Shown here: positions 1 to 64,000 of the stretch, piece after piece | Position numbering within the stretch: the first letter of the stretch is position 1 | Layout of the letters: each line of letters begins with the position of its first letter | IMG/VR virus record: IMGVR_UViG_3300024493_000235 | Location: 96,001-160,000 of that record | DNA from: a virus | Lineage: Duplodnaviria > Caudoviricetes | Length of the DNA: 64,000 bases | Strand: one strand, 5' to 3' | Position numbers and translations under genes: made by a program | The notes under the pieces: generated by a model | The model's input: only the letters and a program-made list of their open reading frames with translations | Told to the model about the DNA's origin: nothing | The model's database searches: none

Positions 1-572
1 AATGAACTTCGTTCCTTCAATAACTCGAAGTTAATTAAGCAGTCCGCTTCGGAATAATCCTCGAACTTGCTTATTACGAGCTTTCCGTCATCATAAATCT
101 TCTGTAGTTGGGCGACACAAGATTTAATCTCGGTTTGCGTTGTGTCAATTTTCAACAACGCGTCAACAGACTCTTTTAGGACCGATAAGATCCTATTAAA
201 TTCCGAGTAAAGCGTTAATTTCCGGTTTAAACCTCCTATGGGAGAAGTTTTTTCGTCCATAGGATTATCCTGACCGGACGACGCTGCATTTGGATCAGAC
301 TCTCCGGTAGAAAGGCTATCTGGGTTCCCCAGATTTCCTATATCACCGCCGCCTTGATTGTCATCTCCACTCGACGAATCCACCGGATTTTTGGCGTTTG
401 GGTCAGCATCTCGTTGTTCACGAGTTTTTTGTAGCTCAGCATCCAAACTGTCGTCACCGGGGTTATTACTAGATTGTTGTGTGTTTTCTGCTTCAAATTG
501 CAGGTTTCTGCTAATGAAGCTAAAAGCGTTTTCTCGGGTTATTTTTGGCTTAGTTATCGTTGCAAATGCCAT
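1..572 (-). CDS. Putative virion/head protein (3' end outside the window)
   Basis: Read manually: GGGAGG RBS, then ATG at 572 (MAFATITKPK...LQFEAEN...), open to the window edge. Acidic Gly/Asp/Ser-rich N-terminal half, helical C-terminal half. Downstream of 584..1627 in a late operon. Confidence 0.7.
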   Translation of the reverse strand, partial: MAFATITKPKITRENAFSFISRNLQFEAENTQQSSNNPGDDSLDAELQKTREQRDADPNAKNPVDSSSGDDNQGGGDIGNLGNPDSLSTGESDPNAASSGQDNPMDEKTSPIGGLNRKLTLYSEFNRILSVLKESVDALLKIDTTQTEIKSCVAQLQKIYDDGKLVISKFEDYSEADCLINFELLKERSS

Positions 573-583
573 ATACCCTCCCT

Positions 584-1627
584 TTAATCCACGGGCCTGT
601 CGACTTTGTGTCGAAGACCGTAACGCAGTTTTGCATGAGCTTGTATAGCCGTTCTTTTTGCAATTAAAAGATCGGCCTTTTTATCGTAATCACCTTCTTG
701 TTCGGCTTTTGCTATAAGAGCATCTATTTTAAGCACTTCATGCTGTAACTCTTCTGCAGCAGCTCTTTTGTTTTTAGCTGAAATCGCTTTTGATGTTACA
801 ACTACAGCGGCGGCTATAGGAAGATTCACCATAGCAAGTCCTAATATAGCAACCCCTTTTCCTGCAGTCTTAAGTCCTTTCTTTAAATGCTCTCCTAAAG
901 TTTTAGGATCTTCTCTTGCTTCCGCCATCTGTTGAGTAATAGCTTTCTCCTGCTGTTCGATTGGCATGTTATTTACCTTTGCAACAGAAGATTTTGTAAA
1001 GTCTTGCACCTTTACTGCGGTTTTCTTCACAGCGGCGATTGCTTTTTGTGTTGTCGGATTATTTTTGAAGTCGCTAAATTTTTTCTTAGCGGCATCTTTT
1101 GTATTTGTAAGTTTTGTTTTAAAAGAAGTTTTCTCTTGTAATCCTCCACCTGCAAATGCCGATTTATTAGGAGTTGCATCTTTACTTCCAGAAGATAATC
1201 TCGATGGAGGGATGCTTCCACTTTTTGGATCCGGCTTCGCAGGCTGTTTCACTTGGGCTTCGGGTTTTTTTGCAGGCTGCACATTTGCTTTTTGTCCCTG
1301 CGCTGTATTTTTAGGATTAAGAGGATCTTCTTTTTTCTTTTGAGGATTTACAGGTTTTTCACCTGGCTTTTTCTCATCAGGTTTTTTTGCTTCCTGTGTA
1401 ACCTCTCCTTCTTTTTTATCGTCAGTTTCTTTTGCTTCAGTTAACGGATTATATCCTGCGGCACTTATTGAGTTGCCGGCATTGGAAACTGATCCGTCTT
1501 CTGCTTCGGGAAGAAGAGATTCGTATATTACAGGGATAGCTGGAGTAATTCTTAAAATCTCAAACTCTTCGCTTATTCCAAGACGAAGATATTCCGAGTT
1601 CTCAAATGATATAGGAGCGAACTGCAT
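584..1627 (-). CDS. Putative virion head protein with Lys/Pro-rich linker and C-terminal hydrophobic segment
   Basis: 347 aa, coupled to the upstream ORF (TAATG overlap). ISFE/IYE putative processing sites, low-complexity linker, hydrophobic VAILGLAMVNLPIAAAVVV followed by coiled coil. Confidence 0.6.
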   Translation of the reverse strand: MQFAPISFENSEYLRLGISEEFEILRITPAIPVIYESLLPEAEDGSVSNAGNSISAAGYNPLTEAKETDDKKEGEVTQEAKKPDEKKPGEKPVNPQKKKEDPLNPKNTAQGQKANVQPAKKPEAQVKQPAKPDPKSGSIPPSRLSSGSKDATPNKSAFAGGGLQEKTSFKTKLTNTKDAAKKKFSDFKNNPTTQKAIAAVKKTAVKVQDFTKSSVAKVNNMPIEQQEKAITQQMAEAREDPKTLGEHLKKGLKTAGKGVAILGLAMVNLPIAAAVVVTSKAISAKNKRAAAEELQHEVLKIDALIAKAEQEGDYDKKADLLIAKRTAIQAHAKLRYGLRHKVDRPVD

Positions 1628-4350
1628 TATGTGCCCTCCTTTAATAAGTCTTCAAGATGAACAGGTTTTACCTTAAACGATGTATCGGCATTTTCTGTAG
1701 CAATAGGCGGCATCGTGTCATTGTCATTCCAGTTCGTTCCGCCTCTTTTTATTTCCCAATCCTTCTTGTCAAGTTTTTGTCTTACAAGAGAATCGAAGGA
1801 ACAAGCTGCAACAGAAATATCATGCTGAACAGCAGTGAGGTTTGTATAATCAGGAGGTTTTATTACATGGGACATTTCACATATTCCGTACATCTCTCCC
1901 ATATCTTGACCCGAATATCCTGGGACATGTATCTTATGAGAAAGCTCTTCGTTGTATTGTTTTATAAGATCCATTCTCTGGAGTATTGTTATAAACGATA
2001 AAGATTCAAGAACAGGAAGAAGCCATTCTTGCATTTCCTTTGAATTCATGTCGACACCGTTGTGTTTATCCATATCCGTCGGTGTACTGAATAGTGCACA
2101 ATCGTCTATAACAGCAGGAGTTTCAAAGTATTCAAAGAATGTAGAATCCCTTGAAAAAAGCTTATTGATGAGTATCTTTGTGATATCTACAATAGGATGA
2201 AAATCGTTTGAATCTCTAAGACTCAAAGTCTTTTGTGTTGAAGGATTGTACAATTCAAAAAGCATCACTAACGCATATTCTGCGCTCATGACATTCTCGA
2301 TGATGGCATTCGACAGATATTCCAAAAGGTTCCGATACTGATTTCTATCATCGGTTACGATGCTATTGTCAGCTCTGTTGGCCCTTCTAAATATTTCAAG
2401 TAAATCTTTTCTGATTCTTTCTTGTACATCCCAGGTGTTGTTATAAACAGAGTTTGCAATATTTTCTTCTTTGCGATATTGAAACTCGGGAAGATGAATT
2501 GACCTATACTGGTATTTTACGGAAAGATTAAAAAGCGTATGAAGCAAATGCGGAGAGCCTTGAAAAACACTATTTGATAACGCGCATGCCATAAATGTAA
2601 GCCACATGGAGTATACAGAGATTGGTCTACTTGCTATGGGATTTTGACTTGGATCTCTTAGAGCTCCGTTAGTAAGAGTCAGAATCGCAATATCAACCAC
2701 CCCGTTTTCAATAAGCATACCTAAAGACCCGTTGTTGTTAAACTGATCAAAAGTTATAGCGGAGACAACCCTTGCAAGATACGTGTGATCTCTTATTGGA
2801 TATACATGGCACGGATCTTCATTTCCATCTCCCATTACTTTCTGGTATATATCGCTTATACCTTCGCCGAATAAAAATTCAATATGACGCATGATTTTTT
2901 GCGACCATGAATGCGGGTATCTTTGTAAAAAAGATTCGTAGTTTGCTCTTGTCATACCGATGTCATCGGCATCACTTTGACCGTTTCTGATATTTTTAAC
3001 AGCCTCATAAATCTTATCAAAAGAAAGAGCGTTGTAGAACGAATAGAAGTTAAGGTTGTTAAAGTTATATAATACAGGACTTCCTATACGAAGTTGATAC
3101 AAATTCATCCTGCATACAAACGAAGATTTTTTTAGCATCGAGTAGATATTGTTGATAGAATCTTTGAGTCTATCTTTTTCAGAATATTCTGTAAAGAAAC
3201 CATCACAATATCCTGCTAACACTTTCTTAAGAAAAGTGACCATATGCTTGAAGTGAAATTTTTCAACATCCAAAGATTGTTGCAGTTTAACTTGTATTAC
3301 TTCGGTTTTTCCTTTTCCGTCTCCAAAACCACCACCGAAAAGTAAGTTGTCTTCTTCGATAACTTCCGAAAGACGAATAAATGTTGCAGCTAGGATAATA
3401 AACTGTTCGAAGTTTTCCACAATGCCGTTATATTCTTTTGACACCGCAATTTCTTGTTTTTCAATCCATTTTGTATATATGTCGTTTCCCATGTTGTATT
3501 TACAAATAAGGATTAGATACATTCCAAGTGTCGAAGTTATCACATTAAGGTCATATCGGTTTAAAATGTTTCTCGGATGATGCATCACATTTCCTATCAT
3601 TGAACTGAAAAGGGTCTTAAACGAGTATTTCATAACCGAAAGATTCCATGTAGAAGAATCTGATACGGCTTTTGAAAACATCGCATGAAAATTGTTATTG
3701 CGAAGATATTGTTTGTGTTTTAAATACTCGTTACATAATTTAAGAGTGCGACTTAAGTATATATTGTACGCATTTGTACTTACTTCTTTATTGCCTTTAA
3801 CTTCGGCAAGACGTACTTCTTCGGATGAAGACAATCCGTTTTTTATATGGACTATATCTTCAAAGGATTCTGTAGCCGCAGCGAATATCGTTGCGTTTAT
3901 AATATTGATAATTCCAAGGGTTTCAGCTCCAGTAAGATCATCTTTGATGATGGCGTTGTAGCCTGTCATACCTTCAAATTTATCAATATTAAAGTATTTT
4001 TCGTATTTGGATAAGGTGCTGCAGATATCTACAGTCCCGTATGGAGCGACAGATTGGCTTGCGTTGTAAAAAGCGCTCATCATATTATAGTCTTCTTTAG
4101 GAAGACTTTCGTCGTTGTTTCCTTTTGTCGTAAGGTATGCCGATTCTAATATTTCGCACCGCTTTGACAATATGGCTATAACCATGGGAATAAGAAACAT
4201 TTTACATGAAAAAATATTGTCTTTGGATACCTCAAATAAGGCATCCATTGTATTTATTTCATGTACTTTTATACGTCCATTCGAGTTCCCATTGTCACTG
4301 CTATCGTTCAGTTTTTGACGTAAAAAGTTGTCAACTTTATTGTATTGCAT
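1627..4350 (-). CDS. Large late hypothetical protein (probably virion)
   Basis: 907 aa, AGGAG RBS, late promoter at 4377..4388. No domain recognised. Confidence 0.6.
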   Translation of the reverse strand: MQYNKVDNFLRQKLNDSSDNGNSNGRIKVHEINTMDALFEVSKDNIFSCKMFLIPMVIAILSKRCEILESAYLTTKGNNDESLPKEDYNMMSAFYNASQSVAPYGTVDICSTLSKYEKYFNIDKFEGMTGYNAIIKDDLTGAETLGIINIINATIFAAATESFEDIVHIKNGLSSSEEVRLAEVKGNKEVSTNAYNIYLSRTLKLCNEYLKHKQYLRNNNFHAMFSKAVSDSSTWNLSVMKYSFKTLFSSMIGNVMHHPRNILNRYDLNVITSTLGMYLILICKYNMGNDIYTKWIEKQEIAVSKEYNGIVENFEQFIILAATFIRLSEVIEEDNLLFGGGFGDGKGKTEVIQVKLQQSLDVEKFHFKHMVTFLKKVLAGYCDGFFTEYSEKDRLKDSINNIYSMLKKSSFVCRMNLYQLRIGSPVLYNFNNLNFYSFYNALSFDKIYEAVKNIRNGQSDADDIGMTRANYESFLQRYPHSWSQKIMRHIEFLFGEGISDIYQKVMGDGNEDPCHVYPIRDHTYLARVVSAITFDQFNNNGSLGMLIENGVVDIAILTLTNGALRDPSQNPIASRPISVYSMWLTFMACALSNSVFQGSPHLLHTLFNLSVKYQYRSIHLPEFQYRKEENIANSVYNNTWDVQERIRKDLLEIFRRANRADNSIVTDDRNQYRNLLEYLSNAIIENVMSAEYALVMLFELYNPSTQKTLSLRDSNDFHPIVDITKILINKLFSRDSTFFEYFETPAVIDDCALFSTPTDMDKHNGVDMNSKEMQEWLLPVLESLSFITILQRMDLIKQYNEELSHKIHVPGYSGQDMGEMYGICEMSHVIKPPDYTNLTAVQHDISVAACSFDSLVRQKLDKKDWEIKRGGTNWNDNDTMPPIATENADTSFKVKPVHLEDLLKEGT

Positions 4351-4376
4351 AAAAACTCCTTATTCGAGTTTGTGTT

Positions 4377-4388
4377 TATTAACATGTT
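4377..4388 (-). promoter_or_regulatory. Late promoter AACA-N6-TA
   Basis: Minus strand AACA-TGTTAA-TA upstream of the RBS of 1627..4350. One of ~19 equivalently placed copies. Confidence 0.8.
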
Positions 4389-4428
4389 TAATGCAGGATT
4401 TTAAGAGGGTATCAACATTGTCTTAAAT

Positions 4429-4438
4429 TATATATCAT
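4429..4438 (+). promoter_or_regulatory. Early/middle promoter motif TATATATCAT
   Basis: Recurrent TATAYATMAT motif just upstream of the AAGGAG RBS of 4458..4853. Confidence 0.7.
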
Positions 4439-4457
4439 GTAAGTAAGGAGATAAAAT

Positions 4458-4853
4458 ATGTCAAATAAAGCATATAATAAGAAACGACGGGAAGCTGCTG
4501 AAAGACGGAAATATATAAATAAAAAGAATGTGGAAGAAAGACGTAAACTTGCAGCGGAAATAAATAGTAAGCCACTTCCTGGTAACACAATACCCGCTAC
4601 ACCAATAACCGGAAATACTGACGGGATACACATTTCATATAAAGAACACAGCGGTCATGAAGATATGATTACAAGCATCGAGTTATTAATGTCGTATGCG
4701 GGTATGGGTTCTTTTTACTTCCAAAAACCGGTTGTTGATAGAACGGAAAAGCCACATAAAGAGAAAAGACAAGAAGGCGATACCGAAGCTCAATGGGAAG
4801 TTGTTGACACAAAAGAACTTCCAGATGGCAGGAAGCAACTTATGTTACAATAA
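4458..4853 (+). CDS. Hypothetical basic protein
   Basis: 131 aa, AAGGAG RBS, own promoter and terminator. Confidence 0.7.
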   Translation: MSNKAYNKKRREAAERRKYINKKNVEERRKLAAEINSKPLPGNTIPATPITGNTDGIHISYKEHSGHEDMITSIELLMSYAGMGSFYFQKPVVDRTEKPHKEKRQEGDTEAQWEVVDTKELPDGRKQLMLQ

Positions 4854-4883
4854 TATCCGGGGCCAAATCGGCCCCGGATATTA
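4851..4883 (+). terminator. Intrinsic terminator hairpin (GGGGCC family)
   Basis: taatatccggggcc-aaatc-ggccccggatatta followed by a T-rich run. Confidence 0.8.
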
Positions 4884-4904
4884 TGTTTTTAATTGAAGTA
4901 TAAT

Positions 4905-4914
4905 TATATATAAT
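4905..4914 (+). promoter_or_regulatory. Early/middle promoter motif TATATATAAT
   Basis: Upstream of the AGGAGG RBS of the BrnT-like gene. Confidence 0.7.
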
Positions 4915-4936
4915 GTCAGTAAACAGGAGGGATATT

Positions 4937-5614
4937 ATGAGCGTAGAAGAAATATCACTAGAAGCTATTCTAAACGATGATGTAGGTAAAACTATTATTC
5001 ACGGCATTGGTGATAAATTTAAATTCTCAGAAGACGCGTTTTATAACGAAGAATTTGACAAAATACGGGGTGACTTAGACAATCGAAACGTTGAAGTCAT
5101 TGATCGCGAAAAAGAAACTGGCCATATCGATCATTTCATCTGGAATATCGGAAAAAGCAATGAAAACATTACCGACACAAGCGAAGAGAAAGACGGGTTT
5201 TCATTTTATATGGCAAGATTTATCCATTACGATCCATACAAAATGGAAGTACCAGAACTTGCAGACCAATCAAAAGGAGAAGACCGAACGGCCTTCATAG
5301 GACAAATTTTTGATCCTTTACATCCGACATTATCAAAGAAAGATCCTGTACTTGCTATTATTCAACTTAAAAAAGAATATAAAGGCAGAATACGGATTAT
5401 ATTTTGTTACAGAAAAAATCTTTCAAAAGAACTTCGACTGGCATATTTTGAACGCGCTACTGCGATGTCGCGTACAGAAAACAGACGAAAACCTGTAACT
5501 AAAGAAAGTGCAGCTCAAAACGGGGAAATATACGATGATCCGTATGGCGGCGACTTTCCGAAGGCGCTTGATCGACTTCGTAAAATAGTCGACAATTGGG
5601 AAGAGTCTGATTAA
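4937..5614 (+). CDS. BrnT (DUF497/RelE-fold)-like protein with N-terminal head-protein-type leader, paralog 1
   Basis: ATG at 4937 follows AGGAGG (MSVEEISLE...). The core FIWNIGKSNEN..KDGFSF..DP..EDRTAFIG..VLAII..RIRII follows the BrnT pattern W-x3-K-x3-N..K(H)G-x-F..ER-x3-IG..IRIISAR. Clear paralog of 55125..55787. Confidence 0.65.
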   Translation: MSVEEISLEAILNDDVGKTIIHGIGDKFKFSEDAFYNEEFDKIRGDLDNRNVEVIDREKETGHIDHFIWNIGKSNENITDTSEEKDGFSFYMARFIHYDPYKMEVPELADQSKGEDRTAFIGQIFDPLHPTLSKKDPVLAIIQLKKEYKGRIRIIFCYRKNLSKELRLAYFERATAMSRTENRRKPVTKESAAQNGEIYDDPYGGDFPKALDRLRKIVDNWEESD

Positions 5615-5618
5615 TCAT

Positions 5619-5652
5619 ATAATATCTGGGGTCATTTGGCCCCAGATATTAT
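5619..5652. terminator. Bidirectional terminator hairpin
   Basis: ataatatctggggtca-tt-tggccccagatattat between convergent genes. Confidence 0.8.
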
Positions 5653-5655
5653 TTT

Positions 5656-6459
5656 TTAGCATTTGTACTTACACGCTTTTACAAACTCAATCCATTGATG
5701 TGTATCATCAACGAATGGCTTCGGGCATATTTTTCCTGTAAGGTCATAATGCCTTAGAAGCAGTATCGTTCCAAGTTCAGGTGTCTGCATAACAGTATTA
5801 GGTGAAAGAGAACCTTCTTCATCAATGAATAAAGAGAGTTCTCTTGACACCCATTGGATAAACGTGGCGGCATTTATAGCTGCTTTTTCCCAATTACCGT
5901 TATTGCAAATTTCGATTTGTAAACACTTGAAATTCTGAGCGTTGTTAAACGCGTTGCGTGCTATCTGTGTCTGATTTTTATTTACAGGATTTACGATGAT
6001 TCGTGCGTCTCCTGCACCATGACATCTTTCGTTAAACGGAAGTGCCATACACATGGAATTTTCATCAAAGAGAACTTGAGTTGAACCATGTCCGAAAGGC
6101 ACAATTTTTTCAACGGTGCTACTTATTTCTTGTAACATCTCTTCTTTGACAATACCTTGCTCGGTTTTTCTTTCGACTGTTGTCCTTTTCCAACCCCTAC
6201 AAAAATATTTTGCATTTGCAAGAGCTGTTGCGCCAGGATTTGCATTTGCCGTATAATGAACGACAATGCCATTAAAATTGGTAAGCAATCTTCCGTCACG
6301 ATTAGGATGTCCGTCAGGAATTATGTTTGTCTGAACCTTTATTCCGCTTTTCTTTTCGAAGTCAGCTACACGGGCAGGTTCACTTAAACGACCTAATGCG
6401 TTTACGATACTTTGATCGCTTGAATAAATTCGAGATTCCTCTTTTGTGATCATTCCCAT
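5656..6459 (-). CDS. N-acetylmuramoyl-L-alanine amidase (Amidase_2 type), putative endolysin
   Basis: GIVVHYTAN, IEIC and LRHYDLTGKICP motifs supply the His/His/Cys zinc ligands. Own late promoter. Confidence 0.85.
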   Translation of the reverse strand: MGMITKEESRIYSSDQSIVNALGRLSEPARVADFEKKSGIKVQTNIIPDGHPNRDGRLLTNFNGIVVHYTANANPGATALANAKYFCRGWKRTTVERKTEQGIVKEEMLQEISSTVEKIVPFGHGSTQVLFDENSMCMALPFNERCHGAGDARIIVNPVNKNQTQIARNAFNNAQNFKCLQIEICNNGNWEKAAINAATFIQWVSRELSLFIDEEGSLSPNTVMQTPELGTILLLRHYDLTGKICPKPFVDDTHQWIEFVKACKYKC

Positions 6460-6486
6460 AATTTTCTCCTTAATAAAAGTACTCTA

Positions 6487-6498
6487 CATGATGATGTT
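6487..6498 (-). promoter_or_regulatory. Late promoter AACA-N6-TG
   Basis: AACA-TCATCA-TG upstream of the amidase RBS. Confidence 0.7.
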
Positions 6499-6519
6499 TC
6501 AAGGACTCAAATGTGTATT

Positions 6520-7035
6520 TTATTTAGAGATAATGAGATGAAATCTTTTATTGACAACGTCACTTGATATATATATTTTTGACATAAGATATGTAGCAAG
6601 ATAATTATGATATTTTGCTAGTGCATCTTCTTGTACAAATGAAGGAGTATATTCTCTAAATTGTTCAAATACAATTCCTCTTGCGACATTAGATATATCC
6701 GCATTTGCAACATCGGTGGCTTTCATCATGATGTCGTATGTAGGTTCGATGTGAACGCCCCAACCGATAAGATGATATAATTTCATTGTCGGTTTAAAAG
6801 AAATACTATACCATTGCTGTGTCTGGTGTAAGAAATTCTCTTGTAACATTTGAAATCGTTCTGTTGTGATATTAGCTTTTAGGATATTTTGTATTTGAAA
6901 TAACCCTAGTTTTTCATTTATCCACGAATGATACACTTGAGCTATATATTTACAAATGTCAGAAACACCTAAATAGACTATATTATCACTCTTCTTGGTC
7001 TGTGTCGTCGGCTGTTGAGTCTTTTCCTGTTTCAT
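6520..7035 (-). CDS. Hypothetical protein
   Basis: 171 aa, overlaps the end of the RusA-like gene in a late operon. Confidence 0.65.
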   Translation of the reverse strand: MKQEKTQQPTTQTKKSDNIVYLGVSDICKYIAQVYHSWINEKLGLFQIQNILKANITTERFQMLQENFLHQTQQWYSISFKPTMKLYHLIGWGVHIEPTYDIMMKATDVANADISNVARGIVFEQFREYTPSFVQEDALAKYHNYLATYLMSKIYISSDVVNKRFHLIISK

Positions 7036-7654
7036 TTTTGCTCCATCTTTCTTTTCGGTATTTAATAGCTTCTAAGTGTTCGGGTATTATAATACTTGAT
7101 GTATTATAACATATGAGCACCTCGATTCTTGGGTTAACTGAGTAATATTTGCTGGTGACATTTGTCACTACTTGTGAGTCATCATAAATTAAGAACTCTT
7201 TAACTGTGTCAAAAACAATCTTTTCCATGTTGTCATTATCAAACCTTCTGTATGCTGGACGCAGAATTTTTGCTTCACATAAATATCGTTTTTCTCTTGA
7301 AAAAAATTGTGGTGTTTTGATATAGTAGTTAAAATGAAGAATCACTTCTTCATACCTTGGGAATGAGCCATCTAAAAATGGGGAGCTTCCTAGCTGTTCT
7401 GTTATCATAGCCCTTAACATTTTTACAGTTTTCTCTTTATCAGGCACATAGATTCTCCATAATTTAGGATTAATGCGAATAGGTTTATACGGATGAGGAT
7501 CAATATTAAGTACAAATGGAATAAAAAACAAAGACGCAGGATTTGCATAAGATGCGTATTTTTCATTTATATTTTTAACCTGTGTTTCAGTTAATTTACA
7601 ATCCCGCATAACCTTTTGAATGTATATGGAATTATCAAAGAAGTTATCCATCAT
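6986..7654 (-). CDS. rusA: RusA-like Holliday junction resolvase
   Basis: RRFDNDNMEKIVFD...IYDDSQV...KYYS..PRIEV matches the RusA D-x-DN-x2-K-x3-D...DD-x-Q pattern. Confidence 0.8.
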   Translation of the reverse strand: MMDNFFDNSIYIQKVMRDCKLTETQVKNINEKYASYANPASLFFIPFVLNIDPHPYKPIRINPKLWRIYVPDKEKTVKMLRAMITEQLGSSPFLDGSFPRYEEVILHFNYYIKTPQFFSREKRYLCEAKILRPAYRRFDNDNMEKIVFDTVKEFLIYDDSQVVTNVTSKYYSVNPRIEVLICYNTSSIIIPEHLEAIKYRKERWSKNETGKDSTADDTDQEE

Positions 7655-9351
7655 TGAAAAAAGTCCCTCACTCCTGTGACTATGCGAGCAGGAATTCCTA
7701 ATAATGGATTACTCGCAACTCCAGCTATCCAAGTGCGAGGATCAAAAAATCTTTGAAATTTAAACTTTGCAGCTTTCCATGCGTTTTGCCATCTTGAAGA
7801 TAATGTACTCGATGCAAAAGCGTCAACTCCGCCTAATACGTTTAAGTAATCACGAAGCATACTGTTTTTATTAAAGAACGTTCTTCCAGCCCATTTATGA
7901 CTCATTGACATAACAAGGGTTCCGAATAAATCCTTTACAGTGAGGGTTATTTCAACAGTACGAGCTAACCTGCTTATTGTCCAATCGTTTGTATCGGATC
8001 CTCTTTTTATGGAAACACTTGTTATCATCCCCATATCACAACTAAACCACCCTTTTGAATACATACGTATTAACGGAGGAGATGAATAAACAGAAGAATC
8101 GGATTGACGCGGCATAATAAAACCCAATATACACGCTATAGGAAAGAGTATATTTTCAATGTAACAATTAGGTTCCCCATTTGGAGCGTGAAGTTTTATT
8201 TGTATTGTAATATTTTTTGAATATGTGGATTCTTTCCATATTTCCGGGAATAAAAGATTTCCGCCAGATTTGATAACAGATTCCGCAGTTCCAGAAAGAG
8301 TTCCTGCAATACCGCCTAGTGCATTCGCAGCACCAGAAAGTGAAAAACCTTTTCCGTCATGAGCATCATTTGTTAAAAACAATACTTCTTTTGCTTGATC
8401 TGATATTCCTTTTGCTTTTTCAGCCGCAGCCGATTGCCCTGTTGTGTTATCAAAAGAATCTCCGGCATCAGTAGATTTCTCAACACGGAACGGGATGAAC
8501 GAAGGTTTTGAAAGATAATTGCTTTTATTGTTATTCATGGCATCCGCAAAATCCCAGAAACCGTAATACCTTGAAAACATTGTAAGATAATCATTTACGG
8601 TATTAAATAATCCTTCACCATAAGCTGTAGCTGGAATATCAATATGCATACGCACCATAAGTTCATTTAATATGCCAGAGACATACATACGATATGTTTT
8701 AAAGTCTGGTTGAAAATCGTAGAATTTCATTGGACCTGATTTTCCGTCTGTCTGTATGGTCGTAGAATCTTCTGTGAGTTCAGTTAAAAAATCTTCTAGT
8801 GTAAAAGTTTGTACACCAAGTTCAGAATCACTTTCAAAGTTTTTTTCTAATATAGCAGTCCTTAAATGATCGGCGTCACTTCCTGAAATACCACCTGTAA
8901 GTCCACCGAATAAAGTTTGAGTTAACCCAAAGAATTTCGGTTTTCCAGGCTGAATAAAAACAATTGGATTATTAGGTCTTATTCTTTTATTATACACTCT
9001 TCCGTAATATGGAGCGGCAATACCGGCAGTTCTCGGATCGGCTAACATGTTGTATTGCCATAACGGATTGAGAATTCCTCTTTCTCCAAGTTTAAGAGAA
9101 GTTAAATCCGGCTTTCCTTCCCCTTTGGCTCCTTCACCTGGAAACGGAATATCTGTAGATATATTATATCCTGACGGGTCCATTCCTAATGCGAAAGGAG
9201 ATGCAAAAAATACCGCATTGCTAGCGGATAAAGGTTCTGTATCTTCAAGAGATTCTTCGTGCCATTTTTTTGATGTGGGAATACCCATAGTATATTTACT
9301 TTCTATATCGTCTTTGTCTTCTTCTTTAATCCCGTGCCATAAAAGATACAT
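7651..9351 (-). CDS. Virion structural protein, probably baseplate hub/tail-tube initiator fold
   Basis: 566 aa. C-terminal FPEIW..ITIQIKL..SPPLIRMY..GMITSVSI..VEITLTVKD resembles tube-initiator (T4 gp48/gp54-like) patterns. Late promoter. Confidence 0.55.
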   Translation of the reverse strand: MYLLWHGIKEEDKDDIESKYTMGIPTSKKWHEESLEDTEPLSASNAVFFASPFALGMDPSGYNISTDIPFPGEGAKGEGKPDLTSLKLGERGILNPLWQYNMLADPRTAGIAAPYYGRVYNKRIRPNNPIVFIQPGKPKFFGLTQTLFGGLTGGISGSDADHLRTAILEKNFESDSELGVQTFTLEDFLTELTEDSTTIQTDGKSGPMKFYDFQPDFKTYRMYVSGILNELMVRMHIDIPATAYGEGLFNTVNDYLTMFSRYYGFWDFADAMNNNKSNYLSKPSFIPFRVEKSTDAGDSFDNTTGQSAAAEKAKGISDQAKEVLFLTNDAHDGKGFSLSGAANALGGIAGTLSGTAESVIKSGGNLLFPEIWKESTYSKNITIQIKLHAPNGEPNCYIENILFPIACILGFIMPRQSDSSVYSSPPLIRMYSKGWFSCDMGMITSVSIKRGSDTNDWTISRLARTVEITLTVKDLFGTLVMSMSHKWAGRTFFNKNSMLRDYLNVLGGVDAFASSTLSSRWQNAWKAAKFKFQRFFDPRTWIAGVASNPLLGIPARIVTGVRDFFQ

Positions 9352-9376
9352 AGAATCTCCTTAATAAGGATAAGAT

Positions 9377-9388
9377 TACTACAATGTT
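9377..9388 (-). promoter_or_regulatory. Late promoter AACA-N6-TA
   Basis: AACA-TTGTAG-TA upstream of 7651..9351. Confidence 0.8.
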
Positions 9389-9411
9389 TTTCGCTCATTA
9401 TTTTACAAAAA

Positions 9412-9435
9412 ATCGAGGGCGAAACCGCCCTCGAT
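9412..9435 (-). terminator. Intrinsic terminator hairpin
   Basis: atcgagggcg-aaac-cgccctcgat with a T-run on the minus strand, after the stop at 9441. Confidence 0.8.
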
Positions 9436-9440
9436 ATACG

Positions 9441-10103
9441 TTACATAACACCTGTTGAAGCTATTGAAGCTCCACCTTGATCGATAAGGGCCAACCTACT
9501 TTGAATTGAAGCGAGATAATTCATTGTCTCTGATGTAAGGTTCTTGAAGTCTATCGACTTCAAATCCTGAATCAACGGACGAATTGATTCCAGTTGTTTT
9601 ATCTCTCCGAAGAACCCAAAAGCTACGTCAACAGCGCTTCTCATCATTTCAAGTTCATTTTCAGAGACATTTGTGATATCTGTCCAGTCGATAATAATTT
9701 CAGGAAAATCGATTTTACATCGTTCCTGAAGTCTTCGTATGATGCTAGACATTTGTTCTACAGGTTTTCCAGCTCTTCCTTGTAAAGCGATAATATCCAA
9801 TCTGTATATCACTTTTCTTTGGAGATGCACAGTTTTGGAATGATCGAGAATTTGATCCCAGAGTATGACATTCATAAATTCAGGAGAATCTCCCTGAATC
9901 GAACTGCATACGTAAAAGAGCGTTTTTTCATGATCGACTATATCATTAGGCGGAGCGTATCCTTGAGCTAGTATATCGATATTCATAAGTTGGGAAGCAA
10001 CTTTGTAATTGTTTACAGCATCGATATTTACCCTATATACTTTTCCACGCAAGTCAACTAAGGACAGTTGATCTCCAACTGAGTATTTAGCGTCATCGTA
10101 CAT
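9441..10103 (-). CDS. Hypothetical late protein
   Basis: 220 aa, AAGGAG RBS, second gene of a late operon. Confidence 0.7.
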   Translation of the reverse strand: MYDDAKYSVGDQLSLVDLRGKVYRVNIDAVNNYKVASQLMNIDILAQGYAPPNDIVDHEKTLFYVCSSIQGDSPEFMNVILWDQILDHSKTVHLQRKVIYRLDIIALQGRAGKPVEQMSSIIRRLQERCKIDFPEIIIDWTDITNVSENELEMMRSAVDVAFGFFGEIKQLESIRPLIQDLKSIDFKNLTSETMNYLASIQSRLALIDQGGASIASTGVM

Positions 10104-10113
10104 ACGTTTCTCC

Positions 10114-11385
10114 TTATCCGTATTTTGTGATACAACCGGCTATGTACAAAAAAATACTTTTTCTAAAAGCAGATCTTGTAGCTGGTCGATTGAGTTTTAA
10201 AAACTGACTTCCATAAGCCACCACAATATCATCCAAGTTTTGTTTCAACTCTTCCAAAAGAGGATCTATCGTATTCGAAATACGATACATTTTTATGCAG
10301 TATATCATAAAGTATTTGCTTTTGACATACTCGACTTTATTCTTCGGATTCTTCAAAAATATCTGAAGTATCTTTATGATGATATTTTGAATCGCCTTTG
10401 TCTCTTTTTGAAAAATCATTTCCAGAGTGTTGCAAATTGTCTCACTCGATATTTTGCAAGTAGTGGCCGCATCACGAAGTATAGCTTTATCAACAGGTGT
10501 TGATTTTATTTTATTGTACACTTTTTGAGTGAGATCTGTTATTATACTGGAAAGATTATCAAGTGGCTTCATTGTTTGTGTGCCATCGTCTCCCTGATAC
10601 CAATCGCTGCTTTCTCCAAGATATTTCTGTTTTTCAACGTTCTTTCTATACTCGTTAAAAACGTTACGAAGAAAGTTGTTAATACGCATAGAAAGGTTTG
10701 TAATGTACGTTTTCATGTTGTGGTCTGTGTGGCTTTTGTACAATCTTAAACCTAAGTTAGAATCGTTATCGGATGATATGTATTTCAATACGCCAAGAAT
10801 TGTACTTTCTTTTCGTAAAAGATATTTCTCTGTCATATTATTTATAGTGTATTCCATGATGTCTTTATTTGCATCGTATTTCCACAGATGTTGCTGTCTT
10901 GACGAATAAAACCGTAATGCCATGAAAAGAGAAGAATAATTGACACATTCTCTTGCTAATTCTTTTGAAGGATAATCCCTGTACATTAAGTTCAGCATTG
11001 TTAAAAGAAAAAATAAAGGATTTCCAAGAGTTATAAATGTGTCAGATAAAAGCGGAGATTTTTTCATAATGCTTTTAACTTCACTTTTTATTAACCCAAA
11101 CATATTAAACAATGGATCTGAATCCTTTTGTTCTATAAACCAAAGCTTTTTATATGGGCCGGATATTAAAAGGGATTCGGCGTTTTTATCGATATACGTA
11201 GCACAGTGCGTTAAAAACGGTTTTGCTAAATCCATTATTTTCGGTTTAAATAATGCATATAAGCCATCGTATATTATCGTATTTTTAAGCGGATCTGTAT
11301 CTTCAAAATTGATAGACTCCCAGTCTGCAAAATCTTCACTTTCAAACTGGATTGTGGGGTTTTCTTCAAACTCGATCATATCCAT
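10114..11385 (-). CDS. Helical late/virion protein with acidic N-terminal propeptide
   Basis: 423 aa. Three I-x-FE motifs in the first 30 aa, late promoter 11400..11411. Recalled as resembling conserved virion proteins of phiKZ/AR9-like phages (unverified). Confidence 0.55.
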   Translation of the reverse strand: MDMIEFEENPTIQFESEDFADWESINFEDTDPLKNTIIYDGLYALFKPKIMDLAKPFLTHCATYIDKNAESLLISGPYKKLWFIEQKDSDPLFNMFGLIKSEVKSIMKKSPLLSDTFITLGNPLFFLLTMLNLMYRDYPSKELARECVNYSSLFMALRFYSSRQQHLWKYDANKDIMEYTINNMTEKYLLRKESTILGVLKYISSDNDSNLGLRLYKSHTDHNMKTYITNLSMRINNFLRNVFNEYRKNVEKQKYLGESSDWYQGDDGTQTMKPLDNLSSIITDLTQKVYNKIKSTPVDKAILRDAATTCKISSETICNTLEMIFQKETKAIQNIIIKILQIFLKNPKNKVEYVKSKYFMIYCIKMYRISNTIDPLLEELKQNLDDIVVAYGSQFLKLNRPATRSAFRKSIFLYIAGCITKYG

Positions 11386-11399
11386 AAAAGTACCTCACT

Positions 11400-11411
11400 T
11401 ATAACGATGTT
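11400..11411 (-). promoter_or_regulatory. Late promoter AACA-N6-TA
   Basis: AACA-TCGTTA-TA just upstream of the GAGG RBS. Confidence 0.8.
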
Positions 11412-11489
11412 TCCACCATATCAAATTCAAGAAATGAAATGTTTTTATGTTATTTTTTTTCATAGTTCAGAAACTAAAATATATTTAAC

Positions 11490-11499
11490 TATATATCAT
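11490..11499 (+). promoter_or_regulatory. Early/middle promoter motif TATATATCAT
   Basis: Upstream of the DHH gene, back-to-back with the late promoter. Confidence 0.7.
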
Positions 11500-11590
11500 T
11501 ATTGTAAGAAATATAAGATAAGATTGCAAGGATCTAGGATCGTTGATCCGTGTCCTGTGACGAAACTTATATACTAAAAAGGACAGTATT

Positions 11591-12991
11591 ATGAAAGTAG
11601 TGATTTGGTACCATAAAGCCGACTTTGACGGCTATCTGTCAGCGTATCTTTTGCACAAATACTTCACAACAGATTGTGAAGAAAGCCCGTTCCTGCCAAA
11701 ATTCAAAGATGCGGAAAAATTTGTCTATGTTCCGTATAATTATACGGATTCGATACGTGATAGTATCGAATTTGTCGCATCGGACGATGTGCTTATTTTC
11801 GCAGATGTCCTTCCGTATTCAAGGAAGGATCAGGCCACTATTCTGGATATCGCGCAAGGCCAGAATAAAGGAAACGTATATCTTTTTGATCATCACGTAA
11901 GCGCGGTTAATTACCTTAATGCTCCTGAGAATAAAAAGATTCTCAGTGATAGAGAGGTTCATGATAACTGTGTCGTCGGAATGTCTTCTTCAATGCTTTT
12001 GTACATTTCACTATATCTTCTTACAAACACTTCGCAAGTTCTCAAAAAGGCAAGCGACGCGTGTATTGAAGAGGTGCTTCCGATAAAAGAAAAAGCGGCA
12101 AAAGAATACGCCAAGAAATTTCCAAACAACTCAAACCCAACTTTTAACGACCTCTACGAACTTATGAGTCCGGAAGAAAAAATCATTGCTGACGATTCCA
12201 CAATGATTTGCAACGACATCATCGACGTGCAGAAAACCGCCAGCAGCATGTATGCAATCATGAAGAAGTATCCGAAGTGGTTTGGAATGTATGGCAACGG
12301 CGTTACGATGTGGCTCGTATGGCTTATAAACCATCACGATGTGTATGATCGTGACGACAAACAATTCTTCAATAATGCCGTCGAGCCGTTCCAGTTTTTC
12401 TTGAGGTCGAGAGTTACGCCGAAACCTGATTTTTGGAATCCGGACATGTCTCTTGCCGACGCAGTGTTTTCTCAGTTTGAAGGTAAGAGTGGGATTTACA
12501 ATACGGAAGAGGGAATAAAAACCGGCGTTGACCTTCGTGAAGATTTAAGAGTTCGCAACCTTAAAGTATTCCAAGCTACCGGCTTTGCTGGATTGTTATG
12601 GGTGCCCGAATATAACAACACTATTATTCCAACGGTATTCGCTCAGGACATTCTCAATAACTCTTCAATCTTTGAAGACGCCGAAGACGCAAAGAAATTC
12701 AACAACAACGGCATTAAGCTCTGGGTTATCGAAACCTATTCTTTACGGCTCAATTCTTACAAGATTACGATGTACTCAAGAACAGCAGATTGCAACGGCG
12801 CAGAATTATGTACAGTGCTTGAAGGCGGCGGACATGAAGGCGCTGCCGGATGCCAGCCTAAGTATTCTTGTACCGGAAAAGTCATATTTTGCGACGAGCA
12901 TCCTCATTTTGCAGGTTCGACGATTGTGGCATTAAGTAATAAACCAATTGATTGGTCAAGGCTTGAAGGCACCAAAATCGAACCTGTATAA
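11591..12991 (+). CDS. DHH/DHHA1-family phosphoesterase
   Basis: YHKADFDG, IFAD, FDHH and GGGHEGAAG motifs in the correct order. Confidence 0.85.
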   Translation: MKVVIWYHKADFDGYLSAYLLHKYFTTDCEESPFLPKFKDAEKFVYVPYNYTDSIRDSIEFVASDDVLIFADVLPYSRKDQATILDIAQGQNKGNVYLFDHHVSAVNYLNAPENKKILSDREVHDNCVVGMSSSMLLYISLYLLTNTSQVLKKASDACIEEVLPIKEKAAKEYAKKFPNNSNPTFNDLYELMSPEEKIIADDSTMICNDIIDVQKTASSMYAIMKKYPKWFGMYGNGVTMWLVWLINHHDVYDRDDKQFFNNAVEPFQFFLRSRVTPKPDFWNPDMSLADAVFSQFEGKSGIYNTEEGIKTGVDLREDLRVRNLKVFQATGFAGLLWVPEYNNTIIPTVFAQDILNNSSIFEDAEDAKKFNNNGIKLWVIETYSLRLNSYKITMYSRTADCNGAELCTVLEGGGHEGAAGCQPKYSCTGKVIFCDEHPHFAGSTIVALSNKPIDWSRLEGTKIEPV

Positions 12992-12994
12992 CCG

Positions 12995-13026
12995 TTAATT
13001 CACGGGGCGAAATCCCCGTGAATTAA
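12995..13026 (+). terminator. Intrinsic terminator hairpin
   Basis: ttaattcacgggg-cgaaat-ccccgtgaattaa followed by a T-run. Confidence 0.75.
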
Positions 13027-13039
13027 ATTCTTTTTTGGG

Positions 13040-13049
13040 TATATATAAT
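13040..13049 (+). promoter_or_regulatory. Early/middle promoter motif TATATATAAT
   Basis: Upstream of the 13142 operon. Confidence 0.7.
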
Positions 13050-13141
13050 TTTAGTAAGCCGAAAGGCGCTCTTGGATCATACACAAAACCGACATTAGCT
13101 TTGGGGTATGTAATTTTTGTATCGTATTTGGAGGACAATAT

Positions 13142-13450
13142 ATGTGTTTTTTAAGTCGAAAAGAAATTGTTGGAGTAATAATAACTCTTGTTGTATTAAT
13201 CGGACTTGTTTTGTTCATGTACGGTTATACAAAAGGGGTTTTTATTTCTGAATCTATGTATGAAATGATTCAAAAACATGACACTGAGTTACGGCAAAGT
13301 AACATCGAATATGATGTCGTGCATGCCATTCTTAAAATAAAATACGGATCATTTACGTATGACCAGTATATATACAAATGGGATCGTGACAGAAAGCAGC
13401 AATATTTACAAAAAGCACAATTATACTTACAAACGGAGGGTAATCAATGA
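13142..13450 (+). CDS. Small membrane-anchored protein
   Basis: GGAGG RBS, N-terminal hydrophobic helix. Confidence 0.7.
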   Translation: MCFLSRKEIVGVIITLVVLIGLVLFMYGYTKGVFISESMYEMIQKHDTELRQSNIEYDVVHAILKIKYGSFTYDQYIYKWDRDRKQQYLQKAQLYLQTEGNQ

Positions 13451-14178
13451 AACATCCTACGATTAAATGCGGCATTTTTGTTGAACCGTTTCGTCCAAAA
13501 AATCTTGGACTTAGCGTCGAAGAAGATGTGATTAAATATCATATGTCCAGAGAGGAAGCGACAGAACTTGCAAGACAAACAAGCGATTTTGCCGAACTAA
13601 ATGATTACAATGTTGACGGAAGTACACAGTTCGTCGAATTGCGAACGTTCGATTTGTTTAAGCCGCTACAACCAAAAGTTGTAAAAAGTGAAGATCCTAT
13701 GGATGACATCAACGATTTTGCTTTAAACGGTATTACAGCAAAAAGTAAGATACGTCATGGTATACCGCCTATGACATCAAGAATTATATACAGCGGATTT
13801 CCAAAGTATTTTCCAATAGCTATGGTGCAAAATCAAAAAGAAGGAGATATTCTAAAATTTAAATGCATGCTTGCAAAATATAAGTTCAATTCGGAAACTA
13901 TCTCCATATCCGAAACGTACAAAAAGGGCATACATTTAAAAGAGCAGTATAACAATCCATGCTTTTTCGGTTACAGACTCGTATATTTTAAATGCCTTTG
14001 TTACCAAGCCGCTTGTGCAAGAGAACCTTACACTGTTAAAGAAATTCACAGAACTGAAGATTCTACTAATCCTGTATCAGGAGAAATACAAAGCGGACAA
14101 GCGTTTACAAAAAGTTTTCCATGGAATCATCAAATGTTTCAAGTGGCTTTAAAAGCCTGCTACGACTTAAAGTATTAA
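13447..14178 (+). CDS. Hypothetical protein
   Basis: 243 aa, GGAGG RBS, ATGA-type overlap with the previous gene. Confidence 0.7.
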   Translation: MKHPTIKCGIFVEPFRPKNLGLSVEEDVIKYHMSREEATELARQTSDFAELNDYNVDGSTQFVELRTFDLFKPLQPKVVKSEDPMDDINDFALNGITAKSKIRHGIPPMTSRIIYSGFPKYFPIAMVQNQKEGDILKFKCMLAKYKFNSETISISETYKKGIHLKEQYNNPCFFGYRLVYFKCLCYQAACAREPYTVKEIHRTEDSTNPVSGEIQSGQAFTKSFPWNHQMFQVALKACYDLKY

Positions 14179-14182
14179 AACA

Positions 14183-14206
14183 CTTCGGGGCCATTTGGCC
14201 CCGAAG
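14183..14206. terminator. Bidirectional terminator hairpin
   Basis: cttcggggcca-tt-tggccccgaag between convergent genes. Confidence 0.8.
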
Positions 14207-14214
14207 ATGTATTT

Positions 14215-15951
14215 TTATGCAGCAATCTTGCCTATGAACTCTCTAAACATTCTTCTCACACTCGTGTTTTGGAAATCCAAGAACCTAAGAGTATGAAACG
14301 TTTCGAGAGTTGTAAGGTATATTGTCGCTTCTTGCACAACCTGTTCTCCTGGAATTTTTGTAATGGCAACTTCCGGAGTGTATCCTTCCATTGTGAATCT
14401 TTCTTTGTACCTGGTTCCTATATTAAGAACCAGATTATCAAAAATTGTACGGGCACTTTCTGTTGTCGTTACTTTTCCTTGAATGGCCTTATTTATTTCA
14501 AACGAAATATTTTTTGTAAGGTCATCCATTTTCTGTAACGTATCGCTGTATTTTTTATTCGACGAATCGGAAATTGTTCGAAGAGCATCGGCAGCAGATT
14601 TACTATTTGCTTGTAATGTCGCCATTTCATCTAAGTTGCCAGAACTTACGGCATCAACAAGCTGCAGTGAAATCTTTTCGTGAATCTTTTCAAACTTCTC
14701 ACTTCCTGTATTAAACGTATGGTTGTTAGCTTGTGCGAAAGATGACGCATCTTCGATTTCTTCTGCAATGGTAAGAGGTGTTTTTACACCTTGTTCTCCT
14801 CCGTCTGTTGTACCATCGCTTTCCGTTGTGGGCTTAGTACTACTCTCGACATCAGACTGCTTTTCTGTGGTTCCGTCTGTTGCTGTCGAAGCCCCTTCTT
14901 CCTTTTTGAGTTCTTCTCCAGTTTCTCCTGCATTTCCTGAATCGCCTTCTTTCTTTCCTGCGAGCTCTTCTTTACCTTCTCCAGGGTTTCCGCCAGTTCC
15001 TTCCGTCCCCGCGCTGGTGTCGGCTGAGGCTCCTGGCTCTGTTCCACTTCCGGCTCCTGCGTCGGCTTCGGTTTTTTGCTCTTCGCCATTTGCATCTCCT
15101 TGATCTTTATTGAGGGGATCCGCCTTTGTAGAAGATTCGATTTCTTCTTTTGCACTTGCGATTTTTTGTGCAGTTTGTTTATACTTCTCGATTTCCCCTG
15201 AAACCTTGTTTTTTATCTTTTCGATAATGTCGAGGTTTTCTAGTACAATAGTTGCGGCATAAGCTGAAAATTGGGTATTGAGTCTGTCGTTTTGAACAGA
15301 AACTAAACTCACTTCTTCTTGCACATAGGTGTTTATCTTCGCAATTTCAAGTCCGCATTCTTTTGTGACTGTATCATAGTCAAACCTTTCTGCAGCTTCT
15401 AATGATGCAACTTCTTTAGCTTCTTCGGCTAAGTCCTGAATAAAGCTTGGAAATTTGTAATCCTTACTTTCAAAGTTGCAGACAGGTTTTAGCTTCGAAT
15501 AGATGTCATAAGCCATTTCGGCTATATAAGCTTTTATCGGTTCTTTACTGCGAATTTCATCCGGTATAGGACAAGCCTCGGTTATAATAATAGAGATAGT
15601 TTCCATGATAAGTCTGTCCCCAAGAACTTCTTCAAAAGCATATTTCGCCGTTCGAAGATATTTTTCCACTTCCGGCCGTGTCGAAAACTTGTTTTCAACT
15701 GTAACCGGAATATTACCGATACTATCTCTCGTTTTAACAGAACCTGGAAAGAATGTGGCTTCTTGTTTTACAAGATTTTTTGAATTGATGTCTGCTAAAG
15801 CGTTGTTGTGTTTTTCAAGTGCGAGCTTTCGTTGTTGAATTACCTCTGCTGGTAATTCTTTTTTAGATTCAGTAGTTACAGGTTTATGACTTAAAAAGTT
15901 ATTTCCTATTACAACTCCTGATTTCTTCGAAACACCATCGAATAAACCCAT
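14215..15951 (-). CDS. Putative virion head protein with acidic Gly/Thr-rich linker
   Basis: 578 aa, AGGAGG RBS, many T/S/A-x-E motifs (VTTES, YAFEE, ASLEA, FTMEG). Last gene of a late operon. Confidence 0.6.
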   Translation of the reverse strand: MGLFDGVSKKSGVVIGNNFLSHKPVTTESKKELPAEVIQQRKLALEKHNNALADINSKNLVKQEATFFPGSVKTRDSIGNIPVTVENKFSTRPEVEKYLRTAKYAFEEVLGDRLIMETISIIITEACPIPDEIRSKEPIKAYIAEMAYDIYSKLKPVCNFESKDYKFPSFIQDLAEEAKEVASLEAAERFDYDTVTKECGLEIAKINTYVQEEVSLVSVQNDRLNTQFSAYAATIVLENLDIIEKIKNKVSGEIEKYKQTAQKIASAKEEIESSTKADPLNKDQGDANGEEQKTEADAGAGSGTEPGASADTSAGTEGTGGNPGEGKEELAGKKEGDSGNAGETGEELKKEEGASTATDGTTEKQSDVESSTKPTTESDGTTDGGEQGVKTPLTIAEEIEDASSFAQANNHTFNTGSEKFEKIHEKISLQLVDAVSSGNLDEMATLQANSKSAADALRTISDSSNKKYSDTLQKMDDLTKNISFEINKAIQGKVTTTESARTIFDNLVLNIGTRYKERFTMEGYTPEVAITKIPGEQVVQEATIYLTTLETFHTLRFLDFQNTSVRRMFREFIGKIAA

Positions 15952-15978
15952 GGTTTATATCCTCCTTAAGCGTAAAAG

Positions 15979-18900
15979 TTAATCGGAGAGCATGTTGATG
16001 TTAATATCAGCTTTCATCTCCACCGTCCCGTCAGCCTTAAATTTACCTTCGTCAATTTTTTGATTGACGGTTACATACTCAGGGATTGCTTTACTGTCGT
16101 ATGCTGTTTTATCGGCGCCTTTTATTGTTTGCACTTTCGTTTCTGCGCCGTTTAAACTTTCGAACTCGATATAATTAATGTCAGGATATTGTGTCTTTAA
16201 ATACACTAAAAGACCATCCATAGTGAACTTACCAGATTTCATACTATCCGTTAAATAATCCATAGCGGATCTTGATATCGGGTTACGTAAAGATTCTGAC
16301 ATCTCAGGATCGTTAAGACGGCAATTAAGTGTTATCGAAAGGTTTAACTTAGGAAGATTTGTGTAATTTGAAACATCACCAAACCCTTGGATAAACATCA
16401 TCGACGGTCCTACTGTATTATAAAGACCTACGTGAATCGAACTGTTTTGAACAAGTTGTGGAAGAACAGTTTTATGAATAACATCCGTAAGGCTTTTAAG
16501 CTTATTGTAAATCAAATCCTTGTAATAAGGATTTAAAAGTGCCATCATAGAAATCATTGGAAGCCTTTTTATGATAAAGGCATTTTCAGATTCTACTTCA
16601 TATATCGGTTTATTGGTTGTCGGATCATATAAGATTTTTAAATCCCCTTTTAGATGCTCATTTACTTGTTGGTCATGCTCATCCATTACAGGATCTCCTA
16701 ATCTGTTTCCGGGTTTAATAAACGGTTGAGTAGGATCGCTTGGATCCATTTTAATAGTTCCATCTTCTTCATATTCGTAAATTGGAACCTTTCTATATGC
16801 TGGAACGTTTTCTGCATATACTGGCCATACAGGAGGAGTTGCTATAACTTCAAGAGCTGTTGAAAAGGAATTCGATACGTCACGAATAAAATAAAATTGT
16901 TCCGGAATATCAAATACATCAGTTACAACAAATCCGTCTTCAATTTCATCTTTTCTAAGAATGTAGTCCCACGATTTTGTTCCTCTTTTTGTCGACTTGT
17001 AATCGTATAAACTATATGCAACATGGGCTCTTAGGTATACCCTAAATGGTATAAAATACCTATCGGGATTTACAGTAGTTCCGATGTCTTTTAACTGATC
17101 ATCTCCTGTAGGAAATATCTTTTTACCGATAATTCTAAACATGTCATCATTATGAAGACAGTTATCGGTTTCAAGATAAGATGTAAAAATTAACTTTGTG
17201 CCACTGCTATTTGCTTGAACGCTTTCTCCAGCATTGATATATCCGTACGTTCTCTTTTTATCGTCAAGAAGTTCGAGTTTTACTCTCACCTTAAAACGAT
17301 CAAGATCATACGGGCCTAACAGTAAAAATTCCTGCATTAGCATATCGCTAAGGGATACTTCAGTTTTGATTACATATACATTACTCATGATACTTTCACG
17401 TGTTATTGTAATCTTACTTATAGCAAATTTTTCGGGAGAATCAGAATTGCTAAAAACAAACGAGGTACCCAGTATTGTATCACATTGCACATCGTATAGA
17501 GATACAAAGTACGGGTCTTTAAATATTTTTATAAAATATGGGCACATCATAAGTATGCCGTCATACTGCATATATTTGTCGTATATGTATGTCCAATCAG
17601 GTACTTGAGGTATATCTTCTCCCCTGGTGTTTCTTTTCTTTTCGGGGAACATCGCGCTCATTATCGATTTTCCGTCACTATCCGAAGGAGATATTATATA
17701 CCTTGTAAAGTTAAAATATTTAGGATCATCTGCAAGCCAAAATTGATACACATTATTCGGATTTAGGAATCTTGCATCAACGCCTTCCATTTCAAGGGTT
17801 TCTTTCTTTTCATTCACATAGATGTCCCCAGTACGAGATGGAATTACGAATTTATTTTCTGTGTCTTCCAATAAAGTATACGCCATGAATTCTCTATTAA
17901 AAATGTCGTCACGCTGTTTTACAGATTGTACTCCATAACTTTCAAGATACTGACGTAGATCTTCATCAGAGACAATAAGGTGTCTTGAACTCTTATAATC
18001 TACAATAGCAAGACGCAATTCATCAAGAGTTGGTTTGTCTTTTCCATCGCTTGCAGTCTTGTTAAGAATTTCGACATATGGAATTATACCAGAAAAAGCG
18101 TTTTCAAATTTATTTTCGGAGTCTTGAGATAACTCTTTTAAAATCTGATCTCCTGTAAATGTAAAGTTTCCAGCTTTTCCTTCGGTTGTAAATATATCAA
18201 TGCGTAAACGGGAATTAAACTCAGGTGACCAGTGCCTTGGGTCGTTTGAAAAAGAGATGGTGAAAGTATTATCATCCATAAGTCTGTAATAACAGAACGG
18301 ATTTCCAGATGACATTAAAGTTCCGAGATAAAGTTTGTTTAACTTCATCCATTCTCTTTGATCATTGTTTCGTTTATACAAAACTTCAAAACCGGCAAGT
18401 TGTCCTTCAAAAGAAAAGGTATATATGTCGGCTGTAGCAATATTTGGCACATATGTAAGTTCTCGTTTTTCATATATAAGCTGTCTTACCGGTGTTTTAA
18501 ATATAAAATACTCAATTCCATCAAGAAATTGTGTCTTCCCTATCATAAGAGGAGCTTGGATATCCGAATATGGATTTTTTGTAGTCATATCATAGCTACA
18601 AGAAATGCTTTTACTCGTTTCGTTAAGACCAGGCTGCACAATGATATTAATAGGATAATCAAGTTTAAACCTGAATCTATCTAATCCTATCACCGTGTTT
18701 TCAGAGAGGGTAAGCATGCTGTAACTACGAGTAAGATTTCCGGGTTCTGTATACGGAATAGCCTTTCGCTTTATATCCTTTACAGGGATTGCAAATAATA
18801 TCTCGATTTTTGACGGTTTTGCAAAAAAATCATGGATGTGTGCAACCGTAGCGTGCAAATACACGCTATCGTCAAATTTTGCCGCTGTCGGAAATATCTC

Positions 18901-19104
18901 TTTACTGCGAGAGTTTACATTGAAGTATTGGTCTTCTATGGCGTTAGCTATAAAATCAAGTGTAACACCTATTATACCTGCATTAAGATTTGATACATCG
19001 GCTCCATCTGCCCTTTCTTCAAACTTCTCTCTAAGCGTTTGTATAAACTTCGACTTGATAGCGGCAGAAGATTTGCCGTAATCAAGGATATCGTCACCTA
19101 CCAT
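15979..19104 (-). CDS. Baseplate wedge subunit (T4 gp6/baseplate J-like)
   Basis: 1041 aa. EIFPTAAKFDDSVYLHA, IFTTEGKAGNF and SDGKDKPTLDELR..IVSDEDL match the gp6/J-like TxGxxGN and GxDxExxxELR patterns. Confidence 0.75.
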   Translation of the reverse strand: MVGDDILDYGKSSAAIKSKFIQTLREKFEERADGADVSNLNAGIIGVTLDFIANAIEDQYFNVNSRSKEIFPTAAKFDDSVYLHATVAHIHDFFAKPSKIEILFAIPVKDIKRKAIPYTEPGNLTRSYSMLTLSENTVIGLDRFRFKLDYPINIIVQPGLNETSKSISCSYDMTTKNPYSDIQAPLMIGKTQFLDGIEYFIFKTPVRQLIYEKRELTYVPNIATADIYTFSFEGQLAGFEVLYKRNNDQREWMKLNKLYLGTLMSSGNPFCYYRLMDDNTFTISFSNDPRHWSPEFNSRLRIDIFTTEGKAGNFTFTGDQILKELSQDSENKFENAFSGIIPYVEILNKTASDGKDKPTLDELRLAIVDYKSSRHLIVSDEDLRQYLESYGVQSVKQRDDIFNREFMAYTLLEDTENKFVIPSRTGDIYVNEKKETLEMEGVDARFLNPNNVYQFWLADDPKYFNFTRYIISPSDSDGKSIMSAMFPEKKRNTRGEDIPQVPDWTYIYDKYMQYDGILMMCPYFIKIFKDPYFVSLYDVQCDTILGTSFVFSNSDSPEKFAISKITITRESIMSNVYVIKTEVSLSDMLMQEFLLLGPYDLDRFKVRVKLELLDDKKRTYGYINAGESVQANSSGTKLIFTSYLETDNCLHNDDMFRIIGKKIFPTGDDQLKDIGTTVNPDRYFIPFRVYLRAHVAYSLYDYKSTKRGTKSWDYILRKDEIEDGFVVTDVFDIPEQFYFIRDVSNSFSTALEVIATPPVWPVYAENVPAYRKVPIYEYEEDGTIKMDPSDPTQPFIKPGNRLGDPVMDEHDQQVNEHLKGDLKILYDPTTNKPIYEVESENAFIIKRLPMISMMALLNPYYKDLIYNKLKSLTDVIHKTVLPQLVQNSSIHVGLYNTVGPSMMFIQGFGDVSNYTNLPKLNLSITLNCRLNDPEMSESLRNPISRSAMDYLTDSMKSGKFTMDGLLVYLKTQYPDINYIEFESLNGAETKVQTIKGADKTAYDSKAIPEYVTVNQKIDEGKFKADGTVEMKADININMLSD

Positions 19105-19119
19105 TGCAAATCTCCTTTT

Positions 19120-20433
19120 TTAGAACGACCTGTATACCAATTTTCCCTCATACACCCAAGGATGAGCAACCCACTGGTTTTGTACATCAGGATAAAATAT
19201 ACCGTGTTCGTATTTTGGTTTCTTAGTATCAGGATTAATTCCTGTTGACATAAGACGAGAATACTTATTGTTCTTTATTTGAGTTTCAAGATCCTTTTCG
19301 GCTTTTTCCCAAGTAATGACAAAGTTATTCTTTCTGAATTTCATAAGCTCGTTGTTAAAAGTCATCACATCATTTTCAAGACGTTCCTGCGGAAGCTGAT
19401 CTTTCATGTATTGAATAGTATGATTAAAGTCCCATATAATTTCAGGATTCATGATTTCCGCATGATTGTAATGATATGTAATTGTCATACTCGGATCTGC
19501 GGGGGTTCCTCTTTTACTTGGAATTAAAGCTGTTGCTGGGAGATTGATAGGAAATACTCCTGTAAGTTTTCCATATATCTTTATAGACATTCCATCAGGA
19601 CCCGTTACAAACCAATAAATCGATGCCATGTAATCATAGTACAATTCGACTATCGATTTCATGCTTGGAACCATTATGCCCTTACCTGTCTTATCCATGT
19701 ACATCATCCAAAGATAATGCATCATAAGAATATCAAGATTTGAAGTTTCGTCGTAAGTTATAGTAACTTGTCCTGAAGAAGTTGATTCATCCATACCTTT
19801 GGCATCAGATGTTTTATTTCCGGCTTGATCTCCATCATAGTCATATTTTTCCATGACAAAATCTTGCATACCGCTTATGCTTGTTGAAAGGTTTGATAAT
19901 AACGGTATAAAAGGGGTTCCACGAAGTTGATTTAATCCATGCGTCCTTACATTTTGCCATAGGGCCTTTCCGTAATTGGATTTACTTTCTCCAACACCTA
20001 CAATACCATCCCATTTACTTACAAGATCTTCAGGGGATTGATTGTTATAACCATCATCAGAAAGAGGACCTAAAAACATGCCATACGGAGGCATAAGAGA
20101 TCCCAATAAAAGACATCCTTCAAAACTGGAAGCGGCTAATGCTAATGACGGATCCATCGTAAGATTGTTGGCTGTAAAAGCACAAAACGGACGAGTTATA
20201 AAAATATGTAATCCGGACGCTACATGAGGGTTAAAATAATCTAATCTGTGAAGAGAATTGTATAATCTTAAATATGAAGAATCGTCCATGACATCTTGTC
20301 CGGACATAATCATCGCTTCAAAATATTTTTCCATTATATCGTCATTTGTTATCTCCATCTTCTCTCTAGGAGGATGGACTGAAAATGGATTTATAGGCAT
20401 TTCCGCACCAGAAGATTTGTTGGCCATATTCAT
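19120..20433 (-). CDS. Tail-tube-fold structural protein (tube or baseplate tube initiator)
   Basis: VTITYDET...LWM...KLTGVFP...TITYHY resembles the T4 gp19/gp54 tube fold. First gene of the late operon containing the wedge. Confidence 0.6.
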   Translation of the reverse strand: MNMANKSSGAEMPINPFSVHPPREKMEITNDDIMEKYFEAMIMSGQDVMDDSSYLRLYNSLHRLDYFNPHVASGLHIFITRPFCAFTANNLTMDPSLALAASSFEGCLLLGSLMPPYGMFLGPLSDDGYNNQSPEDLVSKWDGIVGVGESKSNYGKALWQNVRTHGLNQLRGTPFIPLLSNLSTSISGMQDFVMEKYDYDGDQAGNKTSDAKGMDESTSSGQVTITYDETSNLDILMMHYLWMMYMDKTGKGIMVPSMKSIVELYYDYMASIYWFVTGPDGMSIKIYGKLTGVFPINLPATALIPSKRGTPADPSMTITYHYNHAEIMNPEIIWDFNHTIQYMKDQLPQERLENDVMTFNNELMKFRKNNFVITWEKAEKDLETQIKNNKYSRLMSTGINPDTKKPKYEHGIFYPDVQNQWVAHPWVYEGKLVYRSF

Positions 20434-20460
20434 TATTCTCCTATTAAAGATGTCCTACAT

Positions 20461-20472
20461 TATCCAGATGTT
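20461..20472 (-). promoter_or_regulatory. Late promoter AACA-N6-TA
   Basis: AACA-TCTGGA-TA. Confidence 0.8.
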
Positions 20473-20501
20473 TCACGATAAAAATTAACTTAAAATATAA
20501 G

Positions 20502-20511
20502 TATATATAAT
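20502..20511 (+). promoter_or_regulatory. Early/middle promoter motif TATATATAAT
   Basis: taagTATATATAAT, divergent from the late promoter. Confidence 0.7.
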
Positions 20512-20548
20512 AAAATTGGCACTAGAAGATATAAAAGGAGCTAGTACT

Positions 20549-20857
20549 ATGAGTGAATTTGTAAACAAAAAAGACAAAGACTCGGCTATCTACAAAGACG
20601 ACCAGGAAATCGCAGATGTCATCTTAGAAGAGATAAATCCGCGAGTATTAACGACAGAAATCGTAGACGCAGATGTAATCAGCGTGCTACGAGAAGCAAA
20701 GAAAAACGTTAGGGTGAATATAGATCCTAACAAAATCTTAGAACCATATATCAATACACGCACAAAACGAACAAGGGATCCATCAGGAACTACGGCTCCA
20801 AGACACAGACGAAGAATCAAAGTAAGAGATCATGAAGCAAATTCAAAAAGATTTTAA
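20549..20857 (+). CDS. Small hypothetical protein with basic C-terminus
   Basis: AAGGAG RBS favours ATG at 20549 over TTG at 20516. Confidence 0.65.
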   Translation: MSEFVNKKDKDSAIYKDDQEIADVILEEINPRVLTTEIVDADVISVLREAKKNVRVNIDPNKILEPYINTRTKRTRDPSGTTAPRHRRRIKVRDHEANSKRF

Positions 20858-20861
20858 TAAG

Positions 20862-20887
20862 TAAAGGAAGGGGAAACCCTTCCTTTA
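20862..20887 (+). terminator. Intrinsic terminator hairpin
   Basis: taaaggaaggg-gaaa-cccttccttta followed by a T-rich tail. Confidence 0.75.
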
Positions 20888-20909
20888 TTGTTCTTTTTTG
20901 TAAGTGAAA

Positions 20910-20921
20910 AACATCATAGTA
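20910..20921 (+). promoter_or_regulatory. Late promoter AACA-N6-TA
   Basis: AACA-TCATAG-TA upstream of the GAGGAGG RBS. Confidence 0.8.
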
Positions 20922-20953
20922 AGCAGATTTTAGCCTAAAATGAGGAGGATTAT

Positions 20954-22288
20954 ATGCTGCATTCTTTAGGTATGGTTTCAGATATCGTAAGATACGTTTC
21001 AAGTAAAAGAGGCACATTAACCGAAGATGAACAACAAAGTCTTTTAAATATGTATGGAGAATTAAAGACTTTGTCACAACCCAAATCGATAGCATCGGAA
21101 TCAAAATCGAGTATATTTGATTATCCGTTTTTAATATCGAGCAACGTTTCACAATTGGAACACATAGCTGGTATTATGAAGGGTTGTGAAATCGAATATG
21201 CTAACATGATTATTCTTATGAGTGGAGTAAATCCAACCATAGATAACGATCAGCAAATTAAGATAAAAAGAACCCTCTCAAAATATCACACTTCTGGAGC
21301 TGATTACTCTGCCAAATACGAAGATTACAGCGTAGATAACGTTGTAGAAAAAACAATTGATGAATCGTGGAAAGCTGTCGCCATGGAAGATGACGATGAT
21401 AAAGATGAAAAGGGCGGCGGTAAAAAGAAAGGCGGTAGACAATGGGGCGGAAATCCAGATCCCGAATTTGACAAAAAGGGGAATCCGAACCCTAGAAATC
21501 CATTAAAGGTAACTGAAAACGAAATTAATAGTGCAAAAGCCGCAGCACAATTTGATGGCAGTGGCGCTAACAAATGTTACTCAACAAAGGTTGTGCATGA
21601 CAAATATGCAAACATGTTTAACATGACCATCATTGAAATTGTCGTAAGACTTGACAGCACAGACGACACATCGATAAAGATTCCAATCGGTGTTCATGGC
21701 ACAGCACACCATCTTCCTTTCCAAGAGCTTATATATGTGATGACTCGGTACATAACGGGAAGAGCCCAAGGGTTTTTAAACCGGTTTATTCGCTGGACTT
21801 CCGGTGAAATAAAAGGCCTTCACAATCTCTTATTCCGATACAGTGAAATAAAGAGCGATATCGAATACGAAAGACGTGTCGGAACAAGTAACTCTTGGAT
21901 TAAGGTTCTTCGTTCTCGTGCAAATAACCGCAGGGTAAATATTTTGCAAAGGTCGATAGGACTTGCAAAAGACGGAAATTGCACTTATCCTAACTGCAAC
22001 GACATACTTCCTGATTGTACATTCGTTATAAGCATGGGAGATGTCGATGTTATCGAACAACAGACCGGCATTAACATTTTTCAAGATCCTATTAAAGCTA
22101 AGAAGTTCTTGGACGATGCTATGGGATTGGGTCTTGTAATTGTTGACGATGTACACGATATCGTTCATGTGCTTTTTGCATCTTACACAAAGTTCCAATC
22201 GAACCCTATAAAAGCGTTCGCATCGGAATACAGATCAAAGGGAGATAATACAAACATATTAATCGACCTTATGAAGAAATTAGGATAA
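20954..22288 (+). CDS. Putative virion head protein
   Basis: 444 aa, late promoter, internal VAMED site and low-complexity insert. Confidence 0.6.
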   Translation: MLHSLGMVSDIVRYVSSKRGTLTEDEQQSLLNMYGELKTLSQPKSIASESKSSIFDYPFLISSNVSQLEHIAGIMKGCEIEYANMIILMSGVNPTIDNDQQIKIKRTLSKYHTSGADYSAKYEDYSVDNVVEKTIDESWKAVAMEDDDDKDEKGGGKKKGGRQWGGNPDPEFDKKGNPNPRNPLKVTENEINSAKAAAQFDGSGANKCYSTKVVHDKYANMFNMTIIEIVVRLDSTDDTSIKIPIGVHGTAHHLPFQELIYVMTRYITGRAQGFLNRFIRWTSGEIKGLHNLLFRYSEIKSDIEYERRVGTSNSWIKVLRSRANNRRVNILQRSIGLAKDGNCTYPNCNDILPDCTFVISMGDVDVIEQQTGINIFQDPIKAKKFLDDAMGLGLVIVDDVHDIVHVLFASYTKFQSNPIKAFASEYRSKGDNTNILIDLMKKLG

Positions 22289-22300
22289 TAAGGAGAGACC

Positions 22301-23416
22301 ATGTCAGAAATATTTGGACACGATCCTGCAACACCAAAAGACAAGCCGAAACCAGAGGTTTGGACAGAGGACTTCATGCAGATCCTTACTAACGAAAAAT
22401 CCCGTTCATTTTTTTGTGAAAACGTGGACGGGAAACTTACTGTTACAAACGAATCGGTAAAATCTTTTGTACTCGAGAAGTTATATGAGTTGGTTTCCAA
22501 AAAGATATCCCAACTCGATCCCGACTATCAGGAGATTTTAAACACCAAAGGTGATTACACAAAGTACAAATACTACGCCATAATATCCCAGACTGTAAAG
22601 TCCTTAAGCTCTCTTATAAAAGAGCAAAAAGGAAAAATGTCCGATATAAGCACGTACCAACTTGAAGAGGTGTTTAAAGCTCATGACAACCTCGTTAAGA
22701 ATGTCAAGAGTATAAAAGATGCTTTTACATACGATATAGTAGTTGTAAAACAGTATTACCTTGTCGTAGTTTCTTCAATTATTTACTCACTGGGATTTGT
22801 CGTTTCAACAATGATTGATTACGAAAGGCGGGATGCGAAAGTTCCATACGATCTTATATTCAAAAACGTCAACATTATGGAACGAGGGCTTCCAAAAAAC
22901 ATGATGAGCACAATTCAGATGTTTAATACCGATATCCAAAAAGGCGCAATCATTAAAACCGTGAATACCATGAAAAATAAAAAACCTTCTGCCATGGTGC
23001 AAAAAGAAGGAGCGAAAGTTTCCATGGAATTCGGTATCACTACTGCTACGGCTTTGTGGGTTGGTGTTGGCATTATAAGCATCATAATTTTACTTCCGCT
23101 TATAAGACACCTTATATACTTTTTCTTACATACAAAGGTCCGTCTTTCCGAATATTGTGAACAGCAAGCAAACTACTTAGAGCTTAACATTAGAGCTTTA
23201 AGAAGTCAAGGCGCTGATCCGAAAATAATCGAGAAACAAGAAAAAGCTGTAAAGAAATTGCAAGATTTTGCAGCTAAGCTTTCTGGCGATATATACAACA
23301 CACAGAAAAAGGTCGACAGTGATATACAAGATGAAGATAGGGATGTCGTTCGTGAAGCCGATAGAAAGGAAAAGGATTCAGGAGACGATTTATCTGATTC
23401 TGAAGTAGTCCTGTAG
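22301..23416 (+). CDS. Putative virion protein with hydrophobic segment
   Basis: 371 aa. VSMEF precedes the TM-like ALWVGVGIISIIILLPLI, followed by coiled coil. Confidence 0.6.
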   Translation: MSEIFGHDPATPKDKPKPEVWTEDFMQILTNEKSRSFFCENVDGKLTVTNESVKSFVLEKLYELVSKKISQLDPDYQEILNTKGDYTKYKYYAIISQTVKSLSSLIKEQKGKMSDISTYQLEEVFKAHDNLVKNVKSIKDAFTYDIVVVKQYYLVVVSSIIYSLGFVVSTMIDYERRDAKVPYDLIFKNVNIMERGLPKNMMSTIQMFNTDIQKGAIIKTVNTMKNKKPSAMVQKEGAKVSMEFGITTATALWVGVGIISIIILLPLIRHLIYFFLHTKVRLSEYCEQQANYLELNIRALRSQGADPKIIEKQEKAVKKLQDFAAKLSGDIYNTQKKVDSDIQDEDRDVVREADRKEKDSGDDLSDSEVVL

Positions 23417-23424
23417 GAGGATGT

Positions 23425-24528
23425 ATGGAAACAGATATCACCCAGGACTCAAGCGATGCTATTGCAATTGAAGCCGAAATGGTTAGCCTCATGACAGAAG
23501 CAGGGGAGCTCGAAATAACTCTTGGAGAATTGTTTACGGACTTAGACGGACTTAAAAATGCAAGACTTGTAATTGAGGCATCCGTAACCCAAGAACAATC
23601 GCAGCGGTTCGCTTTTGAAAGTATTATCGATGAAGAAGATTCCGTATGGAAAAAAATTGTCGATACCATAAAAAAATGGATTGAGAAGATAAAGGAACTA
23701 TGGGGCAAATTTATTCAGTGGCTTAAAAGCTGTTCCTATGAAACTGAAAGTGACAGATATTACAAACACCGAGGTCTCTGTGCAGTAGGAATAGAGCATG
23801 CCACAGCAGGAGATACTGTAACGATAAAAAATTACGTTATCGATAATCCAATGGAAACCGTTGTTTCTGATATACTTGCAATAAACTCAAGCCTTGATGC
23901 GTTCTATGAACTTGCAAAAAAGACTGTTACAGATTTTCTCAATCCGTCTCCCACAGTTCGAAAGTCATTTTGGGAGAAACTCAAGGAAAAATTCAAAGGC
24001 GCTCCACCTGCACAAGCTCACGTATCAGAAGTTATACGCGCGGAATGGGAAAAACTCGAAGTACAAATAGGTATCAAAGGGATGGAAGGATCTTTTACAT
24101 CTCAAAATGTAAAACACATGATATCCCTTAAGTACTTCAAAAACGGTGACAAAAAAGAAAAGAAAGAAGTCCCTGTAAAGGACTTTGCCAAAACCATTCA
24201 AATAATTGATTCTTTTTTAGAGCAAAGCAAAATAAAAGAGCTTGAAAAAATGTGCACGGTTATTCGCAATGGTTCGACAGAACTGCAAAAACTACTTCAT
24301 GATATCGAGAAATACAAAATGCAGGATCTGTCCAAAGAACAGGATGCTGAGCTTATGAAGGATATTGCAATGGGTAAAAATGGATCAATTATAATCATTC
24401 GTAATACCCTTTCTATCTGCAATGCGATAGGACAGTTATACTGGGGTATCTTTCTTATGATACGGGAAGATGTCAAAAAATGCGTATCGACGTATTGTAA
24501 AATCGCAAAAAAGCGAAAGAAATCCTGA
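23425..24528 (+). CDS. Internal head protein-like paralog
   Basis: Acidic propeptide, FAFES site, then an amphipathic WKKIVDTIKKWIEKIKELW helix shared with neighbouring paralogs. Confidence 0.6.
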   Translation: METDITQDSSDAIAIEAEMVSLMTEAGELEITLGELFTDLDGLKNARLVIEASVTQEQSQRFAFESIIDEEDSVWKKIVDTIKKWIEKIKELWGKFIQWLKSCSYETESDRYYKHRGLCAVGIEHATAGDTVTIKNYVIDNPMETVVSDILAINSSLDAFYELAKKTVTDFLNPSPTVRKSFWEKLKEKFKGAPPAQAHVSEVIRAEWEKLEVQIGIKGMEGSFTSQNVKHMISLKYFKNGDKKEKKEVPVKDFAKTIQIIDSFLEQSKIKELEKMCTVIRNGSTELQKLLHDIEKYKMQDLSKEQDAELMKDIAMGKNGSIIIIRNTLSICNAIGQLYWGIFLMIREDVKKCVSTYCKIAKKRKKS

Positions 24529-24533
24529 TTATC

Positions 24534-24609
24534 CCTAGGGCTATAATGGCCCTAGGGTATTTTTCTTCAATTTACCCCCCCCCCCGATATTGAAACAATA
24601 TAATAATCT
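24534..24609 (+). repeat. Duplicated terminator-poly(C)11-late promoter cassette, copy 1
   Basis: Identical to 28422..28495 except C11 vs C9. Contains the hairpin cctagggcta-taa-tggccctagg and AACA-ATATAA-TA (24594..24605). Confidence 0.9.
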
Positions 24610-24642
24610 ATAAGATAATTTTTTATAAAAAGGAGAAATATC

Positions 24643-25368
24643 ATGGGAGAACGAATAAAAGAAGTAACTCTCGAAGAACTTCTTGAAGAACCCGAAGTTG
24701 TTATAGAGCAAACCGAAGGAATCGAAGCGTACGAATGTTTCATTGACAACCCAAATATGGGTTTAGCTTTCGCCGATATGGGAGAAGTTACCGTTGAAAA
24801 ATGGATTGGACATGCTGCAGATAAGAAAGCTCCAGATGCGATTAAACTTCGTATTTCAAAGTTGGGATTTGGGGGCGATGCGATCCTTCCCGACGGTTCA
24901 AAAGTAAAATTAACGTACAAAGATGTGTTAGGCTCCACGTATGTTAAAAACGCCCTTAAAGAGTGGGATGATTATTACGTCAAACAACTCGGATACAGGC
25001 AATTCACTCAGGAAGATAAAGGTAAAATGAAAACCGATTTCTCCCAATATCTGTGTAAGTTATTTAGCCTTACTTGGACATCTAAACTTTCTTGTGAGGT
25101 GATAGACGGTCACGGATATTTCTCACAATTTGCAACAACTTTGGGAAAAGAGATCATCGATAATTTGGAAAGACCACAAAACGAGATGAAGTGGGCTGCA
25201 AATCAAGGTGGTGTATTTATCATCTATGTGAAGCCTAGCCAAGACGGAAAACCGGATAAAGTTTTCTCAAGACGTTTTATTACACTCGGTGTTATCACCA
25301 AAAAAGCGAACTATTTCGAAAAAAGAGGCGGCTCGGGCGGTATCGATATCGGAAAGATAAACAAATAA
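24643..25368 (+). CDS. Late protein with KEVTLEELL leader (putative head cargo)
   Basis: MGERIKEVTLEELLEEPEVV, AAGGAG RBS, own late promoter and terminator. Confidence 0.7.
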   Translation: MGERIKEVTLEELLEEPEVVIEQTEGIEAYECFIDNPNMGLAFADMGEVTVEKWIGHAADKKAPDAIKLRISKLGFGGDAILPDGSKVKLTYKDVLGSTYVKNALKEWDDYYVKQLGYRQFTQEDKGKMKTDFSQYLCKLFSLTWTSKLSCEVIDGHGYFSQFATTLGKEIIDNLERPQNEMKWAANQGGVFIIYVKPSQDGKPDKVFSRRFITLGVITKKANYFEKRGGSGGIDIGKINK

Positions 25369-25406
25369 AAATATACGAGGGGCTATATAGCCCCTCGTAT
25401 ATTTTT
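25367..25406 (+). terminator. Intrinsic terminator hairpin
   Basis: aaaaatatacgaggggctat/atagcccctcgtatattttt, a perfect inverted repeat. Confidence 0.8.
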
Positions 25407-25494
25407 AAAAGCTACATTATATTATTCTGTACCTTTTTCTTCTGTCGACACTTCTACAAATTCTCCGTTATAAAATACGTTAAAACAAACAAAA

Positions 25495-25524
25495 AATATA
25501 AGGGGCTTTAAAGCCCCTTATATT
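25495..25524 (-). terminator. Intrinsic terminator hairpin
   Basis: aatataaggggctt-ta-aagccccttatatt at the stop of 25523..26104. Confidence 0.8.
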
Positions 25525-26104
25525 AATCATTTACGCCTTTGATATAATCGGGAATTGTTGGTTCTTCTTTTGTATGCTTGTCACCTTTATTATCTCCCAC
25601 AGTACGTTGTATGATCTTCTTTACCTCATATTCAAGATTATACTCTTTTCTTATGAGAAGATCCTCCATTTGCCGTCTACATTTTCTTTCCATTGATGTG
25701 CGGTTTATTAAGAATGCTGTAATCCACCCGATGAAAAGAAATATTCCTGCACACGATGTGTATAAAGTGACCATCTCAACAAAAGGATTGTTCTTCATAG
25801 TTTGGTGTGCAGCAACAACAAGACATACAGTGCCGATTAAAATTAGAATCCCAAATGTGGCGAAGATAAAAGCTTTAAACGTTGTTGCGGCTTTGACATC
25901 CTTATATAGCAATAAAAGTGATCTTTTGCACATGTATATACATTCTTTCACATGATCCCGCATCTCATTCTTTAAGACTTCGATTTCAGGATCATCTACT
26001 GACATCATCCATTTCTTGCCGTCAATTTCGTCAAATGCCTTGGTAAAAGACCCTAATGATCTTTCTAAAATATTAGCTAATTCGGTTCTTTCTTTTTTAT
26101 TCAT
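25523..26104 (-). CDS. Two-TM membrane protein
   Basis: AGGAGG RBS, two hydrophobic helices, TATATATAAT motif at 26124..26133 (minus). Confidence 0.7.
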   Translation of the reverse strand: MNKKERTELANILERSLGSFTKAFDEIDGKKWMMSVDDPEIEVLKNEMRDHVKECIYMCKRSLLLLYKDVKAATTFKAFIFATFGILILIGTVCLVVAAHQTMKNNPFVEMVTLYTSCAGIFLFIGWITAFLINRTSMERKCRRQMEDLLIRKEYNLEYEVKKIIQRTVGDNKGDKHTKEEPTIPDYIKGVND

Positions 26105-26123
26105 TTTTATTCCTCCTAACCTT

Positions 26124-26133
26124 ATTATATATA
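26124..26133 (-). promoter_or_regulatory. Early/middle promoter motif TATATATAAT
   Basis: The only minus-strand copy seen. Back-to-back with the late promoter at 26151. Confidence 0.7.
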
Positions 26134-26150
26134 GGTATTAAAAGCTTTGA

Positions 26151-26162
26151 AACAAGTAGATA
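26151..26162 (+). promoter_or_regulatory. Late promoter AACA-N6-TA
   Basis: AACA-AGTAGA-TA directly before the AAGGAG RBS. Confidence 0.8.
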
Positions 26163-26175
26163 AAAGGAGACATAT

Positions 26176-27123
26176 ATGGACGAAATATCATTAAATTCTC
26201 TTCTGGGAGAAGAATATACATATTGTAAAGAAGATCCTATGAATGTGATGATCGAATGTATGGATATACAAAACGAGATTATATCGCATTATGAAAATCT
26301 TCTAACACTCGAAGCCGCAAAAGAAGTGAAAAAACATAAGAAATCTTTTACAGGTGGGACAGGTCCACTTCCTACAAATACAAAACCGACCCTTACAATC
26401 GATGATTTTGATGAAGGACATGATAAAACTGTCGAAGTTGATTTCGAAGAAAAAATCGGAACTGAAAAGAATTCTCTTTACACTTCTGTAAAAAGACTTC
26501 TTACAAAAATAAAAGAGTGGATCCAAAGCATTGTGTTTAAATTGATAACTCTTATAAGGAAAGATGAACTTACACTTAGGAATCCTACAAATATACATAA
26601 AATAAACACGTTCTTAACACAAGGAAAAGCTCTTAATACTTATCCTTTTCCAAGAGAACCTGAAACTCTGGTACAGGAAATATTACAAGATATATCCCGT
26701 ATCTGTAATAAAGTATTAACACCTTCTTTTAAATCTCAAATAACAGATTCAGCAGACCTTCCATTTGTGAATGAAACTGTAATGGGAATTTCTCTTAACC
26801 TTTCTAGGGAAGATATATTAAAAGAACTAAGAAAGAAATTACTTGGAGGTGCTTTAACTACTAGATCCGTTCCCTTACTTGATGCGCATATTACGATTGC
26901 AACCTTTGATTATTTTATCAAAAAAGCACCAGCGGATTTAAAAGACGTACAAAAAAGCTTTCATGTGGCAGAATCTGTGTTTCCCTCGTATGATGTGGCT
27001 TCAGATACCTTAAACACATATAAAGTATCAATATTTGTGGCTCAAAAGGCCATTTTTACCTCATTGCAGGCCGTTTCTAAAATTATCTTCCACATATCTT
27101 CTCTTATCCACCAATGTGTCTAA
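26176..27123 (+). CDS. Internal head protein-like paralog
   Basis: MDEISLNSLL leader. IECMDI, LLTLEAAK and GGTGPLPT motifs shared with 27251..28408. Confidence 0.7.
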   Translation: MDEISLNSLLGEEYTYCKEDPMNVMIECMDIQNEIISHYENLLTLEAAKEVKKHKKSFTGGTGPLPTNTKPTLTIDDFDEGHDKTVEVDFEEKIGTEKNSLYTSVKRLLTKIKEWIQSIVFKLITLIRKDELTLRNPTNIHKINTFLTQGKALNTYPFPREPETLVQEILQDISRICNKVLTPSFKSQITDSADLPFVNETVMGISLNLSREDILKELRKKLLGGALTTRSVPLLDAHITIATFDYFIKKAPADLKDVQKSFHVAESVFPSYDVASDTLNTYKVSIFVAQKAIFTSLQAVSKIIFHISSLIHQCV

Positions 27124-27129
27124 ATACTT

Positions 27130-27141
27130 AACATTTATGTA
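27130..27141 (+). promoter_or_regulatory. Late promoter AACA-N6-TA with ~110-nt structured 5'UTR
   Basis: AACA-TTTATG-TA. The leader can form 27141-48/27166-73 and 27152-59/27193-200 helices. Confidence 0.7.
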
Positions 27142-27250
27142 AACGATACAAGGTAGAATACTATATATCGTTTGGGCGACAATATTATTAGCATTCTACC
27201 AAAAGATGCGTTTCGAAAACAATACTAATTCAAGAAGGAGAATTAAAGTT

Positions 27251-28408
27251 ATGGCCAGAATTGAAGAAATCACACTCGAAAGTTTGTTAAATCCGCAGAG
27301 CGAATTGTATGTCGATCCGGCTGATGCTCTTGTAAGCGACGACCCAGCCGAGGTTGCCATCGAATGTATGGATATCCTTGATGAACTCCACACGCTCCAG
27401 GGAAATCTTCTGTCATACGAAGCTGCCAAGGCTGTCAAGAAAGCCAAATCCGCTTCTAAGAAGAAGAAAATCGTGAAAACGAAAATGAAAGCCAAGGACG
27501 CCAAAGCAAAACTCAAGGATCCGAAAACACTTAAGGTGAAGAAAGTCACCAAGGAATCCGATGCCGCCACCGACGGTGGAACTGGCCCGCTGCCGACAAC
27601 CGCCGATACGAATGGTCTTACCGAAACCGATTTGGATGTTGACCCGGATGCCGAAGTCGAAGTTTCCGAAGTTTCCGACGAGACACTGCCCGATGACAAC
27701 TCCGCAAATGCTGCCGCCACAGAAGGCGTTGATTTCTGGGTTGAATACGAAGATGCAGGAATCGTAACATTGGAAGCGAACGTGAAAGAAAATCTCAAGA
27801 AGTTCGGCGAAGCCATCGTTAAGATGCTTAAAGCCGTGGCCGATTTCTTTGTATCAATTGGAAAGAAATTTATCGGGATTTTCCAGAACGTCGAGCAGTA
27901 TTACAAGACAAACAAAGCCGCCGTTGATGCCGGATTTACAGACGGGTTTGAAATGCAGTCGAAATTCAAACTCGATGCCGGTGTGCTCGCCAAAATCGGC
28001 GAAGCCATAAAAACTCAGATGGATTCCGCCGTTGATACGGGCGAAGAGCAAAAAACAATTACTGGCCTCTTTACTGAACTTGGCGAAAACGGGAAGGTAA
28101 CCAATAAGGATTGTGGATTCTCAAGTGGAAACGATATTGTCGGATGCTTTAACGGCACAGTAAAGAAAGCCGTAAACGACTGTATTGCTGCGGCCAAGAA
28201 AAAGGGTGCCGAGAAAACTGCTGCGGCCAAGAAAGCTGCCGACAGTGGCAACAAGGAAGAACTCACCAAGATTAAAAAGGATGCCAGCAATATGCAGAGG
28301 AGTGCATCCACATTGTACAAAGAATACGGAAAAGCTGCTGCATACGGAATGAAAATTCTCCATGCCGCCGCTGCCGCCGGTTCAAAGAAAGCCCCCGCGG
28401 CCAAATAA
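27251..28408 (+). CDS. Probable abundant internal head protein (Lys/Ala-rich)
   Basis: AAGGAG RBS supports ATG at 27251 (MARIEEITLESLL). LSYEA/AATEG/VTLEA sites. Visibly more GCC/AAG codons than neighbours. Confidence 0.7.
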   Translation: MARIEEITLESLLNPQSELYVDPADALVSDDPAEVAIECMDILDELHTLQGNLLSYEAAKAVKKAKSASKKKKIVKTKMKAKDAKAKLKDPKTLKVKKVTKESDAATDGGTGPLPTTADTNGLTETDLDVDPDAEVEVSEVSDETLPDDNSANAAATEGVDFWVEYEDAGIVTLEANVKENLKKFGEAIVKMLKAVADFFVSIGKKFIGIFQNVEQYYKTNKAAVDAGFTDGFEMQSKFKLDAGVLAKIGEAIKTQMDSAVDTGEEQKTITGLFTELGENGKVTNKDCGFSSGNDIVGCFNGTVKKAVNDCIAAAKKKGAEKTAAAKKAADSGNKEELTKIKKDASNMQRSASTLYKEYGKAAAYGMKILHAAAAAGSKKAPAAK

Positions 28409-28421
28409 CTGATTTTTAAAT

Positions 28422-28495
28422 CCTAGGGCTATAATGGCCCTAGGGTATTTTTCTTCAATTTACCCCCCCCCGATATTGAAACAATATAATAATCT
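28422..28495 (+). repeat. Duplicated terminator-poly(C)9-late promoter cassette, copy 2
   Basis: Matches 24534..24609. Promoter AACA-ATATAA-TA at 28480..28491. Confidence 0.9.
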
Positions 28496-28516
28496 TAGAA
28501 TTGGAGGATTTACATC

Positions 28517-29614
28517 ATGTATGTAAAAGAAGTTACCCTTGAAGAATTACTTGATGATAATTATGGTAAAGATACAACCTTGGAAAACGTAATATCCGAA
28601 GAAGATTATGAACTTATAGATATTACAACCACATGTGATTTACTTGATATGGCGGTGGATATGAATGACGGCATCGATTATCTAGCTGCATGTATGATGC
28701 ACGGTACCAAAATAGGCGATACCATATACACCATAGAAGGTGTAAAAGAAGCGGCAAAAACTATTATTGCTTTCATAGGTAAAGCAATTCAATTATGTCT
28801 TTCGTTATTGTCCCGATTAGGCACAATAATAGTCTTTCCAGTCTTACTTCTCATAAAATTCTTCGGAAAAATTCCAATGAAAAAGTTTTTAAACGCCATA
28901 AAAGAAAGCTGGCATGAAACAGATCAACTGTTTTTAAACGCACTTGTTCCATTTGTAAGTTCAGACATAACTCAAGAAATAAACAAAATTGATCTTGAAC
29001 TTAGAAGAGAAACGAATGATGGTATTTCACTTCTGGAAGACGCCATATTAAACGCTAAGCATGATTTGGCGGTTATCTCTATAAAAAATACACGTGACGC
29101 TATGGAACGTCAACAGAAGAAAAACGAATTCCAAGTGAACTCATTTAATATGCAAATTGATGAGATATTATCTTTATATGATGATATCGAAAAAGAGTCT
29201 AAATCAAGAAAAGAACAATGGGAAAATTCGACTAGCAAACAGTACCAAAAAGATTTTGACAGTATATACAACAACTTTTCTGATGCACATGTATTCGGCG
29301 ACATTGAAAGATGGGGTGCAAATAATATAAAGCGACAATGCGAAGAGAGTGAAAAACATCTTCAAAAAATAGCAAAAGATATTCAAAATATATCTTTCGA
29401 TGATACCGATGCAACCATTCCTGAAGATGAAGTACGAAATTTTAGGGTGTGTATATTAAATATGGTAAACGGTGTTAGAAGTATAATACAATGCCGTATT
29501 AAATTATGCACAATTAGGAATAAATTTTCATTTCGCGTATGCCAAAATGTAAAAAAAATTTACGATTCTATAGGGCGTAAACAGCAAGATGAAAATCTTG
29601 AACTGCGGAAATGA
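28517..29614 (+). CDS. Internal head protein-like paralog with KEVTLEELL leader
   Basis: MYVKEVTLEELLDD, YTIEG site, then a hydrophobic amphipathic helix and coiled coil. Confidence 0.7.
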   Translation: MYVKEVTLEELLDDNYGKDTTLENVISEEDYELIDITTTCDLLDMAVDMNDGIDYLAACMMHGTKIGDTIYTIEGVKEAAKTIIAFIGKAIQLCLSLLSRLGTIIVFPVLLLIKFFGKIPMKKFLNAIKESWHETDQLFLNALVPFVSSDITQEINKIDLELRRETNDGISLLEDAILNAKHDLAVISIKNTRDAMERQQKKNEFQVNSFNMQIDEILSLYDDIEKESKSRKEQWENSTSKQYQKDFDSIYNNFSDAHVFGDIERWGANNIKRQCEESEKHLQKIAKDIQNISFDDTDATIPEDEVRNFRVCILNMVNGVRSIIQCRIKLCTIRNKFSFRVCQNVKKIYDSIGRKQQDENLELRK

Positions 29615-29622
29615 TACAAATA

Positions 29623-29649
29623 ATATCCGGGCCATTATGGCCCGGATAT
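29623..29649. terminator. Bidirectional terminator hairpin
   Basis: atatccgggcca-tta-tggcccggatat between convergent genes. Confidence 0.8.
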
Positions 29650-29653
29650 ATGT

Positions 29654-31312
29654 TTAAAAGAATGCGAATCGCGTTCTCAATGCTGCTTTTACATCGTCAC
29701 CAAAAGGAAGACTTAACATAAGCAATTCATTCGGTAACCCATTTTGCACACAATATTTTATTGCAATCTTTCGTAAGCGAGGAATATCTGCTAACACCTG
29801 TCTAAAAATATCCATTTTCTCTGCCGCCGATATTCCAGAAATATTTCCGCCAAAACGATCTGGATCCACCTCATCTGCAAGTTCCTGTTGACGATTCTTT
29901 CCAGAAGCATGAGTTCCTGTACCGGCATTTCCTGCATATGCCATGTGCCCATATTCATGACCTACGATAAATAAATACCAATTATTTTTATCGGTATCTT
30001 TCCAACTTGCAATCAGGGACGAGACGACAATTGCAATATTTTTTGTCGCATTATTGATGCATTGTTTTACCTCATCAATTGACATTTCACGCCGTGAACC
30101 ATCTGAGTTTATTTGTAACAATGTTTCCATTACAGGAAGACATACGGCTCCTCCGTGTATTGCAACTGTTGCATCGTCAACATATACGCTTATATCACCA
30201 ATTGTATCAATAGGATCTTTGCTTCCATCTCTAGGTACAAATATACCGTCATGAATAGCACCGCCTATTTTTGCTATATTGTGTACAGAGGAATCGATGG
30301 TTCTAAAATACTTTGCAATTGCAACATTTTGTTTTGCAATTTCATTCACATCGTAACGAATGCAGTTCAATGCTTGTTGGATTATTTGCCTATATTTTGA
30401 TGGCATCTTTTCAAAAAGAGTTTGACTTGTCATTCTTTCAAATATCTTTTCAACGTTAGATAATTCTTTTGTAAAATCCAAAAGTTCTTTTGAAAGATTT
30501 TTCGTGTCTGAGTCGAGTTTTTCTCGAAGATTCTCAGAAAGAGTCAATATTTCTCCTAAGCTGCGTACAACTTCAGGACCCTTTAAATCTTTAAATGTCC
30601 TGTCGCTATTTAATACTTCAAGATTCTGTAAGAGGGTCTCTGCATTAAACGAGTTTCTCTCATCCTTTTTTTCTTCGCGAATTCGTACATGATCCACAAG
30701 TTTTCCGAATTCAGAAGACGAGTCTATTTTATGTACATCATTTACAACACCGTTTACAGTTTTAAAATCTCCTGCGAATAACCAAGAAGCAGCACTTTCG
30801 ATTTCTTTCAAAAACTGTCGTAATTCTTTTGCGTTTTCGTATTCCCTTGGAATAAGTGCTTGTAACTCTTTGTATGTTTTGGGGGCGTCACGTGCAATAT
30901 CACCGATGTTTGTTTTTACACGAACAGAATCGCAACTTAATCCGCCACTACCCGTTTTTAAATATGCGTCAACGTTTTGTTTAGTTTTCCATCTCATAAT
31001 CATTCTGAGAGGCCATGTGATTATGGAAAAAATAAACTTCATAACGTTATTTATAAAACGCGTAATTGCAAGAAAAACATTTTTAGCTCCGGTCTTAAAT
31101 TTGTTCCAAGCTTCCCCTTCTGTTGTAATGTTTAACGTATCGCATACAACACTTGCAGATTCAAACACCATACATTCCTGAATGAGTTCCATAACTTCGA
31201 TATTTTCACATTGAAGTTCAATGAATTGACCTGCAAGTTCGTCGTAATCTTCGCATACAACTTCAGGTTCTTCTTCTTTAAGTAATTCACTTAAAGTTAC
31301 TTCTTTCACCAT
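29654..31312 (-). CDS. Head-protein-family member with C-terminal HEXXH zinc metallopeptidase-like domain
   Basis: MVKEVTLSELL leader, ITTEG site, amphipathic helix, then FIVGHEYGH and a downstream DEVDPDRFG. Confidence 0.65.
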   Translation of the reverse strand: MVKEVTLSELLKEEEPEVVCEDYDELAGQFIELQCENIEVMELIQECMVFESASVVCDTLNITTEGEAWNKFKTGAKNVFLAITRFINNVMKFIFSIITWPLRMIMRWKTKQNVDAYLKTGSGGLSCDSVRVKTNIGDIARDAPKTYKELQALIPREYENAKELRQFLKEIESAASWLFAGDFKTVNGVVNDVHKIDSSSEFGKLVDHVRIREEKKDERNSFNAETLLQNLEVLNSDRTFKDLKGPEVVRSLGEILTLSENLREKLDSDTKNLSKELLDFTKELSNVEKIFERMTSQTLFEKMPSKYRQIIQQALNCIRYDVNEIAKQNVAIAKYFRTIDSSVHNIAKIGGAIHDGIFVPRDGSKDPIDTIGDISVYVDDATVAIHGGAVCLPVMETLLQINSDGSRREMSIDEVKQCINNATKNIAIVVSSLIASWKDTDKNNWYLFIVGHEYGHMAYAGNAGTGTHASGKNRQQELADEVDPDRFGGNISGISAAEKMDIFRQVLADIPRLRKIAIKYCVQNGLPNELLMLSLPFGDDVKAALRTRFAFF

Positions 31313-31335
31313 ATAATTCTCCCTTTCTTTTATTT

Positions 31336-31347
31336 TATCAAAATGTT
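31336..31347 (-). promoter_or_regulatory. Late promoter AACA-N6-TA
   Basis: AACA-TTTTGA-TA. Confidence 0.8.
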
Positions 31348-31366
31348 TTTGCGTATTAAATCAATA

Positions 31367-31393
31367 CTTCTAGGGCCATTATGGCCCTAGAAG
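31367..31393 (-). terminator. Terminator hairpin
   Basis: cttctagggcca-tta-tggccctagaag after the stop at 31398. Confidence 0.75.
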
Positions 31394-31397
31394 ATTA

Positions 31398-32663
31398 TTA
31401 TGTATTAGACATAGCTTGTGCTTTTAATACCTTGGTACACTCTATGGAAATCTCTGCACACTTAGAAAGTACATCTTTCCATGCAGCATCCATCGCCTCA
31501 TATTTCTCAGTTGAAATCGTTGCAGGGTTTGCATTATCCCGTACAAATTGATAAAACAGCCTTTTTTCAATGGAACTGTCTTGAATGTTTGGAGTATAAT
31601 GCTTATACCACTGTCGTACAAATAATACCGATAGCACTAAAAGCGGAGAATCAAATCTCTCCAGTGTGACTTCATCTTCTTCTATACCTGCAAGAAGTGC
31701 AAGACGAGATCTATTCCATCGTAGCATACTTCCAACAAAGTTACCAATTGTATACTCCTTGTTGTTTGTTGTAAGCATACCGGAAAACAACAGTTTATTT
31801 GCACGGGCAATAATATCGTGAAGTTTCTTGGAGTCGTTGAGCTCGTTATATAAAAAGCTTTTTGCGGCATCCGTTTCAGTTCTCGAATCAAGATACTTTT
31901 TGAAAGATTCAAGTATCCAAGCAGGCCCCTGTGTGGCATATTCACTGAATTTTTTATCAAAGACTTTTTGTGCGATACCGGTATCTTCAAATTCTTTTTG
32001 AGCGTCAACGGCTTCTTTTGAACGAATCTTTATTTCAAGAGTATCCTTTATGGCTTCTCTTCTTCGCGCTTCATCGTAATAAGGAGATGTGGGATCGGTC
32101 TTTCCGGCTATGATGGCATCAACATCGTTATTTAATTGCTCGATCACAATATTCATCGTATTACGATCGAATGCGCCAATTTTTATCATGCCCTGTATTT
32201 CTTCCTCTGTGAATCTAAGAAGAGATGGATTTTCCAAATACATATCAAGCTGCATTAATGTATTCTGATGATACTCCATATCCTTCTTAGTCAATTCATC
32301 CGTTTCAGGAACAGGAACCGCCATTACATCATTGGATGTATCAACATTTTCTTGCTGTGGCGTTTTTTCAACTTCTGTAACGGTGATATCGCTAGCTGTA
32401 TCCGCAGAAGTATCATTAGGTTTTTTTTCAGGAAGACATATCGTATCAAAGTCGATACCCGTCATTCTTTTGAAGTTTTCTTTAAGGGTGTTATAATCTG
32501 TCTCGTTGTGACATGCGGCGAGTTTTTGTTTCATCTCTTCGATGAACGGTTTATTTCTCTCGTCATCAATTACAACTTTTACAAAGTTTTTTGACGGATC
32601 ATCCCGAGTAAACTCGGATTCTCCTGTTGGAAGCGGGAGTGTAATTTCTTCTGTTTGTAACAT
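31398..32663 (-). CDS. Hypothetical late protein
   Basis: 421 aa, second gene of a late operon. Confidence 0.7.
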   Translation of the reverse strand: MLQTEEITLPLPTGESEFTRDDPSKNFVKVVIDDERNKPFIEEMKQKLAACHNETDYNTLKENFKRMTGIDFDTICLPEKKPNDTSADTASDITVTEVEKTPQQENVDTSNDVMAVPVPETDELTKKDMEYHQNTLMQLDMYLENPSLLRFTEEEIQGMIKIGAFDRNTMNIVIEQLNNDVDAIIAGKTDPTSPYYDEARRREAIKDTLEIKIRSKEAVDAQKEFEDTGIAQKVFDKKFSEYATQGPAWILESFKKYLDSRTETDAAKSFLYNELNDSKKLHDIIARANKLLFSGMLTTNNKEYTIGNFVGSMLRWNRSRLALLAGIEEDEVTLERFDSPLLVLSVLFVRQWYKHYTPNIQDSSIEKRLFYQFVRDNANPATISTEKYEAMDAAWKDVLSKCAEISIECTKVLKAQAMSNT

Positions 32664-32669
32664 AATCCT

Positions 32670-33455
32670 TTATTCTCCTTCATCGTTATCGTTTGGATTT
32701 TTCTGCGGGAAACACGGAATCATTCTTTGCTGAACTGATATTTTTAAAGCCTCATAGCTTAAAGTATTTGAATACGCTCTACGAAGATATTTTATAAACT
32801 TTGGTACATCAAACTGAAGATATATAACTTCGTACAGATTAAATATCGAAGTATATTCGATATCTTCTTTGTTAGCATTATAAAGACAGTAAACAATTGT
32901 CTCTGGAGTTATATATTCATCAGTCTGGAATATAAGATCAATTATGTCAGAATACTTAATTGCTATAATAGCGTCAACTTTATTTTTGAACGTTTTTCTT
33001 GCATTTTTAAGCGATACGTTCCCTTGAAGTTGGTTTGCGAAAAATCCTGCAAAATGCTCTTTATGGTATAATATCGTAGAAACAAGAAATTCGATCATAT
33101 TGCGATGAATTCCAAAAACAAAAGTGCTGTAAATACTGTTTATGACTTCGGGGTCAAAAACCTGTCCCGCAGTATCAAGAATTATACCGCAGTTGTTATA
33201 CATCGAATTGATCACATCAGTATAAAACCAATCCATATCGGCCCTGTTTTTTGCAATGGCATCAGAGTCGACTTCATTATCTTCTGATTCCCTGTTATCA
33301 TCACGATACTTTAAAAGCATATAAAATACATTCAAGAAATTCTTTGTGAATGTATGGACAGGCTCAGCTACAGTTATCTGTTTTTGAACTTCTCCCCGTA
33401 ATTGGTCATTTGACATCATCATATCCATTTCGCTAAGAACGTCAGGATCATACAT
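32670..33455 (-). CDS. Hypothetical late protein
   Basis: 261 aa, GGAGG RBS, late promoter 33491..33502. Confidence 0.7.
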   Translation of the reverse strand: MYDPDVLSEMDMMMSNDQLRGEVQKQITVAEPVHTFTKNFLNVFYMLLKYRDDNRESEDNEVDSDAIAKNRADMDWFYTDVINSMYNNCGIILDTAGQVFDPEVINSIYSTFVFGIHRNMIEFLVSTILYHKEHFAGFFANQLQGNVSLKNARKTFKNKVDAIIAIKYSDIIDLIFQTDEYITPETIVYCLYNANKEDIEYTSIFNLYEVIYLQFDVPKFIKYLRRAYSNTLSYEALKISVQQRMIPCFPQKNPNDNDEGE

Positions 33456-33490
33456 AAAATTTTACCTCCATGAAGTTGGGACTAACATAT

Positions 33491-33502
33491 TATGAAATTG
33501 TT
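33491..33502 (-). promoter_or_regulatory. Late promoter AACA-N6-TA
   Basis: AACA-ATTTCA-TA. Confidence 0.75.
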
Positions 33503-33540
33503 GTAATTCAAAATTACGATGAAACAATTTTGATTTTGCC

Positions 33541-33550
33541 TATATATAAT
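33541..33550 (+). promoter_or_regulatory. Early/middle promoter motif TATATATAAT
   Basis: 20 nt before ATG 33570. Confidence 0.7.
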
Positions 33551-33569
33551 GAGATTAAGGGGATGAAAA

Positions 33570-35402
33570 ATGACACAATCACATATAGTCCCTGTACATT
33601 ATCCGCATATTGAACACCGAAAAGCAACTTTTAGTCCAGACGGAACTATTCTCGAGCAAGATGCAAGGGTATACAGCAGTCCTGAAGCAGTTCAACAATT
33701 CTTCTGTGCTGAACTTGAAAGGGAAAAATTAAAATATGAATATTCGCTACAAAACGCGCTCCAAAGCTATCAACATCAACAAGTAATGTACGGCATGCAA
33801 TTACAAGGTTTTTTAGCAGCAGTTGAAGTTGAAATGCAGCGAATGGACAATGAGCGACAGAGGTTGCAATTAGAAAATCAAAATTTTCAATTGTATGCCG
33901 AAAAACAAATAGCCATTTTAACGGCACAAATAGAAAATACAATAGATAAGTCTAAACAACTTGCTATAGAAGATAGTTCTCAATACATGGTAGGCAAAGA
34001 TTTTGCAGAAGATGCTCAATATGAGGTTATAAGCCCCATAGGTACGGAAGCCAAGAGCCCTTTTGATAAATCCGCTAAGTCTACAACACATATACAAGGA
34101 GGGAGTATGTCGGATGAAAAAACGGATGATCAAACAGAAGAAAGTGGTATAACTTCTGCATCCTCTGAGGAATACCTTCAAAAGCTAATTACGGACAAAG
34201 ATTACGTGATGGCTAATAAAGAGTATTTTGGGTTAATATTCGATTATAAAACTAATCGAATGAACAATGTTCCATTGAACTTCTATTTGGAGTTTGATAA
34301 GTTTAGGGATAACACGATGGTGATGAATTGGTGGCCTGACAATGGCAAAAACACAATTGACAAACCGCCTGAAACAATTCCGAAGACGCCAAATGGCTGG
34401 GAACCTGTCGATTACGTTCATGGATTTACAATTCCGTGCGAAACGTATGCAATGACGGGAACAGACGAAAACGACGTTGACGAATGGCAGTTCAGAAATG
34501 TTAAAAGTCAGCGTCTTACGATCTTCAAGCATTTCATACCGTCGAGTTTAAAAATGTATGCGGGAGAGAGTACGGACATCTACTGGGAAGCCTGGGACAT
34601 TCTTTTCAATACGGAATGGAAAGAAATCGTCGGGAAAGTAGCCGGTGGAATAGTTAAAGGGCAAGTGGGAATAATACGAACCTTAAGAAATGAGGCCAAC
34701 GGATTCTCAACATCGTATCTCACGATGTATATGCGCAATAACTCTCTGTCGCAGTATTTTGATTCGGAATACATCCGAAAGTATCGTGAGAAAGAAAGGT
34801 TAAGAAGAGAGGACGGTGCTAAAAACATTGACATGAGAATCAACGTTGAAATACAATATCCTCTTAAGTGGGCCGATTATCCGAGTGTAACGTATCCTGA
34901 TGGAACTATCGTTATGGACAAAACCGACCCGACCTTCACAGTTAAAGGAGCGATGGAACGCATCACACAGCTCATAGCCGAACTCGAAACACCTGAAGAC
35001 GAATTTGAAAATCCTACAGTGAAACACCTGCAGAAATTGTATTTGGATTTCCAAAATTATTTATGCTTCGGTCATTTCGTTAGCGCCCTATTGTATGCAC
35101 ACACAATAAACAAAAACAGGGAGTTCGTAATTATTGAGCAGATTTCAGCATCAAATGACTCAACAATGAAGCTTATTAATGAAGAGTCAAAGACAGAAAT
35201 CCGTCGTGAATGGAATATTTTCTGTAATGAGTTTGCGTACTGTGACACAAACTGCCAATCGGAAAAGTTCATGTGTAAGTATCATTCCCAAACCGATAGC
35301 TTTGTCATAACCAGGATGTTCCGTACCCATCCGATTATCGGCAGAGCAAAAGCAATCGTTTCTCGAGAGATCGAAGAAGAAAAAAGGAGGAACGGTTCCT
35401 AG
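33570..35402 (+). CDS. Hypothetical non-structural protein with Gln-rich coiled-coil N-terminus
   Basis: 610 aa. A possible internal start at MSDEK follows an in-gene AGGAGG. Confidence 0.7.
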   Translation: MTQSHIVPVHYPHIEHRKATFSPDGTILEQDARVYSSPEAVQQFFCAELEREKLKYEYSLQNALQSYQHQQVMYGMQLQGFLAAVEVEMQRMDNERQRLQLENQNFQLYAEKQIAILTAQIENTIDKSKQLAIEDSSQYMVGKDFAEDAQYEVISPIGTEAKSPFDKSAKSTTHIQGGSMSDEKTDDQTEESGITSASSEEYLQKLITDKDYVMANKEYFGLIFDYKTNRMNNVPLNFYLEFDKFRDNTMVMNWWPDNGKNTIDKPPETIPKTPNGWEPVDYVHGFTIPCETYAMTGTDENDVDEWQFRNVKSQRLTIFKHFIPSSLKMYAGESTDIYWEAWDILFNTEWKEIVGKVAGGIVKGQVGIIRTLRNEANGFSTSYLTMYMRNNSLSQYFDSEYIRKYREKERLRREDGAKNIDMRINVEIQYPLKWADYPSVTYPDGTIVMDKTDPTFTVKGAMERITQLIAELETPEDEFENPTVKHLQKLYLDFQNYLCFGHFVSALLYAHTINKNREFVIIEQISASNDSTMKLINEESKTEIRREWNIFCNEFAYCDTNCQSEKFMCKYHSQTDSFVITRMFRTHPIIGRAKAIVSREIEEEKRRNGS

Positions 35403-35413
35403 TACCAAGGTTT

Positions 35414-35442
35414 ACATCGGAGGGCATTTTGCCCTCCGATGT
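35414..35442. terminator. Bidirectional terminator hairpin
   Basis: acatcggagggca-ttt-tgccctccgatgt between convergent genes. Confidence 0.8.
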
Positions 35443-35445
35443 TTT

Positions 35446-37827
35446 TTATTTGTTGTCTAAAAACGCGTTTATAATAGTATCAAGAGTCGTATCGCTCATA
35501 TTATCAGAGATACCTTGTCTCATGCGTTCTCTTAAAATGTTTTGTTCTCGTATATATCGTGCCTTCTCGATATTGTTTTTTTTGGCCATCTTGGCTGTAA
35601 CAATTTTCCTATCGAGTTCCTCGGATTTCTGTCTCTTATATTGCTCTCTTTCTGATATACTCATGCCAGTCATCGTTTGTTGTATGTCTTCGGCTAAGAC
35701 ATCGTCCATTTCAAGTTCTTCAATAACTTCTGTTTCTGTAAGGTCAAGTAAAGATTCTTCAGAACCAAAAACCATTTCCGCTATATCGGCATAGGAGTTA
35801 TTGCCTTTATCGAATTCTGATTCATGAGTAAGAGAATTTCTTGTATCAACACTAAGAGTCGGTTTCATGTCAATAATAGAATTATAATTATTCTTCCCAA
35901 GAAATGCTGTAGTTTGAATTTTTATTACATCTTCCAATGTACTCATCGATTTTTCGAGTAGATCAGATTCTTCTATTCGTTTAGCGTCGTCGGCTAACGA
36001 CATAGGTCTTATATATCCTATAGGATAATCATATCTATCCGCAAGAATTTTAGAATAACAAAGCACCCACAATCCTATAAGATATGCTAAAAGAATATCG
36101 TCGTGTTTTCCAAATTTGTGCTCCAATTTTCCTTTTTTGTTTCTGACAATATTATTAAGTTCAAGAAATATGTCGTTATCATGAAGTACGTCGTATAATT
36201 CGTTTATGATAATTCCAAGTAACTCAGAAAACATTTGTGCACGTCTTGGAGTTGTTGTATCAAAACCATAAGCTACAGCCCTTGTTTTATTTGTAAGATT
36301 AATATTGTCAGCCGTTGAAAGATAAAACGTTTCATTTGTAGTTTTAGTATCGGGTTCTAAAGCTGAAGCATACAATCTTGTTATAAGTTCCGGTTTTAAT
36401 GTCATAATATTATCGATGATGGCAACACCCATGTTATTTTTTTCGATAGCAATAAGTGCATTTACAAACATTGTTGCGACATCAATAATACAATATGTAA
36501 ATATCGTAGTATTAGAATATGCGGTTCTTGCATTACTGCGAAGTGTTCCTATAAGCTCAAAAGTTTGAGGATCAATAATTACTAATGAAGAATAATCATT
36601 TTCAAGCATACCAGAACAGTCAACTGATATGACGTATTTTTTCTTTACATCTGGTTTCTTAAATATTTTAAGAACGTATGTGTTACGAATCGTTATCGTT
36701 CCTATAGGAGGAGTTACATACCGATAAACCCTTTCCAATTGTTCTTTGGTAAACGGAGAATCGTTGGACCTTCTTGACCACATAAGAAGAACTTCGCGGG
36801 TAATGGTTTCCAAGTTATTCTGCATAACTTTACATATATCACGAAAGTAATCTTCTCCAAAACCAAGTTGCTTATAAGAAAAACGAATATAAACAAAATT
36901 ATTCTTTGATTGTGTATCGATGAGAGTGCGAAGAGAATCCATATCGGGCTGATCGTAAAACAGTTTTTCATCAAACCCGATACATTGTGGAAGCATATCA
37001 TAAAATATAAAATCCCCTTCCTCGGTTCCAAGAACTCCAGGAGTTGATGTACATATCCTACAATATGGAGCTCCATTCATCTTTGCAAAATCTTTTGCTT
37101 TGCTCCATGCAGGGGCCGAGTTCAAAAATATTGTTTTACAACTTGGAATATGTGGAAGCTCGTCAAACCATTGTTCAGGTTCTGTAGCACCGCGCGATTT
37201 ATTCATAGCCTGTTGCTCTGTAGCAGGAGGATTGCGAACGATGATGCGGTTATTTGTACTTTCAGATTTAAGTGATTCTTTATTGATGCTGTCTTTTTTT
37301 TCATCCATCATCTGAAGATACCATGGAAGATTCTTAAGTACATCTTTTACACGCTCAAGGTTATCCTTTACGATAACAGGGGTATTTGCAAAAAATGATG
37401 TATTTAAATTAACTCCACCAAATGCCCATACATATCCCATAAAAGCTGCGACGGTACCTGTCTTTGTAGTCTGACGTGGAATCTCTACATAACAGTTTAT
37501 GTTATTTGTCATAAGCCATGAGAGTGCCAAATTTCCACGATTAAATACAAATGGTGTAACGCCTCCTGGAGCATTTATTCGTACGATTTCTCGTAGATAA
37601 TACCAATAGTTTCGTACAATTTCGGCATGCACTCTTCTTTGCATTTCTACCGATAAATGTTTATCGAACGGATCTATATATTTTAAGTCTTCATCATATA
37701 GTGTTAACATGAATTTGCTGTTTTTAACACTTAGGGATTTTAATATATGCCAAATTTTTATAGCTGATAAATTTTGGGTATTGTGATGAATATGTGGCTC
37801 TAATAAATGTACAGGTCCTTCATTCAT
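35446..37827 (-). CDS. terL: Terminase large subunit
   Basis: Walker A-like EIPRQTTKT, Walker B QWFDE, motif III TSTPG, nuclease ISVDCSG..DYS, IAIEKNNMG and HDDILLA. Confidence 0.9.
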   Translation of the reverse strand: MNEGPVHLLEPHIHHNTQNLSAIKIWHILKSLSVKNSKFMLTLYDEDLKYIDPFDKHLSVEMQRRVHAEIVRNYWYYLREIVRINAPGGVTPFVFNRGNLALSWLMTNNINCYVEIPRQTTKTGTVAAFMGYVWAFGGVNLNTSFFANTPVIVKDNLERVKDVLKNLPWYLQMMDEKKDSINKESLKSESTNNRIIVRNPPATEQQAMNKSRGATEPEQWFDELPHIPSCKTIFLNSAPAWSKAKDFAKMNGAPYCRICTSTPGVLGTEEGDFIFYDMLPQCIGFDEKLFYDQPDMDSLRTLIDTQSKNNFVYIRFSYKQLGFGEDYFRDICKVMQNNLETITREVLLMWSRRSNDSPFTKEQLERVYRYVTPPIGTITIRNTYVLKIFKKPDVKKKYVISVDCSGMLENDYSSLVIIDPQTFELIGTLRSNARTAYSNTTIFTYCIIDVATMFVNALIAIEKNNMGVAIIDNIMTLKPELITRLYASALEPDTKTTNETFYLSTADNINLTNKTRAVAYGFDTTTPRRAQMFSELLGIIINELYDVLHDNDIFLELNNIVRNKKGKLEHKFGKHDDILLAYLIGLWVLCYSKILADRYDYPIGYIRPMSLADDAKRIEESDLLEKSMSTLEDVIKIQTTAFLGKNNYNSIIDMKPTLSVDTRNSLTHESEFDKGNNSYADIAEMVFGSEESLLDLTETEVIEELEMDDVLAEDIQQTMTGMSISEREQYKRQKSEELDRKIVTAKMAKKNNIEKARYIREQNILRERMRQGISDNMSDTTLDTIINAFLDNK

Positions 37828-37840
37828 GTAATTCTCCTAT

Positions 37841-37852
37841 TATACATACGTT
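37841..37852 (-). promoter_or_regulatory. Variant late promoter AACG-N6-TA
   Basis: AACG-TATGTA-TA at the expected position before the terL RBS, one mismatch to consensus. Confidence 0.55.
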
Positions 37853-37857
37853 CAATA

Positions 37858-37889
37858 TAATGGCTAGTGGGAAAACCCACTAGCCATTA
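37858..37889 (-). terminator. Terminator hairpin
   Basis: taatggctagtggg-aaaa-cccactagccatta after the stop at 37895. Confidence 0.75.
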
Positions 37890-37894
37890 AAAAG

Positions 37895-39637
37895 TTATGT
37901 CGTAACAGGATTTATTGTTTTATCGATAACAGTCTCAACTCTCTTTAGCACAAGGTCAAAATATTCAGCATTTTTGGCATCTTCTTCACTTAACGTTCTT
38001 GCAGTTGAATGTGCCAAGATATCCCTATACGCTTTTACATCAAGAAGAATACCAAGAGCATCTTCATAGCATTGTATGTTTGTTGTGCGATATGAAATTT
38101 CTTTACACGCTGCAAATGAATTCTTTGTGTTAAGAATATCTTTAGCCACTTCGATAGCATCCTTTTGTATCTCCACAGTTGTACTCTCATTTGTAACAGA
38201 AGATTTTCCTATAAAAGAGTATGCTCCTGTGATATACTGGTCATCATACACCTTTTGTGATGCGACCTGTCCATCATTAGCGTGGCGAGTTATTGGAACG
38301 CTGCTTGTTTTAGCACCGGCTATGTTTTTAACAATGTAAAACATATTATCCCCATGCTTGACAATGGCATTCCGTAATTCAAAAAAGTAATCAGTCATCA
38401 AGCTGTCAGTGTCTCCAACACTGGAGAGATGCTGTTTTATGTCTTCAAGAAGGTTTATAGCTTTACTCTTGTAAGTTTGAGCTGAATTTCTCGATACCTG
38501 TCCCTCTGTGATTAACGCCGTAATTATAAAGCACATAACACGACGTACAACCATCATAAGAGCACCTCTTTCTTCTGCAATTTTCTCTGAGTTAACGATT
38601 GTTACAACGTTTACGGCATCGATATAACTCTTATGATTGTTTAACTGTTCGACGTTGCAAGTTTTGGCAAGTGTTTCATACAATAAAGTCGCGTAAATAT
38701 TATTCGGATTTAAAAGCTGTATCGTGCTTATAACTTTCTGAATGCCGAAAGCTTTTATAAGCGGAAAACCGATTCCGCTCCTAATAAGAGCTTCAATGCA
38801 TTCAAACAGTTTCTTTTGGAAATATATCGATGCTGTATACTCTTTCAAGATAAATTCGTATATCATCATCGACAAGCCTTCAGAAAGATCTGCATCAACT
38901 CTTAAATTGATGGCGATTATCGGGAGAATGAAATCTGTATATTTGTTTACAACTGCAGATAACGTTGCCATTCCGGAAGTCCCAAGACTTCTGTTATCGA
39001 AATTGAAATCTTCACAGATTCTTAAAAGATCTGTTGAAACGGATGTAATTGATATTTCAACACGAGAAGAAGTATCTATGTCACTTCCGTGTATACTTTT
39101 TCTCGCATCTCCAGGATAATATTTTTTCAAGGATTTTGTAGTTCGATACAGTGCCCTCGATGAAGGGTATATCGCCATAATTGGGATTGCTTTCGCTGCT
39201 TCTCTCATACCGTCCATGTATTCAAAAAATGTGGTCTCTTTTACACACACAAATGGAAGCATATCGTATACTGTTGGATTTGTAACCCTTGTCGGCGTAT
39301 TGTCAATAACAAGATCGACAAAATCAATATCGTGACAAAAATCGCAAGAAATAAATCCTTGCGGATGCTGTTCATTTCGTTTAGCCAAAATACATGTGTT
39401 TAAGTTATTAACAGCGCCACTTATGGCTTTTTGAAACGAAAGGTCTTTTGGATTACTAAGAACCGTAGCATTTGGAATACTTTGAAGTAAATCCTGAAAA
39501 AATCTTAAAAAGAATCCTTGCCACGAATTATATGCTATTGTGAAAAGTTCTTTTAAATCCCCTGTTATATTTGTAGGATTTGAATGACTTTCCTGCATTT
39601 CATGTGTATCGGGGGTTGTAATTACTACATCGCTCAT
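37895..39637 (-). CDS. Hypothetical late protein
   Basis: 580 aa, AAGGAG RBS, late promoter 39665..39676. Confidence 0.7.
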   Translation of the reverse strand: MSDVVITTPDTHEMQESHSNPTNITGDLKELFTIAYNSWQGFFLRFFQDLLQSIPNATVLSNPKDLSFQKAISGAVNNLNTCILAKRNEQHPQGFISCDFCHDIDFVDLVIDNTPTRVTNPTVYDMLPFVCVKETTFFEYMDGMREAAKAIPIMAIYPSSRALYRTTKSLKKYYPGDARKSIHGSDIDTSSRVEISITSVSTDLLRICEDFNFDNRSLGTSGMATLSAVVNKYTDFILPIIAINLRVDADLSEGLSMMIYEFILKEYTASIYFQKKLFECIEALIRSGIGFPLIKAFGIQKVISTIQLLNPNNIYATLLYETLAKTCNVEQLNNHKSYIDAVNVVTIVNSEKIAEERGALMMVVRRVMCFIITALITEGQVSRNSAQTYKSKAINLLEDIKQHLSSVGDTDSLMTDYFFELRNAIVKHGDNMFYIVKNIAGAKTSSVPITRHANDGQVASQKVYDDQYITGAYSFIGKSSVTNESTTVEIQKDAIEVAKDILNTKNSFAACKEISYRTTNIQCYEDALGILLDVKAYRDILAHSTARTLSEEDAKNAEYFDLVLKRVETVIDKTINPVTT

Positions 39638-39664
39638 AGAAAAATCTCCTTTTCGAGGTTAATT

Positions 39665-39676
39665 TATTAAGATGTT
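39665..39676 (-). promoter_or_regulatory. Late promoter AACA-N6-TA
   Basis: AACA-TCTTAA-TA. Confidence 0.8.
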
Positions 39677-39683
39677 TCCACAT

Positions 39684-40274
39684 CTATTTTTTAAAGACAA
39701 ACTTGTAGTTACGCAAAATCTTCATAACTTCTTGACTTTTATGCCATACATACGTGTATCCATCTCCTGGCCATTTTGCAATACGATGAAATCCTAAATT
39801 TTCGTAGAATTTATAATTCATTGTTCTCATAGTTCCGACTTCTACAAGTCTATCACCAATTGTATTTAAAAATGTAATTACAAGCTTCGTGCCGATTCTC
39901 TGCCCTTATAATTCGGATGGCATACCAAAAGGTCAATTATTGCTTCATAATCGATAGATTTCTTTTTTATAATATCAATAAACTCTGGGTTATTACGAAA
40001 AATAAATTGCAATCCTCTATGCAACTTCTTCTCAGGATTTAAAGGTTCTTTTGACATAAAGCAAATAATAGCTACAAGGTGCTTTCCGCACCTTACAGTT
40101 ACGATATAATCATCTAATTTAACCTCATCGAGCACATTTGAATCCATATGAGACATATCAAAAAAAACACAATTTTTCAATTTCTTTTTATAGATTGACA
40201 TCAATTTTCTTTATTCTTTCATAAGTGAGCTTTAAAGACAGTTTTTCGGAGATAGATTCAAAAGCATTCTGCAT
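39684..40274 (-). pseudogene. GNAT acetyltransferase gene interrupted by two frameshifts
   Basis: RBS and ATG at 40274 (MQNAFES...). Shift near 40205 into ORF 39878..40204, second shift near 39898 restoring LLVCHPNYKGR(G)IGTKLV...KFYENLGF (GNAT motifs A and B), TAG at 39684. Confidence 0.7.
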
Positions 40275-40301
40275 AATATGCTCCTTTTGTAAAAAATAGT
40301 C

Positions 40302-40313
40302 TACAAAAATGTT
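40302..40313 (-). promoter_or_regulatory. Late promoter AACA-N6-TA
   Basis: AACA-TTTTTG-TA upstream of the GNAT RBS. Confidence 0.75.
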
Positions 40314-40332
40314 AGCCAATATTTAAGATAAG

Positions 40333-40342
40333 TATATATAAT
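40333..40342 (+). promoter_or_regulatory. Early/middle promoter motif TATATATAAT
   Basis: taagTATATATAAT upstream of a three-gene operon. Confidence 0.7.
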
Positions 40343-40370
40343 TTAAGTAACTAAAATAGGAGGGTTTATA

Positions 40371-40898
40371 ATGGAGCTCGGATTTCATTACTTTATTGTC
40401 AAAGTGCAAGAAGGAAAAGGCGCTGTTTGTGCAATACGAAGTGTTGATAATGAAAATGAATTATTAATTATCGATGCATTTGGTTTTGGCGTTAAACTCG
40501 GAGAATATATAAAATATATCGTTTTTCCAAAAGACAATACTGATAAAATCGTCGTTACAGATGGAAAATTAAGACTCCAAGATTTAAGTGAACAATTTGG
40601 AATATCGTCCGGAACTGAAAGAAGCAAAGTTGGTTATATAGCGACAGGTTATACCGTAGGAACAGTTGTCGAAGAAATTGAATTCGGTGCTTATACAAAC
40701 TTAAAGCAAGAATACCTTCAAACATTTTTTGATCCATATGGTAGATTCAAAAAGAAAAAAGATGCCCTTATCGCATTAAAAGAAGGATCTGGGCATTTTA
40801 AAGAATCTTGTCTTAAAAAACCAACAGATAAATCCGGAGTTGGTATTTCTAAAGATGCAATGAGAAAAGGATTTAAAACTCGCAGTAACGTTTTTTAA
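40371..40898 (+). CDS. Hypothetical protein
   Basis: 175 aa, AGGAGG RBS. Confidence 0.7.
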   Translation: MELGFHYFIVKVQEGKGAVCAIRSVDNENELLIIDAFGFGVKLGEYIKYIVFPKDNTDKIVVTDGKLRLQDLSEQFGISSGTERSKVGYIATGYTVGTVVEEIEFGAYTNLKQEYLQTFFDPYGRFKKKKDALIALKEGSGHFKESCLKKPTDKSGVGISKDAMRKGFKTRSNVF

Positions 40899-40935
40899 TT
40901 AAAAAATGATTTCTAAAATATACAGGGAGGCTTAA

Positions 40936-42081
40936 ATGGAAGCTAAAACAATTGTCAACATGATACAAGATGTTATCACAGTTGAAGGTGGATTTGTAAG
41001 AGGTATAATTCTTGAGAAACGCGCAAAACTCAAATTGTACCTTGAGGAACTTAACAAACATGTGCTAACTTGCGGAGATTGGGTTAGCGTCATAAAACGT
41101 GCTATACACGAAAAGAAACACAGTCCCAGGTACTTTGGGGAATGTAATATGGCAGGACTTACTACTTTGTGCAGCCTTACAGTTCCTAACCTGACGGAAA
41201 TCGGGAAAACACTCATTTCTGAATGTCCTGATAATAAAGTTGACAAATACTTTAACGACCTTTTAAGTGAAACATATGTCGATATGTTTGGAGGTTTCAC
41301 ATACAGTGATGTACAGAACTTCAAAATATTTGAAAATTCGGTTGTAAAACTTCGTGGCAGCGATGTTATTGCAAACGAAAACGCAAGTCATTTGCAATCA
41401 TGCGAAACGAATTACGATATTGCGCTTCTTGCTGTAAAGATATTGATGTCGTTATTTGGTGCGCATCTGACTATTAAATTTTGGAAAGATTTTCCAAACA
41501 CCACAATACTTGTCTCCGAAATTAGAGTAAGAGGTAATACGTGTGTTGTAGATTTCAATCTTGACATATTTCCAAACGAATATGTACCATTCGATTGGAC
41601 TCAATCTCCAGGATATTGTATCGGTTGTGGGCATGCTACACAGTACAAATTCACTGGAACGTTTGGACAACCGGGTTCCCCCATATATCCACAATATGGA
41701 ATGTCGTCACAGCATTTTAATCATCCGCAAGATCAGATAAACAAACAGTTTGCTGATATGAATGGTTATGCTGGAACGATAAAAGGAAGATTTCCCAAAC
41801 AAAACGAAAACTTGGAAGATTACCTTGCGAGAATAAAAAGGGAAGATGAAGAAAGTTCCGATGCAGCCAAACAAGAAAACCCGAATGAAACTCCAAATCC
41901 CTTCCAACAAAACTATTGCCAGGTAATACCTTTACACGATCAATGGGGATCTCCTACTCCCATGTGTGGGCCGTTTGCAGGAGGGACTCATAAGGACGTA
42001 AAATTCAGGTTCTTTATGGATCAAACCATGTACTTGAAGTTCCAACAATTCATTCTAACTGAACCAGTTCTTAAGGATTAG
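40936..42081 (+). CDS. Hypothetical protein
   Basis: 381 aa, GGGAGG RBS, Gln/Pro/Gly-rich C-terminal part. Confidence 0.7.
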   Translation: MEAKTIVNMIQDVITVEGGFVRGIILEKRAKLKLYLEELNKHVLTCGDWVSVIKRAIHEKKHSPRYFGECNMAGLTTLCSLTVPNLTEIGKTLISECPDNKVDKYFNDLLSETYVDMFGGFTYSDVQNFKIFENSVVKLRGSDVIANENASHLQSCETNYDIALLAVKILMSLFGAHLTIKFWKDFPNTTILVSEIRVRGNTCVVDFNLDIFPNEYVPFDWTQSPGYCIGCGHATQYKFTGTFGQPGSPIYPQYGMSSQHFNHPQDQINKQFADMNGYAGTIKGRFPKQNENLEDYLARIKREDEESSDAAKQENPNETPNPFQQNYCQVIPLHDQWGSPTPMCGPFAGGTHKDVKFRFFMDQTMYLKFQQFILTEPVLKD

Positions 42082-42135
42082 CAAAGACAAAAACTCTCAG
42101 TTGAGAGGATGCTATATTTTATTAAGGAGTGACAT

Positions 42136-43017
42136 ATGATCACAGTCAAGAAGACAAGGGAAATGCGTATCGTGCGGTTGTACGAATACGAAAATTCCGC
42201 CACAAAACAAAAACAGGATTGTTTGAAACAAATCGAAGAATTCTGTGCCAAACACGGCCTTGTAAAGAAGGAAAGAAAAACTGAAGTTGAACACCGCGTA
42301 TGGCGCGTTCATACTAAGTGGTACAAAGCGGAAGACGCCGAAAAGGAACTGGAATCAAAATGGGCAATTGTTTTGGTATCAACTTACCATTTTGACAATC
42401 TAACCCTTCCGTTGTTCTCAAGAGCTTTGTATCTCGATAACAAGTTCTTCAAAGAACACTTTTCGAAAGAAATTTTCAATGAAGCCACCGAACTGATAGA
42501 CCACATGATGCCAATGCATAATCCCGAACTTGTCGATCTTAACAACAACGTAGGTTCCGACAAGATCGAGTACAATTTCGAAGCCACAGGCCACCAGATC
42601 TATGAGTGTGATATTCCGGGAAATCCAAACCCGAAAGCATCGAACTACGGATACCTTCAAACAGAAACCTGCGCAATCGGCATGACCTTTACAGATTACC
42701 TTCTGCAGGGTATTGACGGGTGCCGGTTTAAATCTTCTGACGGAAGATTTATCATATCTCATCGGTATGTAACCGATGACGATGCTTTCATCATATACGG
42801 ACACGATCAGTCAGATGGTACAGTGTACAATATTCTGACGATTTCATCGGAAAAGAGAGATTCCAGCGAAGAACTTCGCAAATACAGTGTTACATTCGTC
42901 GCTGATCTCTTTAACTACTTCCCTGAGTTTTATGACGCAGTATCAAATATCTTGAATGGTGAATCTTTCGAACTCTCCTCGGGCTATTTAAAACTCGCCT
43001 CCAGGTACTTCGCTTAA
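42136..43017 (+). CDS. Hypothetical protein
   Basis: 293 aa, AAGGAG RBS. Confidence 0.7.
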   Translation: MITVKKTREMRIVRLYEYENSATKQKQDCLKQIEEFCAKHGLVKKERKTEVEHRVWRVHTKWYKAEDAEKELESKWAIVLVSTYHFDNLTLPLFSRALYLDNKFFKEHFSKEIFNEATELIDHMMPMHNPELVDLNNNVGSDKIEYNFEATGHQIYECDIPGNPNPKASNYGYLQTETCAIGMTFTDYLLQGIDGCRFKSSDGRFIISHRYVTDDDAFIIYGHDQSDGTVYNILTISSEKRDSSEELRKYSVTFVADLFNYFPEFYDAVSNILNGESFELSSGYLKLASRYFA

Positions 43018-43024
43018 CAGTTAA

Positions 43025-43051
43025 AATCCGGGGCCATAGTGGCCCCGGATT
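43025..43051. terminator. Bidirectional terminator hairpin
   Basis: aatccggggcca-tag-tggccccggatt between convergent genes. Confidence 0.8.
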
Positions 43052-43075
43052 GTTTTTTGAAAATTGTGCACAAAA

Positions 43076-43936
43076 TCAGTATCGAAGGACATCTTCGACA
43101 GACGATTTTTTTTGCGGTATTTTCGCTCTGTGAGAAAGAGTTCCCATTGTAATACTCCTTCCTATATCTTGAAATTTCAATGCTGTAAATGTTGATATAA
43201 CATGTGGAAGATCCAAAGCTTTCATGAATTTTAAGTTTGCAAGATCGGCCATCTGATCCCCTGTAGAAAGTCTGTTTAAATAATGTCTGTATGGAACCAT
43301 AAGATCTTTAACATACCGAGATTGGGCTGCTATCATTATTTCTAGTACAGCGGCATTTGTGCTAAAGTTTACACCATTTATTTGTGCGCTGCCAAATACA
43401 AGATCCGCAATTTCTGTGTATTTAACAATTGGAGGAAGGAAAGATTTCATGACAATATTCATAAATTTTCCTGCAACATCGGATTGTTTTGGTATTGTGA
43501 CATTCTTTATAAAAATATCACCTTTTTTATATCCAAGTACATAACACTGATGCTCTTCTTCTCCGGATAAACTCATATTACGCTTGAATATATCAGATGG
43601 GATTGTGACCAATGTGGACGGATACATGTACCTAGTTGTATAGTTACTTGGTGTATTATCCGGCCTATCGGGAATTGTATCCCAAATCTTTAGTTGAAAT
43701 ATTCCATATGTATATATTTCTCTTCCGTTTATTGCCATATTTTTTCTTGTAAGGCTTTCTGATGGAATATAAATTTCCATATATTCACCTATGAAAATCA
43801 CTTGACTTTCTTTATTTTTTTGAAAGTACATATGTATCGGCAATTTTGTTTTGACATTCTTTTTGTTGGATAAAATTCTATCAGCAAGTCCACCTTCCAT
43901 TGATATAACATAATCTGCAACGGACATTTCTTCCAT
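43076..43936 (-). CDS. Probable C-terminal beta' fragment of the split virion multisubunit RNA polymerase
   Basis: GVNFSTNAAVLEIMIAAQSR and STFTALKFQDIGRSI...SSVEDVL align by eye with the beta' C-terminal GVKINDKHIEVIVRQM and SFISAASFQETTRVL...LKENVI. Late promoter and ISMEG propeptide site. Confidence 0.6.
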   Translation of the reverse strand: MEEMSVADYVISMEGGLADRILSNKKNVKTKLPIHMYFQKNKESQVIFIGEYMEIYIPSESLTRKNMAINGREIYTYGIFQLKIWDTIPDRPDNTPSNYTTRYMYPSTLVTIPSDIFKRNMSLSGEEEHQCYVLGYKKGDIFIKNVTIPKQSDVAGKFMNIVMKSFLPPIVKYTEIADLVFGSAQINGVNFSTNAAVLEIMIAAQSRYVKDLMVPYRHYLNRLSTGDQMADLANLKFMKALDLPHVISTFTALKFQDIGRSITMGTLSHRAKIPQKKSSVEDVLRY

Positions 43937-43952
43937 TTTGAAACTCCTTAAT

Positions 43953-43964
43953 TACATAGTTGTT
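43953..43964 (-). promoter_or_regulatory. Late promoter AACA-N6-TA
   Basis: AACA-ACTATG-TA. Confidence 0.8.
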
Positions 43965-43966
43965 GA

Positions 43967-44176
43967 AAATAAAAATAGCGTACCCTATAAAGGGTACGCC
44001 ATAGTGGAAAATCCTCAAGTGACGCTCTATTGATCTCGTAACACGAAACCGCTTAACCTACCTTGTTTGAAAAAGAAACCGTGTTTGGGACAATGTTTCT
44101 ATAAACCGAAAGGAGATAGGTTAAAAGCTACACTTGATTACGCGGCACAGCCTATATGATTAGACCAAAACCCATT
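43967..44176 (-). ncRNA. Putative structured late non-coding RNA (~200 nt)
   Basis: Late promoter at 44176..44187, terminator gcgtaccct/agggtacgc (43978..43999) with a T-run on the minus strand, no RBS or ORF. Nested helices UCAAGUG/CACUUGA, UUAACCUA/UAGGUUAA, AGAAAC/GUUUCU and GGUUUCG/CGAGAUC. Confidence 0.65.
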
Positions 44177-44187
44177 ATCGTATTGTT
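44176..44187 (-). promoter_or_regulatory. Late promoter AACA-N6-TA (no protein gene before the next terminator)
   Basis: AACA-ATACGA-TA, back-to-back with TATATATCAT at 44230. Confidence 0.7.
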
Positions 44188-44229
44188 AAATTATTATTGC
44201 AAAAGAAGTGAAATAAAGTATTATACAAT

Positions 44230-44239
44230 TATATATCAT
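44230..44239 (+). promoter_or_regulatory. Early/middle promoter motif TATATATCAT
   Basis: Upstream of the AAGGAG RBS of 44265. Confidence 0.7.
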
Positions 44240-44264
44240 TTATGTAGGAAGGAGATATACGCGT

Positions 44265-45011
44265 ATGATATTAACTTTACTTGTGTCTTTTGTTCAATCA
44301 TTCGTGGACTTGGAAGAAGATCGATGGTTGGACGGAATCGCAGCAGAAAATGCGAAGCGGAAAATTAAGGGAGAAAAACCTGCTGTTAAAGAGCAGCATC
44401 CTAACGTAGAGAGGAGACAGCAACAACCTGATTCCTCCTATCGCACGCCGAATCAAGTTAGTTCTGAAATTCCTATTCCGGGAGCTGGGAATTTCATAAC
44501 GTTCTGCAGCGATCACTGGCTTGCTAAAATGAACCCCAATCATTTTAACGAGCTGCGCACGATGTTTAAGGAACAGTTCCTTAAGCACGTGAACGAAAAG
44601 TATTTAAGCACTCTTTTTAACCGTGTAAAACACGCCATTGAGTGCACACTGGCAACACAGTTAGAATTTAAATTGGGGGACAACGTGTTCACGACAGTTA
44701 CAAGCTTCAAGGCGTTACAAACAATGCTTGAAGAAGCTGACAGGGACGCCCGCCTGTGGAATGGAAAGAAAGAATTGGCGCAAAACGACACCCTTATGAA
44801 TGTCATCGTTTGGACTGTCGTTGACCTCGAGTTCGCCAAACATTTAGGCGGAAAAAATCTGTCGAAACACGACCTTACAGAAAATGACAAAAACATCGTA
44901 TTCCCGACGATGATTCTTGCGGACTGCTATAACACGGCGTTAGCCCTGTTGGATTGCGCTCCTGTCGTTTTCAAAGTTCCAGAAAATCCGTCAACCCCAG
45001 CGGGTACTTAG
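44265..45011 (+). CDS. Hypothetical protein
   Basis: 248 aa, RBS, terminator at 45019..45049. Confidence 0.7.
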   Translation: MILTLLVSFVQSFVDLEEDRWLDGIAAENAKRKIKGEKPAVKEQHPNVERRQQQPDSSYRTPNQVSSEIPIPGAGNFITFCSDHWLAKMNPNHFNELRTMFKEQFLKHVNEKYLSTLFNRVKHAIECTLATQLEFKLGDNVFTTVTSFKALQTMLEEADRDARLWNGKKELAQNDTLMNVIVWTVVDLEFAKHLGGKNLSKHDLTENDKNIVFPTMILADCYNTALALLDCAPVVFKVPENPSTPAGT

Positions 45012-45018
45012 GACGGGT

Positions 45019-45049
45019 TAACGCAAGGGGTTCTTCCACCCTTGCGTTA
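45019..45049 (+). terminator. Intrinsic terminator hairpin
   Basis: taacgcaaggg...cccttgcgtta followed by a T-run. Confidence 0.8.
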
Positions 45050-45063
45050 TTTTTTTTGATGAA

Positions 45064-45075
45064 AACATTTATATA
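45064..45075 (+). promoter_or_regulatory. Late promoter AACA-N6-TA
   Basis: AACA-TTTATA-TA immediately after the terminator. Confidence 0.6.
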
Positions 45076-45224
45076 AGAGAAGATGGATTTTTATGAAAAA
45101 AGTCGTTTTAGTCCTCATTATGGGGAGTGGCTAGGATATATACAATAATGCTTATTTTATTAGCAGAACTTGTGGTCTAAAACACCTAAAATCGCCTCTT
45201 AATCTATGTAAAAAGGATTCAAAA

Positions 45225-45521
45225 ATGATATCAATAATCATACTTGTCATATTATTCATCGTAGCCGAATATTTTCTCATATTATACAGCGCAAAGAAAA
45301 AAGGTTTTATTATTCGAAAAGAAACCTATCAAGTTCCAAGACAAGGATGTCCTTATATAGTCTATAAGATTGTCTACACAGTTAACGGAGTATTTAAAAA
45401 AGCATCATACTCCATCGAAGTATCCAAAAACGATTTTGATAAAGCAAAATATGGAGACATAATCACAATTACAACTGATAATAAAGGCAAACAAACTGTT
45501 GATATTATTTCTAGCACATAA
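45225..45521 (+). CDS. Small membrane-anchored protein
   Basis: N-terminal TM helix followed by a beta-rich domain, AAGGA RBS. Confidence 0.65.
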   Translation: MISIIILVILFIVAEYFLILYSAKKKGFIIRKETYQVPRQGCPYIVYKIVYTVNGVFKKASYSIEVSKNDFDKAKYGDIITITTDNKGKQTVDIISST

Positions 45522-45522
45522 A

Positions 45523-45555
45523 AATAATGTAGGGGCATAATGCCCCTACATTATT
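45523..45555. terminator. Bidirectional terminator hairpin
   Basis: taatgtaggggca-taa-tgcccctacatta between convergent genes. Confidence 0.8.
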
Positions 45556-48500
45556 TATGTCTTCGAAGTGTGCATTGGAATATCCATATTCTTTTTGTTC
45601 ATAGATCCTCCTGTAATATTTTTTAATGTACTAGCAAATGCAGATTTTACAGGACTCCCTTTGCTGCCTCCTTGCGACCTATAATACTCTCTCATCGGAG
45701 CTTCTTCTGTAAACGTTTGAGTGTGGAATTCGAGTGTCTCGGAGAGAAGTTCTATGATGCGTATATTATCAGAATGAAGAACGTTAATCATCTTTTCAGA
45801 GTGTTCCATTAAACGCTTCAAATCCAAAGATTCTTCTATCTTGCTATTCTGATCTTTCATGTAGTTAACGGATGTCGGAGTATTGGCTTCGATTAATTTC
45901 GGATTATACGAATCCGCACCGTTTTGCATACCGGATTGAGCTGTTACGCTTTGTGGTATTGCAGGACGAGATATTTGCGAAGAAGGCATTTCGAAGTGAG
46001 GTCTATCTTTGAAATTTCCATCCCAATATCCACCCCACTCTATTCCATACTTCTTTGCAATAGATCCTAATTTGTCGTAATAGTCATTCGGTTTTCCATA
46101 ATCTTCAGCATCGAATGCGTATCCGCTAAAGTGTTTTGAACCGATGGTTTGCGTATTTGGTTGATTATAGCTCCACGCTTTATTTCCTAATCCCGCTTTT
46201 TGGAACATACGATCCATGAAGTTGGTATCTCTTGATCTTCCTTGAGCGAAATACGCAAGTTGTGTTAACGGAGATCGTCTTGCTTCTCTGATGCGCAGCC
46301 CACCAATTGCTTTAACGCCAGGATCATCTTGTAGGGCTTTCACCTTCTGTTTAAAGATAGGATTTAGCGTTTCAATGTCTTTGTTTTGGCCCATTGAAGT
46401 TGGGTCTTTAACTTTATCTGCTAATTTTTCATAAAATTGGGTATCTCCTGCGCGGAGTCTATCAGTAAGGTATGCATTTAGACCCTTTGTTGCGTTTGAC
46501 CAAAAATATCCTGAAGCTTGTTGAGAAGTTTGAATGTTTTCTAACTCGCTCGGATTAAATGTGCCTGTGTATGCTGCAGGGGTTCCTCCACCATCACCTG
46601 TCGTTGTTGAAGTATCTTCGTCTTGGCGGCCCAATATTGAGAATGCGTTACTGCGTATCGAATTGATAATGTCGGCGAAGGGATTCGCATCAGCCATTCG
46701 ATTTTGCATCTGTCTTAAACGTCGACTTTTTTTGTCTTTCGGATTATACGAATCCGCACCGTTTTGCATACCGGATTGAACACCGGGTACAGATTTATTC
46801 TTTACGCATTCTGTCACAAAATCACGTACAGTCATCGCTTTGTTACCGACAGTGCGATAAATATTGGATGAGCCTGGCCTTGTTTTTGGGTCTATGGGAT
46901 ATGCTTCAAATGCCGCTTTTGCTTGATCTTCGATTGACATAGCTTGTTTTGCAGCATCACCTACGTCTTTTCCCAAACCAACTGTGGCTTGAACTGCCCC
47001 GGCAACCGGATGTGCAGAAAGAGCGAGCTCTGCACCGGAAACATTTTTAGCATTATCCTGTATTGTTGAGTTATAACCTTCATTAAAATCGGTGTTTTCA
47101 GAATGCCACCAATTGGAAAGTTTGTTGAGTTTATCTTTACCCCAGTTCATTACATTACCCGGAATTGACGTTACAAAATCAGCAACCTTTCCTGGCAATT
47201 CGGTTACAAATGAAGTTATTTTATGCCAAAGACCGCTTATAAAATCACCGACTGCAGATATCGCATTTTTCACTCCATCTATAGCCGTATTAAATCCTGC
47301 GACTATTTTATCTTTAATTTTTTCTGCGGTATCTTTTACATCGGCCCACATGTCACCACTTGTAACGTAATCTTTTAAATTTCCAAGCTTACCTGTAATG
47401 GAATAAAACGAGTCAACTGCTTTTTCGGCGAATTTTTTTCGTGCTTCTTTAAAATCTGCCATCCGGTTTTTCATTTTAGCTAAACGTTTTCCCCACCACT
47501 TGGAAAGAGATACTTTCTCTTTTTTATCCAATTTGGCTTCATGCGCTTTTATATCTTCCAGTGACATATTTTCCGCACTCTCTGGGATATTAACTCCTGG
47601 AATCATTCCAGCGGCAATGTTTTGCATTTGTTTATCCACAGCGGAGGTACGAAGCATAGTTCCAAATCCTAACATCGCAAGATGCTTCTTTGCTTCCGGA
47701 GAGAAATCTTTTATTTTACCAGATATGATATCTTGTGCTTCAGGAAGGATAACAACGCTAAACATTGTATCGCCTTGAGCTGCTTTTCTTTCGATAACGG
47801 AGATATCGATATACCTTCCAACGTCATCGTAATTATGTTTACCCAATGCATCGCTATGGTATCCACCTATTACACCCGTCTTAGCCACTTCATCAAGCAT
47901 TTCTTTTGAGTTAGCTCCAGTCTCCGCAATTTTATTTGCGATGGCTCTTCTCATATTGGCTTGACCTTGAGACACCATATTCGTTTCGTATGTTTTCCTG
48001 TCTTCTTTAAAACGAGCATAGGTTTCAAGATCCATTCCAAGCAGTTTAGCTTCACGCTGTTCACGTCGTTTCTTTCCACCCGGAAGAGCATCAAAAAACC
48101 TGGTTCCAACTGTCCTGTTATCAACTTCTGCCAAAGCTTCAGGAGTAAACGTATCGTATCCCATAGACTTCATGCCTTCGGTATACGCATTGCGTTTTTG
48201 TTCCAGCTCTGACATTTTAGATCGTGCTTCTTTTCCACCGACAATTTCATATACAGTACGAGCTAACCATGCCGGAGGAATTAATCCGAAAACTAATCCT
48301 GAAAGAGCGCTTGCGATACCCGATGCTACTTTCATTCCTGTTGTCGGCTGCTCTCCTGGAGGCATCTTAAAAAAATTTCCGGTATTATTAAAGCCTACAA
48401 CGAAGTCCGCAACGGCGAATGCCACTAAAGCTATTCCACCAGTTGCAGCTCCAAGAACAGCACCTAGTGCTCCTTTTGCAGCGCCTTTTCCTGCATTCTT

Positions 48501-51500
48501 ACCGGCTTCTTTTACTACACCAGATACTATTCTCTTTGCAGCCTCATTTGAAATATATTTGGCTATTTTTGGATTTGACAATACTTTCCAGATAGTCTGT
48601 TCAAGTTTAACAAGCATTCCAGCAATCTTAGGCGCTTTTGTAGCAAGTTTACTTCCTTCTCCTGCAACCCTTGCAAGAGCTAAAGCCGCTTTACTTCCAC
48701 CTTGTGCAACACCCTTTGCAACCACTGGTATTTTTGTAGCAACTCCTGCAACGTTTTTAGCATCTTTCATCGCTTGTCCGCGTACAAGATAGCGGCCAGC
48801 TTTAAAGTTATCCATACTTTGTTGCTCTAAGCTTTTCTTTGTTCCATCGGCATTCAGTTCAGAGCTATCAAATGAATCGAGACCTGTAAGCTCTCCTATC
48901 GCTCCCATTGTGCCTCTTTCTTGTTTAGCTTGAGCCATTGCGGCTCTCTTTTGTTTGCCTTTATCCCATGCTTGTTTTAGCATCATAGCTGAAGCAACAG
49001 CTCCAAGAGTGACACCAGCTATTTTTCCGAATTTTCCAAGTTTGCTTACTTTCGTTGCAGCTTGTCCTAACTTTCCGCCTTTTGCAGCGAGCTGTGCAAG
49101 TTTTCCACCTTTAGCGGCAGTACTGGCAACGCGGGCAGCTTTTGTAGCTTTATTAATACTTGAAATTCTTTTAGACGAGCGAATAAATTCTTTAAAGAAC
49201 CCTTTACCAGATTTAGCACCCTTAACACCAGCGCTAACGTTTCTTCCCAGCTTCGAGTAACGAACTGCCGATTTTAATCCTTGAAAGAATCCTTTAAGTC
49301 CTCCGGATTTTGTTATAAACTTTCCACCGGGTCCACGAATACGAGTGCCTTTACCGAATAACGTTTTAAAGAGACCAGCTTTCTTTCCTCCGGCAGTTAC
49401 AAGAGCTGCCGTAGAACCAACTTCAATAGCTCTATCGATCCATTTGCCTTTTCCTTGTTTCTCTTCGAGATCGATTTCTTTCTTTTGAAGTTTCACAAGC
49501 TGTTTCATATCCTCTTTAATTTCTTCGAGCTGACCAGTTTGTGTTGTAGTCTCTGTAAGCATGGGCTCCGATGTTTTTGCAACAACGTTATTCGCTTTTT
49601 CAGCTATCTCACGTTGTTTATCCGCAATCGAATCTTCGAGACTTCCTTCTTCATAACCGGTTTTTATATCGATATGATCGTCAACTTTCTTTGCTTCTGC
49701 TTCGTCTGGTTTCGGGAATTTCTTTTCAAGGAAAGATACTTCCTGAACTTGTAATGGCTTATCTTGAGCAACTTTTCCGCCAAGCAATCCGGCAACTGCT
49801 GTTATTTGTGTACGTATTTCTTTTGTATCATCAGCCATCTCTTCTTGCTTTTTGTCTCTCTCAAGCTGTTGCTCTTTATGCGCTTTTTCCGCTTTTCGTA
49901 ACAAATCATCACGTTCGCGTTGTGCAAGTTCTCTAGTTGTTAAACCGGCTTTCAGTTGATCGTCTGATAATTTATATTTTTCAGCTTCGGCTCTGTATTT
50001 CTCATCGCCTGTCTCCTGATATAACTTATCAAACTTCTGGAACTTTTTATTGATTTTTTCGTTTGCTTTTTTGATCTTTCGTTTTTCTTTAAACTCTTTT
50101 GTTTCTTCGGCATATGACATACCTTTGACTTTTTCTTCCAAAGATTTTAATTCGTCCCGTTGTCCTTTGAATCCGAGAGAGTTTAATTTTTTATCAGTAA
50201 GACTGCTTGCATATTCGTCAAGCTTCGCGTTCTGTTCGTTATGGCGTTTCTTTTCAGAGTCTAAATTTGCTTCTAGCTCTCCTACTTTCTCATCGTATTC
50301 TTCTATGGAGAGTTTTCCTTGAGCTACAAGCTGTTGTAATTTTCGCTTTTCACGATTTACACCGAAATTGACAGTCCCGCCAATTATGCCTGTTGCAACT
50401 CCTGTAAGTTTACTCGCAAGGCCGAATGCTCCACCTAATAAACCGCCTTTCCCGGCTTTAATACCACTTCGCTTACTCAGCCAATCAAGTGCTCCAGATA
50501 GTTTTTCCTTAACGCCTTTTCCAACACGTCCGAGTGTATTCTTTACATCGCGAACTAACCATTTCATGCGGGTAGCCAGTGACTTTCCGATGAATTTAAA
50601 AGGAATGCCTATTTTTTCCATAAACTGATGCCGGAAATCTTCAAAAAATCTCATAGCTGGAGATGCTAATTTATATAACAAACCCCATCTCTTTCCGTCT
50701 TTCTTTCCGAGCATAAAATCTTGGACATTTTTAACAAGTTCCTTAGTCACCCAAAGAGCTCGTCTTACAACACCCATTTTAGCAGTTTTAGGATCTTCAT
50801 ATTGTCCGAATAATGCTATATTTAATTTTTCTCCAAGAAGACCAAATGTTGTTCGTAGCATTCCTAAGGGGCTTAATTTTCCCGACTTAAGTTCGTTAAT
50901 AGCTTTTTTTGCTCCTTCACTATTAACTCCGTATTTTTGAGCGCTATGGGCTAAACCTAATGCAACAGAATTTCCAACCAGTTGAGCGGACTCTTTCGCT
51001 TTTCCGGTTAATGTTTCTCCTGTTTCAGATAATTTTAATTTTACAAGAGTTTCAAGTTGTGTTCTTCCTTCTTTTGTTTTAGCAAGTTCAATTACAGATT
51101 TTGCATCTCCTGTCAATTTAACAGCTTGAACAAACACTGGAGATTTCTGAAATTCACTGACGGCATCTTTTGCCTGTTGTATCGGAAGTTTTGATTCTAA
51201 AACCGTTTTTACTGGAGTAAGCTTTGTTTGAGTATATTCTTTTACACGATCTTTTAAAACTTGTATACCGCCAGGCTGTAAAGCTGTTCTGTAGACTTCT
51301 TTAGCATCGCCCATAAGTTCAACAGCTTTAGCATATGTGACAGTAGTTTTAAATTTATCAAATTCTTCGTCAATCTTTTTTTGGATTGCGGCTTTCCCTT
51401 TTCCAAATGTAACACTTGCGGCATCCTTTGTCATACCAAAAGCTGCTTTTCCTGCGGCAATAAGACCTTTTTCTTTTCGTACATCGTTTAACGTTTTTAA

Positions 51501-54239
51501 AACGTTAGCACCTTTGTCTGTTGTTGCGCTGACGGCATCTTTTGCTTGTTGTACTTTTGCATTCTGTGCTATTTCCTTTACAGCTCCAGCTATATCGAAT
51601 CCTTGCTCCCCTATATGATTGTCTATAAGTTTGTCAACAGAACCAATTGTTCCGGATATAGAATCCTTGACACTTGCTAGAGCTTTACCAAAAGCGGTTT
51701 TCGATGCTTCTTCTTTTCGTTTTGCAAGCCATTTTCCAGGAGCTGAATTATCTATTTTTTCATTGACAGTTTTTCCGAGTGTTGCGCGGGTTCTTTCGAT
51801 CATTGTCATCTTATTGCGTTCGCGCGTATCACGATCGGTTTTAGCTCTGTCTACTTCGATTTGTTTTGAAAGATCCTCGACTTCTGCTTTAAGTTTTTTC
51901 TGCTCATCTTCAAGCCGAGTCTTTTCTTTCTCTTGAGCTGCTTTTACCTCTCTTATTCTTTTTAAGTGAGGAGGAATACCAACACCAAGTTGAGGATATA
52001 CTAAAATCCCTTGATATAAAAGATCGTAAATCTTCTCTAAAGGACTTCCAGACATTTCTCCCAATCCGGTGGAACCTTCACCTTGAACCGCGGCTGTCGC
52101 TTTTAACGCTGCAATCTTTTTATCGATTTCAACGTTTTCAAGTTGCATTTGTTTATATTTCTTTTCGCCACGAAGATCAAAAGCGCCTTGGTTTCCTGAT
52201 ATTTTACTTAAATCGTGTTTTTTACTCGCAAGTTCTACGATGCTGTCTTCAACAATGTTAGCTCCCATTGTAGAACCTTGCCCGTATTCGATCATATTTA
52301 TTTCTTGACGTGTAAGTTCTGTTCGTCGTGATATTTTTCCACGTTCGATATTAAGATAGAAATTACTCTTACTCTCGTCGTCAATACCATCCCATGCGTT
52401 TAAAAATATCATAAACGAATTTGGATTTTTACATCCGCGAGAAAGCATGGCTATCTTTTTATCGTCGGTAATTATAGCGGCTGGATCAAAGAACGTTCCA
52501 GATACCATAATATTTTTAAATATGATATCAAGGTCTTTTTCAAAATCACGTTTACTTACACCGAATCTTGCTGATGCTGTTGCAAACTTAGAGTTATCTC
52601 GTGATGTTAAAGAGCTTCGAGTTTCCCACATGCTTCCAGTTCCGGCAACATCGATTTGACTTTGAAGTCTATTTCGCATATCACTTGCTGTTGTAAATTG
52701 TCCTGTAGTATGATCAAAAACTTTCTTTTCTTGACCGGATATTGCAGAATGAATATCAGCTAATAAACCTGGAATTACTTCAACTATCGATTTGCGAGTT
52801 ACCATATCAAACGGTACTCTTCGATTTGTTGTAGAAACGTTTACCGTCGATTTAGTTCCTGTATCGATATTTAAAAGCTCCGCAATTCCCTGTAAAAAAG
52901 GATTATCAGAACTTTTCATTTTGTAATTAGCCTTTACCATAGCGGCAGGAATTTTAACAGACAACTTATCACTCATTCCACGAAGTTGTTTCTTAAACGG
53001 TGCAGTTGCGACTTGTCCTAAAATCTTTCCAAGTCCGTGAGCAAAGCCTTTTCCACTTCCGCCCATAAGCATCATAGGAAGCATATCTTTTAAACCAGTT
53101 ATTGCATCTAGTCCATACATACTTCCCATTTCTTTTACTTGTTTTGTAGCATGCCCATAAAGACCGCCTAAATCAAATCCACCAGAACTTGTAATAAATT
53201 CGGAAACATTTTTCTTTGCGAATTTGCTCCTAGCTCCAGAAAGAAGCTGCGCAATGGGGGATACAGACTTGCTTCCATCTCCACGGGTGAGATCAATCAT
53301 ATCTGTCAATTGCGCTGTTGCTTTTGCAAAATAATCGGAATAAGTTTTCAAATGTGGCCCTAACATTTCGGCATCAAACTTCGCAACTATTGTTGTAGCA
53401 TGTGAAATTTGTTCAAGAGCATGCATCATTTGCATATGACGTTTTGTATCCAAAACAAGTTGTCTTTTCCATAACTTATTTTGATTTGCGATTTGCTTTG
53501 CACCAGTTACAATTACGGCTTCAAGAAGAGCTTGATTTGCTATAGCATTTTCTTTTCCGCCGCCAGTTACAATTACGGCTTGTTTCTTTATGATCTTTTT
53601 ATCGCCACCTGTTCCGCTTGGAGATGTGGCAATAGGACCCCTATATCCGCCTATACTTCCTTCACGACCGATACCGAACATTTCATCGCGTTCTCTTATA
53701 AGAGAATCTTCACTACGATCAGAAGTAGTCCCCCTTACTTCGGCTTGCTCTCTTGCAGCGGGGCCTGCCGAACTGCTTTCGATATCGTCTTCGCCAAACA
53801 TTTTGTCAAAGTCCATACTTTCCGCAAGTTCAGGATCCAGTTTATATGCTAAATTTTTCTTTGTTTGGTTTACGCCTTTTTCAGCAGCATGTATTTTATC
53901 AGCTAAAGTTTTTTGTCCTTTGATATCTTTTAATACATCTTTAACATCATCGGAAACACCTTTTATATAGCCTCCGACTCTGTTCATATTCTGTTTTATG
54001 GATTGAGCTTGTTCTCGCATTTGCTGCGCCATTTCCACCGCAGATTCTTCAGTTTCTGCAACAGGCGGCATATAATTTTTTATAGAGGTATGAACACCTA
54101 TTCCAAAACCAGAAGCTAAATCTCTAAAGAAAGTTTTCTTTTGTTGTCCTTTTCCGGAAGATCCACCAGAGGCGTCAAAATCGCCAAACGGATCTTCTGC
54201 ATCAAAATCAAAGCCTAACCCATCATTATTTTTTGCCAT
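45555..54239 (-). CDS. Tape measure protein with C-terminal M15-family (L-Ala-D-Glu/D,D-peptidase-like) domain
   Basis: 2894 aa, helical and Ala/Gly/Lys-rich. C-terminal RRSPLTQ..YFAQGR..SKHFSGYAFD..IEWGGYW..DRPHFE gives the SxHxxGxAxD and DxxH zinc motifs. Confidence 0.85.
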   Translation of the reverse strand: MAKNNDGLGFDFDAEDPFGDFDASGGSSGKGQQKKTFFRDLASGFGIGVHTSIKNYMPPVAETEESAVEMAQQMREQAQSIKQNMNRVGGYIKGVSDDVKDVLKDIKGQKTLADKIHAAEKGVNQTKKNLAYKLDPELAESMDFDKMFGEDDIESSSAGPAAREQAEVRGTTSDRSEDSLIRERDEMFGIGREGSIGGYRGPIATSPSGTGGDKKIIKKQAVIVTGGGKENAIANQALLEAVIVTGAKQIANQNKLWKRQLVLDTKRHMQMMHALEQISHATTIVAKFDAEMLGPHLKTYSDYFAKATAQLTDMIDLTRGDGSKSVSPIAQLLSGARSKFAKKNVSEFITSSGGFDLGGLYGHATKQVKEMGSMYGLDAITGLKDMLPMMLMGGSGKGFAHGLGKILGQVATAPFKKQLRGMSDKLSVKIPAAMVKANYKMKSSDNPFLQGIAELLNIDTGTKSTVNVSTTNRRVPFDMVTRKSIVEVIPGLLADIHSAISGQEKKVFDHTTGQFTTASDMRNRLQSQIDVAGTGSMWETRSSLTSRDNSKFATASARFGVSKRDFEKDLDIIFKNIMVSGTFFDPAAIITDDKKIAMLSRGCKNPNSFMIFLNAWDGIDDESKSNFYLNIERGKISRRTELTRQEINMIEYGQGSTMGANIVEDSIVELASKKHDLSKISGNQGAFDLRGEKKYKQMQLENVEIDKKIAALKATAAVQGEGSTGLGEMSGSPLEKIYDLLYQGILVYPQLGVGIPPHLKRIREVKAAQEKEKTRLEDEQKKLKAEVEDLSKQIEVDRAKTDRDTRERNKMTMIERTRATLGKTVNEKIDNSAPGKWLAKRKEEASKTAFGKALASVKDSISGTIGSVDKLIDNHIGEQGFDIAGAVKEIAQNAKVQQAKDAVSATTDKGANVLKTLNDVRKEKGLIAAGKAAFGMTKDAASVTFGKGKAAIQKKIDEEFDKFKTTVTYAKAVELMGDAKEVYRTALQPGGIQVLKDRVKEYTQTKLTPVKTVLESKLPIQQAKDAVSEFQKSPVFVQAVKLTGDAKSVIELAKTKEGRTQLETLVKLKLSETGETLTGKAKESAQLVGNSVALGLAHSAQKYGVNSEGAKKAINELKSGKLSPLGMLRTTFGLLGEKLNIALFGQYEDPKTAKMGVVRRALWVTKELVKNVQDFMLGKKDGKRWGLLYKLASPAMRFFEDFRHQFMEKIGIPFKFIGKSLATRMKWLVRDVKNTLGRVGKGVKEKLSGALDWLSKRSGIKAGKGGLLGGAFGLASKLTGVATGIIGGTVNFGVNREKRKLQQLVAQGKLSIEEYDEKVGELEANLDSEKKRHNEQNAKLDEYASSLTDKKLNSLGFKGQRDELKSLEEKVKGMSYAEETKEFKEKRKIKKANEKINKKFQKFDKLYQETGDEKYRAEAEKYKLSDDQLKAGLTTRELAQRERDDLLRKAEKAHKEQQLERDKKQEEMADDTKEIRTQITAVAGLLGGKVAQDKPLQVQEVSFLEKKFPKPDEAEAKKVDDHIDIKTGYEEGSLEDSIADKQREIAEKANNVVAKTSEPMLTETTTQTGQLEEIKEDMKQLVKLQKKEIDLEEKQGKGKWIDRAIEVGSTAALVTAGGKKAGLFKTLFGKGTRIRGPGGKFITKSGGLKGFFQGLKSAVRYSKLGRNVSAGVKGAKSGKGFFKEFIRSSKRISSINKATKAARVASTAAKGGKLAQLAAKGGKLGQAATKVSKLGKFGKIAGVTLGAVASAMMLKQAWDKGKQKRAAMAQAKQERGTMGAIGELTGLDSFDSSELNADGTKKSLEQQSMDNFKAGRYLVRGQAMKDAKNVAGVATKIPVVAKGVAQGGSKAALALARVAGEGSKLATKAPKIAGMLVKLEQTIWKVLSNPKIAKYISNEAAKRIVSGVVKEAGKNAGKGAAKGALGAVLGAATGGIALVAFAVADFVVGFNNTGNFFKMPPGEQPTTGMKVASGIASALSGLVFGLIPPAWLARTVYEIVGGKEARSKMSELEQKRNAYTEGMKSMGYDTFTPEALAEVDNRTVGTRFFDALPGGKKRREQREAKLLGMDLETYARFKEDRKTYETNMVSQGQANMRRAIANKIAETGANSKEMLDEVAKTGVIGGYHSDALGKHNYDDVGRYIDISVIERKAAQGDTMFSVVILPEAQDIISGKIKDFSPEAKKHLAMLGFGTMLRTSAVDKQMQNIAAGMIPGVNIPESAENMSLEDIKAHEAKLDKKEKVSLSKWWGKRLAKMKNRMADFKEARKKFAEKAVDSFYSITGKLGNLKDYVTSGDMWADVKDTAEKIKDKIVAGFNTAIDGVKNAISAVGDFISGLWHKITSFVTELPGKVADFVTSIPGNVMNWGKDKLNKLSNWWHSENTDFNEGYNSTIQDNAKNVSGAELALSAHPVAGAVQATVGLGKDVGDAAKQAMSIEDQAKAAFEAYPIDPKTRPGSSNIYRTVGNKAMTVRDFVTECVKNKSVPGVQSGMQNGADSYNPKDKKSRRLRQMQNRMADANPFADIINSIRSNAFSILGRQDEDTSTTTGDGGGTPAAYTGTFNPSELENIQTSQQASGYFWSNATKGLNAYLTDRLRAGDTQFYEKLADKVKDPTSMGQNKDIETLNPIFKQKVKALQDDPGVKAIGGLRIREARRSPLTQLAYFAQGRSRDTNFMDRMFQKAGLGNKAWSYNQPNTQTIGSKHFSGYAFDAEDYGKPNDYYDKLGSIAKKYGIEWGGYWDGNFKDRPHFEMPSSQISRPAIPQSVTAQSGMQNGADSYNPKLIEANTPTSVNYMKDQNSKIEESLDLKRLMEHSEKMINVLHSDNIRIIELLSETLEFHTQTFTEEAPMREYYRSQGGSKGSPVKSAFASTLKNITGGSMNKKNMDIPMHTSKT
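45897..45939. repeat. 43-bp exact direct repeat, copy 1 (encodes QSGMQNGADSYNPK)
   Basis: tttcggattatacgaatccgcaccgttttgcataccggattga, identical to 46737..46779. Confidence 0.95.
46737..46779. repeat. 43-bp exact direct repeat, copy 2
   Basis: 840 bp from copy 1. The two copies flank the peptidase domain. Confidence 0.95.
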
Positions 54240-54307
54240 GGTGACACCTCCTTTATATAGAATTTTTTAAGGTAATTTTCATAATACCTTCCTTTAAGGA
54301 CTTAATT

Positions 54308-54319
54308 TAATACAATGTT
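54308..54319 (-). promoter_or_regulatory. Late promoter AACA-N6-TA
   Basis: AACA-TTGTAT-TA upstream of the tape measure gene. Confidence 0.8.
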
Positions 54320-54360
54320 TTCTAGCTAAAAATAGCCTATTTTTCTAAATAATTTTTAAG

Positions 54361-54370
54361 TATATATAAT
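54361..54370 (+). promoter_or_regulatory. Early/middle promoter motif TATATATAAT
   Basis: taagTATATATAAT before an AGGAGG RBS. Confidence 0.7.
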
Positions 54371-54388
54371 TTGTCAAGGAGGAAAAAC

Positions 54389-55069
54389 ATGAAAAAAGCT
54401 ATAGATATCGTAACTATGGTTATTGATAAAAGAACACAATTCGTCAATAAACAACGTGAGGCAGAAGAAAAATCCGCAGAATCGTATGTTAACGAATTTA
54501 AAAATTGGGACGCTACAGTATTCAAAACTCTCAATGAAATTGTCTATGGCATTATCAAAGGCAAAATGGAGAGAATCGCCAAAGCGTATAAAGGGGACGC
54601 ACGCACATATTTTATTAGCATTCTTAAAAATTGCGTAACCTTTTCGTTTGAAATATCAACAAAAGAAATCGAAGACGGATTTAGATTAAAAGAATTTTAT
54701 TTCCAACGTTGCATTACATGGAAACAGTTATTTAGACCACTTCCAAAAGACAGTGTAATGGATAAATCCATACTATCGGTATGTGACACAATCTGCAAAC
54801 TTCAAAATCCGGCTAACGAACTTAAGTGGTACACTCTTGGTATAACCCAAGAAGCTTTGACCAAACATTCCTTAGATCGATTAAACGACGGAGTAACAGA
54901 ATTCTTTACATCAAATGATGGTAGTAATTGTTCCGTAGAATTTGAATTATTACCAATTCGAGACGGCCTTCCTTCAGAGAACATGAAGGATTTCAAATTC
55001 GATTGTAAAGTACGAATGTATCTTAAAGAAGAATTGCCAACAAATGTACAGTTTATTTTCAATCCCTAA
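54389..55069 (+). CDS. Hypothetical protein
   Basis: AAGGAGG RBS supports ATG at 54389 (MKKAIDIV...). Confidence 0.7.
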   Translation: MKKAIDIVTMVIDKRTQFVNKQREAEEKSAESYVNEFKNWDATVFKTLNEIVYGIIKGKMERIAKAYKGDARTYFISILKNCVTFSFEISTKEIEDGFRLKEFYFQRCITWKQLFRPLPKDSVMDKSILSVCDTICKLQNPANELKWYTLGITQEALTKHSLDRLNDGVTEFFTSNDGSNCSVEFELLPIRDGLPSENMKDFKFDCKVRMYLKEELPTNVQFIFNP

Positions 55070-55096
55070 TTTCTTCGTTTTAGCCTTGTTTATAAA

Positions 55097-55106
55097 TATA
55101 CATAAT
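55097..55106 (+). promoter_or_regulatory. Early/middle promoter motif variant TATACATAAT
   Basis: Same position relative to the RBS as the other copies. Confidence 0.55.
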
Positions 55107-55124
55107 AACTAACAAGGAGATGAT

Positions 55125-55787
55125 ATGGGAAAACGAATAAAAGAAGTAACTCTTGAAGAAGAAAACAATATCGTTCATGGTATTGGTGACAAATTTAAGT
55201 TTTCTCGAAAAGCCTTTCGAGAAAAAGAATTCGACAAGACTATTGGTGATTTAGACAAACGCAATGTCGAAGTCATTGACAGGGACAAAAACACAGGAAA
55301 GATATTTCATTTCATATGGAATATTGGAAAAAGCAACGATAATATCGACGACACAAGAGAAGGAAAGGGAGGATTTTCATTTTATTTATCAAGATATGTA
55401 TATTACGATATATACAAAATGGAAGTACCCGACCTTGTAGAAGCACAATACCGACATGAACGTACTGCATATGTAGGACAAATATTTGATCCGGAAAGAC
55501 CGCACGCAAGAACAAAAACTCCGGTAGCCATAGTAATACAACTGAAGGAAGAAAAAAGGGATAGAATTCGAATCATTTCTTCATATATGAAAGATCTTGA
55601 TCATGGTATTACAGAGTTATATTATGATCGAGCATTAAAAATGGCGCGGAAAGGAGCTCAACAACAAAAAATAACCTTAGAAAAAACTGTTATCGAAGGC
55701 CCAGTCGATGATCCTCCGCCAGGAGAAGTACAAAAAGCAATCAATGAAATCATGGGTTATCCAGATGACGATTCCGAGATAACATGA
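55125..55787 (+). CDS. BrnT (DUF497/RelE-fold)-like protein with KEVTLEE leader, paralog 2
   Basis: FIWNIGKSNDN..GKGGFSF..HERTAYVG..VAIVIQ..DRIRIISS. Shares HGIGDKFKFS, RNVEVIDR and GQIFDP with 4937..5614. Confidence 0.65.
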   Translation: MGKRIKEVTLEEENNIVHGIGDKFKFSRKAFREKEFDKTIGDLDKRNVEVIDRDKNTGKIFHFIWNIGKSNDNIDDTREGKGGFSFYLSRYVYYDIYKMEVPDLVEAQYRHERTAYVGQIFDPERPHARTKTPVAIVIQLKEEKRDRIRIISSYMKDLDHGITELYYDRALKMARKGAQQQKITLEKTVIEGPVDDPPPGEVQKAINEIMGYPDDDSEIT

Positions 55788-55791
55788 AATC

Positions 55792-55816
55792 ATCCGGGGC
55801 CATTACGGCCCCGGAT
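55792..55816 (+). terminator. Intrinsic terminator hairpin
   Basis: atccggggcc-attac-ggccccggat followed by a T-rich tail. Confidence 0.8.
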
Positions 55817-55858
55817 ATTATTTATTTTTTTTGATCCTGTAATAATGACAATGTTAAG

Positions 55859-55868
55859 TATATATAAT
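55859..55868 (+). promoter_or_regulatory. Early/middle promoter motif TATATATAAT
   Basis: taagTATATATAAT ahead of a ~90-nt leader. Confidence 0.7.
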
Positions 55869-55960
55869 ATCAATAGGATAAAGAATAAATAGATTATTAA
55901 GTCTTGGATCGTTGATCCGCGCTTGTAACAATGTTATTCTTTTAACTAGAGGTGAGCAAA

Positions 55961-56188
55961 ATGTCAGATGCGGAAATTGCGCGGATCTATGCGCAAGAGA
56001 ATGGGAGGCCGACACATCGTCGTAAAGGAGTGCGTATCGCACGAATGCCGTGGGAAAGTGATAGTGATTTTAGGTTTCGGCAAATAGAAGCCGATGCTGA
56101 CTACATCGCAAATCGCGGTCTCAGGGTTGTAACTATTGTTGTTGCCAAAATGCCAAAAGCATGGTACCCGAAGAAACGCAAGATGTAA
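55961..56188 (+). CDS. Small basic hypothetical protein
   Basis: GAGGTGA RBS then ATG at 55961. Hairpin at 56196..56218 follows the stop. Confidence 0.6.
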   Translation: MSDAEIARIYAQENGRPTHRRKGVRIARMPWESDSDFRFRQIEADADYIANRGLRVVTIVVAKMPKAWYPKKRKM

Positions 56189-56195
56189 AAACACA

Positions 56196-56218
56196 AAGGC
56201 CTGCAAATAGCAGGCCTT
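56196..56218. terminator. Bidirectional terminator hairpin
   Basis: aaggcctgc-aaata-gcaggcctt between convergent genes. Confidence 0.65.
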
Positions 56219-56221
56219 ACG

Positions 56222-56659
56222 TCAAATTTTTTGTAAAATGCTGCGAATCTCTTCTTTGTTTTTAGATATAGCAGTTTCTTCTTTCTTTACGATTGTCCTT
56301 AAAAAGTTAACACCGTCAGAAGTTAATACCCGTATTCTTCGTTTGTTAAAGTCTGTACAGCTTGTCATGTTGTTTATCATAAGAAGTATGTACCAAAAAT
56401 CAACGGTATTATACATATCACTTGACAATCTTTTTGGTCTAAATCGGTATTTATTAATATCGGAATCATTAAGGATTCTAATCGATGTGAATTCCATTAT
56501 TTTATTAAAATACCGATCTCTGAAAATATTTGAATCCTCTAATATTTCTCCGTTTATAACTTTGAAATACGAAGAATTTTGGAATTGGACAAAGTTTTCT
56601 GTGCTTATTTTTATAAAATCATCGATAGTTCTTAGGTTTGTATTGGCAAGCATTTTCAT
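56222..56659 (-). CDS. Baseplate wedge protein, T4 gp53/LysM-like
   Basis: YRFRPKRLSSDMYNTVDFWYILLMINN fits the gp53-like RPxxxSxxxYGxxxxWxxILxxN pattern. Confidence 0.8.
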   Translation of the reverse strand: MKMLANTNLRTIDDFIKISTENFVQFQNSSYFKVINGEILEDSNIFRDRYFNKIMEFTSIRILNDSDINKYRFRPKRLSSDMYNTVDFWYILLMINNMTSCTDFNKRRIRVLTSDGVNFLRTIVKKEETAISKNKEEIRSILQKI

Positions 56660-56674
56660 GACATGGCCTCTCCT

Positions 56675-57142
56675 TTAAAATGCACTTCTTAAAACAGAAG
56701 CTGCAGCTATAATTCTTAAATCCTTGAACTTAGATTCTAATAAATTTACAACTTCTCGAATAGATGCAAGATACGATTTATCACTTGGCATATACGCACT
56801 AAGTGTCGGAGGATAAACGTTATACGGATATTCCGGTCGCAATAATATAGCGGAAGCCGCAGCTACTTGTATTGTCCGTGCTTTAGCTTTTCTTACTGCA
56901 CGTATCATATCGTTATCTTTGTATGTGGATTCTAATAAATTAAGGACACCAAAAACAGACCATACATAAGGAACCATTGTTGCCATATATTCTGGATTTT
57001 TTGGTGTTACAATAGCATTTGGCATAAATATTTTACCTGTAGTTTTTACCTTTGCTACGGCCCTCATCATTCTTTTATCAAAGAATGTAGATTCAAGCAG
57101 AGAAAGGCATACTTCTAGCGCATTTACCCATGAGCTTGTCAT
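56675..57142 (-). CDS. Late protein with three internal LLES-x3-D repeats
   Basis: GAGG RBS and the late promoter 57157..57168 favour ATG at 57142 (MTSSWV...). Confidence 0.65.
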   Translation of the reverse strand: MTSSWVNALEVCLSLLESTFFDKRMMRAVAKVKTTGKIFMPNAIVTPKNPEYMATMVPYVWSVFGVLNLLESTYKDNDMIRAVRKAKARTIQVAAASAILLRPEYPYNVYPPTLSAYMPSDKSYLASIREVVNLLESKFKDLRIIAAASVLRSAF

Positions 57143-57156
57143 ATTCTTTTCCTCAT

Positions 57157-57168
57157 TATCTCGATGTT
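57157..57168 (-). promoter_or_regulatory. Late promoter AACA-N6-TA
   Basis: AACA-TCGAGA-TA. Confidence 0.8.
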
Positions 57169-57191
57169 TTAGGCATGCAAAATACGTAAAA

Positions 57192-57203
57192 AACATCTTA
57201 ATA
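57192..57203 (+). promoter_or_regulatory. Late promoter AACA-N6-TA
   Basis: AACA-TCTTAA-TA. Forms a divergent pair of late promoters with 57157. Confidence 0.8.
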
Positions 57204-57220
57204 ATAAAAGGGAGTTTGTT

Positions 57221-58207
57221 ATGTACGTAGGAGATTCTATTTACGAATTAAAACGAGCAGACTATACCGCAGGAAAGATGGTTGGAAAAGTATTAAAGAC
57301 ACAAGAAGAAGTAAAAGATGCATCCTATGTCGGTTTTTATATTCCCAAGATTCTTCCACTCATGGATGCTACAAATGGCCCAGAAGAAACATCATACGAT
57401 ATAGATAAATCCATATTTGCAAATTCTGTAAACTGCGAAAGTTCGATACCAGTTGCAAATTATATCAAATGTAAATACGTAACGTATTCTAATATGAGTC
57501 AGCCTATTATAGCATTAGGAGAATCCGCATATTGTTATTTTTTTGACGGAGACTATAAACACCCGTTTTATACCAATGAATATTCAGAAGAAAGAAGACG
57601 AAAAACTGACATTCTTGAAGTGTATGTATATGGAAAACCTGATTCCGATTATGTGCCTGATGATTATTACAAAATCGTCTTAAATTCAAAAGACAAAAAA
57701 TTATTTCTTCACACATCAAAAGAAAATGGGGAAAAATATACATACGATTTTATCATCGATGCTGAAGAAGGAACAACTGAAATTAAAGACGACACAGGTA
57801 ACTCTCTTAAATTGATTACAAAAGACAAACATTGGAAAATGATAAATGCGACCGGGTCTTTTATAGAAATAAAAGACAAAGATGGAGATATTTATGTACC
57901 AGGAGATTTTGGTATAAAGTGCAACAACTTAAAAGTCGATGCTAAAATTTCTATAGAGGAAAAAGCTGGTGCTAAAATAGAGATAACTGCTCCAAAAATT
58001 GACATAAAAGGGGATGCTGCGGTTACCGTTAATACGGCAATTATGACATTTAACGTTTCAGGTATTTTAAAATCAACGGCACCTATGAATAAATTCGATG
58101 TCGCCGCTACAATTAATACTTTATTAGTAGAAGCAATGTTTACAAGCACAGCGCCAACTAATAAATGTGAAGGACTTGTAGTAGCGAGAATGTTTATGAT
58201 TGGGTAA
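57221..58207 (+). CDS. Baseplate central spike-like protein (gp5/gpV type)
   Basis: N-terminal OB-like P-x3-GE-x-A-x-C-x-F-x-DGD-x3-PFY, DDTGNSLKL/NATGSFIEI, and a beta-helix-like C-terminus. Next to the gp53-like gene. Confidence 0.7.
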   Translation: MYVGDSIYELKRADYTAGKMVGKVLKTQEEVKDASYVGFYIPKILPLMDATNGPEETSYDIDKSIFANSVNCESSIPVANYIKCKYVTYSNMSQPIIALGESAYCYFFDGDYKHPFYTNEYSEERRRKTDILEVYVYGKPDSDYVPDDYYKIVLNSKDKKLFLHTSKENGEKYTYDFIIDAEEGTTEIKDDTGNSLKLITKDKHWKMINATGSFIEIKDKDGDIYVPGDFGIKCNNLKVDAKISIEEKAGAKIEITAPKIDIKGDAAVTVNTAIMTFNVSGILKSTAPMNKFDVAATINTLLVEAMFTSTAPTNKCEGLVVARMFMIG

Positions 58208-58219
58208 AAAGGATCACAA

Positions 58220-58927
58220 ATGAAGGTATTGACCATTGCTCCAGAGAGATTGACCGAGGAATGTACGAAATTCACGGATATAAGACTTAATCAATTTCTT
58301 GAAAAATATGGCGCATTTAAAAAAGGCCATCTTTCCATTAAAAAGACCGAAAAAATAAACGATATTGCAAATCCACATCAATTAAGTGCATTCTCAAGGG
58401 TACTCGACTTTTTCAAAGAAAAAGAAAAAGTTTTCACAGCGCACAAAGATCGTTTATTTAATTACGAGATAAAAGGTAACGAATTATCTGATATAGAAGT
58501 TCCTTTAGTTACCTTTTTAAATAATGTAGCCGACTCAGATTATGATTTTGCACGTAAAACTATCGTTTTGACTTCCGGAACATTTTGGGAAAATTATAGA
58601 ATTTCAAGAGATTATATAATTCACTATTTATCCAAAATGTGCGATAAAGGAGCATTTGTAAAAATATTTTCAAACTCAACGAAAGTATCCGATTTACCAC
58701 GATGCATTTATAAAGATTCATATTTTGGATATACAAATCCTTTACCTCTTCATTTCATAAAAATAGACAGTGATTATCTATTTTTGGAATTTCCGCATAC
58801 TGAAAAGACAAAATTTCGTTTAGCTGTATTCTTAGATTTAAACAATCTTAAAGATGAGTGGCGAAACGGCTTTACCAAAGAAGACCTATCTAAGTTCTTA
58901 AATGAACTTGTATTCGAGACATTATAA
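58220..58927 (+). CDS. Hypothetical protein
   Basis: 235 aa, AAGGA RBS, terminator at 58935..58959. Confidence 0.7.
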   Translation: MKVLTIAPERLTEECTKFTDIRLNQFLEKYGAFKKGHLSIKKTEKINDIANPHQLSAFSRVLDFFKEKEKVFTAHKDRLFNYEIKGNELSDIEVPLVTFLNNVADSDYDFARKTIVLTSGTFWENYRISRDYIIHYLSKMCDKGAFVKIFSNSTKVSDLPRCIYKDSYFGYTNPLPLHFIKIDSDYLFLEFPHTEKTKFRLAVFLDLNNLKDEWRNGFTKEDLSKFLNELVFETL

Positions 58928-58934
58928 ACAATAT

Positions 58935-58959
58935 CCTACGGGCTTTTATAGCCCGTAGG
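58935..58959 (+). terminator. Terminator hairpin
   Basis: cctacgggct-tttat-agcccgtagg followed by tatttt. Confidence 0.75.
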
Positions 58960-58981
58960 TATTTTCAAAACAACTTTTGCC

Positions 58982-58991
58982 TATACATCAT
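58982..58991 (+). promoter_or_regulatory. Early/middle promoter motif variant TATACATCAT
   Basis: Upstream of the AAGGAG RBS of 59015. Confidence 0.55.
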
Positions 58992-59014
58992 AATAGTACA
59001 GGAAAGGAGTTTAT

Positions 59015-59731
59015 ATGACCTTTAAGAAATTTTTCGCGTTTTTTAAGAAAAAAGAAACTATGGAAGTTTGGAAAATCCGTCTCATTGTCAAAACTTTTGA
59101 CTCTATGTATAAAGAGTTTCGTGCAGATAAATCCGGTTCAGGCTTTAAAATAGAATTTGCCGCCGATATAACTCTTAAGTGCTGGAAACAAATAAAGACC
59201 CTTCTTAAAAATGAAGGTCGAAAGCCTATAGCGACAATAGAGTTCATAAACCGGAAATATTCGAAGTCCAAAAGTATCGCAATGGTAAAGAAAAATGATG
59301 CACATATGTGCATTACAAATACCCTCGCTCTTATTTACGCCATAAACGAAGAACTCACGGACGGGATTCAAAGTGTACAAACAACTCACACACTTTCTGA
59401 CTACGTGTTCTTAAAACTTATATTTTCTTCTTGTTACAGCATTATTAGCGTTTTTGATTCATGGATATCGAAAGAATTGTTGGAAACATATAATCCGATA
59501 ATCGATATTGTACAAAAATGTCTTGATAAAAATTTTGTATCACTTGAAAATATTAAGGATTTAAGCGAGCATTATAACTCGATTATTAGGCTGCTTACAA
59601 ACAAAGTGGTCAACTTACATAGCAGTGAAGCAAGAATGGCTTTCGATCCAGATACAAAACACATGGAACGGGTAAATGCAATAAAAGACAAGAGCACAAA
59701 CGAAGTTCCTATTCCAAAGAATCCAATTTAA
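59015..59731 (+). CDS. Hypothetical protein
   Basis: 238 aa, AAGGAG RBS. Confidence 0.7.
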   Translation: MTFKKFFAFFKKKETMEVWKIRLIVKTFDSMYKEFRADKSGSGFKIEFAADITLKCWKQIKTLLKNEGRKPIATIEFINRKYSKSKSIAMVKKNDAHMCITNTLALIYAINEELTDGIQSVQTTHTLSDYVFLKLIFSSCYSIISVFDSWISKELLETYNPIIDIVQKCLDKNFVSLENIKDLSEHYNSIIRLLTNKVVNLHSSEARMAFDPDTKHMERVNAIKDKSTNEVPIPKNPI

Positions 59732-59734
59732 GCG

Positions 59735-59766
59735 ATATCACAGAGGGCAAATGCCCTCTGTGATAT
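59735..59766. terminator. Bidirectional terminator hairpin
   Basis: atatcacagagggca-aa-tgccctctgtgatat between convergent genes. Confidence 0.8.
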
Positions 59767-59769
59767 TTA

Positions 59770-62700
59770 TTATTTTGTAAGTTCTTCGGCTAAAACTGCC
59801 GCATTCCTTTCATCGATACCGATATCATCATTAGCATCATTCTTTTCTTGAACAACAGAGATGATGTTTTTAACGATATCTTTCTTCGAAGCCGTTATGG
59901 GAGCTGCCAATTCGTCAGCAGTTTTTGCTTTACTTTTGAACTTAACAAAAACCCTTATACAAAAATAAAGAAGTCCTTGTCCTATTCTCCCATTTTTAAA
60001 ATTCTCTTTAGGGGATATGCAATCGTTATACAATTGCTTTATATCGTTCAAATCTTTGAGTGCTTTTTCTCGCAATTCCTGTGACAAATATTTGTTGGTA
60101 TTGAGTTCTTTTTCAAGATTTTCATACATTGCTTTGATTCTTACCCTGTTTGTAGGATGATCATCTAAAGCTGCCAACATCGAAATCGTGCCCGCCATAT
60201 TGAATTGTTGTATGGTGTTTAAAATAGGAATCTTACATACGTCATGAACATTTTGCTCATTTTCATATAGATGATAGTTAAGAGCACTTAAGTCTCCACC
60301 GAGTCCATACATTGTAGCAAAATAGTCTGCGAATTTTTCATCTCTATGTCTTCTGTTAAAATATACACCACGTACTGCCAAATCCAGTAAATAAAACGGG
60401 TCGTATAATATTACAGTTGCAAATGATGTTAAACCCGGAATTGGGATGACAGAGACTATCGATACCAAAACAGATTGAAGACATGAAAGAATAAGTACAA
60501 CAGGATTTACAATAGTATCGGAACCCTGATTTTTTGGTTTTTGAGCTTTACCATCTTTGAATTCTGTTGTATTCATATCTTGGGTTGTCGATGCTTGTAA
60601 TTCTTGAGCAAATTTAAGTCTATCCTTTCCAAGACCAAACTTTTGAAAAAGTCCTACAACAAGAGCAAAAACTTGCTTTGTGGCATTAACAATTTGAAAC
60701 GAAAGGGCGTACGCAAAGAAATCTTTTATAGCTCCTGCTGTAACAGCGAACATCATCGATTGTCTTTGTCTTTGTATAGATTCGTTTTTATAATGCTGAA
60801 ATCCGTGCCCAATTTCGTGAAACATAACTGCAACGATTGTAGTTTCACTTAATTTTGGATCTGTTATAAGACGTATCCCAAGCGAAATTATAAAAAAGAT
60901 ATTATCCGGTTTTTCAAACTTTATGCCATTAGAGGTTTCAATAACTTTTGTAGTTTTTGCAGCTTTAAGTTGTACAGAATTTCCTCTCACCATTGAAAGA
61001 GCGTATGCGTTGTAAATATTTTCTAACCCCAAAATCGTGTCTTCTGTGTTGAATTCTTTTGACAATTCTTTTCCCCAAATTTTGAGAATATTTTTTATTT
61101 TTTCTCGATTTTCTTGTGGAATAGTTCCAGAAGTTGGGAAAAGGGATCTTATTTTTTTGAGGTAATTTATCGAGTTCTTTACGATAGCGGTTTGTCCGAA
61201 ATATCCTTCCATTGTCACAGAACGAAGATTTTCATATTCTACGTCTGTAAGTGGGGATTCAAATGCTACGACACAATCTAACGGATCGACATATTTATCT
61301 TCTTCGACCATTGATAATGGGGATTTACCTTCGATTATTTCAAGAACAGACTTTTCTTCGTCCGGTTTAAACTTAAGAATTTTCTTAATATCAAAAGAAT
61401 TTATCCACGCAGATATTGCATGGAGTCCTATTGAAAGTTTACTAGGTTTCTTTTCGACACTGAGATCTCCTTTTATAAAAATGCCCTTGAAAAACCTGAA
61501 CGCATAATACATAAAAGCGACAGCATGATTATTTTCTTCCGAATTCAGTTTCGGATCCGTACGTACTTTGTACGTTTCATTAACCCTGTTTATGTCTTCA
61601 ATAAGAGCCTTTTTAAGTTTCGGATTTAATGCTTGCGCTTCAAGATCCTTTACAAGATTCTTATGAACGTTCACAATACGGGCATGATCGGTAGGATGAC
61701 CTGAAATATGATTTTCCATTGCAACTAATAATAAAGCTGGCATTTGAGCTACAACATTTACGACTGGTATATTATTCGTTGCTTTGAAGATACCACTTTT
61801 TATAAAATCCGCACTCACATTTATATCACGAAACAATTTTAGAGCTTCTGTAATTTCAGGTCCCATGCCATATGCTGCGGCTATCTCATCTGCCGTTTTT
61901 TCAATTTTCTTTCCAACCCAAACTCCAGGAGGAAGGACACTCATCATAAGTTTTGATATCACATAACCTGGAAATCCGTATAACACAATTTGAAATGCTG
62001 TTGTGAGTATGCATATAATCTGTCTTACTACAACATTTACTGCAAGGGTTAAATCTTCAAATTTTCCAACAACAAAAGATCCTTCAAGAAGTTTATGTCT
62101 TGTCTCCTTTATCTTCGTGCTTTCATCGGTTGTTCTGTCAAAAAGATATCCCCAGAAATTCTTTACGTTTAAAAATATTGCTTGAATGCAATTTATAAAA
62201 ATTAAAAAATTTCTTCCAAAATCACCAACGTTATATGCAGTCTTTTTTACAAAATCCGATTTTTTGAATATCTCGGCGTATTTATCCCAAATCGGTTTAA
62301 CGTAAGAATCTTCACCTGGAGGAATTAAAAGTTCGTCGATTTCTTTATTCTTTTTGTATTCGTCTTTCATGAACTTTACGTTTGAAACAGCTTGAGAACC
62401 TTCTTTGTATGCTGTTTTAAAACTGCGTACAGCAGAATAAACACTTAATGTTGTTTTCACCGCGATATCTATTTTTACCCAAAGACGTTGGACTCCAATA
62501 CTCCATCCAGTCTTGTATTGCAAAAAAGAATGTCCAATTTCATGAAAGTACATCGCTGTCAAATGTTCGGGTTTCACTTGCTTTGCAGCTAACATATTCA
62601 CACTAAGATTGACGATGATATGATGTCCTTCTTTGTGTATATAGCGGATACCATTTTTATCAATTTTTATTTTTGAATACTCCTCCATGGCCTCTTTATC

Positions 62701-63093
62701 GCCATATTTTTCATATTGGGATAAGTCTAATTTGCCGGTAGAAACTGGTATCGAAGAGATTTCTGCCGTATGAGTTATTATGTTCATTGTCACACTTTCG
62801 ACATTAAAATGCTCTTCACTTAGCTCTTCTATTGTCTCCAATTCCCGTCTAATTAAATCGCGAGTTTTATCATCAATAACCGTATAAAGGCGTGCAATAA
62901 GCGCATTTTGTATCCTTGCAAAACACTTTGTAATACGGTTTACAACGGGTAATTTTCCAAAATATTCTTCGTATGAAACTTGCGTGCTATTTAATTTTTC
63001 TATCGCTTTTTCCATCTGAATTGATGTGTCATGAAGGATAAAATTTTGAGGAAAATAGAATCTTTTTGGTATTATCATATCTTCATCGTACAT
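59770..63093 (-). CDS. Tandem double M48-like zinc metallopeptidase, putative virion protein
   Basis: Two homologous halves, each with E-x-YFG, FHEIGH, EKxAD..YG and HPTxxxRI plus hydrophobic segments. Late promoter. Confidence 0.8.
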   Translation of the reverse strand: MYDEDMIIPKRFYFPQNFILHDTSIQMEKAIEKLNSTQVSYEEYFGKLPVVNRITKCFARIQNALIARLYTVIDDKTRDLIRRELETIEELSEEHFNVESVTMNIITHTAEISSIPVSTGKLDLSQYEKYGDKEAMEEYSKIKIDKNGIRYIHKEGHHIIVNLSVNMLAAKQVKPEHLTAMYFHEIGHSFLQYKTGWSIGVQRLWVKIDIAVKTTLSVYSAVRSFKTAYKEGSQAVSNVKFMKDEYKKNKEIDELLIPPGEDSYVKPIWDKYAEIFKKSDFVKKTAYNVGDFGRNFLIFINCIQAIFLNVKNFWGYLFDRTTDESTKIKETRHKLLEGSFVVGKFEDLTLAVNVVVRQIICILTTAFQIVLYGFPGYVISKLMMSVLPPGVWVGKKIEKTADEIAAAYGMGPEITEALKLFRDINVSADFIKSGIFKATNNIPVVNVVAQMPALLLVAMENHISGHPTDHARIVNVHKNLVKDLEAQALNPKLKKALIEDINRVNETYKVRTDPKLNSEENNHAVAFMYYAFRFFKGIFIKGDLSVEKKPSKLSIGLHAISAWINSFDIKKILKFKPDEEKSVLEIIEGKSPLSMVEEDKYVDPLDCVVAFESPLTDVEYENLRSVTMEGYFGQTAIVKNSINYLKKIRSLFPTSGTIPQENREKIKNILKIWGKELSKEFNTEDTILGLENIYNAYALSMVRGNSVQLKAAKTTKVIETSNGIKFEKPDNIFFIISLGIRLITDPKLSETTIVAVMFHEIGHGFQHYKNESIQRQRQSMMFAVTAGAIKDFFAYALSFQIVNATKQVFALVVGLFQKFGLGKDRLKFAQELQASTTQDMNTTEFKDGKAQKPKNQGSDTIVNPVVLILSCLQSVLVSIVSVIPIPGLTSFATVILYDPFYLLDLAVRGVYFNRRHRDEKFADYFATMYGLGGDLSALNYHLYENEQNVHDVCKIPILNTIQQFNMAGTISMLAALDDHPTNRVRIKAMYENLEKELNTNKYLSQELREKALKDLNDIKQLYNDCISPKENFKNGRIGQGLLYFCIRVFVKFKSKAKTADELAAPITASKKDIVKNIISVVQEKNDANDDIGIDERNAAVLAEELTK

Positions 63094-63117
63094 ACAAAAA
63101 CCGCCTTTTTATCGATT

Positions 63118-63129
63118 TACAAACATGTT
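63118..63129 (-). promoter_or_regulatory. Late promoter AACA-N6-TA
   Basis: AACA-TGTTTG-TA. Confidence 0.8.
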
Positions 63130-63179
63130 TTTGAAAATTTCATTTTGGAGAAAATGTGCGTAACAAAAATGTCGATAAG

Positions 63180-63189
63180 TATATATAAT
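63180..63189 (+). promoter_or_regulatory. Early/middle promoter motif TATATATAAT with no adjacent gene
   Basis: taagTATATATAAT followed by non-coding repeats. Confidence 0.6.
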
Positions 63190-63193
63190 ACAT

Positions 63194-63410
63194 TAAGTTA
63201 CTATAACTAAAGTAACTATCTAGTTACTTAACTAAAATAACTAACAACGTAGATAACTTACGATCAAGATTCTAGATTTAATATTTAGTTATATAAATAT
63301 AATTTAGTTACTCTAACTATTTTTTAACTTAGTTATTTTATAGAGATCTCGAAAATTTTTAAATTTTACTTTTTTTGAAAAAATTTTGGAAATTTTAAAA
63401 TGTTTTAAAG
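63194..63410. repeat. Cluster of TAACT(A)/(T)AGTTA motifs followed by A/T tracts
   Basis: About 12 copies in both orientations within 63194..63336, then an almost pure A/T-tract segment. Confidence 0.65.
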
Positions 63411-63566
63411 ATCGTTGCTCACAGTTGTCAACGTTGTTAATATCGATTATCTCCAAGGCTCGCTCAAATTGCTCTTAAGAAGATTTTTTAAAGTTAGTTC
63501 CAACAGTTTCTTTGACCACGTTTAAAGCGCCGAAATTTTATCTTGAAAGGCAATTTAACACTAAAG

Positions 63567-63576
63567 TATATATAAT
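63567..63576 (+). promoter_or_regulatory. Early/middle promoter motif TATATATAAT
   Basis: Before the GAGGAGG RBS of 63599. Confidence 0.7.
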
Positions 63577-63598
63577 CTTTGGCGAGGAGGAGATTTTT

Positions 63599-64000
63599 AT
63601 GTCCGAGGAACAAGGATTACCGTTATTACCGACGACGTTACAAAAATCCGAATACTTATCAAAATACGAGATTAAGCCCGAGCTTGAAAAAATGTGGGGC
63701 TTCAATCCTTATCGCATTCTAACAAAAGCCGATAACATTCACAGGTATAACGATACACCAAGTTGGCAATGCGCAAACTGTCACATGATATTTGAATCAT
63801 CTTTTGCCGGTCTTGAAGAAATGTATCCAAAATATTATTGCCCTCATTGTCATGGACAAGAAGATCCTGTACTGCGGACAAAACTTCCGGAAGGCATGAA
63901 AGAAACAAAAGAGCATTATATTAAGATGCTTGCCGCCGAATGGTACATCATGGACGAGATTCAAAATTTTTACGGATATCAGCCGTACGAATTTAAATCA
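63599..64000 (+). CDS. Zinc-ribbon protein (partial)
   Basis: Read manually: MSEEQGLP...WQCANCH...YCPHCHG..., open to the window end. Two CxxC pairs. Confidence 0.7.
   Translation, partial: MSEEQGLPLLPTTLQKSEYLSKYEIKPELEKMWGFNPYRILTKADNIHRYNDTPSWQCANCHMIFESSFAGLEEMYPKYYCPHCHGQEDPVLRTKLPEGMKETKEHYIKMLAAEWYIMDEIQNFYGYQPYEFKS

What the first reader, a model, noticed from the sequence alone, without database searches (positions are those of the whole stretch)
4937..5614. Orphan BrnT-like RNase bracketed by prohead-protease-type sites, with no antitoxin gene
Seen: a monocistronic gene (promoter, RBS, terminator) with a BrnT-like core, an N-terminal EEISLE leader like those of the head proteins, and a C-terminal VTKES site followed by an acidic tail (DDPYGGDF...WEESD). 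The paralog at 55125 has the same layout (EVTLE...ITLE/VIEG...DDPPPG...DDDSE). No brnA-like neighbour. Known: BrnT is a RelE-fold toxin normally paired with BrnA, and phiKZ-like prohead proteases cut after small-x-E motifs. Inference: either a self-inhibited toxin activated by protease cleavage (host shut-off or competitor exclusion), or a decoy, since the KHG histidine is replaced (KDG/KGG) and the ISAR motif is altered. Caveat: both genes sit behind the early-type promoter, not the late one.
Basis: partly seen in the sequence, partly recalled or inferred. Interest (0 to 1): 0.8.

Follow-up and report, generated by a model that had tools for sequence, protein, structure and literature searches.

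The report
Leader-tagged BrnT-fold protein, jumbo phage
A giant uncultured termite-gut phage carries several copies of a stand-alone protein that folds like the bacterial RNase toxin BrnT, lacks most of BrnT's known catalytic residues and has no BrnA-type antidote gene; it starts with the same short tag as late virion-module proteins, so it is probably an RNA-targeting takeover protein that may be trimmed and loaded into the phage head, but none of this is tested.

Summary
Window 4937-5614 is a monocistronic gene with an AR9-like early-type promoter, an AGGAGG ribosome-binding site and flanking terminators.

- **Layout.** The 225-aa product has a flexible N-terminal leader, an enlarged BrnT/BECR-fold core and a flexible acidic tail. 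The core superposes on 7vd7_A (Z 7.8) and on BrnT 3u97 (Z 5.9). The paralog at 55125 has the same layout.
- **Family.** It is rare: 43 representatives among 1.84 billion proteins. In this phage it has three intact and two broken copies.
- **Antitoxin.** No BrnA-family gene exists anywhere in the 268-kb record. The third paralog, outside the window, does follow a small ribbon-helix-helix (RHH) gene.
- **Active site.** Of BrnT's five RNase-critical residues the target keeps two and the family conserves one. Other basic and polar residues are conserved at the same site.
- **Leader.** [VI][ST]LE starts five proteins here. Three of them are late-promoter genes in the virion module. Related phages attach their own, different leader to their copies.
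- **Protease.** A gp21-type prohead protease gene is present.

Best reading (about 0.45): an early-made, antitoxin-free RNA-targeting effector, like T4 RegB or the phage BECR (PBECR) domains, possibly trimmed and packaged. Activation by cleavage and a decoy role stay open.

The scan had already noted the leader in this genome (e1-5511462) and a portal-borne BrnT-like toxin on other DNA (e1-3669967).

The parts
4850..4884 (+). Terminator hairpin of the upstream gene; it isolates the target as its own transcription unit
   Evidence: 15-bp stem with 8 GC pairs, followed by a T-run
4905..4914 (+). Early-type promoter core TATATATAAT
   Evidence: One of 66 copies of TATATAT[AC]AT in the genome, mostly 10-100 nt upstream of ORFs. 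It resembles the AR9 early consensus AAATATATATTAT-N6-G (PMC5312081). No AACA-N6-TA late motif is present here.
4925..4930 (+). Ribosome-binding site AGGAGG
   Evidence: Read directly from the sequence
4937..5614 (+). CDS of the 225-aa leader-tagged BrnT-fold protein (P0001)
4937..4990 (+). N-terminal leader, residues 1-18 (MSVEEISLE|AIL...); portable tag with a [VI][ST]LE motif
   Evidence: The same motif starts five ORFs. Codons differ between copies, so selection acts on the peptide. pLDDT is low. The tag is absent from paralog P0003, which starts at the residue aligned to T19.
4991..5479 (+). Enlarged BECR-fold core, residues 19-181. The BrnT-superposable part is residues 64-173 (window 5126-5455).
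   Evidence: VIA-align gives 7vd7_A Z 7.8 and 3u97 Z 5.9 over 64-173, and CdiA-CT NC101 tRNase 5i4q_A Z 6.4 over 24-163. Family invariants are F67, W69, S74, N75, F90, D99 and I154.
5480..5611 (+). Flexible linker plus acidic C-terminal helix, residues 182-225; V-T-K-E|S at residues 186-190 (window 5492-5506)
   Evidence: pLDDT is 52-54 for residues 181-200 and 67-78 for 201-220. [VI]-T-x-E aligns with ITLE of the paralog. The terminal helix motif P-x-x-L-x-x-A is shared with close homologs.
5619..5652 (+). Terminator hairpin of the target gene
   Evidence: 15-bp stem and T-run, near-identical to the hairpin at 4850-4884
55096..55108 (+). Promoter variant ATATACATAATAA upstream of the paralog
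   Evidence: The same variant precedes the broken copy at G000 180,685. The gene upstream (54371) has an exact TATATATAAT and no terminator lies in between.
55125..55787 (+). Paralog P0002 (220 aa) with the same layout: leader MGKRIKEVTLEE, core, linker with ITLE|K and VIE|G, acidic tail
   Evidence: 51% identity. In the AF2 model the core has pLDDT 81-96, while residues 1-10 and 180-220 are below 50.
24643..25368 (+). Unrelated 241-aa protein carrying the same leader (MGERIKEVTLEELL), behind a late-type AACA-N6-TA promoter
   Evidence: It lies beside virion structural genes (phrog_23804, phrog_23545).
27251..28408 (+). Unrelated 385-aa protein with the leader MARIEEITLESLL, behind a late-like promoter
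28517..29614 (+). Unrelated 365-aa protein with the leader MYVKEVTLEELL, behind a late-type AACA-N6-TA promoter

Best explanation
**What the protein is.** The gene encodes a three-part protein:
- a flexible leader of about 10-18 residues;
- an enlarged BrnT/BECR-fold core of about 160 residues;
- a flexible, net-acidic tail of about 45 residues.

**Where the family occurs.** It is a rare family found in termite-gut-type jumbo phages. More distant, untagged members lie in contigs that are probably bacterial.

**How it most likely works.**
- It is transcribed as its own unit from an AR9-like early (virion RNA polymerase type) promoter.
- It needs no antitoxin because the phage is lytic.
- It most likely acts on RNA during host takeover, by cutting or binding mRNA or tRNA. 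T4 RegB and the phage BECR (PBECR) domains of polyvalent and MuF proteins work in this way.
- It would use a remodelled basic and polar surface (K73, S74, N75, N77, K85, Y91, R94, R153, Y170) in place of BrnT's acidic residues D6, E7 and E78.

**The leader.** It is a portable address-and-cleavage tag shared with late virion-module proteins. The likeliest meaning is that part of the protein pool enters the prohead and is trimmed after [VI]-[ST]-x-E by the phage's gp21-type protease, at the N-terminus and perhaps in the C-terminal linker. The core would then travel with the DNA into the next host.

**Shown:** gene anatomy, fold, family, copy number, sharing of the tag, presence of the protease gene.
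**Inferred:** the RNA target, catalytic activity, cleavage and packaging.
For: **Fold and homology**
- Family profile against 7vd7_A: E 7.5e-5.
- 23 of 35 members hit PF04365.
- VIA-align Z 7.8 and 5.9, and every further structural neighbour is a BECR RNase toxin: CdiA-CT NC101 at Z 6.4, colicin D, RelE, YoeB, MqsR.

**The site is kept under selection**
- The target keeps 20 of 23 near-invariant family positions.
- The conserved polar residues lie at the beta1-alpha1 junction and the C-terminal helix. BrnT's D6, E7, K9 and E78 lie in the same places.

**Early, stand-alone expression**
- Promoter, ribosome-binding site and terminators are in place.
- Homologs in L013, L014 and L015/L016 sit behind the same motif.
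- The AR9 early and late consensus sequences are in PMC5312081.

**No antitoxin**
- No BrnA family member anywhere in the record.
- No antitoxin-like neighbour at any other locus fetched.

**Precedents**
- T4 RegB is an early RelE/YoeB-fold RNase without a known antitoxin (PMC3014915).
- PBECR RNase domains occur solo or fused to MuF or portal proteins and are thought to be injected (PMC5512222).

**The tag**
- Five ORFs start with it, three of them late genes in the virion module.
- In L014 an unrelated neighbour shares the local tag (MTERINLEDLI).
- In L023 four adjacent genes, one of them a family member, share a different leader.
- A Peptidase_S77 prohead protease gene is present (40.4 bits, over its cut-off).
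- The tag fits the measured V-A-x-E|S logo of a giant-phage protease.
- Both flanks are modelled as flexible.
- Gene turnover (three intact copies, two broken, and tandem triplets in L006) fits a conflict gene.
Against: - BrnT's catalytic D6, E7 and E78 are not conserved. The target also departs from its own family at R71 (Ile), S156 (Phe) and A157 (Cys). Activity may therefore be lost.
- An early-type promoter, with no late one, is not what is expected of a head protein. The three other tagged genes are late.
- There is no virion proteome, no cleavage data and no expression data for this gene.
- The C-terminal [VI]-T-x-E is shared only by the two window paralogs. Close homologs have a different hydrophobic-E-[GS] motif about 10 residues further on.
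- The family is absent from cultured phages, so nothing can be transferred from an experimental system.
Confidence: 0.45

Rival explanations
1. Protease-activated, self-inhibited toxin. The acidic tail, and perhaps the leader, keep the RNase silent in the producing cell. The prohead protease cuts at [VI][ST]xE and releases an active core, either for host shut-off late in infection or after injection.
For: - [VI][ST]xE occurs exactly twice in each window paralog: once in the leader and once at the aligned linker position.
- The untagged paralog P0003 has neither.
- The tails of the three copies in this phage are net acidic.
- The linker is modelled as disordered.
- A protease gene is present.
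Against: - No model places the tail on the conserved surface. The tail of P0002 has pLDDT below 50.
- The tail shows no sequence similarity to BrnA.
- gp21-type proteases are known to act inside proheads, not in the cytoplasm (my general knowledge of T4 head assembly).
- Tail acidity is not conserved in close homologs.
- Toxicity of any form is unknown.
Confidence: 0.15
2. Purely cytoplasmic early regulator or RNase, like T4 RegB, that is never packaged. The shared leader would serve another purpose, such as a translation-initiation or recombination cassette, a degron or a sorting signal.
For: - The early-type promoter is conserved across related phages.
- In L014 the ribosome-binding site, the spacer and the first 15 nt are near-identical between three genes. 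In this genome 34 of 36 nt are identical between 24643 and 55125. This suggests exchange of a cassette.
- RegB is a precedent.
Against: - Codons of the tag differ between copies while the peptide is kept.
- The peptide is conserved between phages.
- The other three carriers are late genes in the virion module.
Confidence: 0.22
3. Catalytically dead BrnT-fold binder: a decoy or anti-defence protein. It would bind a host factor, for example a BrnA-type antitoxin, a ribosome or an RNA, without cutting.
For: - Only K9 and R41 of BrnT's five RNase-critical residues have equivalents in the target (K73, R117). Family-wide only K9 is kept.
- The His of KHG is replaced or deleted.
- The target alone has Phe at the otherwise Ser-conserved position 156.
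- Multi-copy, fast-turnover genes are typical of counter-defence.
- An inactive PBECR domain in Mu MuF is a precedent.
Against: - BECR RNases use very different catalytic sets: RelE, RegB and CdiA-CT NC101 all differ.
- The family conserves K, R, S, N and Y residues at the site.
- Sequestering an antitoxin would free a host toxin, which does not obviously help the phage (inference).
Confidence: 0.15
4. Conventional toxin whose antitoxin acts in trans: the 69-aa RHH protein encoded upstream of the third paralog.
For: - The RHH gene (Arc 22.4 bits, RHH_1 21.5 bits, both over their cut-offs) lies immediately upstream of P0003 in one operon.
- It gives a weak hit to a RelB-like antitoxin model (E 0.005, below the cut-off).
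Against: - No RHH gene accompanies the family at any other locus fetched.
- A separate promoter lies between the RHH gene and P0003.
- RHH regulators are common in phages.
Confidence: 0.03

Closest known systems
BrnT toxin of the BrnTA type II toxin-antitoxin system (Brucella abortus, PDB 3u97; Salmonella homolog 7vd7_A; Pfam PF04365)
   Same: - Same fold over residues 64-173 (Z 5.9-7.8).
- Detectable sequence homology at family level.
- Shared core motifs: F-x-W, N77, G-x-S-F, A93, D99, I-R-I-I-S-A and Y170.
   Different: - The target scores below the Pfam cut-off.
- D6, E7 and E78 are lost and the His of KHG is gone.
- A 5-residue insert precedes K-x-G.
- About 45 extra N-terminal residues add strands to the sheet.
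- It carries a leader and an acidic tail.
- There is no BrnA.
- It is phage-borne, multi-copy and behind an early promoter.
T4 RegB endoribonuclease
   Same: An early-promoter, stand-alone, RelE/YoeB-fold (BECR) protein of a lytic phage with no known antitoxin (PMC3014915). This is a likeness in how it works.
   Different: No sequence relationship was found (no PHROG hit). RegB's catalytic His48 and His68 have no evident counterpart. RegB has no leader or tail and is single-copy.
PBECR domains of phage polyvalent and MuF proteins (Iyer et al. 2017, PMC5512222) and MuF polymorphic toxins
   Same: Phage-encoded BECR-fold predicted RNases, found solo or attached to head proteins, and thought to be packaged and injected. 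Inactive versions exist. The best weak BFVD neighbours of the model are MuF-C and polyvalent proteins (E 0.015-0.07).
   Different: Here the link to the head is only a roughly 10-residue leader, not a fusion to MuF or portal. The core belongs to the BrnT clade. The PBECR His plus Ser/Thr active-site configuration was not established.
Capsid targeting sequence of T4 internal proteins (IPI-III, Alt) and short N-terminal propeptides of giant-phage head proteins (SPN3US gp45, gp225)
   Same: A short N-terminal peptide shared by unrelated proteins and ending in x-x-E before a small residue. A gp21-type protease is encoded. SPN3US propeptides of 20-24 residues and the V-A-x-E|S logo are measured.
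   Different: Neither packaging nor cleavage is shown. The two BrnT-fold carriers are behind early-type promoters, not late ones.
CdiA-CT(NC101) tRNase toxin domain (PDB 5i4q_A)
   Same: A seven-stranded BECR variant whose extra N-terminal strands match residues 24-63 of the model (Z 6.4, rmsd 3.0 A, 86/88 residues). Its authors report BrnT as its nearest structural neighbour (PMC5737660).
   Different: Only 6% identity. Its catalytic Arg200 and His248 were not mapped here. It is a secreted toxin with an immunity protein and needs EF-Tu.

Membership tests
BrnT_toxin (PF04365) | Scores above the Pfam gathering threshold (34.5 bits) | tested here: not met
   The target scores 13.9 bits (E 0.07). 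P0002 gives no hit. P0003 scores 13.4 bits. At family level, 23 of 35 members give hits, best E 6.5e-9.
BrnT_toxin (PF04365) | BrnT fold: four-stranded antiparallel sheet packed on two short helices | tested here: met
   3u97: Z 5.9, rmsd 2.3 A, 77/77 residues. 7vd7_A: Z 7.8, rmsd 2.5 A, 90/94 residues. These are also the top two Foldseek rows.
BrnT_toxin (PF04365) | RNase-critical residues D6, E7, K9, R41 and E78 (Heaton 2012, as summarised in PMC5086665) | tested here: not met
   The mapping through searches gives:
- D6 to N70
- E7 to I71 (Arg in 31 of 35 family members)
- K9 to K73 (kept)
- R41 to R117 (kept in the target, Asn in most of the family)
- E78 to a variable region
BrnT_toxin (PF04365) | Paired with a BrnA (PF14384) antitoxin gene | tested here: not met
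   No PF14384 match in six frames of the whole 268-kb record at E <= 10. The neighbours have no antitoxin-like hits.
BrnT_toxin (PF04365) | Ribonuclease activity and toxicity on expression | not testable with these tools
   Needs bench assays.
T4-type capsid targeting sequence or prohead-protease propeptide | Short N-terminal peptide shared by otherwise unrelated proteins | tested here: met
   Five ORFs start with it. Similarity is confined to the leader. The same holds in L014, and in L023 with another leader.
T4-type capsid targeting sequence or prohead-protease propeptide | A gp21-family prohead protease is encoded by the phage | tested here: met
   Peptidase_S77 scores 40.4 bits, over its 27-bit cut-off, at G000 249875-250327.
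T4-type capsid targeting sequence or prohead-protease propeptide | Leader ends in the protease's cleavage motif | tested here: inconclusive
   [VI]-[ST]-L-E followed by S/A/E resembles the SPN3US logo V-A-x-E|S. The specificity of this phage's protease is unknown.
T4-type capsid targeting sequence or prohead-protease propeptide | Carrier is made when heads assemble (late expression) | tested here: not met
   The target has only the early-type motif. The three other carriers have AACA-N6-TA-type late motifs. This rests on promoter prediction alone.
T4-type capsid targeting sequence or prohead-protease propeptide | Protein present in virions with a trimmed N-terminus | not testable with these tools
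   Needs virion mass spectrometry.
PBECR (phage BECR RNase domains) | BECR fold in a phage protein | tested here: met
PBECR (phage BECR RNase domains) | His (or Arg) in the N-terminal helix plus a C-terminal Ser/Thr as the active-site configuration (PMC5512222) | tested here: inconclusive
   The family has conserved K73, S74 and N75 in helix 1 and S156 in the last strand. No alignment to PBECR families was made.

The most novel reading that the evidence does not exclude
Jumbo phages of this group load a BrnT-fold RNase into their heads by means of a short address peptide that is specific to each phage lineage and can be swapped between genes. The enzyme stays harmless while it carries its leader and acidic tail. 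The prohead protease trims both ends, and the mature core is injected with the genome to attack host RNA before any phage gene is read. This would be a minimalist, unfused counterpart of the MuF and polyvalent-protein toxins. The early promoter would give a second, cytoplasmic dose in the same infection.
Probability: 0.15. Interest if true: 0.8.

Novelty: new variant of a known kind. Interest (0 to 1): 0.55.

Why it matters
- **A new setting for the BrnT clade.** Toxin-antitoxin RNase folds in lytic phages are known mainly from T4 RegB and from predicted PBECR domains. This would be a BrnT-clade example without an antitoxin, with a remodelled active-site surface, multiple copies and rapid turnover.
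- **A way to find cargo leaders.** The family carries whichever N-terminal leader its phage uses for other proteins. It could therefore serve as a marker for finding such address peptides and their cargo sets in uncultured giant phages.
- **If active.** It would point to how AR9-like and nucleus-forming phages shut down host RNA.
- **If inactive.** It would be a case of a toxin fold reused as a binder.
- **Limit.** All functional claims remain predictions for an uncultured phage.

Tried and rejected
- **Cultured phages.** tblastn and megablast against 50,697 phage records gave no match.
- **IMG/VR.** Three scans found no confirmed relative. One alignment was too diverse to use.
- **PHROGs, PADLOC, NCBIfam.** Nothing for the three paralogs. 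The one weak DrmC hit on P0002 (E 0.0034, 14.7 bits) I take as chance.
- **ESM Atlas by features.** Scores of 0.83 or lower, not informative. The Atlas fold search found two clusters (TM about 0.5). In one of them 10% of members carry PF04365 and the few members with a recorded phylum are Spirochaetota.
- **Tail as a fused BrnA front end.** The tail profile against the PDB and the tails against Pfam at E <= 10 gave nothing. This is unsupported rather than excluded.
- **Complex prediction.** P0003 core with the neighbouring RHH protein gave 'no answer' (score 0.00, mark 0.32). That is neither for nor against binding.
- **Metatranscriptomes.** Contigs from two termite-gut RNA runs cover pieces of the neighbouring genes (2827-3142, 4555-4734, 5638-5901, 6125-6313) but none of 4937-5614. 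Contig holes prove nothing.
- **Late promoter for the paralog.** AACAaggagaTG, 3 nt before the ATG of 55125, fits AACA-N6-TG. It would give a leaderless mRNA lacking the ribosome-binding site, so I judge it a chance match.
- **Neighbours as antitoxins.** The 131-aa upstream protein, the 232-aa protein upstream of the paralog and the 78-aa ORF downstream of it have no informative matches.
- **Heaton 2012.** The primary BrnT paper is not held. The catalytic residues are taken from a review.
Full report
**Where this is.** The window is bases 96,001-160,000 of a 268,442-bp IMG/VR virus record with 36.8% GC, which CheckV estimates as 91% complete. Its DNA occurs in a termite-gut metagenome. It matches nothing among 50,697 deposited phage genomes.

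**The gene**
- The ORF is 4937-5614 on the + strand (225 aa). AGGAGG lies 7 nt before the ATG.
- It sits between two near-identical 15-bp-stem terminators, at 4850-4884 and 5619-5652.
- TATATATAAT lies at 4905-4914. The motif TATATAT[AC]AT occurs 66 times in the genome, mostly 10-100 nt upstream of ORFs. It resembles the AR9 early consensus AAATATATATTAT-N6-G.
- Structural genes in the window carry the AR9 late motif AACA-N6-TA instead: the tail tube gene, genes for virion structural proteins, the 2,894-aa tail protein gene and the endolysin gene.
- By promoter type, then, the target is an early, monocistronic gene.
- Its neighbours are a 131-aa protein of unknown function upstream and a convergent amidase endolysin downstream.

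**The fold**
- Pfam alone is marginal: PF04365, E 0.07.
- A profile of the three full-length paralogs, run against 1.84 billion representative proteins, found only 43 relatives.
- Of 35 aligned members, 23 hit PF04365, best E 6.5e-9.
- The family profile hits the Salmonella BrnT-type toxin 7vd7_A at E 7.5e-5.
- The AlphaFold2 model has pLDDT 76.9 and pTM 0.75.
- Its two best Foldseek rows are 7vd7_A and BrnT 3u97.
- VIA-align gives Z 7.8 (rmsd 2.5 A, 90/94 residues) and Z 5.9 (rmsd 2.3 A, 77/77 residues) over residues 64-173. In that search the next row is at Z 2.8.
- A search that does not depend on Foldseek adds the CdiA-CT(NC101) tRNase at Z 6.4 over residues 24-163. Below it come only other BECR RNase toxins.
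- Residues 19-63 therefore extend the sheet, as in that seven-stranded variant. They are not a separate domain.

**The active site**
- A review citing Heaton 2012 lists D6, E7, K9, R41 and E78 as needed for BrnT RNase activity.
- I fixed the numbering on the 3u97 chain and carried it through 7vd7 to the family.

| BrnT residue | Target | Family (35 members) |
|---|---|---|
| D6 | N70 | Asn 16, Asp 4 |
| E7 | I71 | Arg in 31 |
| K9 | K73 | Lys in 31 |
| R41 | R117 | Asn in 19, Arg in 5 |
| E78 | about K164/E165 | variable stretch |

- The His of KHG is Asp in the target and is deleted in 15 members.
- The family has its own near-invariant set: F67, W69, R71, K73, S74, N75, N77, K85, G87, F88, S89, F90, Y91, A93, R94, D99, G122, R153, I154, S156, A157 and Y170.
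- Several of these polar residues lie where BrnT's catalytic residues lie.
- The target keeps 20 of 23 of these positions and departs at R71I, S156F and A157C.
- My reading is that the surface is kept under selection but changed from acidic to basic and polar. Whether it still cuts RNA cannot be told from sequence.

**Copies**
- The genome holds three intact copies and two broken ones.
- The intact copies are the target, 55125-55787 (51% identical) and P0003 at G000 14,168-14,830 on the minus strand.
- One broken copy is an N-terminal half next to P0003.
- The other, at G000 180,685-180,300, keeps the leader (MGEIKEVTLDELL) but has an internal deletion and a frameshift.
- A 17-kb metagenome contig with a phage tubulin gene carries three copies in tandem.
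- A 93-kb contig carries two copies.
- More distant, untagged members lie in higher-GC contigs that look bacterial. One is in an 806-kb contig next to TnpB-like ORFs.
- An Atlas cluster of similar fold contains some members carrying PF04365, and its few members with a recorded phylum are Spirochaetota.

**Antitoxin**
- No BrnA-family match exists anywhere in the record.
- No antitoxin-like gene flanks the family at any other locus fetched.
- The one exception is P0003. It follows a 69-aa ribbon-helix-helix gene (Arc and RHH_1, both just over their cut-offs) in a small operon, with a further promoter motif between the two genes.
- For a lytic phage an unpaired RNase-fold gene is not odd in itself. 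T4 RegB is an early RelE/YoeB-fold RNase with no known antitoxin.

**The leader**
- Five ORFs begin with M-x(1-6)-[IV]-[KE]-E-[IV]-[ST]-L-E-[ESA]-[LI]-L: the target, the paralog, and the genes at 24643, 27251 and 28517.
- [IVL][ST]LE occurs only 18 times in 80,830 residues, so about 0.5 N-terminal cases would be expected.
- The codons differ between copies while the peptide is kept, so selection acts on the peptide. The exception is the pair 24643 and 55125, which share 34 of 36 nt.
- The three other carriers are unrelated proteins. They lie behind late-type promoters among virion structural genes.
- P0003 lacks the leader and starts where the core starts.
- Both models give the leader low confidence.
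- In L014 the two BrnT-fold genes start MTERITLESLI and an unrelated neighbour starts MTERINLEDLI.
- In L023 a family member and three adjacent unrelated genes share a different leader, F-x-E-[IAV]-Y-[NQE]-[ED]-[ST]-x-x-L-x-E.
- So the family takes on the local leader of each phage lineage.
- The phage encodes a gp21-type prohead protease.
- The leader has V/I at P4, S/T at P3, E at P1 and a small residue at P1'. This is close to the logo measured for the SPN3US protease, V-A-x-E|S, which also removes 20-24-residue propeptides.
I re-derived it independently here.

**The tail**
- Residues 182-225 form a low-confidence linker plus a helix. In the paralog the whole tail is below pLDDT 50.
- [VI][ST]xE occurs exactly twice in each window paralog: once in the leader and once at the aligned linker position (VTKE|S and ITLE|K). 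Chance expectation is about 0.04 per 20 residues. P0003 has neither occurrence.
- Close homologs instead keep a hydrophobic-E-[GS] motif about ten residues further on, followed by a P-x-x-L-x-x-A helix.
- The tails of this phage's three copies are net acidic. Those of the homologs are not.
- The tail shows no similarity to BrnA.
- The 'bracketing' is therefore a fair description of the two window genes. Its meaning is unproven.

**What it most likely is**
- It is an early-made, antitoxin-free BECR-fold effector acting on RNA during takeover. The analogies are RegB and the PBECR domains that phages carry solo or fused to head proteins.
- The leader suggests that at least part of the protein is processed and carried in the head.
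- The main conflict is timing. The early-type promoter is conserved in related phages (L013, L014, L015/L016), although the L006 array sits behind a late-type motif.
- I put the combined reading at about 0.45. Within it the fold and family assignment are near certain, and activity and packaging are the weak steps.
- The rivals are a purely cytoplasmic RegB-like role (0.22), a protease-activated self-inhibited toxin (0.15), a dead binder or decoy (0.15), and a trans-acting RHH antitoxin (0.03).

**Novelty.** This is a new variant of a known kind. It is a BrnT-clade, leader-tagged, multi-copy branch of the phage BECR effectors, undescribed in the libraries searched and absent from cultured phages.

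Noticed in passing
L003:1303-2422 (G000 about 14,168-15,287, minus strand): A small operon behind TATATATAAT-type motifs. It holds a 71-aa ORF, a 69-aa RHH (Arc/CopG) protein, the untagged BrnT-fold paralog P0003 with a very acidic tail, and then a 105-aa N-terminal fragment of another copy.
   Followed up: partly
G000 180,300-180,685 (L005), minus strand: A broken tagged copy. The leader MGEIKEVTLDELLRENIVH is followed by an internal deletion of about 97 codons and a frameshift into the C-terminal half. It lies behind the same ATATACATAATAA promoter variant as the paralog at window 55096-55108.
   Followed up: yes
L023:339-2913 (Ga0326512_10003379): Four adjacent genes share a roughly 20-residue N-terminal leader, F-x-E-[IAV]-Y-[NQE]-[ED]-[ST]-x-x-L-x-E, and nothing else. 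One of them is a BrnT-fold family member. This is a second, different portable leader in another phage lineage.
   Followed up: partly
L014:8004-10357 (LSQA01000004.1, 93-kb contig): Two BrnT-fold genes and an unrelated 249-aa gene share the leader MTERI[TN]LE[SD]LI, together with a near-identical ribosome-binding site, spacer and first 15 nt. This suggests a cassette that moves by recombination.
   Followed up: partly
P0019 (L011:301-1902) and L023:1712-2269: A 533-aa protein fuses the BrnT-fold module to a region similar to the protein encoded next to the family member in L023 (phrog_30343, unknown function). This hints at a functional link between the two.
   Followed up: no
window about 24555-24600 and about 28440-28480: Each of two tagged late genes is preceded by a terminator hairpin, a run of 9-11 C, and then GAAACAATATAATAAT. 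The long poly-C tract just upstream of a late promoter is unexplained.
   Followed up: no
window 4850-4884, 5619-5652, 55791-55816: One terminator hairpin design, ATATCCGGGGCC...GGCCCCGGATAT, recurs after unrelated genes.
   Followed up: no
window 4415-4457: The gene upstream of the target (4458-4853) has a late-type AACAttgtctTA immediately followed by an early-type TATATATCAT. This is the arrangement AR9 uses for continuously expressed genes.
   Followed up: no
window 5656-6459 and 6986-7654, minus strand: An amidase_2 endolysin behind a late-type promoter, and a RusA-type resolvase, lie just downstream of the target.
   Followed up: no
window 1500-9000: Termite-gut metatranscriptome contigs at 99% identity or more cover pieces of the 907-aa gene, the 131-aa gene and the endolysin gene. 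RNA libraries therefore hold this phage's sequence in at least two samples.
   Followed up: partly

What the first reader, a model, noticed from the sequence alone, without database searches (positions are those of the whole stretch)
43967..44187. Candidate novel ~200-nt structured late ncRNA upstream of the RNAP fragment gene
Seen: a complete minus-strand transcription unit (consensus late promoter 44176..44187, terminator 43978..43999 plus T-run) with no RBS and only a 7-codon ORF. It folds into a closing helix (UCAAGUG..GCUUU / AGAGC..CACUUGA), a long interrupted arm (UUAACCUA/UAGGUUAA, CCUU/AAGG, GUUU/AAAC, AGAAAC/GUUUCU) and a side hairpin GGUUUCG-UGUUA-CGAGAUC. Its G-U pairs form only on the minus strand, which agrees with the promoter orientation. 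The next gene has its own promoter, so this is not simply a leader. Inference: a phage-encoded functional RNA. Size and rod shape suggest a 6S-like RNAP decoy, a virion- or packaging-associated RNA, or a protein sponge/antitoxin. I do not recognise the family.
Basis: partly seen in the sequence, partly recalled or inferred. Interest (0 to 1): 0.8.

Follow-up and report, generated by a model that had tools for sequence, protein, structure and literature searches.

The report
Orphan candidate small RNA, jumbo phage
An uncultured AR9-like giant phage has, in front of a virion RNA-polymerase gene, a roughly 205-base stretch that looks like a small non-coding RNA gene (promoter motif, stable fold, strong terminator, no protein); no relative carries it, so it remains a reasonable but unproven candidate of a kind already seen in other giant phages.

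Summary
The 328-bp divergent spacer 43937..44264 carries four features on the minus strand. There is an AR9-type late-promoter core (AACAATACGATA, 44187..44176). There is no RBS and only a 7-codon ORF. There is a well-defined three-way-junction fold, and a strong one-directional intrinsic terminator (44002..43975 plus T-run).

The support is uneven:
- The fold beats shuffles (z -6.3 whole unit, -4.8 rod alone) and is unusually well defined. It still only sits in the top ~1% of native windows of this genome.
- The promoter has the core only: 8.3 bits against a median of 15.3, and about 110 sites that good arise by chance per genome.
- The terminator is the best evidence. Only 2 of 23 divergent spacers hold one, and this promoter core is the only one upstream of it on that strand.

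Rfam gives nothing. No homolog or paralog was found by patterns, BLAST or a covariance model, so covariation cannot be tested. The relatives (43-56% protein identity) have short spacers without the unit.

Most likely it is a lineage-specific late small RNA of the "start site then terminator" class described in phages 201phi2-1 and phiKZ. Its function is unknown. The 6S-like, pRNA-like and antitoxin readings find no support. A leftover of genome rearrangement remains a serious rival. Another reader of this scan noted the same stretch.

The parts
44176..44187 (-). Late-promoter core AACAATACGATA (AACA-N6-TA). The predicted start site is the last A, at 44176.
   Evidence: Sequence and the AR9 motif definition (PMC5312081). 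In this genome the motif is enriched near gene starts: 50 sites against 8.2 expected. This copy scores only 8.3 bits against a median of 15.3.
44152..44175 (-). 7-codon ORF (MGFGLII, then stop) that starts one base after the predicted start site and has no RBS.
   Evidence: Read from the sequence. No other ORF with an RBS lies on either strand of the spacer.
44140..44175 (-). 5' hairpin of the predicted RNA (nt 2-37).
   Evidence: Minimum-energy and centroid fold.
44015..44137 (-). Three-way-junction core. It comprises the closing helix UCAAGUG/CACUUGA plus GCUU/GAGC, the long arm 44124..44053 and the side hairpin 44050..44032.
   Evidence: -38.2 kcal/mol, z -4.8, MFE frequency 0.12. Ensemble diversity is 6.4 against a median of 25 in native windows. 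The inverted repeats are listed as I1, I4 and I5.
44108..44118 (-). Anti-Shine-Dalgarno-like stretch UAUCUCCUUUC inside the long arm. It is the complement of GGAAGGAGAUA at the RBS of the neighbouring plus-strand gene (44247..44257; G-C, G-U, then 9 Watson-Crick pairs).
   Evidence: Direct repeat D4, AAGGAGATA at 44110-44118 and 44249-44257. The same 9-mer lies at the RBS of 6 genes, so it is not specific.
44085..44089 (-). Apical loop CCCAA of the long arm, giving a UCCC motif in a loop.
   Evidence: Fold. The comparison with C-rich loops of sRNAs from Gram-positive bacteria is from memory and was not tested.
43966..44002 (-). Intrinsic terminator: 12-13-bp stem with 6 G-C pairs and loop UUAU, then UUUUUAUUUU. 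It works on the minus strand only.
   Evidence: It is one of only 2 terminators found in 23 divergent spacers.
43953..43964 (-). Own late promoter (AACAACTATGTA) of the downstream virion RNAP beta'-C-like gene 43076..43936.
   Evidence: 10.8 bits. Relatives carry an equivalent promoter directly before the gene.
44230..44239 (+). TATATATCAT-class promoter of the divergent ORFan gene 44265..45011. It marks the upstream limit of the unit.
   Evidence: The same 10-mer lies 14-100 nt upstream of about 20 gene starts in the genome. The blastn matches of the spacer to other spacers are confined to this element.

Best explanation
It is a lineage-specific, stand-alone small RNA gene of an AR9/PBS1-like jumbo phage. 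The phage's non-virion RNA polymerase would start at A44176, downstream of an AACA-N6-TA late-promoter core. It would transcribe about 205 nt that fold into a 5' hairpin plus a well-defined three-way junction, and stop at a strong intrinsic terminator just before the separate late promoter of the virion RNAP beta'-C-like gene. The sequence shows the promoter core, the fold, the terminator and the absence of coding capacity. Transcription itself, stability and function are inferred. By position and architecture it belongs to the short 'start site then terminator' RNAs mapped upstream of structural genes in jumbo phages 201phi2-1 and phiKZ. My best guess at a mode of action, held weakly at about 15%, is a trans-acting base-pairing RNA that contacts ribosome-binding sites through its CUCCUUUC stretch or its UCCC loop.
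For: The late motif is really used in this genome: 50 gene-proximal sites against 8.2 expected, and 133 genic sites against 285 expected. The candidate is the only AACA-N6-TA/G on the minus strand between the bidirectional terminator at 45524..45554 and the orphan terminator. The terminator is strong and one-directional, and it lies in a divergent spacer where it has nothing else to terminate; only 2 of 23 such spacers hold a terminator. The fold gives z -6.3 (whole unit) and -4.8 (rod), and no shuffle reaches it. Ensemble diversity is 6.4, matched by 0.3% of native windows. The transcribed part has 40% G+C, against 33% for spacers overall and 24% for the promoter part. There is no coding capacity and no remnant protein similarity. 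Without the unit the spacer would be about 118 bp, a normal length for divergent spacers here. Precedent: 11 sRNAs under 250 nt in 201phi2-1, defined by a start site closely followed by a terminator, 8 of them upstream of genes (PMC11512511).
Against: No homolog or paralog was found anywhere, so conservation and covariation are untested. Five relatives at 36-56% protein identity (L003-L006 at 52-56%, L002 at 36%) have 75-112-bp spacers without the unit; in the sixth (L007, 44%) the upstream gene ends 9 bp before the gene. The promoter matches only the core (8.3 bits), and orphan cores in spacers occur at the chance rate, 28 against 24.4. Several other spacer windows fold as well. The strand asymmetry is ordinary. 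No outstanding target appears among the phage's own translation start regions.
Confidence: 0.45

Rival explanations
1. It is a non-functional leftover. Genes around the beta'-C-like gene have been reshuffled. The 'terminator then late promoter' cassette may once have followed a co-oriented upstream gene that was displaced by the ORFan module 44265..45521. That would leave an orphan terminator and decaying sequence, in which an AACA-N6-TA core and a good fold occur by chance.
For: Gene order differs in every relative. In L007 and AR9 a co-oriented gene lies directly upstream of the beta'-C-like gene; in L002 the co-oriented upstream gene ends with a terminator followed by the late promoter. The neighbouring 248-aa gene is an ORFan, so the slot is an accessory, fast-changing one. 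The promoter is core-only and orphan cores occur at the chance rate.
Against: No trace of coding similarity remains in any frame. Spacers in this genome are compact (median 60 nt), so 210 useless bases would be unusual. The structure is both stable and exceptionally well defined: 0 of 350 native windows match both measures. Core motifs are about two-fold depleted where they are not wanted, although part of that may be dinucleotide bias.
Confidence: 0.27
2. It is a second, upstream late promoter with a long structured leader for the beta'-C-like gene. Most transcripts stop at the terminator, giving a 5'UTR-derived short RNA, and some read through, so the unit tunes the supply of the virion RNAP subunit in cis.
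For: Some AR9 genes have two start sites, and AR9 5' UTRs reach 491 nt (PMC5312081). Eight of the 11 sRNAs of 201phi2-1 arise by premature termination in 5' UTRs. Another late promoter in this window (45064..45075, 15.5 bits) lies 150 nt before its gene.
Against: The gene has its own promoter after the terminator, and relatives make do with that alone. With the terminator's 3' arm blocked, the best alternative pairing of its 5' arm gains about 1.5 kcal/mol, against about 18 for the terminator. No riboswitch or leader family matches.
Confidence: 0.15
3. It is a protein-binding decoy or a virion/packaging RNA, as the first reader proposed (6S-like RNAP decoy, phi29 pRNA-like, sponge or antitoxin RNA).
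For: The size is about 205 nt, with a stable three-way junction and late timing inferred from the promoter type. The side-hairpin loop shows 5'-UGUU-3', the same letters as the template-strand element 3'-UUGU-5' that the AR9 non-virion RNAP reads in uracil-DNA (PMC9209446).
Against: No 6S or pRNA hit even at E 10. There is no large central bubble. The two hairpin loops (CCCAA and GUU/UGUUA) are not complementary to each other, read from the fold. There are no tandem repeats. Neither neighbouring protein matches a defence or toxin family. One UGUU in 210 nt is what base composition predicts (my estimate: about 1.2).
Confidence: 0.06
4. It is a DNA-level element or a plus-strand feature, for example a cruciform or protein-binding site, or a degenerate group II intron fragment.
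For: The main helices are Watson-Crick and therefore also form on the plus strand (z -2.8). There is a weak plus-strand match to group-II-D1D4-7: 19.8 bits against a gathering score of 34, E 0.065.
Against: The Rfam match is far below threshold and has large deletions, and there is no intron domain V/VI and no reverse transcriptase. There are no iterons. The terminator and the promoter core are both minus-strand specific. The minus-strand fold is 8.5 kcal/mol better.
Confidence: 0.05

Closest known systems
Short 'start site then terminator' sRNAs of jumbo phages (201phi2-1 sRNA001-011, including sRNA005 upstream of tail gene gp277; the phiKZ sRNA upstream of gp182) - PMC11512511
   Same: Under 250 nt, no CDS, a phage promoter followed closely by an intrinsic terminator, placed just upstream of a late structural gene in a jumbo phage that encodes its own multisubunit RNAPs.
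   Different: Those were found by transcript mapping, and sRNA005 is conserved in sequence and fold across four phages. This one is predicted from sequence only and has no detectable relative. It lies in an AR9-like phage, not a phiKZ-like one, and the downstream gene keeps a separate promoter.
AR9 late transcription units (AACA-N6-TA/G promoters read by the non-virion RNAP) - PMC5312081, PMC9209446
   Same: Identical promoter core, with the predicted start at the last A. The motif is demonstrably used in this genome.
   Different: The AR9 study reports internal and antisense late promoters but describes no stand-alone non-coding unit; my term search of that paper found no 'noncoding', 'non-coding' or 'small RNA'.
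6S RNA (Rfam RF00013 and relatives)
   Same: Similar length; a proposed link to RNA polymerase.
   Different: No model match. The fold is a three-way junction without the open-promoter-like central bubble.
phi29 prohead RNA (pRNA, Rfam RF00044)
   Same: Phage-encoded RNA of about 120-170 nt built on a three-way junction.
   Different: No model match. The loops are not mutually complementary. pRNA is known only from phi29-like podophages, which pack DNA with a different motor arrangement (from memory).

Membership tests
AR9-type late promoter | Core AACA-N6-T(A/G), with the last base as the start site | tested here: met
   AACAATACGATA at 44187..44176. Definition from PMC5312081.
AR9-type late promoter | The motif is actually used by this phage | tested here: met
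   50 gene-proximal sites against 8.2 expected; genic sites 133 against 285 expected.
AR9-type late promoter | Fit to the extended preferences of this genome's gene-proximal sites | tested here: inconclusive
   8.3 bits against a median of 15.3, and about 110 sites as good in shuffled genomes. The conserved promoter of the next gene itself scores only 10.8.
Jumbo-phage short TSS-to-TTS sRNA (operational class of PMC11512511) | Promoter followed by a terminator within 250 nt, with no CDS between them | tested here: met
   About 205 nt between 44176 and the T-run; the only ORF is 7 codons.
Jumbo-phage short TSS-to-TTS sRNA (operational class of PMC11512511) | Enriched discrete transcript in infected cells | not testable with these tools
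   The phage is uncultured and no RNA data are at hand.
6S RNA | Match to the Rfam 6S covariance models | tested here: not met
   No hit at gathering score or at E up to 10.
6S RNA | Rod with a large central bubble that mimics an open promoter | tested here: not met
   The fold is a three-way junction, and the largest unpaired stretches are 5 nt.
phi29 pRNA | Rfam model match, and two mutually complementary loops for ring formation | tested here: not met
   No Rfam hit. Loops CCCAA and GUU/UGUUA are not complementary (read).
Type III antitoxin RNA (ToxI-like) | Tandem repeats of about 36 nt next to a ToxN-like endoribonuclease gene | tested here: not met
   No tandem repeats. The neighbours have no PADLOC, Pfam, PHROG or NCBIfam match of that kind.
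Riboswitch or attenuator leader | Known aptamer, or an antiterminator that competes with the terminator | tested here: not met
   No Rfam match. The alternative pairing gains about 1.5 kcal/mol against about 18 for the terminator.
Any conserved structured RNA family | Homologs with compensatory base changes | tested here: inconclusive
   No homolog was found in IMG/VR, JGI metagenomes, GTDB genomes, GenBank phages or five related records, so the test could not be run.

The most novel reading that the evidence does not exclude
The RNA is a late decoy for the phage's own transcription or translation machinery. In one version its UGUU hairpin loop mimics the uracil-containing template-strand promoter element that an AR9-type non-virion RNAP reads. 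In the other its CUCCUUUC stretch mimics the 3' end of 16S rRNA and soaks up ribosome-binding sites. Either would be a new way for a phage to switch gene expression late in infection.
Probability: 0.04. Interest if true: 0.8.

Novelty: new member of a known kind. Interest (0 to 1): 0.33.

Why it matters
Small RNAs of jumbo phages have only recently been seen in transcript maps, none has a known function, and none has been described for the AR9/PBS1-like uracil-DNA group. If this unit is transcribed it would be a clean case to study: a single promoter type, a single terminator, a compact well-defined fold and no overlap with any gene. As it stands it is a sequence-only candidate without relatives, so it adds one entry to a list and does not open a new question.

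Tried and rejected
Known families:
- Rfam on the whole window at gathering scores, and on 43800..44400 at E up to 10, gave only a sub-threshold plus-strand group II fragment and a terminator look-alike.
- No tRNA or tmRNA was found.

Homolog search:
- GenBank phages by blastn gave nothing.
- Exact and gapped patterns gave nothing in IMG/VR or in JGI metagenomes.
- GTDB genomes gave nothing, then one 19-mer hit in a cyanobacterial contig. My estimate is about 4 such hits by chance, and the covariance model does not match there.
- A single-sequence covariance model (R1) found no paralog in the own genome and nothing in G001, G002, AR9, Machias or the fetched loci.
- Relatives found through the downstream protein lack the unit.
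- The terminase gave no relatives.

Other tests:
- tblastx and sensitive blastn of the spacer against the genome and loci showed no relic coding signal.
- Target search: the best perfect complement is 15 nt inside a gene. Duplex energies against all 258 translation start regions show no outlier, the best being 2.9 sd from the mean.
- The neighbouring proteins have no informative family or homolog.
- I first thought the TATATA element might drive the RNA from the minus strand. It turned out to be the TATATATCAT-class promoter of the plus-strand gene.

Full report
CONTEXT
The window is bases 96001-160000 of a 268,442-bp IMG/VR virus record that CheckV rates 91% complete. The phage is a distant relative of the uracil-DNA jumbo phages AR9/PBS1. 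The gene just downstream of the finding (43076..43936, minus strand, 286 aa) matches PHROG 2926, "virion structural protein". It is 27% identical to AR9 g125 and to proteins that Staphylococcus jumbo-phage records annotate as the C-terminal piece of the virion RNA polymerase beta' subunit. That label comes from those records and was not verified here.

The finding lies in a 328-bp divergent spacer (43937..44264). It separates that gene from a plus-strand 248-aa gene (44265..45011), which has a strong RBS and its own terminator but no homolog anywhere.

THE OBSERVATION
All the described elements are present.
- Minus strand 44187..44176 reads AACAATACGATA. This is the AR9 late-promoter motif AACA-(6N)-TA/G, in which the last base is the start site (PMC5312081). 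The template-strand form 3'-UUGU-N6-AU-5' is given in PMC9209446.
- A 12-13-bp hairpin with 6 G-C pairs at 44002..43975 is followed by TTTTTATTTT. On the plus side no T-run follows it, so it terminates minus-strand transcripts only.
- Between promoter and terminator there is only a 7-codon ORF. It begins one base after the predicted start site and has no RBS.
- The 209-nt transcript folds at -68.6 kcal/mol, z -6.3. It forms a 5' hairpin, a three-way junction (closing helix, long interrupted arm, side hairpin), a small hairpin and the terminator.

HOW MUCH OF THIS EXCEEDS CHANCE

The late promoter motif
- I called 258 ORFs in the whole genome and collected AACA-N6-TA sites near starts.
- The motif is clearly the late promoter of this phage. 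It occurs 50 times within 70 nt upstream of a co-oriented start, against 8.2 ± 2.5 expected.
- It occurs 133 times inside genes against 285 ± 16 expected from shuffles within segments. Part of that depletion may be dinucleotide bias.
- Orphan copies in spacers occur at the chance rate, 28 against 24.4.
- A weight matrix built from 43 gene-proximal sites gives the candidate 8.3 bits, against a median of 15.3. Shuffled genomes hold about 110 sites that good.
- So the promoter has a perfect core and an A at +2, but nothing more. The conserved promoter of the next gene itself scores only 10.8.

The terminator
- This is the strongest single argument.
- Among 23 divergent spacers only two contain an intrinsic terminator.
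- The 2,894-aa gene further upstream on the minus strand ends in its own bidirectional terminator at 45524..45554.
- Between that terminator and the orphan one, the candidate is the only AACA-N6-T(A/G) on the minus strand.

The fold
- The rod alone (44138..44013) gives -38.2 kcal/mol, z -4.8 on the minus strand, against -29.7, z -2.8 on the plus strand.
- The MFE structure holds 12% of the ensemble. Ensemble diversity is 6.4, while native windows of this genome have a median of 25 and only 0.3% are as low. None of 350 native windows matched both the energy and the definition.
- Judged by GC-corrected energy alone, however, the rod is in the top 1.2% of native tiles. It ranks about 7th among 630 terminator-free spacer windows.
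- The 8.5 kcal/mol strand difference is matched by 14% of windows, so the G-U argument carries little weight.
- The transcribed part has 40% G+C, against 33% for spacers overall and 24% for the promoter part.

IS IT KNOWN, AND DOES IT HAVE RELATIVES?
- Rfam 15 gives nothing at gathering scores in the whole window.
- At E up to 10 it gives only a sub-threshold plus-strand fragment hit (group-II-D1D4-7, 19.8 bits against 34) and a terminator look-alike.
- There is no tRNA or tmRNA.
- The downstream protein has only four relatives at 43-56% identity among 5.8 billion proteins, plus one IMG/VR contig whose gene aligns at 36% over its full length.
- In five of these relatives the spacer before the gene is 75-112 bp; in L007 the upstream gene ends 9 bp before it. 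Where there is a spacer it carries a late promoter directly before the RBS (AACATTTTAGTAA, AACAACTACATAA, AACATTTATATAA, AACACTGGAATAA) and holds no extra unit.
- The flanking genes differ in every relative, so this is a fast-changing slot.
- Pattern scans of IMG/VR, JGI metagenomes and GTDB genomes found no relative. The same holds for blastn against GenBank phages, and for a single-sequence covariance model run over the own genome, two IMG/VR relatives, AR9, Machias and all fetched loci.
- The one 19-mer hit, in a cyanobacterial contig, is within my chance estimate and does not match the model.
- The unit is therefore an orphan, and covariation, the decisive computational test, cannot be run.

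WHAT IT IS NOT
- Not a leader with a switch. With the terminator's 3' arm blocked, the best alternative pairing of its 5' arm gains about 1.5 kcal/mol, against about 18 for the terminator. The gene also has its own promoter after the terminator.
- Not a recognisable gene relic. tblastx and sensitive blastn of the spacer match nothing except the plus-strand gene's promoter element.
- Not 6S-like, since it has no central bubble and no model hit.
- Not pRNA-like beyond having a three-way junction.
- Not a repeat-type antitoxin. No toxin or defence family lies next to it.

HINTS ABOUT FUNCTION (WEAK)
- The long arm contains UAUCUCCUUUC. It is complementary over 11 pairs to the RBS region GGAAGGAGAUA of the divergent neighbour. 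The core 9-mer AAGGAGATA also lies at five other RBSs, and the stretch is mostly paired inside the rod.
- The apical loop shows UCCC.
- The side-hairpin loop shows UGUU, the letters of the template-strand promoter element. One UGUU in 210 nt is what composition predicts.
- No phage translation start region stands out as a target.

VERDICT
The best reading, at about 45%, is a lineage-specific late small RNA. It would belong to the operational class already mapped in jumbo phages 201phi2-1 and phiKZ: a start site closely followed by a terminator, under 250 nt, often just upstream of a structural gene (PMC11512511).

The rivals are:
- a leftover of rearrangement that keeps an orphan terminator (about 27%);
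- a second promoter with a terminated leader (about 15%);
- a DNA-level or plus-strand element (about 5%).

This is a fair candidate, ordinary in kind and unproven. A transcript map or closer relatives would settle it.

Noticed in passing
window 44230-44239 and 4429-4438; about 20 sites genome-wide: Besides the late AACA-N6-TA motif, the phage has two further upstream motif classes. (G/A)TATATATCAT has about 20 copies, 14-100 nt before starts. TTTTnnGTATATATAAT has about 25 copies. They probably mark two non-late promoter classes, whereas AR9 has a single early consensus.
   Followed up: partly
whole genome (G000): The late-promoter core AACA-N6-TA is about half as frequent inside genes as mononucleotide shuffles predict (133 against 285). 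That fits selection against stray late promoters, but dinucleotide bias was not controlled.
   Followed up: partly
G000:C1:189119-189405 (outside the window; L017): This is the only other divergent spacer with a one-directional terminator (plus strand, 189354-189380). The 277 nt before it fold at -82 kcal/mol. It has no AACA motif and no Rfam hit, and the small minus-strand ORF beside it may be spurious.
   Followed up: partly
window 45064-45224: A strong late promoter (15.5 bits, 45064-45075) sits right after the terminator of gene 44265..45011. It lies 150 nt before the next gene (45225..45521, 98 aa, with a hydrophobic N-terminus). A 13-codon ORF starts at 45093.
   Followed up: no
G000:C1:218524-218815 (outside the window; L016): An unusually G+C-rich (0.53-0.57) spacer with two minus-strand terminators and the strongest folds of any spacer (-60.8 kcal/mol per 126 nt). 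No Rfam match.
   Followed up: partly
G000:C1:48215-48325, minus strand (L024 16-126): A sub-threshold Rfam match to SraG RNA (34.5 bits against a gathering score of 50, E 0.0033) in a 368-bp spacer.
   Followed up: no
window 43076-43936: The AR9 homolog of this gene (g125), together with g126, carries the most abundant antisense RNAs of AR9 (PMC5312081). I did not examine whether this phage has an antisense promoter there.
   Followed up: no
G000:C1:198851-198865 (outside the window): A 15-nt perfect complement between RNA nt 94-108 (CACGGUUUCUUUUUC) and the mRNA of gene 198510..200753, about 340 nt into the gene. BLAST E is 0.04. Probably chance.
   Followed up: no

What the first reader, a model, noticed from the sequence alone, without database searches (positions are those of the whole stretch)
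55125..55160. Portable N-terminal leader: 34/36 nt identity between two unrelated genes
Seen: the first 12 codons of 55125 (atgggaaaacgaataaaagaagtaactcttgaagaa) and 24643 (atgggagaacgaataaaagaagtaactctcgaagaa) differ at two positions, yet the downstream proteins are unrelated, and the true paralog of 55125 (4937) has a different version of the leader. The (K/E)E(V/I)(T/S)L(E/S/N)xLL motif begins at least seven proteins: 4937, 24643, 26176, 27251, 28517, 29654..31312 and 55125. Payloads include BrnT-like domains, a HEXXH peptidase and helical head proteins. Inference: a shuffled capsid-targeting or processing tag (analogous in concept to the T4 capsid targeting sequence) that recruits variable enzymes as virion cargo, i.e. 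a polymorphic effector-delivery system.
Basis: partly seen in the sequence, partly recalled or inferred. Interest (0 to 1): 0.85.

Follow-up and report, generated by a model that had tools for sequence, protein, structure and literature searches.

The report
Shared head-cargo leader, jumbo phage
An uncultured 268-kb phage puts the same roughly 10-residue peptide at the very start of eight otherwise different proteins; it is most likely an address-and-cutting tag that loads them into the virus head, as phage T4 does with its internal proteins, but neither packaging nor cleavage has been shown.

Summary
The first 36 nt of 55125 and 24643 differ at 2 sites, the extreme outlier among 30,876 gene pairs. 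A core x-E-(V/I)-(T/S)-L-x-x-(L/I)-L scores at least 21 bits at 8 places in the six-frame genome. All 8 lie 0-4 residues after a start codon with a ribosome-binding site. Synonymous sites are almost randomised, so the peptide is what is conserved, not the DNA.

The genome is a phiKZ/AR9-related jumbo phage with a T4 gp21-type (S77) prohead protease.

- **Late genes:** 26176, 27251, 28517 and 31312(-) are diverged relatives sharing a 65-125-aa acidic N-module that ends in a second (S/T)-x-E site. Homologues of the 552-aa protein in other metagenomic phages all start with the same motif and weakly match phiKZ internal head proteins. phiKZ gp93 is known to be cut at SLE-13.
- **Leader only:** 24643 and the BrnT-like pair share just the 10-20-aa leader. 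Two leaderless BrnT-like paralogues exist in the same genome.

Best reading: a T4-CTS-like head-loading and processing tag. The main caveat is that the BrnT-like copies have early-type promoters.

This is a new variant of a known kind. This scan has met analogous tags, with other sequences, in other huge phages.

The parts
55125..55787 (+). BrnT-like protein (220 aa). Leader = 55125-55160 (MGKRIKEVTLEE), truncated form without the LL; the domain starts about 5 residues later.
   Evidence: (21.0 bits, not in the training set)
55097..55106 (+). Early-type promoter motif TATACATAAT, 28 nt before the 55125 start.
   Evidence: 41 genes carry this class; none is a known virion-protein homologue
55792..55816 (+). 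Terminator-like hairpin closing the 55125 cassette.
4937..5614 (+). BrnT-like paralogue (225 aa). Leader = 4937-4972 (MSVEEISLEAIL).
   Evidence: 26.2 bits
4905..4914 (+). Early-type promoter motif TATATATAAT before 4937. Strong terminators at 4850-4884 and 5619-5652 make the gene a stand-alone cassette.
24643..25368 (+). ORFan protein (241 aa). Leader = 24643-24684 (MGERIKEVTLEELL). It shares only the leader with the others, plus EPEVV with 31312. Late AACA-N6-TA promoter at 24594-24605.
   Evidence: (33.1 bits)
26176..27123 (+). Internal-head-protein-like protein (315 aa). Leader = 26176-26205 (MDEISLNSLL); acidic N-module ending at TLE-46|AAK. Paralogue of 27251. Late promoter at 26151-26162.
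   Evidence: (24.9 bits)
27251..28408 (+). Paralogue of 26176 (385 aa). Leader = 27251-27289 (MARIEEITLESLL); acidic N-module ending at SYE-57|AAK, followed by a Lys-rich stretch.
   Evidence: E 7e-10; 29.7 bits
28517..29614 (+). Helical protein (365 aa). Leader = 28517-28552 (MYVKEVTLEELL); acidic module ending at TIE-74|G, then a membrane-helix-like segment. Late promoter at 28480-28491.
   Evidence: 33.8 bits; hhalign 63%, E 7e-5
29654..31312 (-). 552-aa protein. Leader = 31312-31280 (MVKEVTLSELL); acidic module ending at TTE-65|G; hydrophobic helix; C-terminal GHEYGH zincin motif. Late promoter at 31347-31336.
   Evidence: (30.6 bits)
31398..32663 (-). NOT part of the set: 421-aa protein starting MLQTEEITLPLP, a chance resemblance.
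   Evidence: Below the 8-bit listing threshold of the PSSM scan; its homologue in L037 (17626-19002) starts MDITEQIPTT, without the motif.
20954..24528 (+). Context: three late virion-protein genes directly upstream of the leader cluster. 20954 and 22301 are homologues of Bacillus phage BpSp gp270 and gp271.
   Evidence: BpSp gp271 and gp272 were found in virions by mass spectrometry (PMC4870245).

Best explanation
The peptide M-x(0-4)-(K/E/D)-E-(V/I)-(T/S)-L-x-x-(L/I)-L is an N-terminal head-internal leader. During procapsid assembly it binds a core, scaffold or inner-body component, so the protein that carries it is enclosed. The phage's gp21-type (S77) prohead protease then cuts it off, after (T/S)-L-E and/or hydrophobic-x-E at residues 9-12.

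In four late proteins (26176, 27251, 28517, 31312) the leader heads a longer acidic propeptide. That propeptide ends at a second conserved (S/T)-x-E|(A/G) site at residues 46-74, as in phiKZ and SPN3US internal or ejection proteins.

The same 10-20 residues have also been placed in front of unrelated bodies: ORFan 24643 and BrnT-like RNase-toxin-fold proteins. That would make these cargo to be released into the next host with the DNA.

Shown: the motif, its N-terminal exclusivity, selection acting on the peptide, its conservation in homologues from other phages, the presence of the protease gene, and late promoters on five bearers. Inferred: binding, packaging, cleavage and ejection.
For: 1. 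Exclusivity: 8 of 8 strong PSSM hits in about 370,000 six-frame positions lie 0-4 residues after a start codon with a ribosome-binding site.
2. Selection on the peptide: leader codons for identical residues are the same in 83 of 162 comparisons, against 68.5 expected from codon bias alone.
3. Add-on architecture: the BrnT-like domain occurs with the leader (4937, 55125, and a decayed copy at genome 180685(-)). It also occurs without it, in paralogues at genome 14830(-) and 14125(-) and in the metagenomic homologue P0003. Cutting 55125 at TLE-11 would leave almost the N-terminus of the leaderless paralogue.
4. Protease: Peptidase_S77 at genome 249752-250597, 39.9-40.4 bits against a cut-off of 27.
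5. Sites: (S/T)-L-E at residues 9-11 in five bearers, with L-S-E or L-D-E in two more. A second (S/T)-x-E|(A/G) site sits at 46, 57, 74 and 65 in the four long-module proteins, at columns that hhalign aligns.
6. Deep conservation: all 11 diverse homologues of the 552-aa protein (20-31% identical) start M-x(2-5)-(T/S/A)-(F/L/I)-x-E-(L/I).
7. Other genomes: contig L037, which carries capsid and terminase homologues, has two genes starting MIVTLESLL and MIKVVTLESLL. L039 has two starting ..ATFEEII and ..VTFEELM. The L or F variant therefore tracks the genome.
8. Link to known internal head proteins: PF12699 phiKZ_IP is the top Pfam family for the homologue set (3 of 11 members; 24.3 bits in P0009, cut-off 27). 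phiKZ gp93/94/95 start with ..L-D-x-L-(S-L)-E. gp93 is processed at SLE-13, and SPN3US gp53/54 share an identical 15-aa N-terminus with such sites (PMC5694885).
9. Context: five bearers have AR9-type late promoters and lie next to homologues of proteins found in BpSp virions.
10. Precedent: the T4 CTS is 10 residues and sufficient for packaging; T-even internal proteins share only the CTS (PMC9026906; PMC3012670).
Against: 1. 4937, 55125 and the decayed third copy have early-type promoters (TATAYATHAT, the class that precedes replication-type genes). They are insulated by terminators and have no late promoter. Cargo made early would have to persist until heads assemble.
2. No site is universal: 26176 has SLN-S, with no Glu in the leader.
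3. The residues conserved after the putative cut (x-x-L-L) would stay on the mature protein if cleavage is at TLE, unlike the T4 CTS.
4. Membership in PF12699 is below threshold. hhalign against phiKZ gp92-96 gives only 20% probability, and the own-genome scan gives only noise.
5. The nearest cultured relatives (BpSp, 36% terminase identity) have neither these proteins nor any such N-terminal family. No proteomic data therefore bear on it.
6. For the four late relatives the shared leader can be explained by common descent alone.
Confidence: 0.55

Rival explanations
1. Inherited N-terminus with a protease site only. The motif is simply the ancestral start of a diverged internal-head-protein family (propeptide with a first cleavage site). 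Illegitimate recombination copied it onto 24643 and the BrnT-like genes by accident. It has no autonomous targeting power and the small proteins are not cargo.
For: Four bearers share 65-125 aa and are probably paralogues. The motif is ancestral in the 552-aa family. In phiKZ the analogous N-terminus is confined to paralogues. The 55125/24643 pair looks like a recent 36-nt exchange: 9 of 10 identical residues use the same codon, P = 0.002. One leader copy sits on a decayed gene.
Against: The leader is kept at the amino-acid level, with drifted codons, on three BrnT-like copies that are themselves only 50% identical. It has therefore been maintained on that payload for a long time. A possible ninth, diverged bearer (149 aa, genome 203973-204422(-)) has a homologue in L039 that carries that genome's variant of the leader.
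Confidence: 0.2
2. Address or docking tag for something other than the capsid. The peptide binds a phage partner that is present from early infection, such as a chaperone, a membrane or early-infection compartment, or an inhibitor that keeps toxic enzymes in check. Both early-made and late-made proteins use it.
For: Bearers fall into both promoter classes. The conserved L-L lies after the putative cut. Earlier work in this scan showed that a shared phage N-terminal tag can belong to a non-capsid system (note e1-127136).
Against: No replication, transcription or other early-function protein carries the tag. Five bearers are late genes embedded among virion genes. The tag contains protease-type sites, and its nearest precedent is a processed head protein. 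No radical-SAM enzyme is encoded.
Confidence: 0.15
3. Nucleic-acid element. The shared 5' coding sequence serves translation initiation, mRNA stability or regulation, and the peptide is incidental.
For: 34/36 nt identity in one pair. The sequences are A-rich starts.
Against: Across all 28 pairs, synonymous positions are close to random (83/162 against 68.5 expected) while residues are conserved. The upstream untranslated regions are unrelated except for the promoter cassette shared by 24643 and 28517. Homologues in other phages keep the peptide with different codons.
Confidence: 0.03

Closest known systems
Capsid targeting sequence (CTS) of phage T4 internal proteins IPI, IPII, IPIII and Alt (Mullaney and Black 1996; reviewed in PMC9026906, PMC3012670)
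   Same: A short (7-19 aa) N-terminal peptide shared by otherwise unrelated proteins. It ends in the motif of a gp21-type prohead protease, and a homologous S77 protease gene is present here. The payloads vary rapidly.
   Different: There is no sequence similarity to MKTYQEFIAE. The host phage belongs to the phiKZ/AR9 lineage, not the T4 lineage. Some bearers carry a further 50-110-aa acidic propeptide, and some have early-type promoters. Packaging and cleavage are untested here.
N-termini of pfam12699 internal head / ejection proteins of phiKZ-like phages: phiKZ gp93 cut at SLE-13; SPN3US gp53/gp54 with an identical 15-aa start carrying AXE-12/SXE-15 (PMC5694885)
   Same: (S/T)-L-E lies at residues 9-13 of a head-internal protein, followed by a long propeptide with further (S/A/T)-x-E sites. 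There is weak profile similarity between the 552-aa family and PF12699, and a paralogue cluster sits among head genes.
   Different: In phiKZ and SPN3US the shared N-terminus is confined to paralogues (for phiKZ). Here it also heads unrelated small proteins. PF12699 membership is not established.
N-terminal packaging signal of phage P1 DarB (first 30 residues; PMC9024508)
   Same: An N-terminal peptide sufficient to load a protein into a myovirus head for delivery.
   Different: The other P1 Dar proteins share no consensus with it, and no protease site is involved. It is a different phage lineage.
Polymorphic toxin/effector systems (conserved N-terminal trafficking part, variable C-terminal payload)
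   Same: A constant N-terminal part sits on interchangeable bodies, including a toxin-fold RNase domain. Copies show birth-and-death turnover, including one decayed copy.
   Different: The constant part is only about 10 residues, and the presumed vehicle is a virion, not a secretion system.

Membership tests
T4-type capsid targeting sequence (functional class) | Short N-terminal peptide shared by proteins that are otherwise unrelated | tested here: met
   24643, the BrnT-like pair and the long-module group share nothing but 10-20 residues. The motif is exclusive to N-termini.
T4-type capsid targeting sequence (functional class) | Peptide ends at a prohead-protease site (Glu at P1; L/I-x-E in T4, S/A/G-x-E in phiKZ) | tested here: inconclusive
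   (T/S)-L-E is present in 5 of 8 and L-(S/D/E)-E in 5 of 8. Seven of 8 have at least one; 26176 has none. The specificity of this phage's protease is unknown.
T4-type capsid targeting sequence (functional class) | Genome encodes a gp21-type prohead protease | tested here: met
   PF03420 Peptidase_S77, 39.9-40.4 bits against a cut-off of 27.
T4-type capsid targeting sequence (functional class) | Bearers are found in virions with the peptide removed; the peptide suffices to package a foreign protein | not testable with these tools
   The phage is an uncultured metagenomic record. No close relative with proteomics exists.
T4-type capsid targeting sequence (functional class) | Sequence similarity to the T4 CTS consensus MKTYQEFIAE | tested here: not met
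   The leader consensus read from the sequences has no similarity to it. This is an analogue, not a homologue.
Pfam PF12699 phiKZ_IP (phiKZ-like internal head proteins) | Score at or above the gathering cut-off (27 bits) | tested here: not met
   The own 552-aa protein has no hit. Homologues P0009 (24.3 bits) and P0011 (19 bits) fall below it. hhalign against phiKZ gp92-96 gives 20% probability, E 1.2e-3. The own-genome scan gives 12.3 bits, at noise level.
BrnT / DUF497 RNase toxin (PF04365) | Pfam score at or above 34.5 bits, or a clear fold match | tested here: inconclusive
   4937 scores 13.9 bits and homologue P0003 24 bits (E 4.9e-5); JGI names P0003 DUF497. The AF2 model has low confidence (pLDDT 55). 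Its best Foldseek hits are 7vd7_A (a toxin-antitoxin complex from Salmonella) and 3u97 (Brucella BrnT): probability 1.00 and 0.97, TM by target 0.64 and 0.67, but E 4e-3 and 5e-2.
Peptidase M48-like zincin | HExxH motif plus a Pfam match | tested here: inconclusive
   GHEYGH is conserved in most of the 11 homologues. PF01435 reaches its cut-off only in P0015 (20.8 against 20.3 bits) and does not hit the window's own protein.

The most novel reading that the evidence does not exclude
The tag is a genuinely transplantable, lineage-wide cargo address that is recognised twice. It loads proteins into the head, and, because copies are also expressed from early promoters, it directs both injected and newly made enzymes (RNase-toxin fold, zincin peptidase) to one early-infection site or partner. 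On this reading it is a sorting code of phiKZ/AR9-type jumbo phages, not merely a disposable propeptide.
Probability: 0.1. Interest if true: 0.8.

Novelty: new variant of a known kind. Interest (0 to 1): 0.55.

Why it matters
If the leader really loads proteins into the head, three things follow.

- **Catalogue of injected proteins:** it gives a sequence rule for listing the injected proteins of an uncultured jumbo-phage lineage. Candidate host-takeover enzymes include a BrnT-fold RNase and a zincin peptidase.
- **Engineering handle:** it offers a short tag for loading foreign proteins into phiKZ/AR9-type capsids. In that lineage only long (over 100 aa) propeptides have been described as candidate targeting elements (PMC5694885).
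- **Link between two systems:** it connects the T4 CTS idea with the SLE-13 type processing of phiKZ internal proteins.

The leaderless and leader-bearing paralogues in one genome form a ready-made natural control for an experiment.

Tried and rejected
**Searches for relatives**
- Close relatives were sought by megablast in the phage records. They were also sought by protein patterns in IMG/VR for the 552-aa protein, 55125, the terminase and an alignment. None was found.
- 24643 is an ORFan among 5.8 billion proteins, and the ESM Atlas gave no lead.
- The leader proteins have no homologues in Bacillus phage BpSp. Neither the leader DNA pattern (5 hits against 8 in the control) nor any N-terminal family of non-paralogues occurs there.

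**The peptide elsewhere**
- KEVT(L/F)EE(L/F)(L/F), as encoded by the DNA pattern searched, occurs in 14 IMG/VR contigs. It is internal in 12, near the start of a 39-aa ORF in L028 and unresolved at the cut locus edge in L026, all in unrelated small contigs, so it is not a general N-terminal signal.

**Candidates rejected or downgraded**
- 31398-32663(-) was rejected as a bearer.
- 23425-24528 has a leader-like ELEITLGELF at residues 29-38. The strong ribosome-binding site is at 23425 and none precedes the inner Met codons, so the motif is internal and was left out.

**Alternative mechanisms**
- A radical-SAM type modification tag was considered because of earlier scan notes. No radical-SAM gene is present.
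- An RNA or DNA-level element was rejected on synonymous-site drift.

**Weak or failed comparisons**
- A profile search of the BrnT-like family against PDB sequences gave nothing.
- A conserved capsid-protein cleavage site was looked for (own TME-32, L037 ACE-34, BpSp EAE about 1 column off). The result is too weak to use.
- A T4 genome review and the phiKZ proteolysis paper could not be read.

Full report
**What the window is.** The window is bases 96,001-160,000 of a single 268,442-bp, 36.8% G+C virus record. PHROG matches are to 'virion structural protein' families typical of phiKZ-like phages. There is a large terminase at 35446-37827(-) and a 2,894-aa protein with a lysin domain. The nearest named relatives by terminase are Bacillus phages BpSp (36%) and AR9/PBS1 (33%) and Staphylococcus jumbo phages (30-31%). 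The phage is therefore a distant, uncultured member of the phiKZ/AR9 group. It encodes a T4 gp21-type prohead protease (Peptidase_S77, about 40 bits against a cut-off of 27).

**The observation.**
- The two 36-nt starts are as quoted and differ at two positions. Among 30,876 pairs of called genes this pair (31/33 after the ATG) is an isolated outlier; the next is 24/33.
- The strict motif occurs 7 times in the six-frame translation of the whole genome, always at an ORF start.
- A 10-column PSSM separates 8 hits (21-34 bits) from everything else (15.9 bits or less). All 8 lie 0-4 residues after a Met that has a GGAG-type ribosome-binding site. 55125, which was not used for training, scores 21.0.
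- The eighth hit is outside the window, at genome 180685(-). It carries the leader MGEIKEVTLDELL, followed by a stop. The C-terminal half of a BrnT-like body continues in another frame, so this is a decayed third paralogue with a deletion and a frameshift.
- 31398-32663(-) was dropped: its homologue in a related contig lacks the motif.

**Peptide, not nucleic acid.** Where two leaders have the same residue they use the same codon in 83 of 162 cases, against 68.5 expected from codon bias. Synonymous sites have almost fully drifted while the residues stayed. The exception is the flagged pair, where 9 of 10 identical residues use the same codon (P = 0.002, borderline after 28 pairs). This suggests a recent 36-nt exchange with a sharp boundary at codon 12.

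**Who carries it.**
- *Long-module group.* 26176 and 27251 are paralogues over about 135 aa (E 7e-10). A profile of the 552-aa family aligns 28517 at the hydrophobic helix (hhalign 63%, E 7e-5) and 27251 over residues 3-66 (E 7e-4). These four late proteins share four features in order: the leader, a strongly acidic stretch (net charge -9 to -11 in the first 40 residues), an E-C-M-type helix, and a conserved (S/T)-x-E|(A/G) site at residues 46, 57, 74 and 65.
- *Leader-only group.* 24643 aligns with that profile over the 11 leader residues only and is an ORFan. 4937 and 55125 (50% identical) also share only the leader with the rest.
- *The BrnT-like body.* It is weakly BrnT/DUF497-like. The Pfam score is sub-threshold. 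The one outside homologue, P0003, scores E 4.9e-5 and is named DUF497 by JGI. A low-confidence AF2 model finds a Salmonella toxin-antitoxin complex (7vd7_A) and Brucella BrnT (3u97) as its best folds.
- *Leaderless copies.* The same genome holds two leaderless paralogues at genome 14830(-) and 14125(-), and P0003 is leaderless too. In 55125 the leader is an exact 11-12-residue add-on in front of the point where the leaderless paralogue starts.

**Relatives elsewhere.**
- An exhaustive HMMER search with the 552-aa protein found 14 homologues. In an alignment of 11 of them (20-31% identity) every one starts M-x(2-5)-(T/S/A)-(F/L/I)-x-E-(L/I). That makes this one of the best conserved features of the family, alongside the hydrophobic helix and HExGH.
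- Contig L037 (52.7 kb, with capsid-protein and terminase homologues) has two genes starting MIVTLESLL and MIKVVTLESLL.
- Contig L039 has two starting ..ATFEEII and ..VTFEELM. The second is a homologue of a 149-aa protein of our genome, at 203973-204422(-), that starts MHIPEVKLDDLL (12 bits). This is a possible ninth, diverged bearer.
- The variant (L or F) therefore goes with the genome, as expected if a genome-specific partner reads it. The sample is small.
- The motif is absent from BpSp and has no analogue there. The literal peptide is internal in 12 of the 14 IMG/VR contigs that hold it; L028 (start of a 39-aa ORF) and L026 (locus edge) are unclear.

**Link to known head biology.**
- PF12699 (phiKZ internal head proteins) is the commonest Pfam family among the homologues, but it stays below its cut-off (24.3 and 19 bits against 27). 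hhalign against phiKZ gp92-96 aligns the same region at only 20% probability. Membership is therefore not established.
- Independently of that, phiKZ gp93, gp94 and gp95 start MSLLKMLDKLSLE, MNLNKLLDSLE and MTFKLNEYLDSLE.
- The literature states that gp93 is processed at SLE-13. It also states that SPN3US gp53/gp54 share an identical 15-residue start with AXE-12/SXE-15, 'reminiscent of' T4 CTSs (PMC5694885).
- The T4 CTS is 10 residues, sufficient for packaging, and cut at L/I-x-E. T-even internal proteins are described as diverse proteins sharing only the CTS (PMC9026906; PMC3012670).
- In phiKZ my N-terminal all-against-all scan finds the shared start only among paralogues. The spread onto unrelated bodies is what is unusual here.

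**The main difficulty.**
- Promoter motifs separate cleanly. AR9-type late AACA-N6-TA (consensus from PMC5312081) precedes the structural genes and also 24643, 26176, 28517 and 31312.
- An early-type TATAYATHAT, found before 41 genes including replication genes, precedes 4937, 55125, the decayed copy and the 149-aa protein.
- 4937 is flanked by strong terminators and 55125 is followed by one, with no late motif in front of either.
- If these proteins are head cargo they must be made early and persist; otherwise the tag has a second use. This is why I put only 0.55 on the full capsid-cargo reading. I would give about 0.75 to the narrower claim that the four long-module late proteins are protease-processed internal head proteins.

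**Verdict.** It is a new variant of a known kind. This scan has already recorded analogous N-terminal tags with other sequences in other huge phages. No function has been tested.

Noticed in passing
window 24534-24605 and 28420-28491: 24643 and 28517 share a nearly identical upstream cassette: a poly-C run, then GATATTGAAACAATATAATAATCT, which contains the late AACA-N6-TA motif. The promoter was therefore duplicated together with, or next to, the leader.
   Followed up: partly
window 4850-4884, 5619-5652, 55792-55816: The BrnT-like cassettes are bounded by near-identical terminator hairpins (stem ATCCGGGGCC / GGCCCCGGAT). This suggests that the whole promoter-gene-terminator unit is the mobile or duplicated module.
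   Followed up: no
genome 14168-15069 (-), outside the window (about 81 kb before its start): The leaderless 220-aa BrnT-like paralogue is directly preceded by a 69-aa protein with a ribbon-helix-helix-like segment (RIRLPESMADKIAELAKRE). This is a toxin-antitoxin-like pair, whereas the leader-bearing copies have no such neighbour.
   Followed up: no
genome 180318-180685 (-), outside the window: A decayed third leader-bearing BrnT-like gene: intact promoter, ribosome-binding site and leader, about 97 codons of the core deleted, and the remainder out of frame.
   Followed up: partly
L045 7714-12800 and L046 100-2989 (metagenomic contigs of 53 and 66 kb): Another element uses a different, longer shared start (MS(K/R)KKEPYLDPNFSVEDV...) on at least two proteins with different bodies. 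One of them is 68% identical to this genome's 149-aa protein. The same payload therefore sits behind different leaders in different elements.
   Followed up: no
window 55125-55787 and 4937-5614, residues about 182-186: Both BrnT-like proteins have a conserved (I/V)-T-x-E (ITLE|K, VTKE|S) before an acidic C-terminal tail. This would allow trimming at both ends, as in T4 Alt. However, the leaderless paralogue and P0003 also have (S/T)-x-E there, so it may be structural.
   Followed up: partly
window 23425-24528: The 367-aa late protein just upstream of the cluster has a leader-like ELEITLGELF at residues 29-38, behind a 28-residue acidic extension. It occupies the position of BpSp gp272, a virion protein.
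   Followed up: partly
window 59770-63093 (-): A 1,107-aa late protein with two HEIGH motifs (Peptidase_M48, 23.6 bits) carries no leader. Not every peptidase-like late protein is tagged.
   Followed up: no
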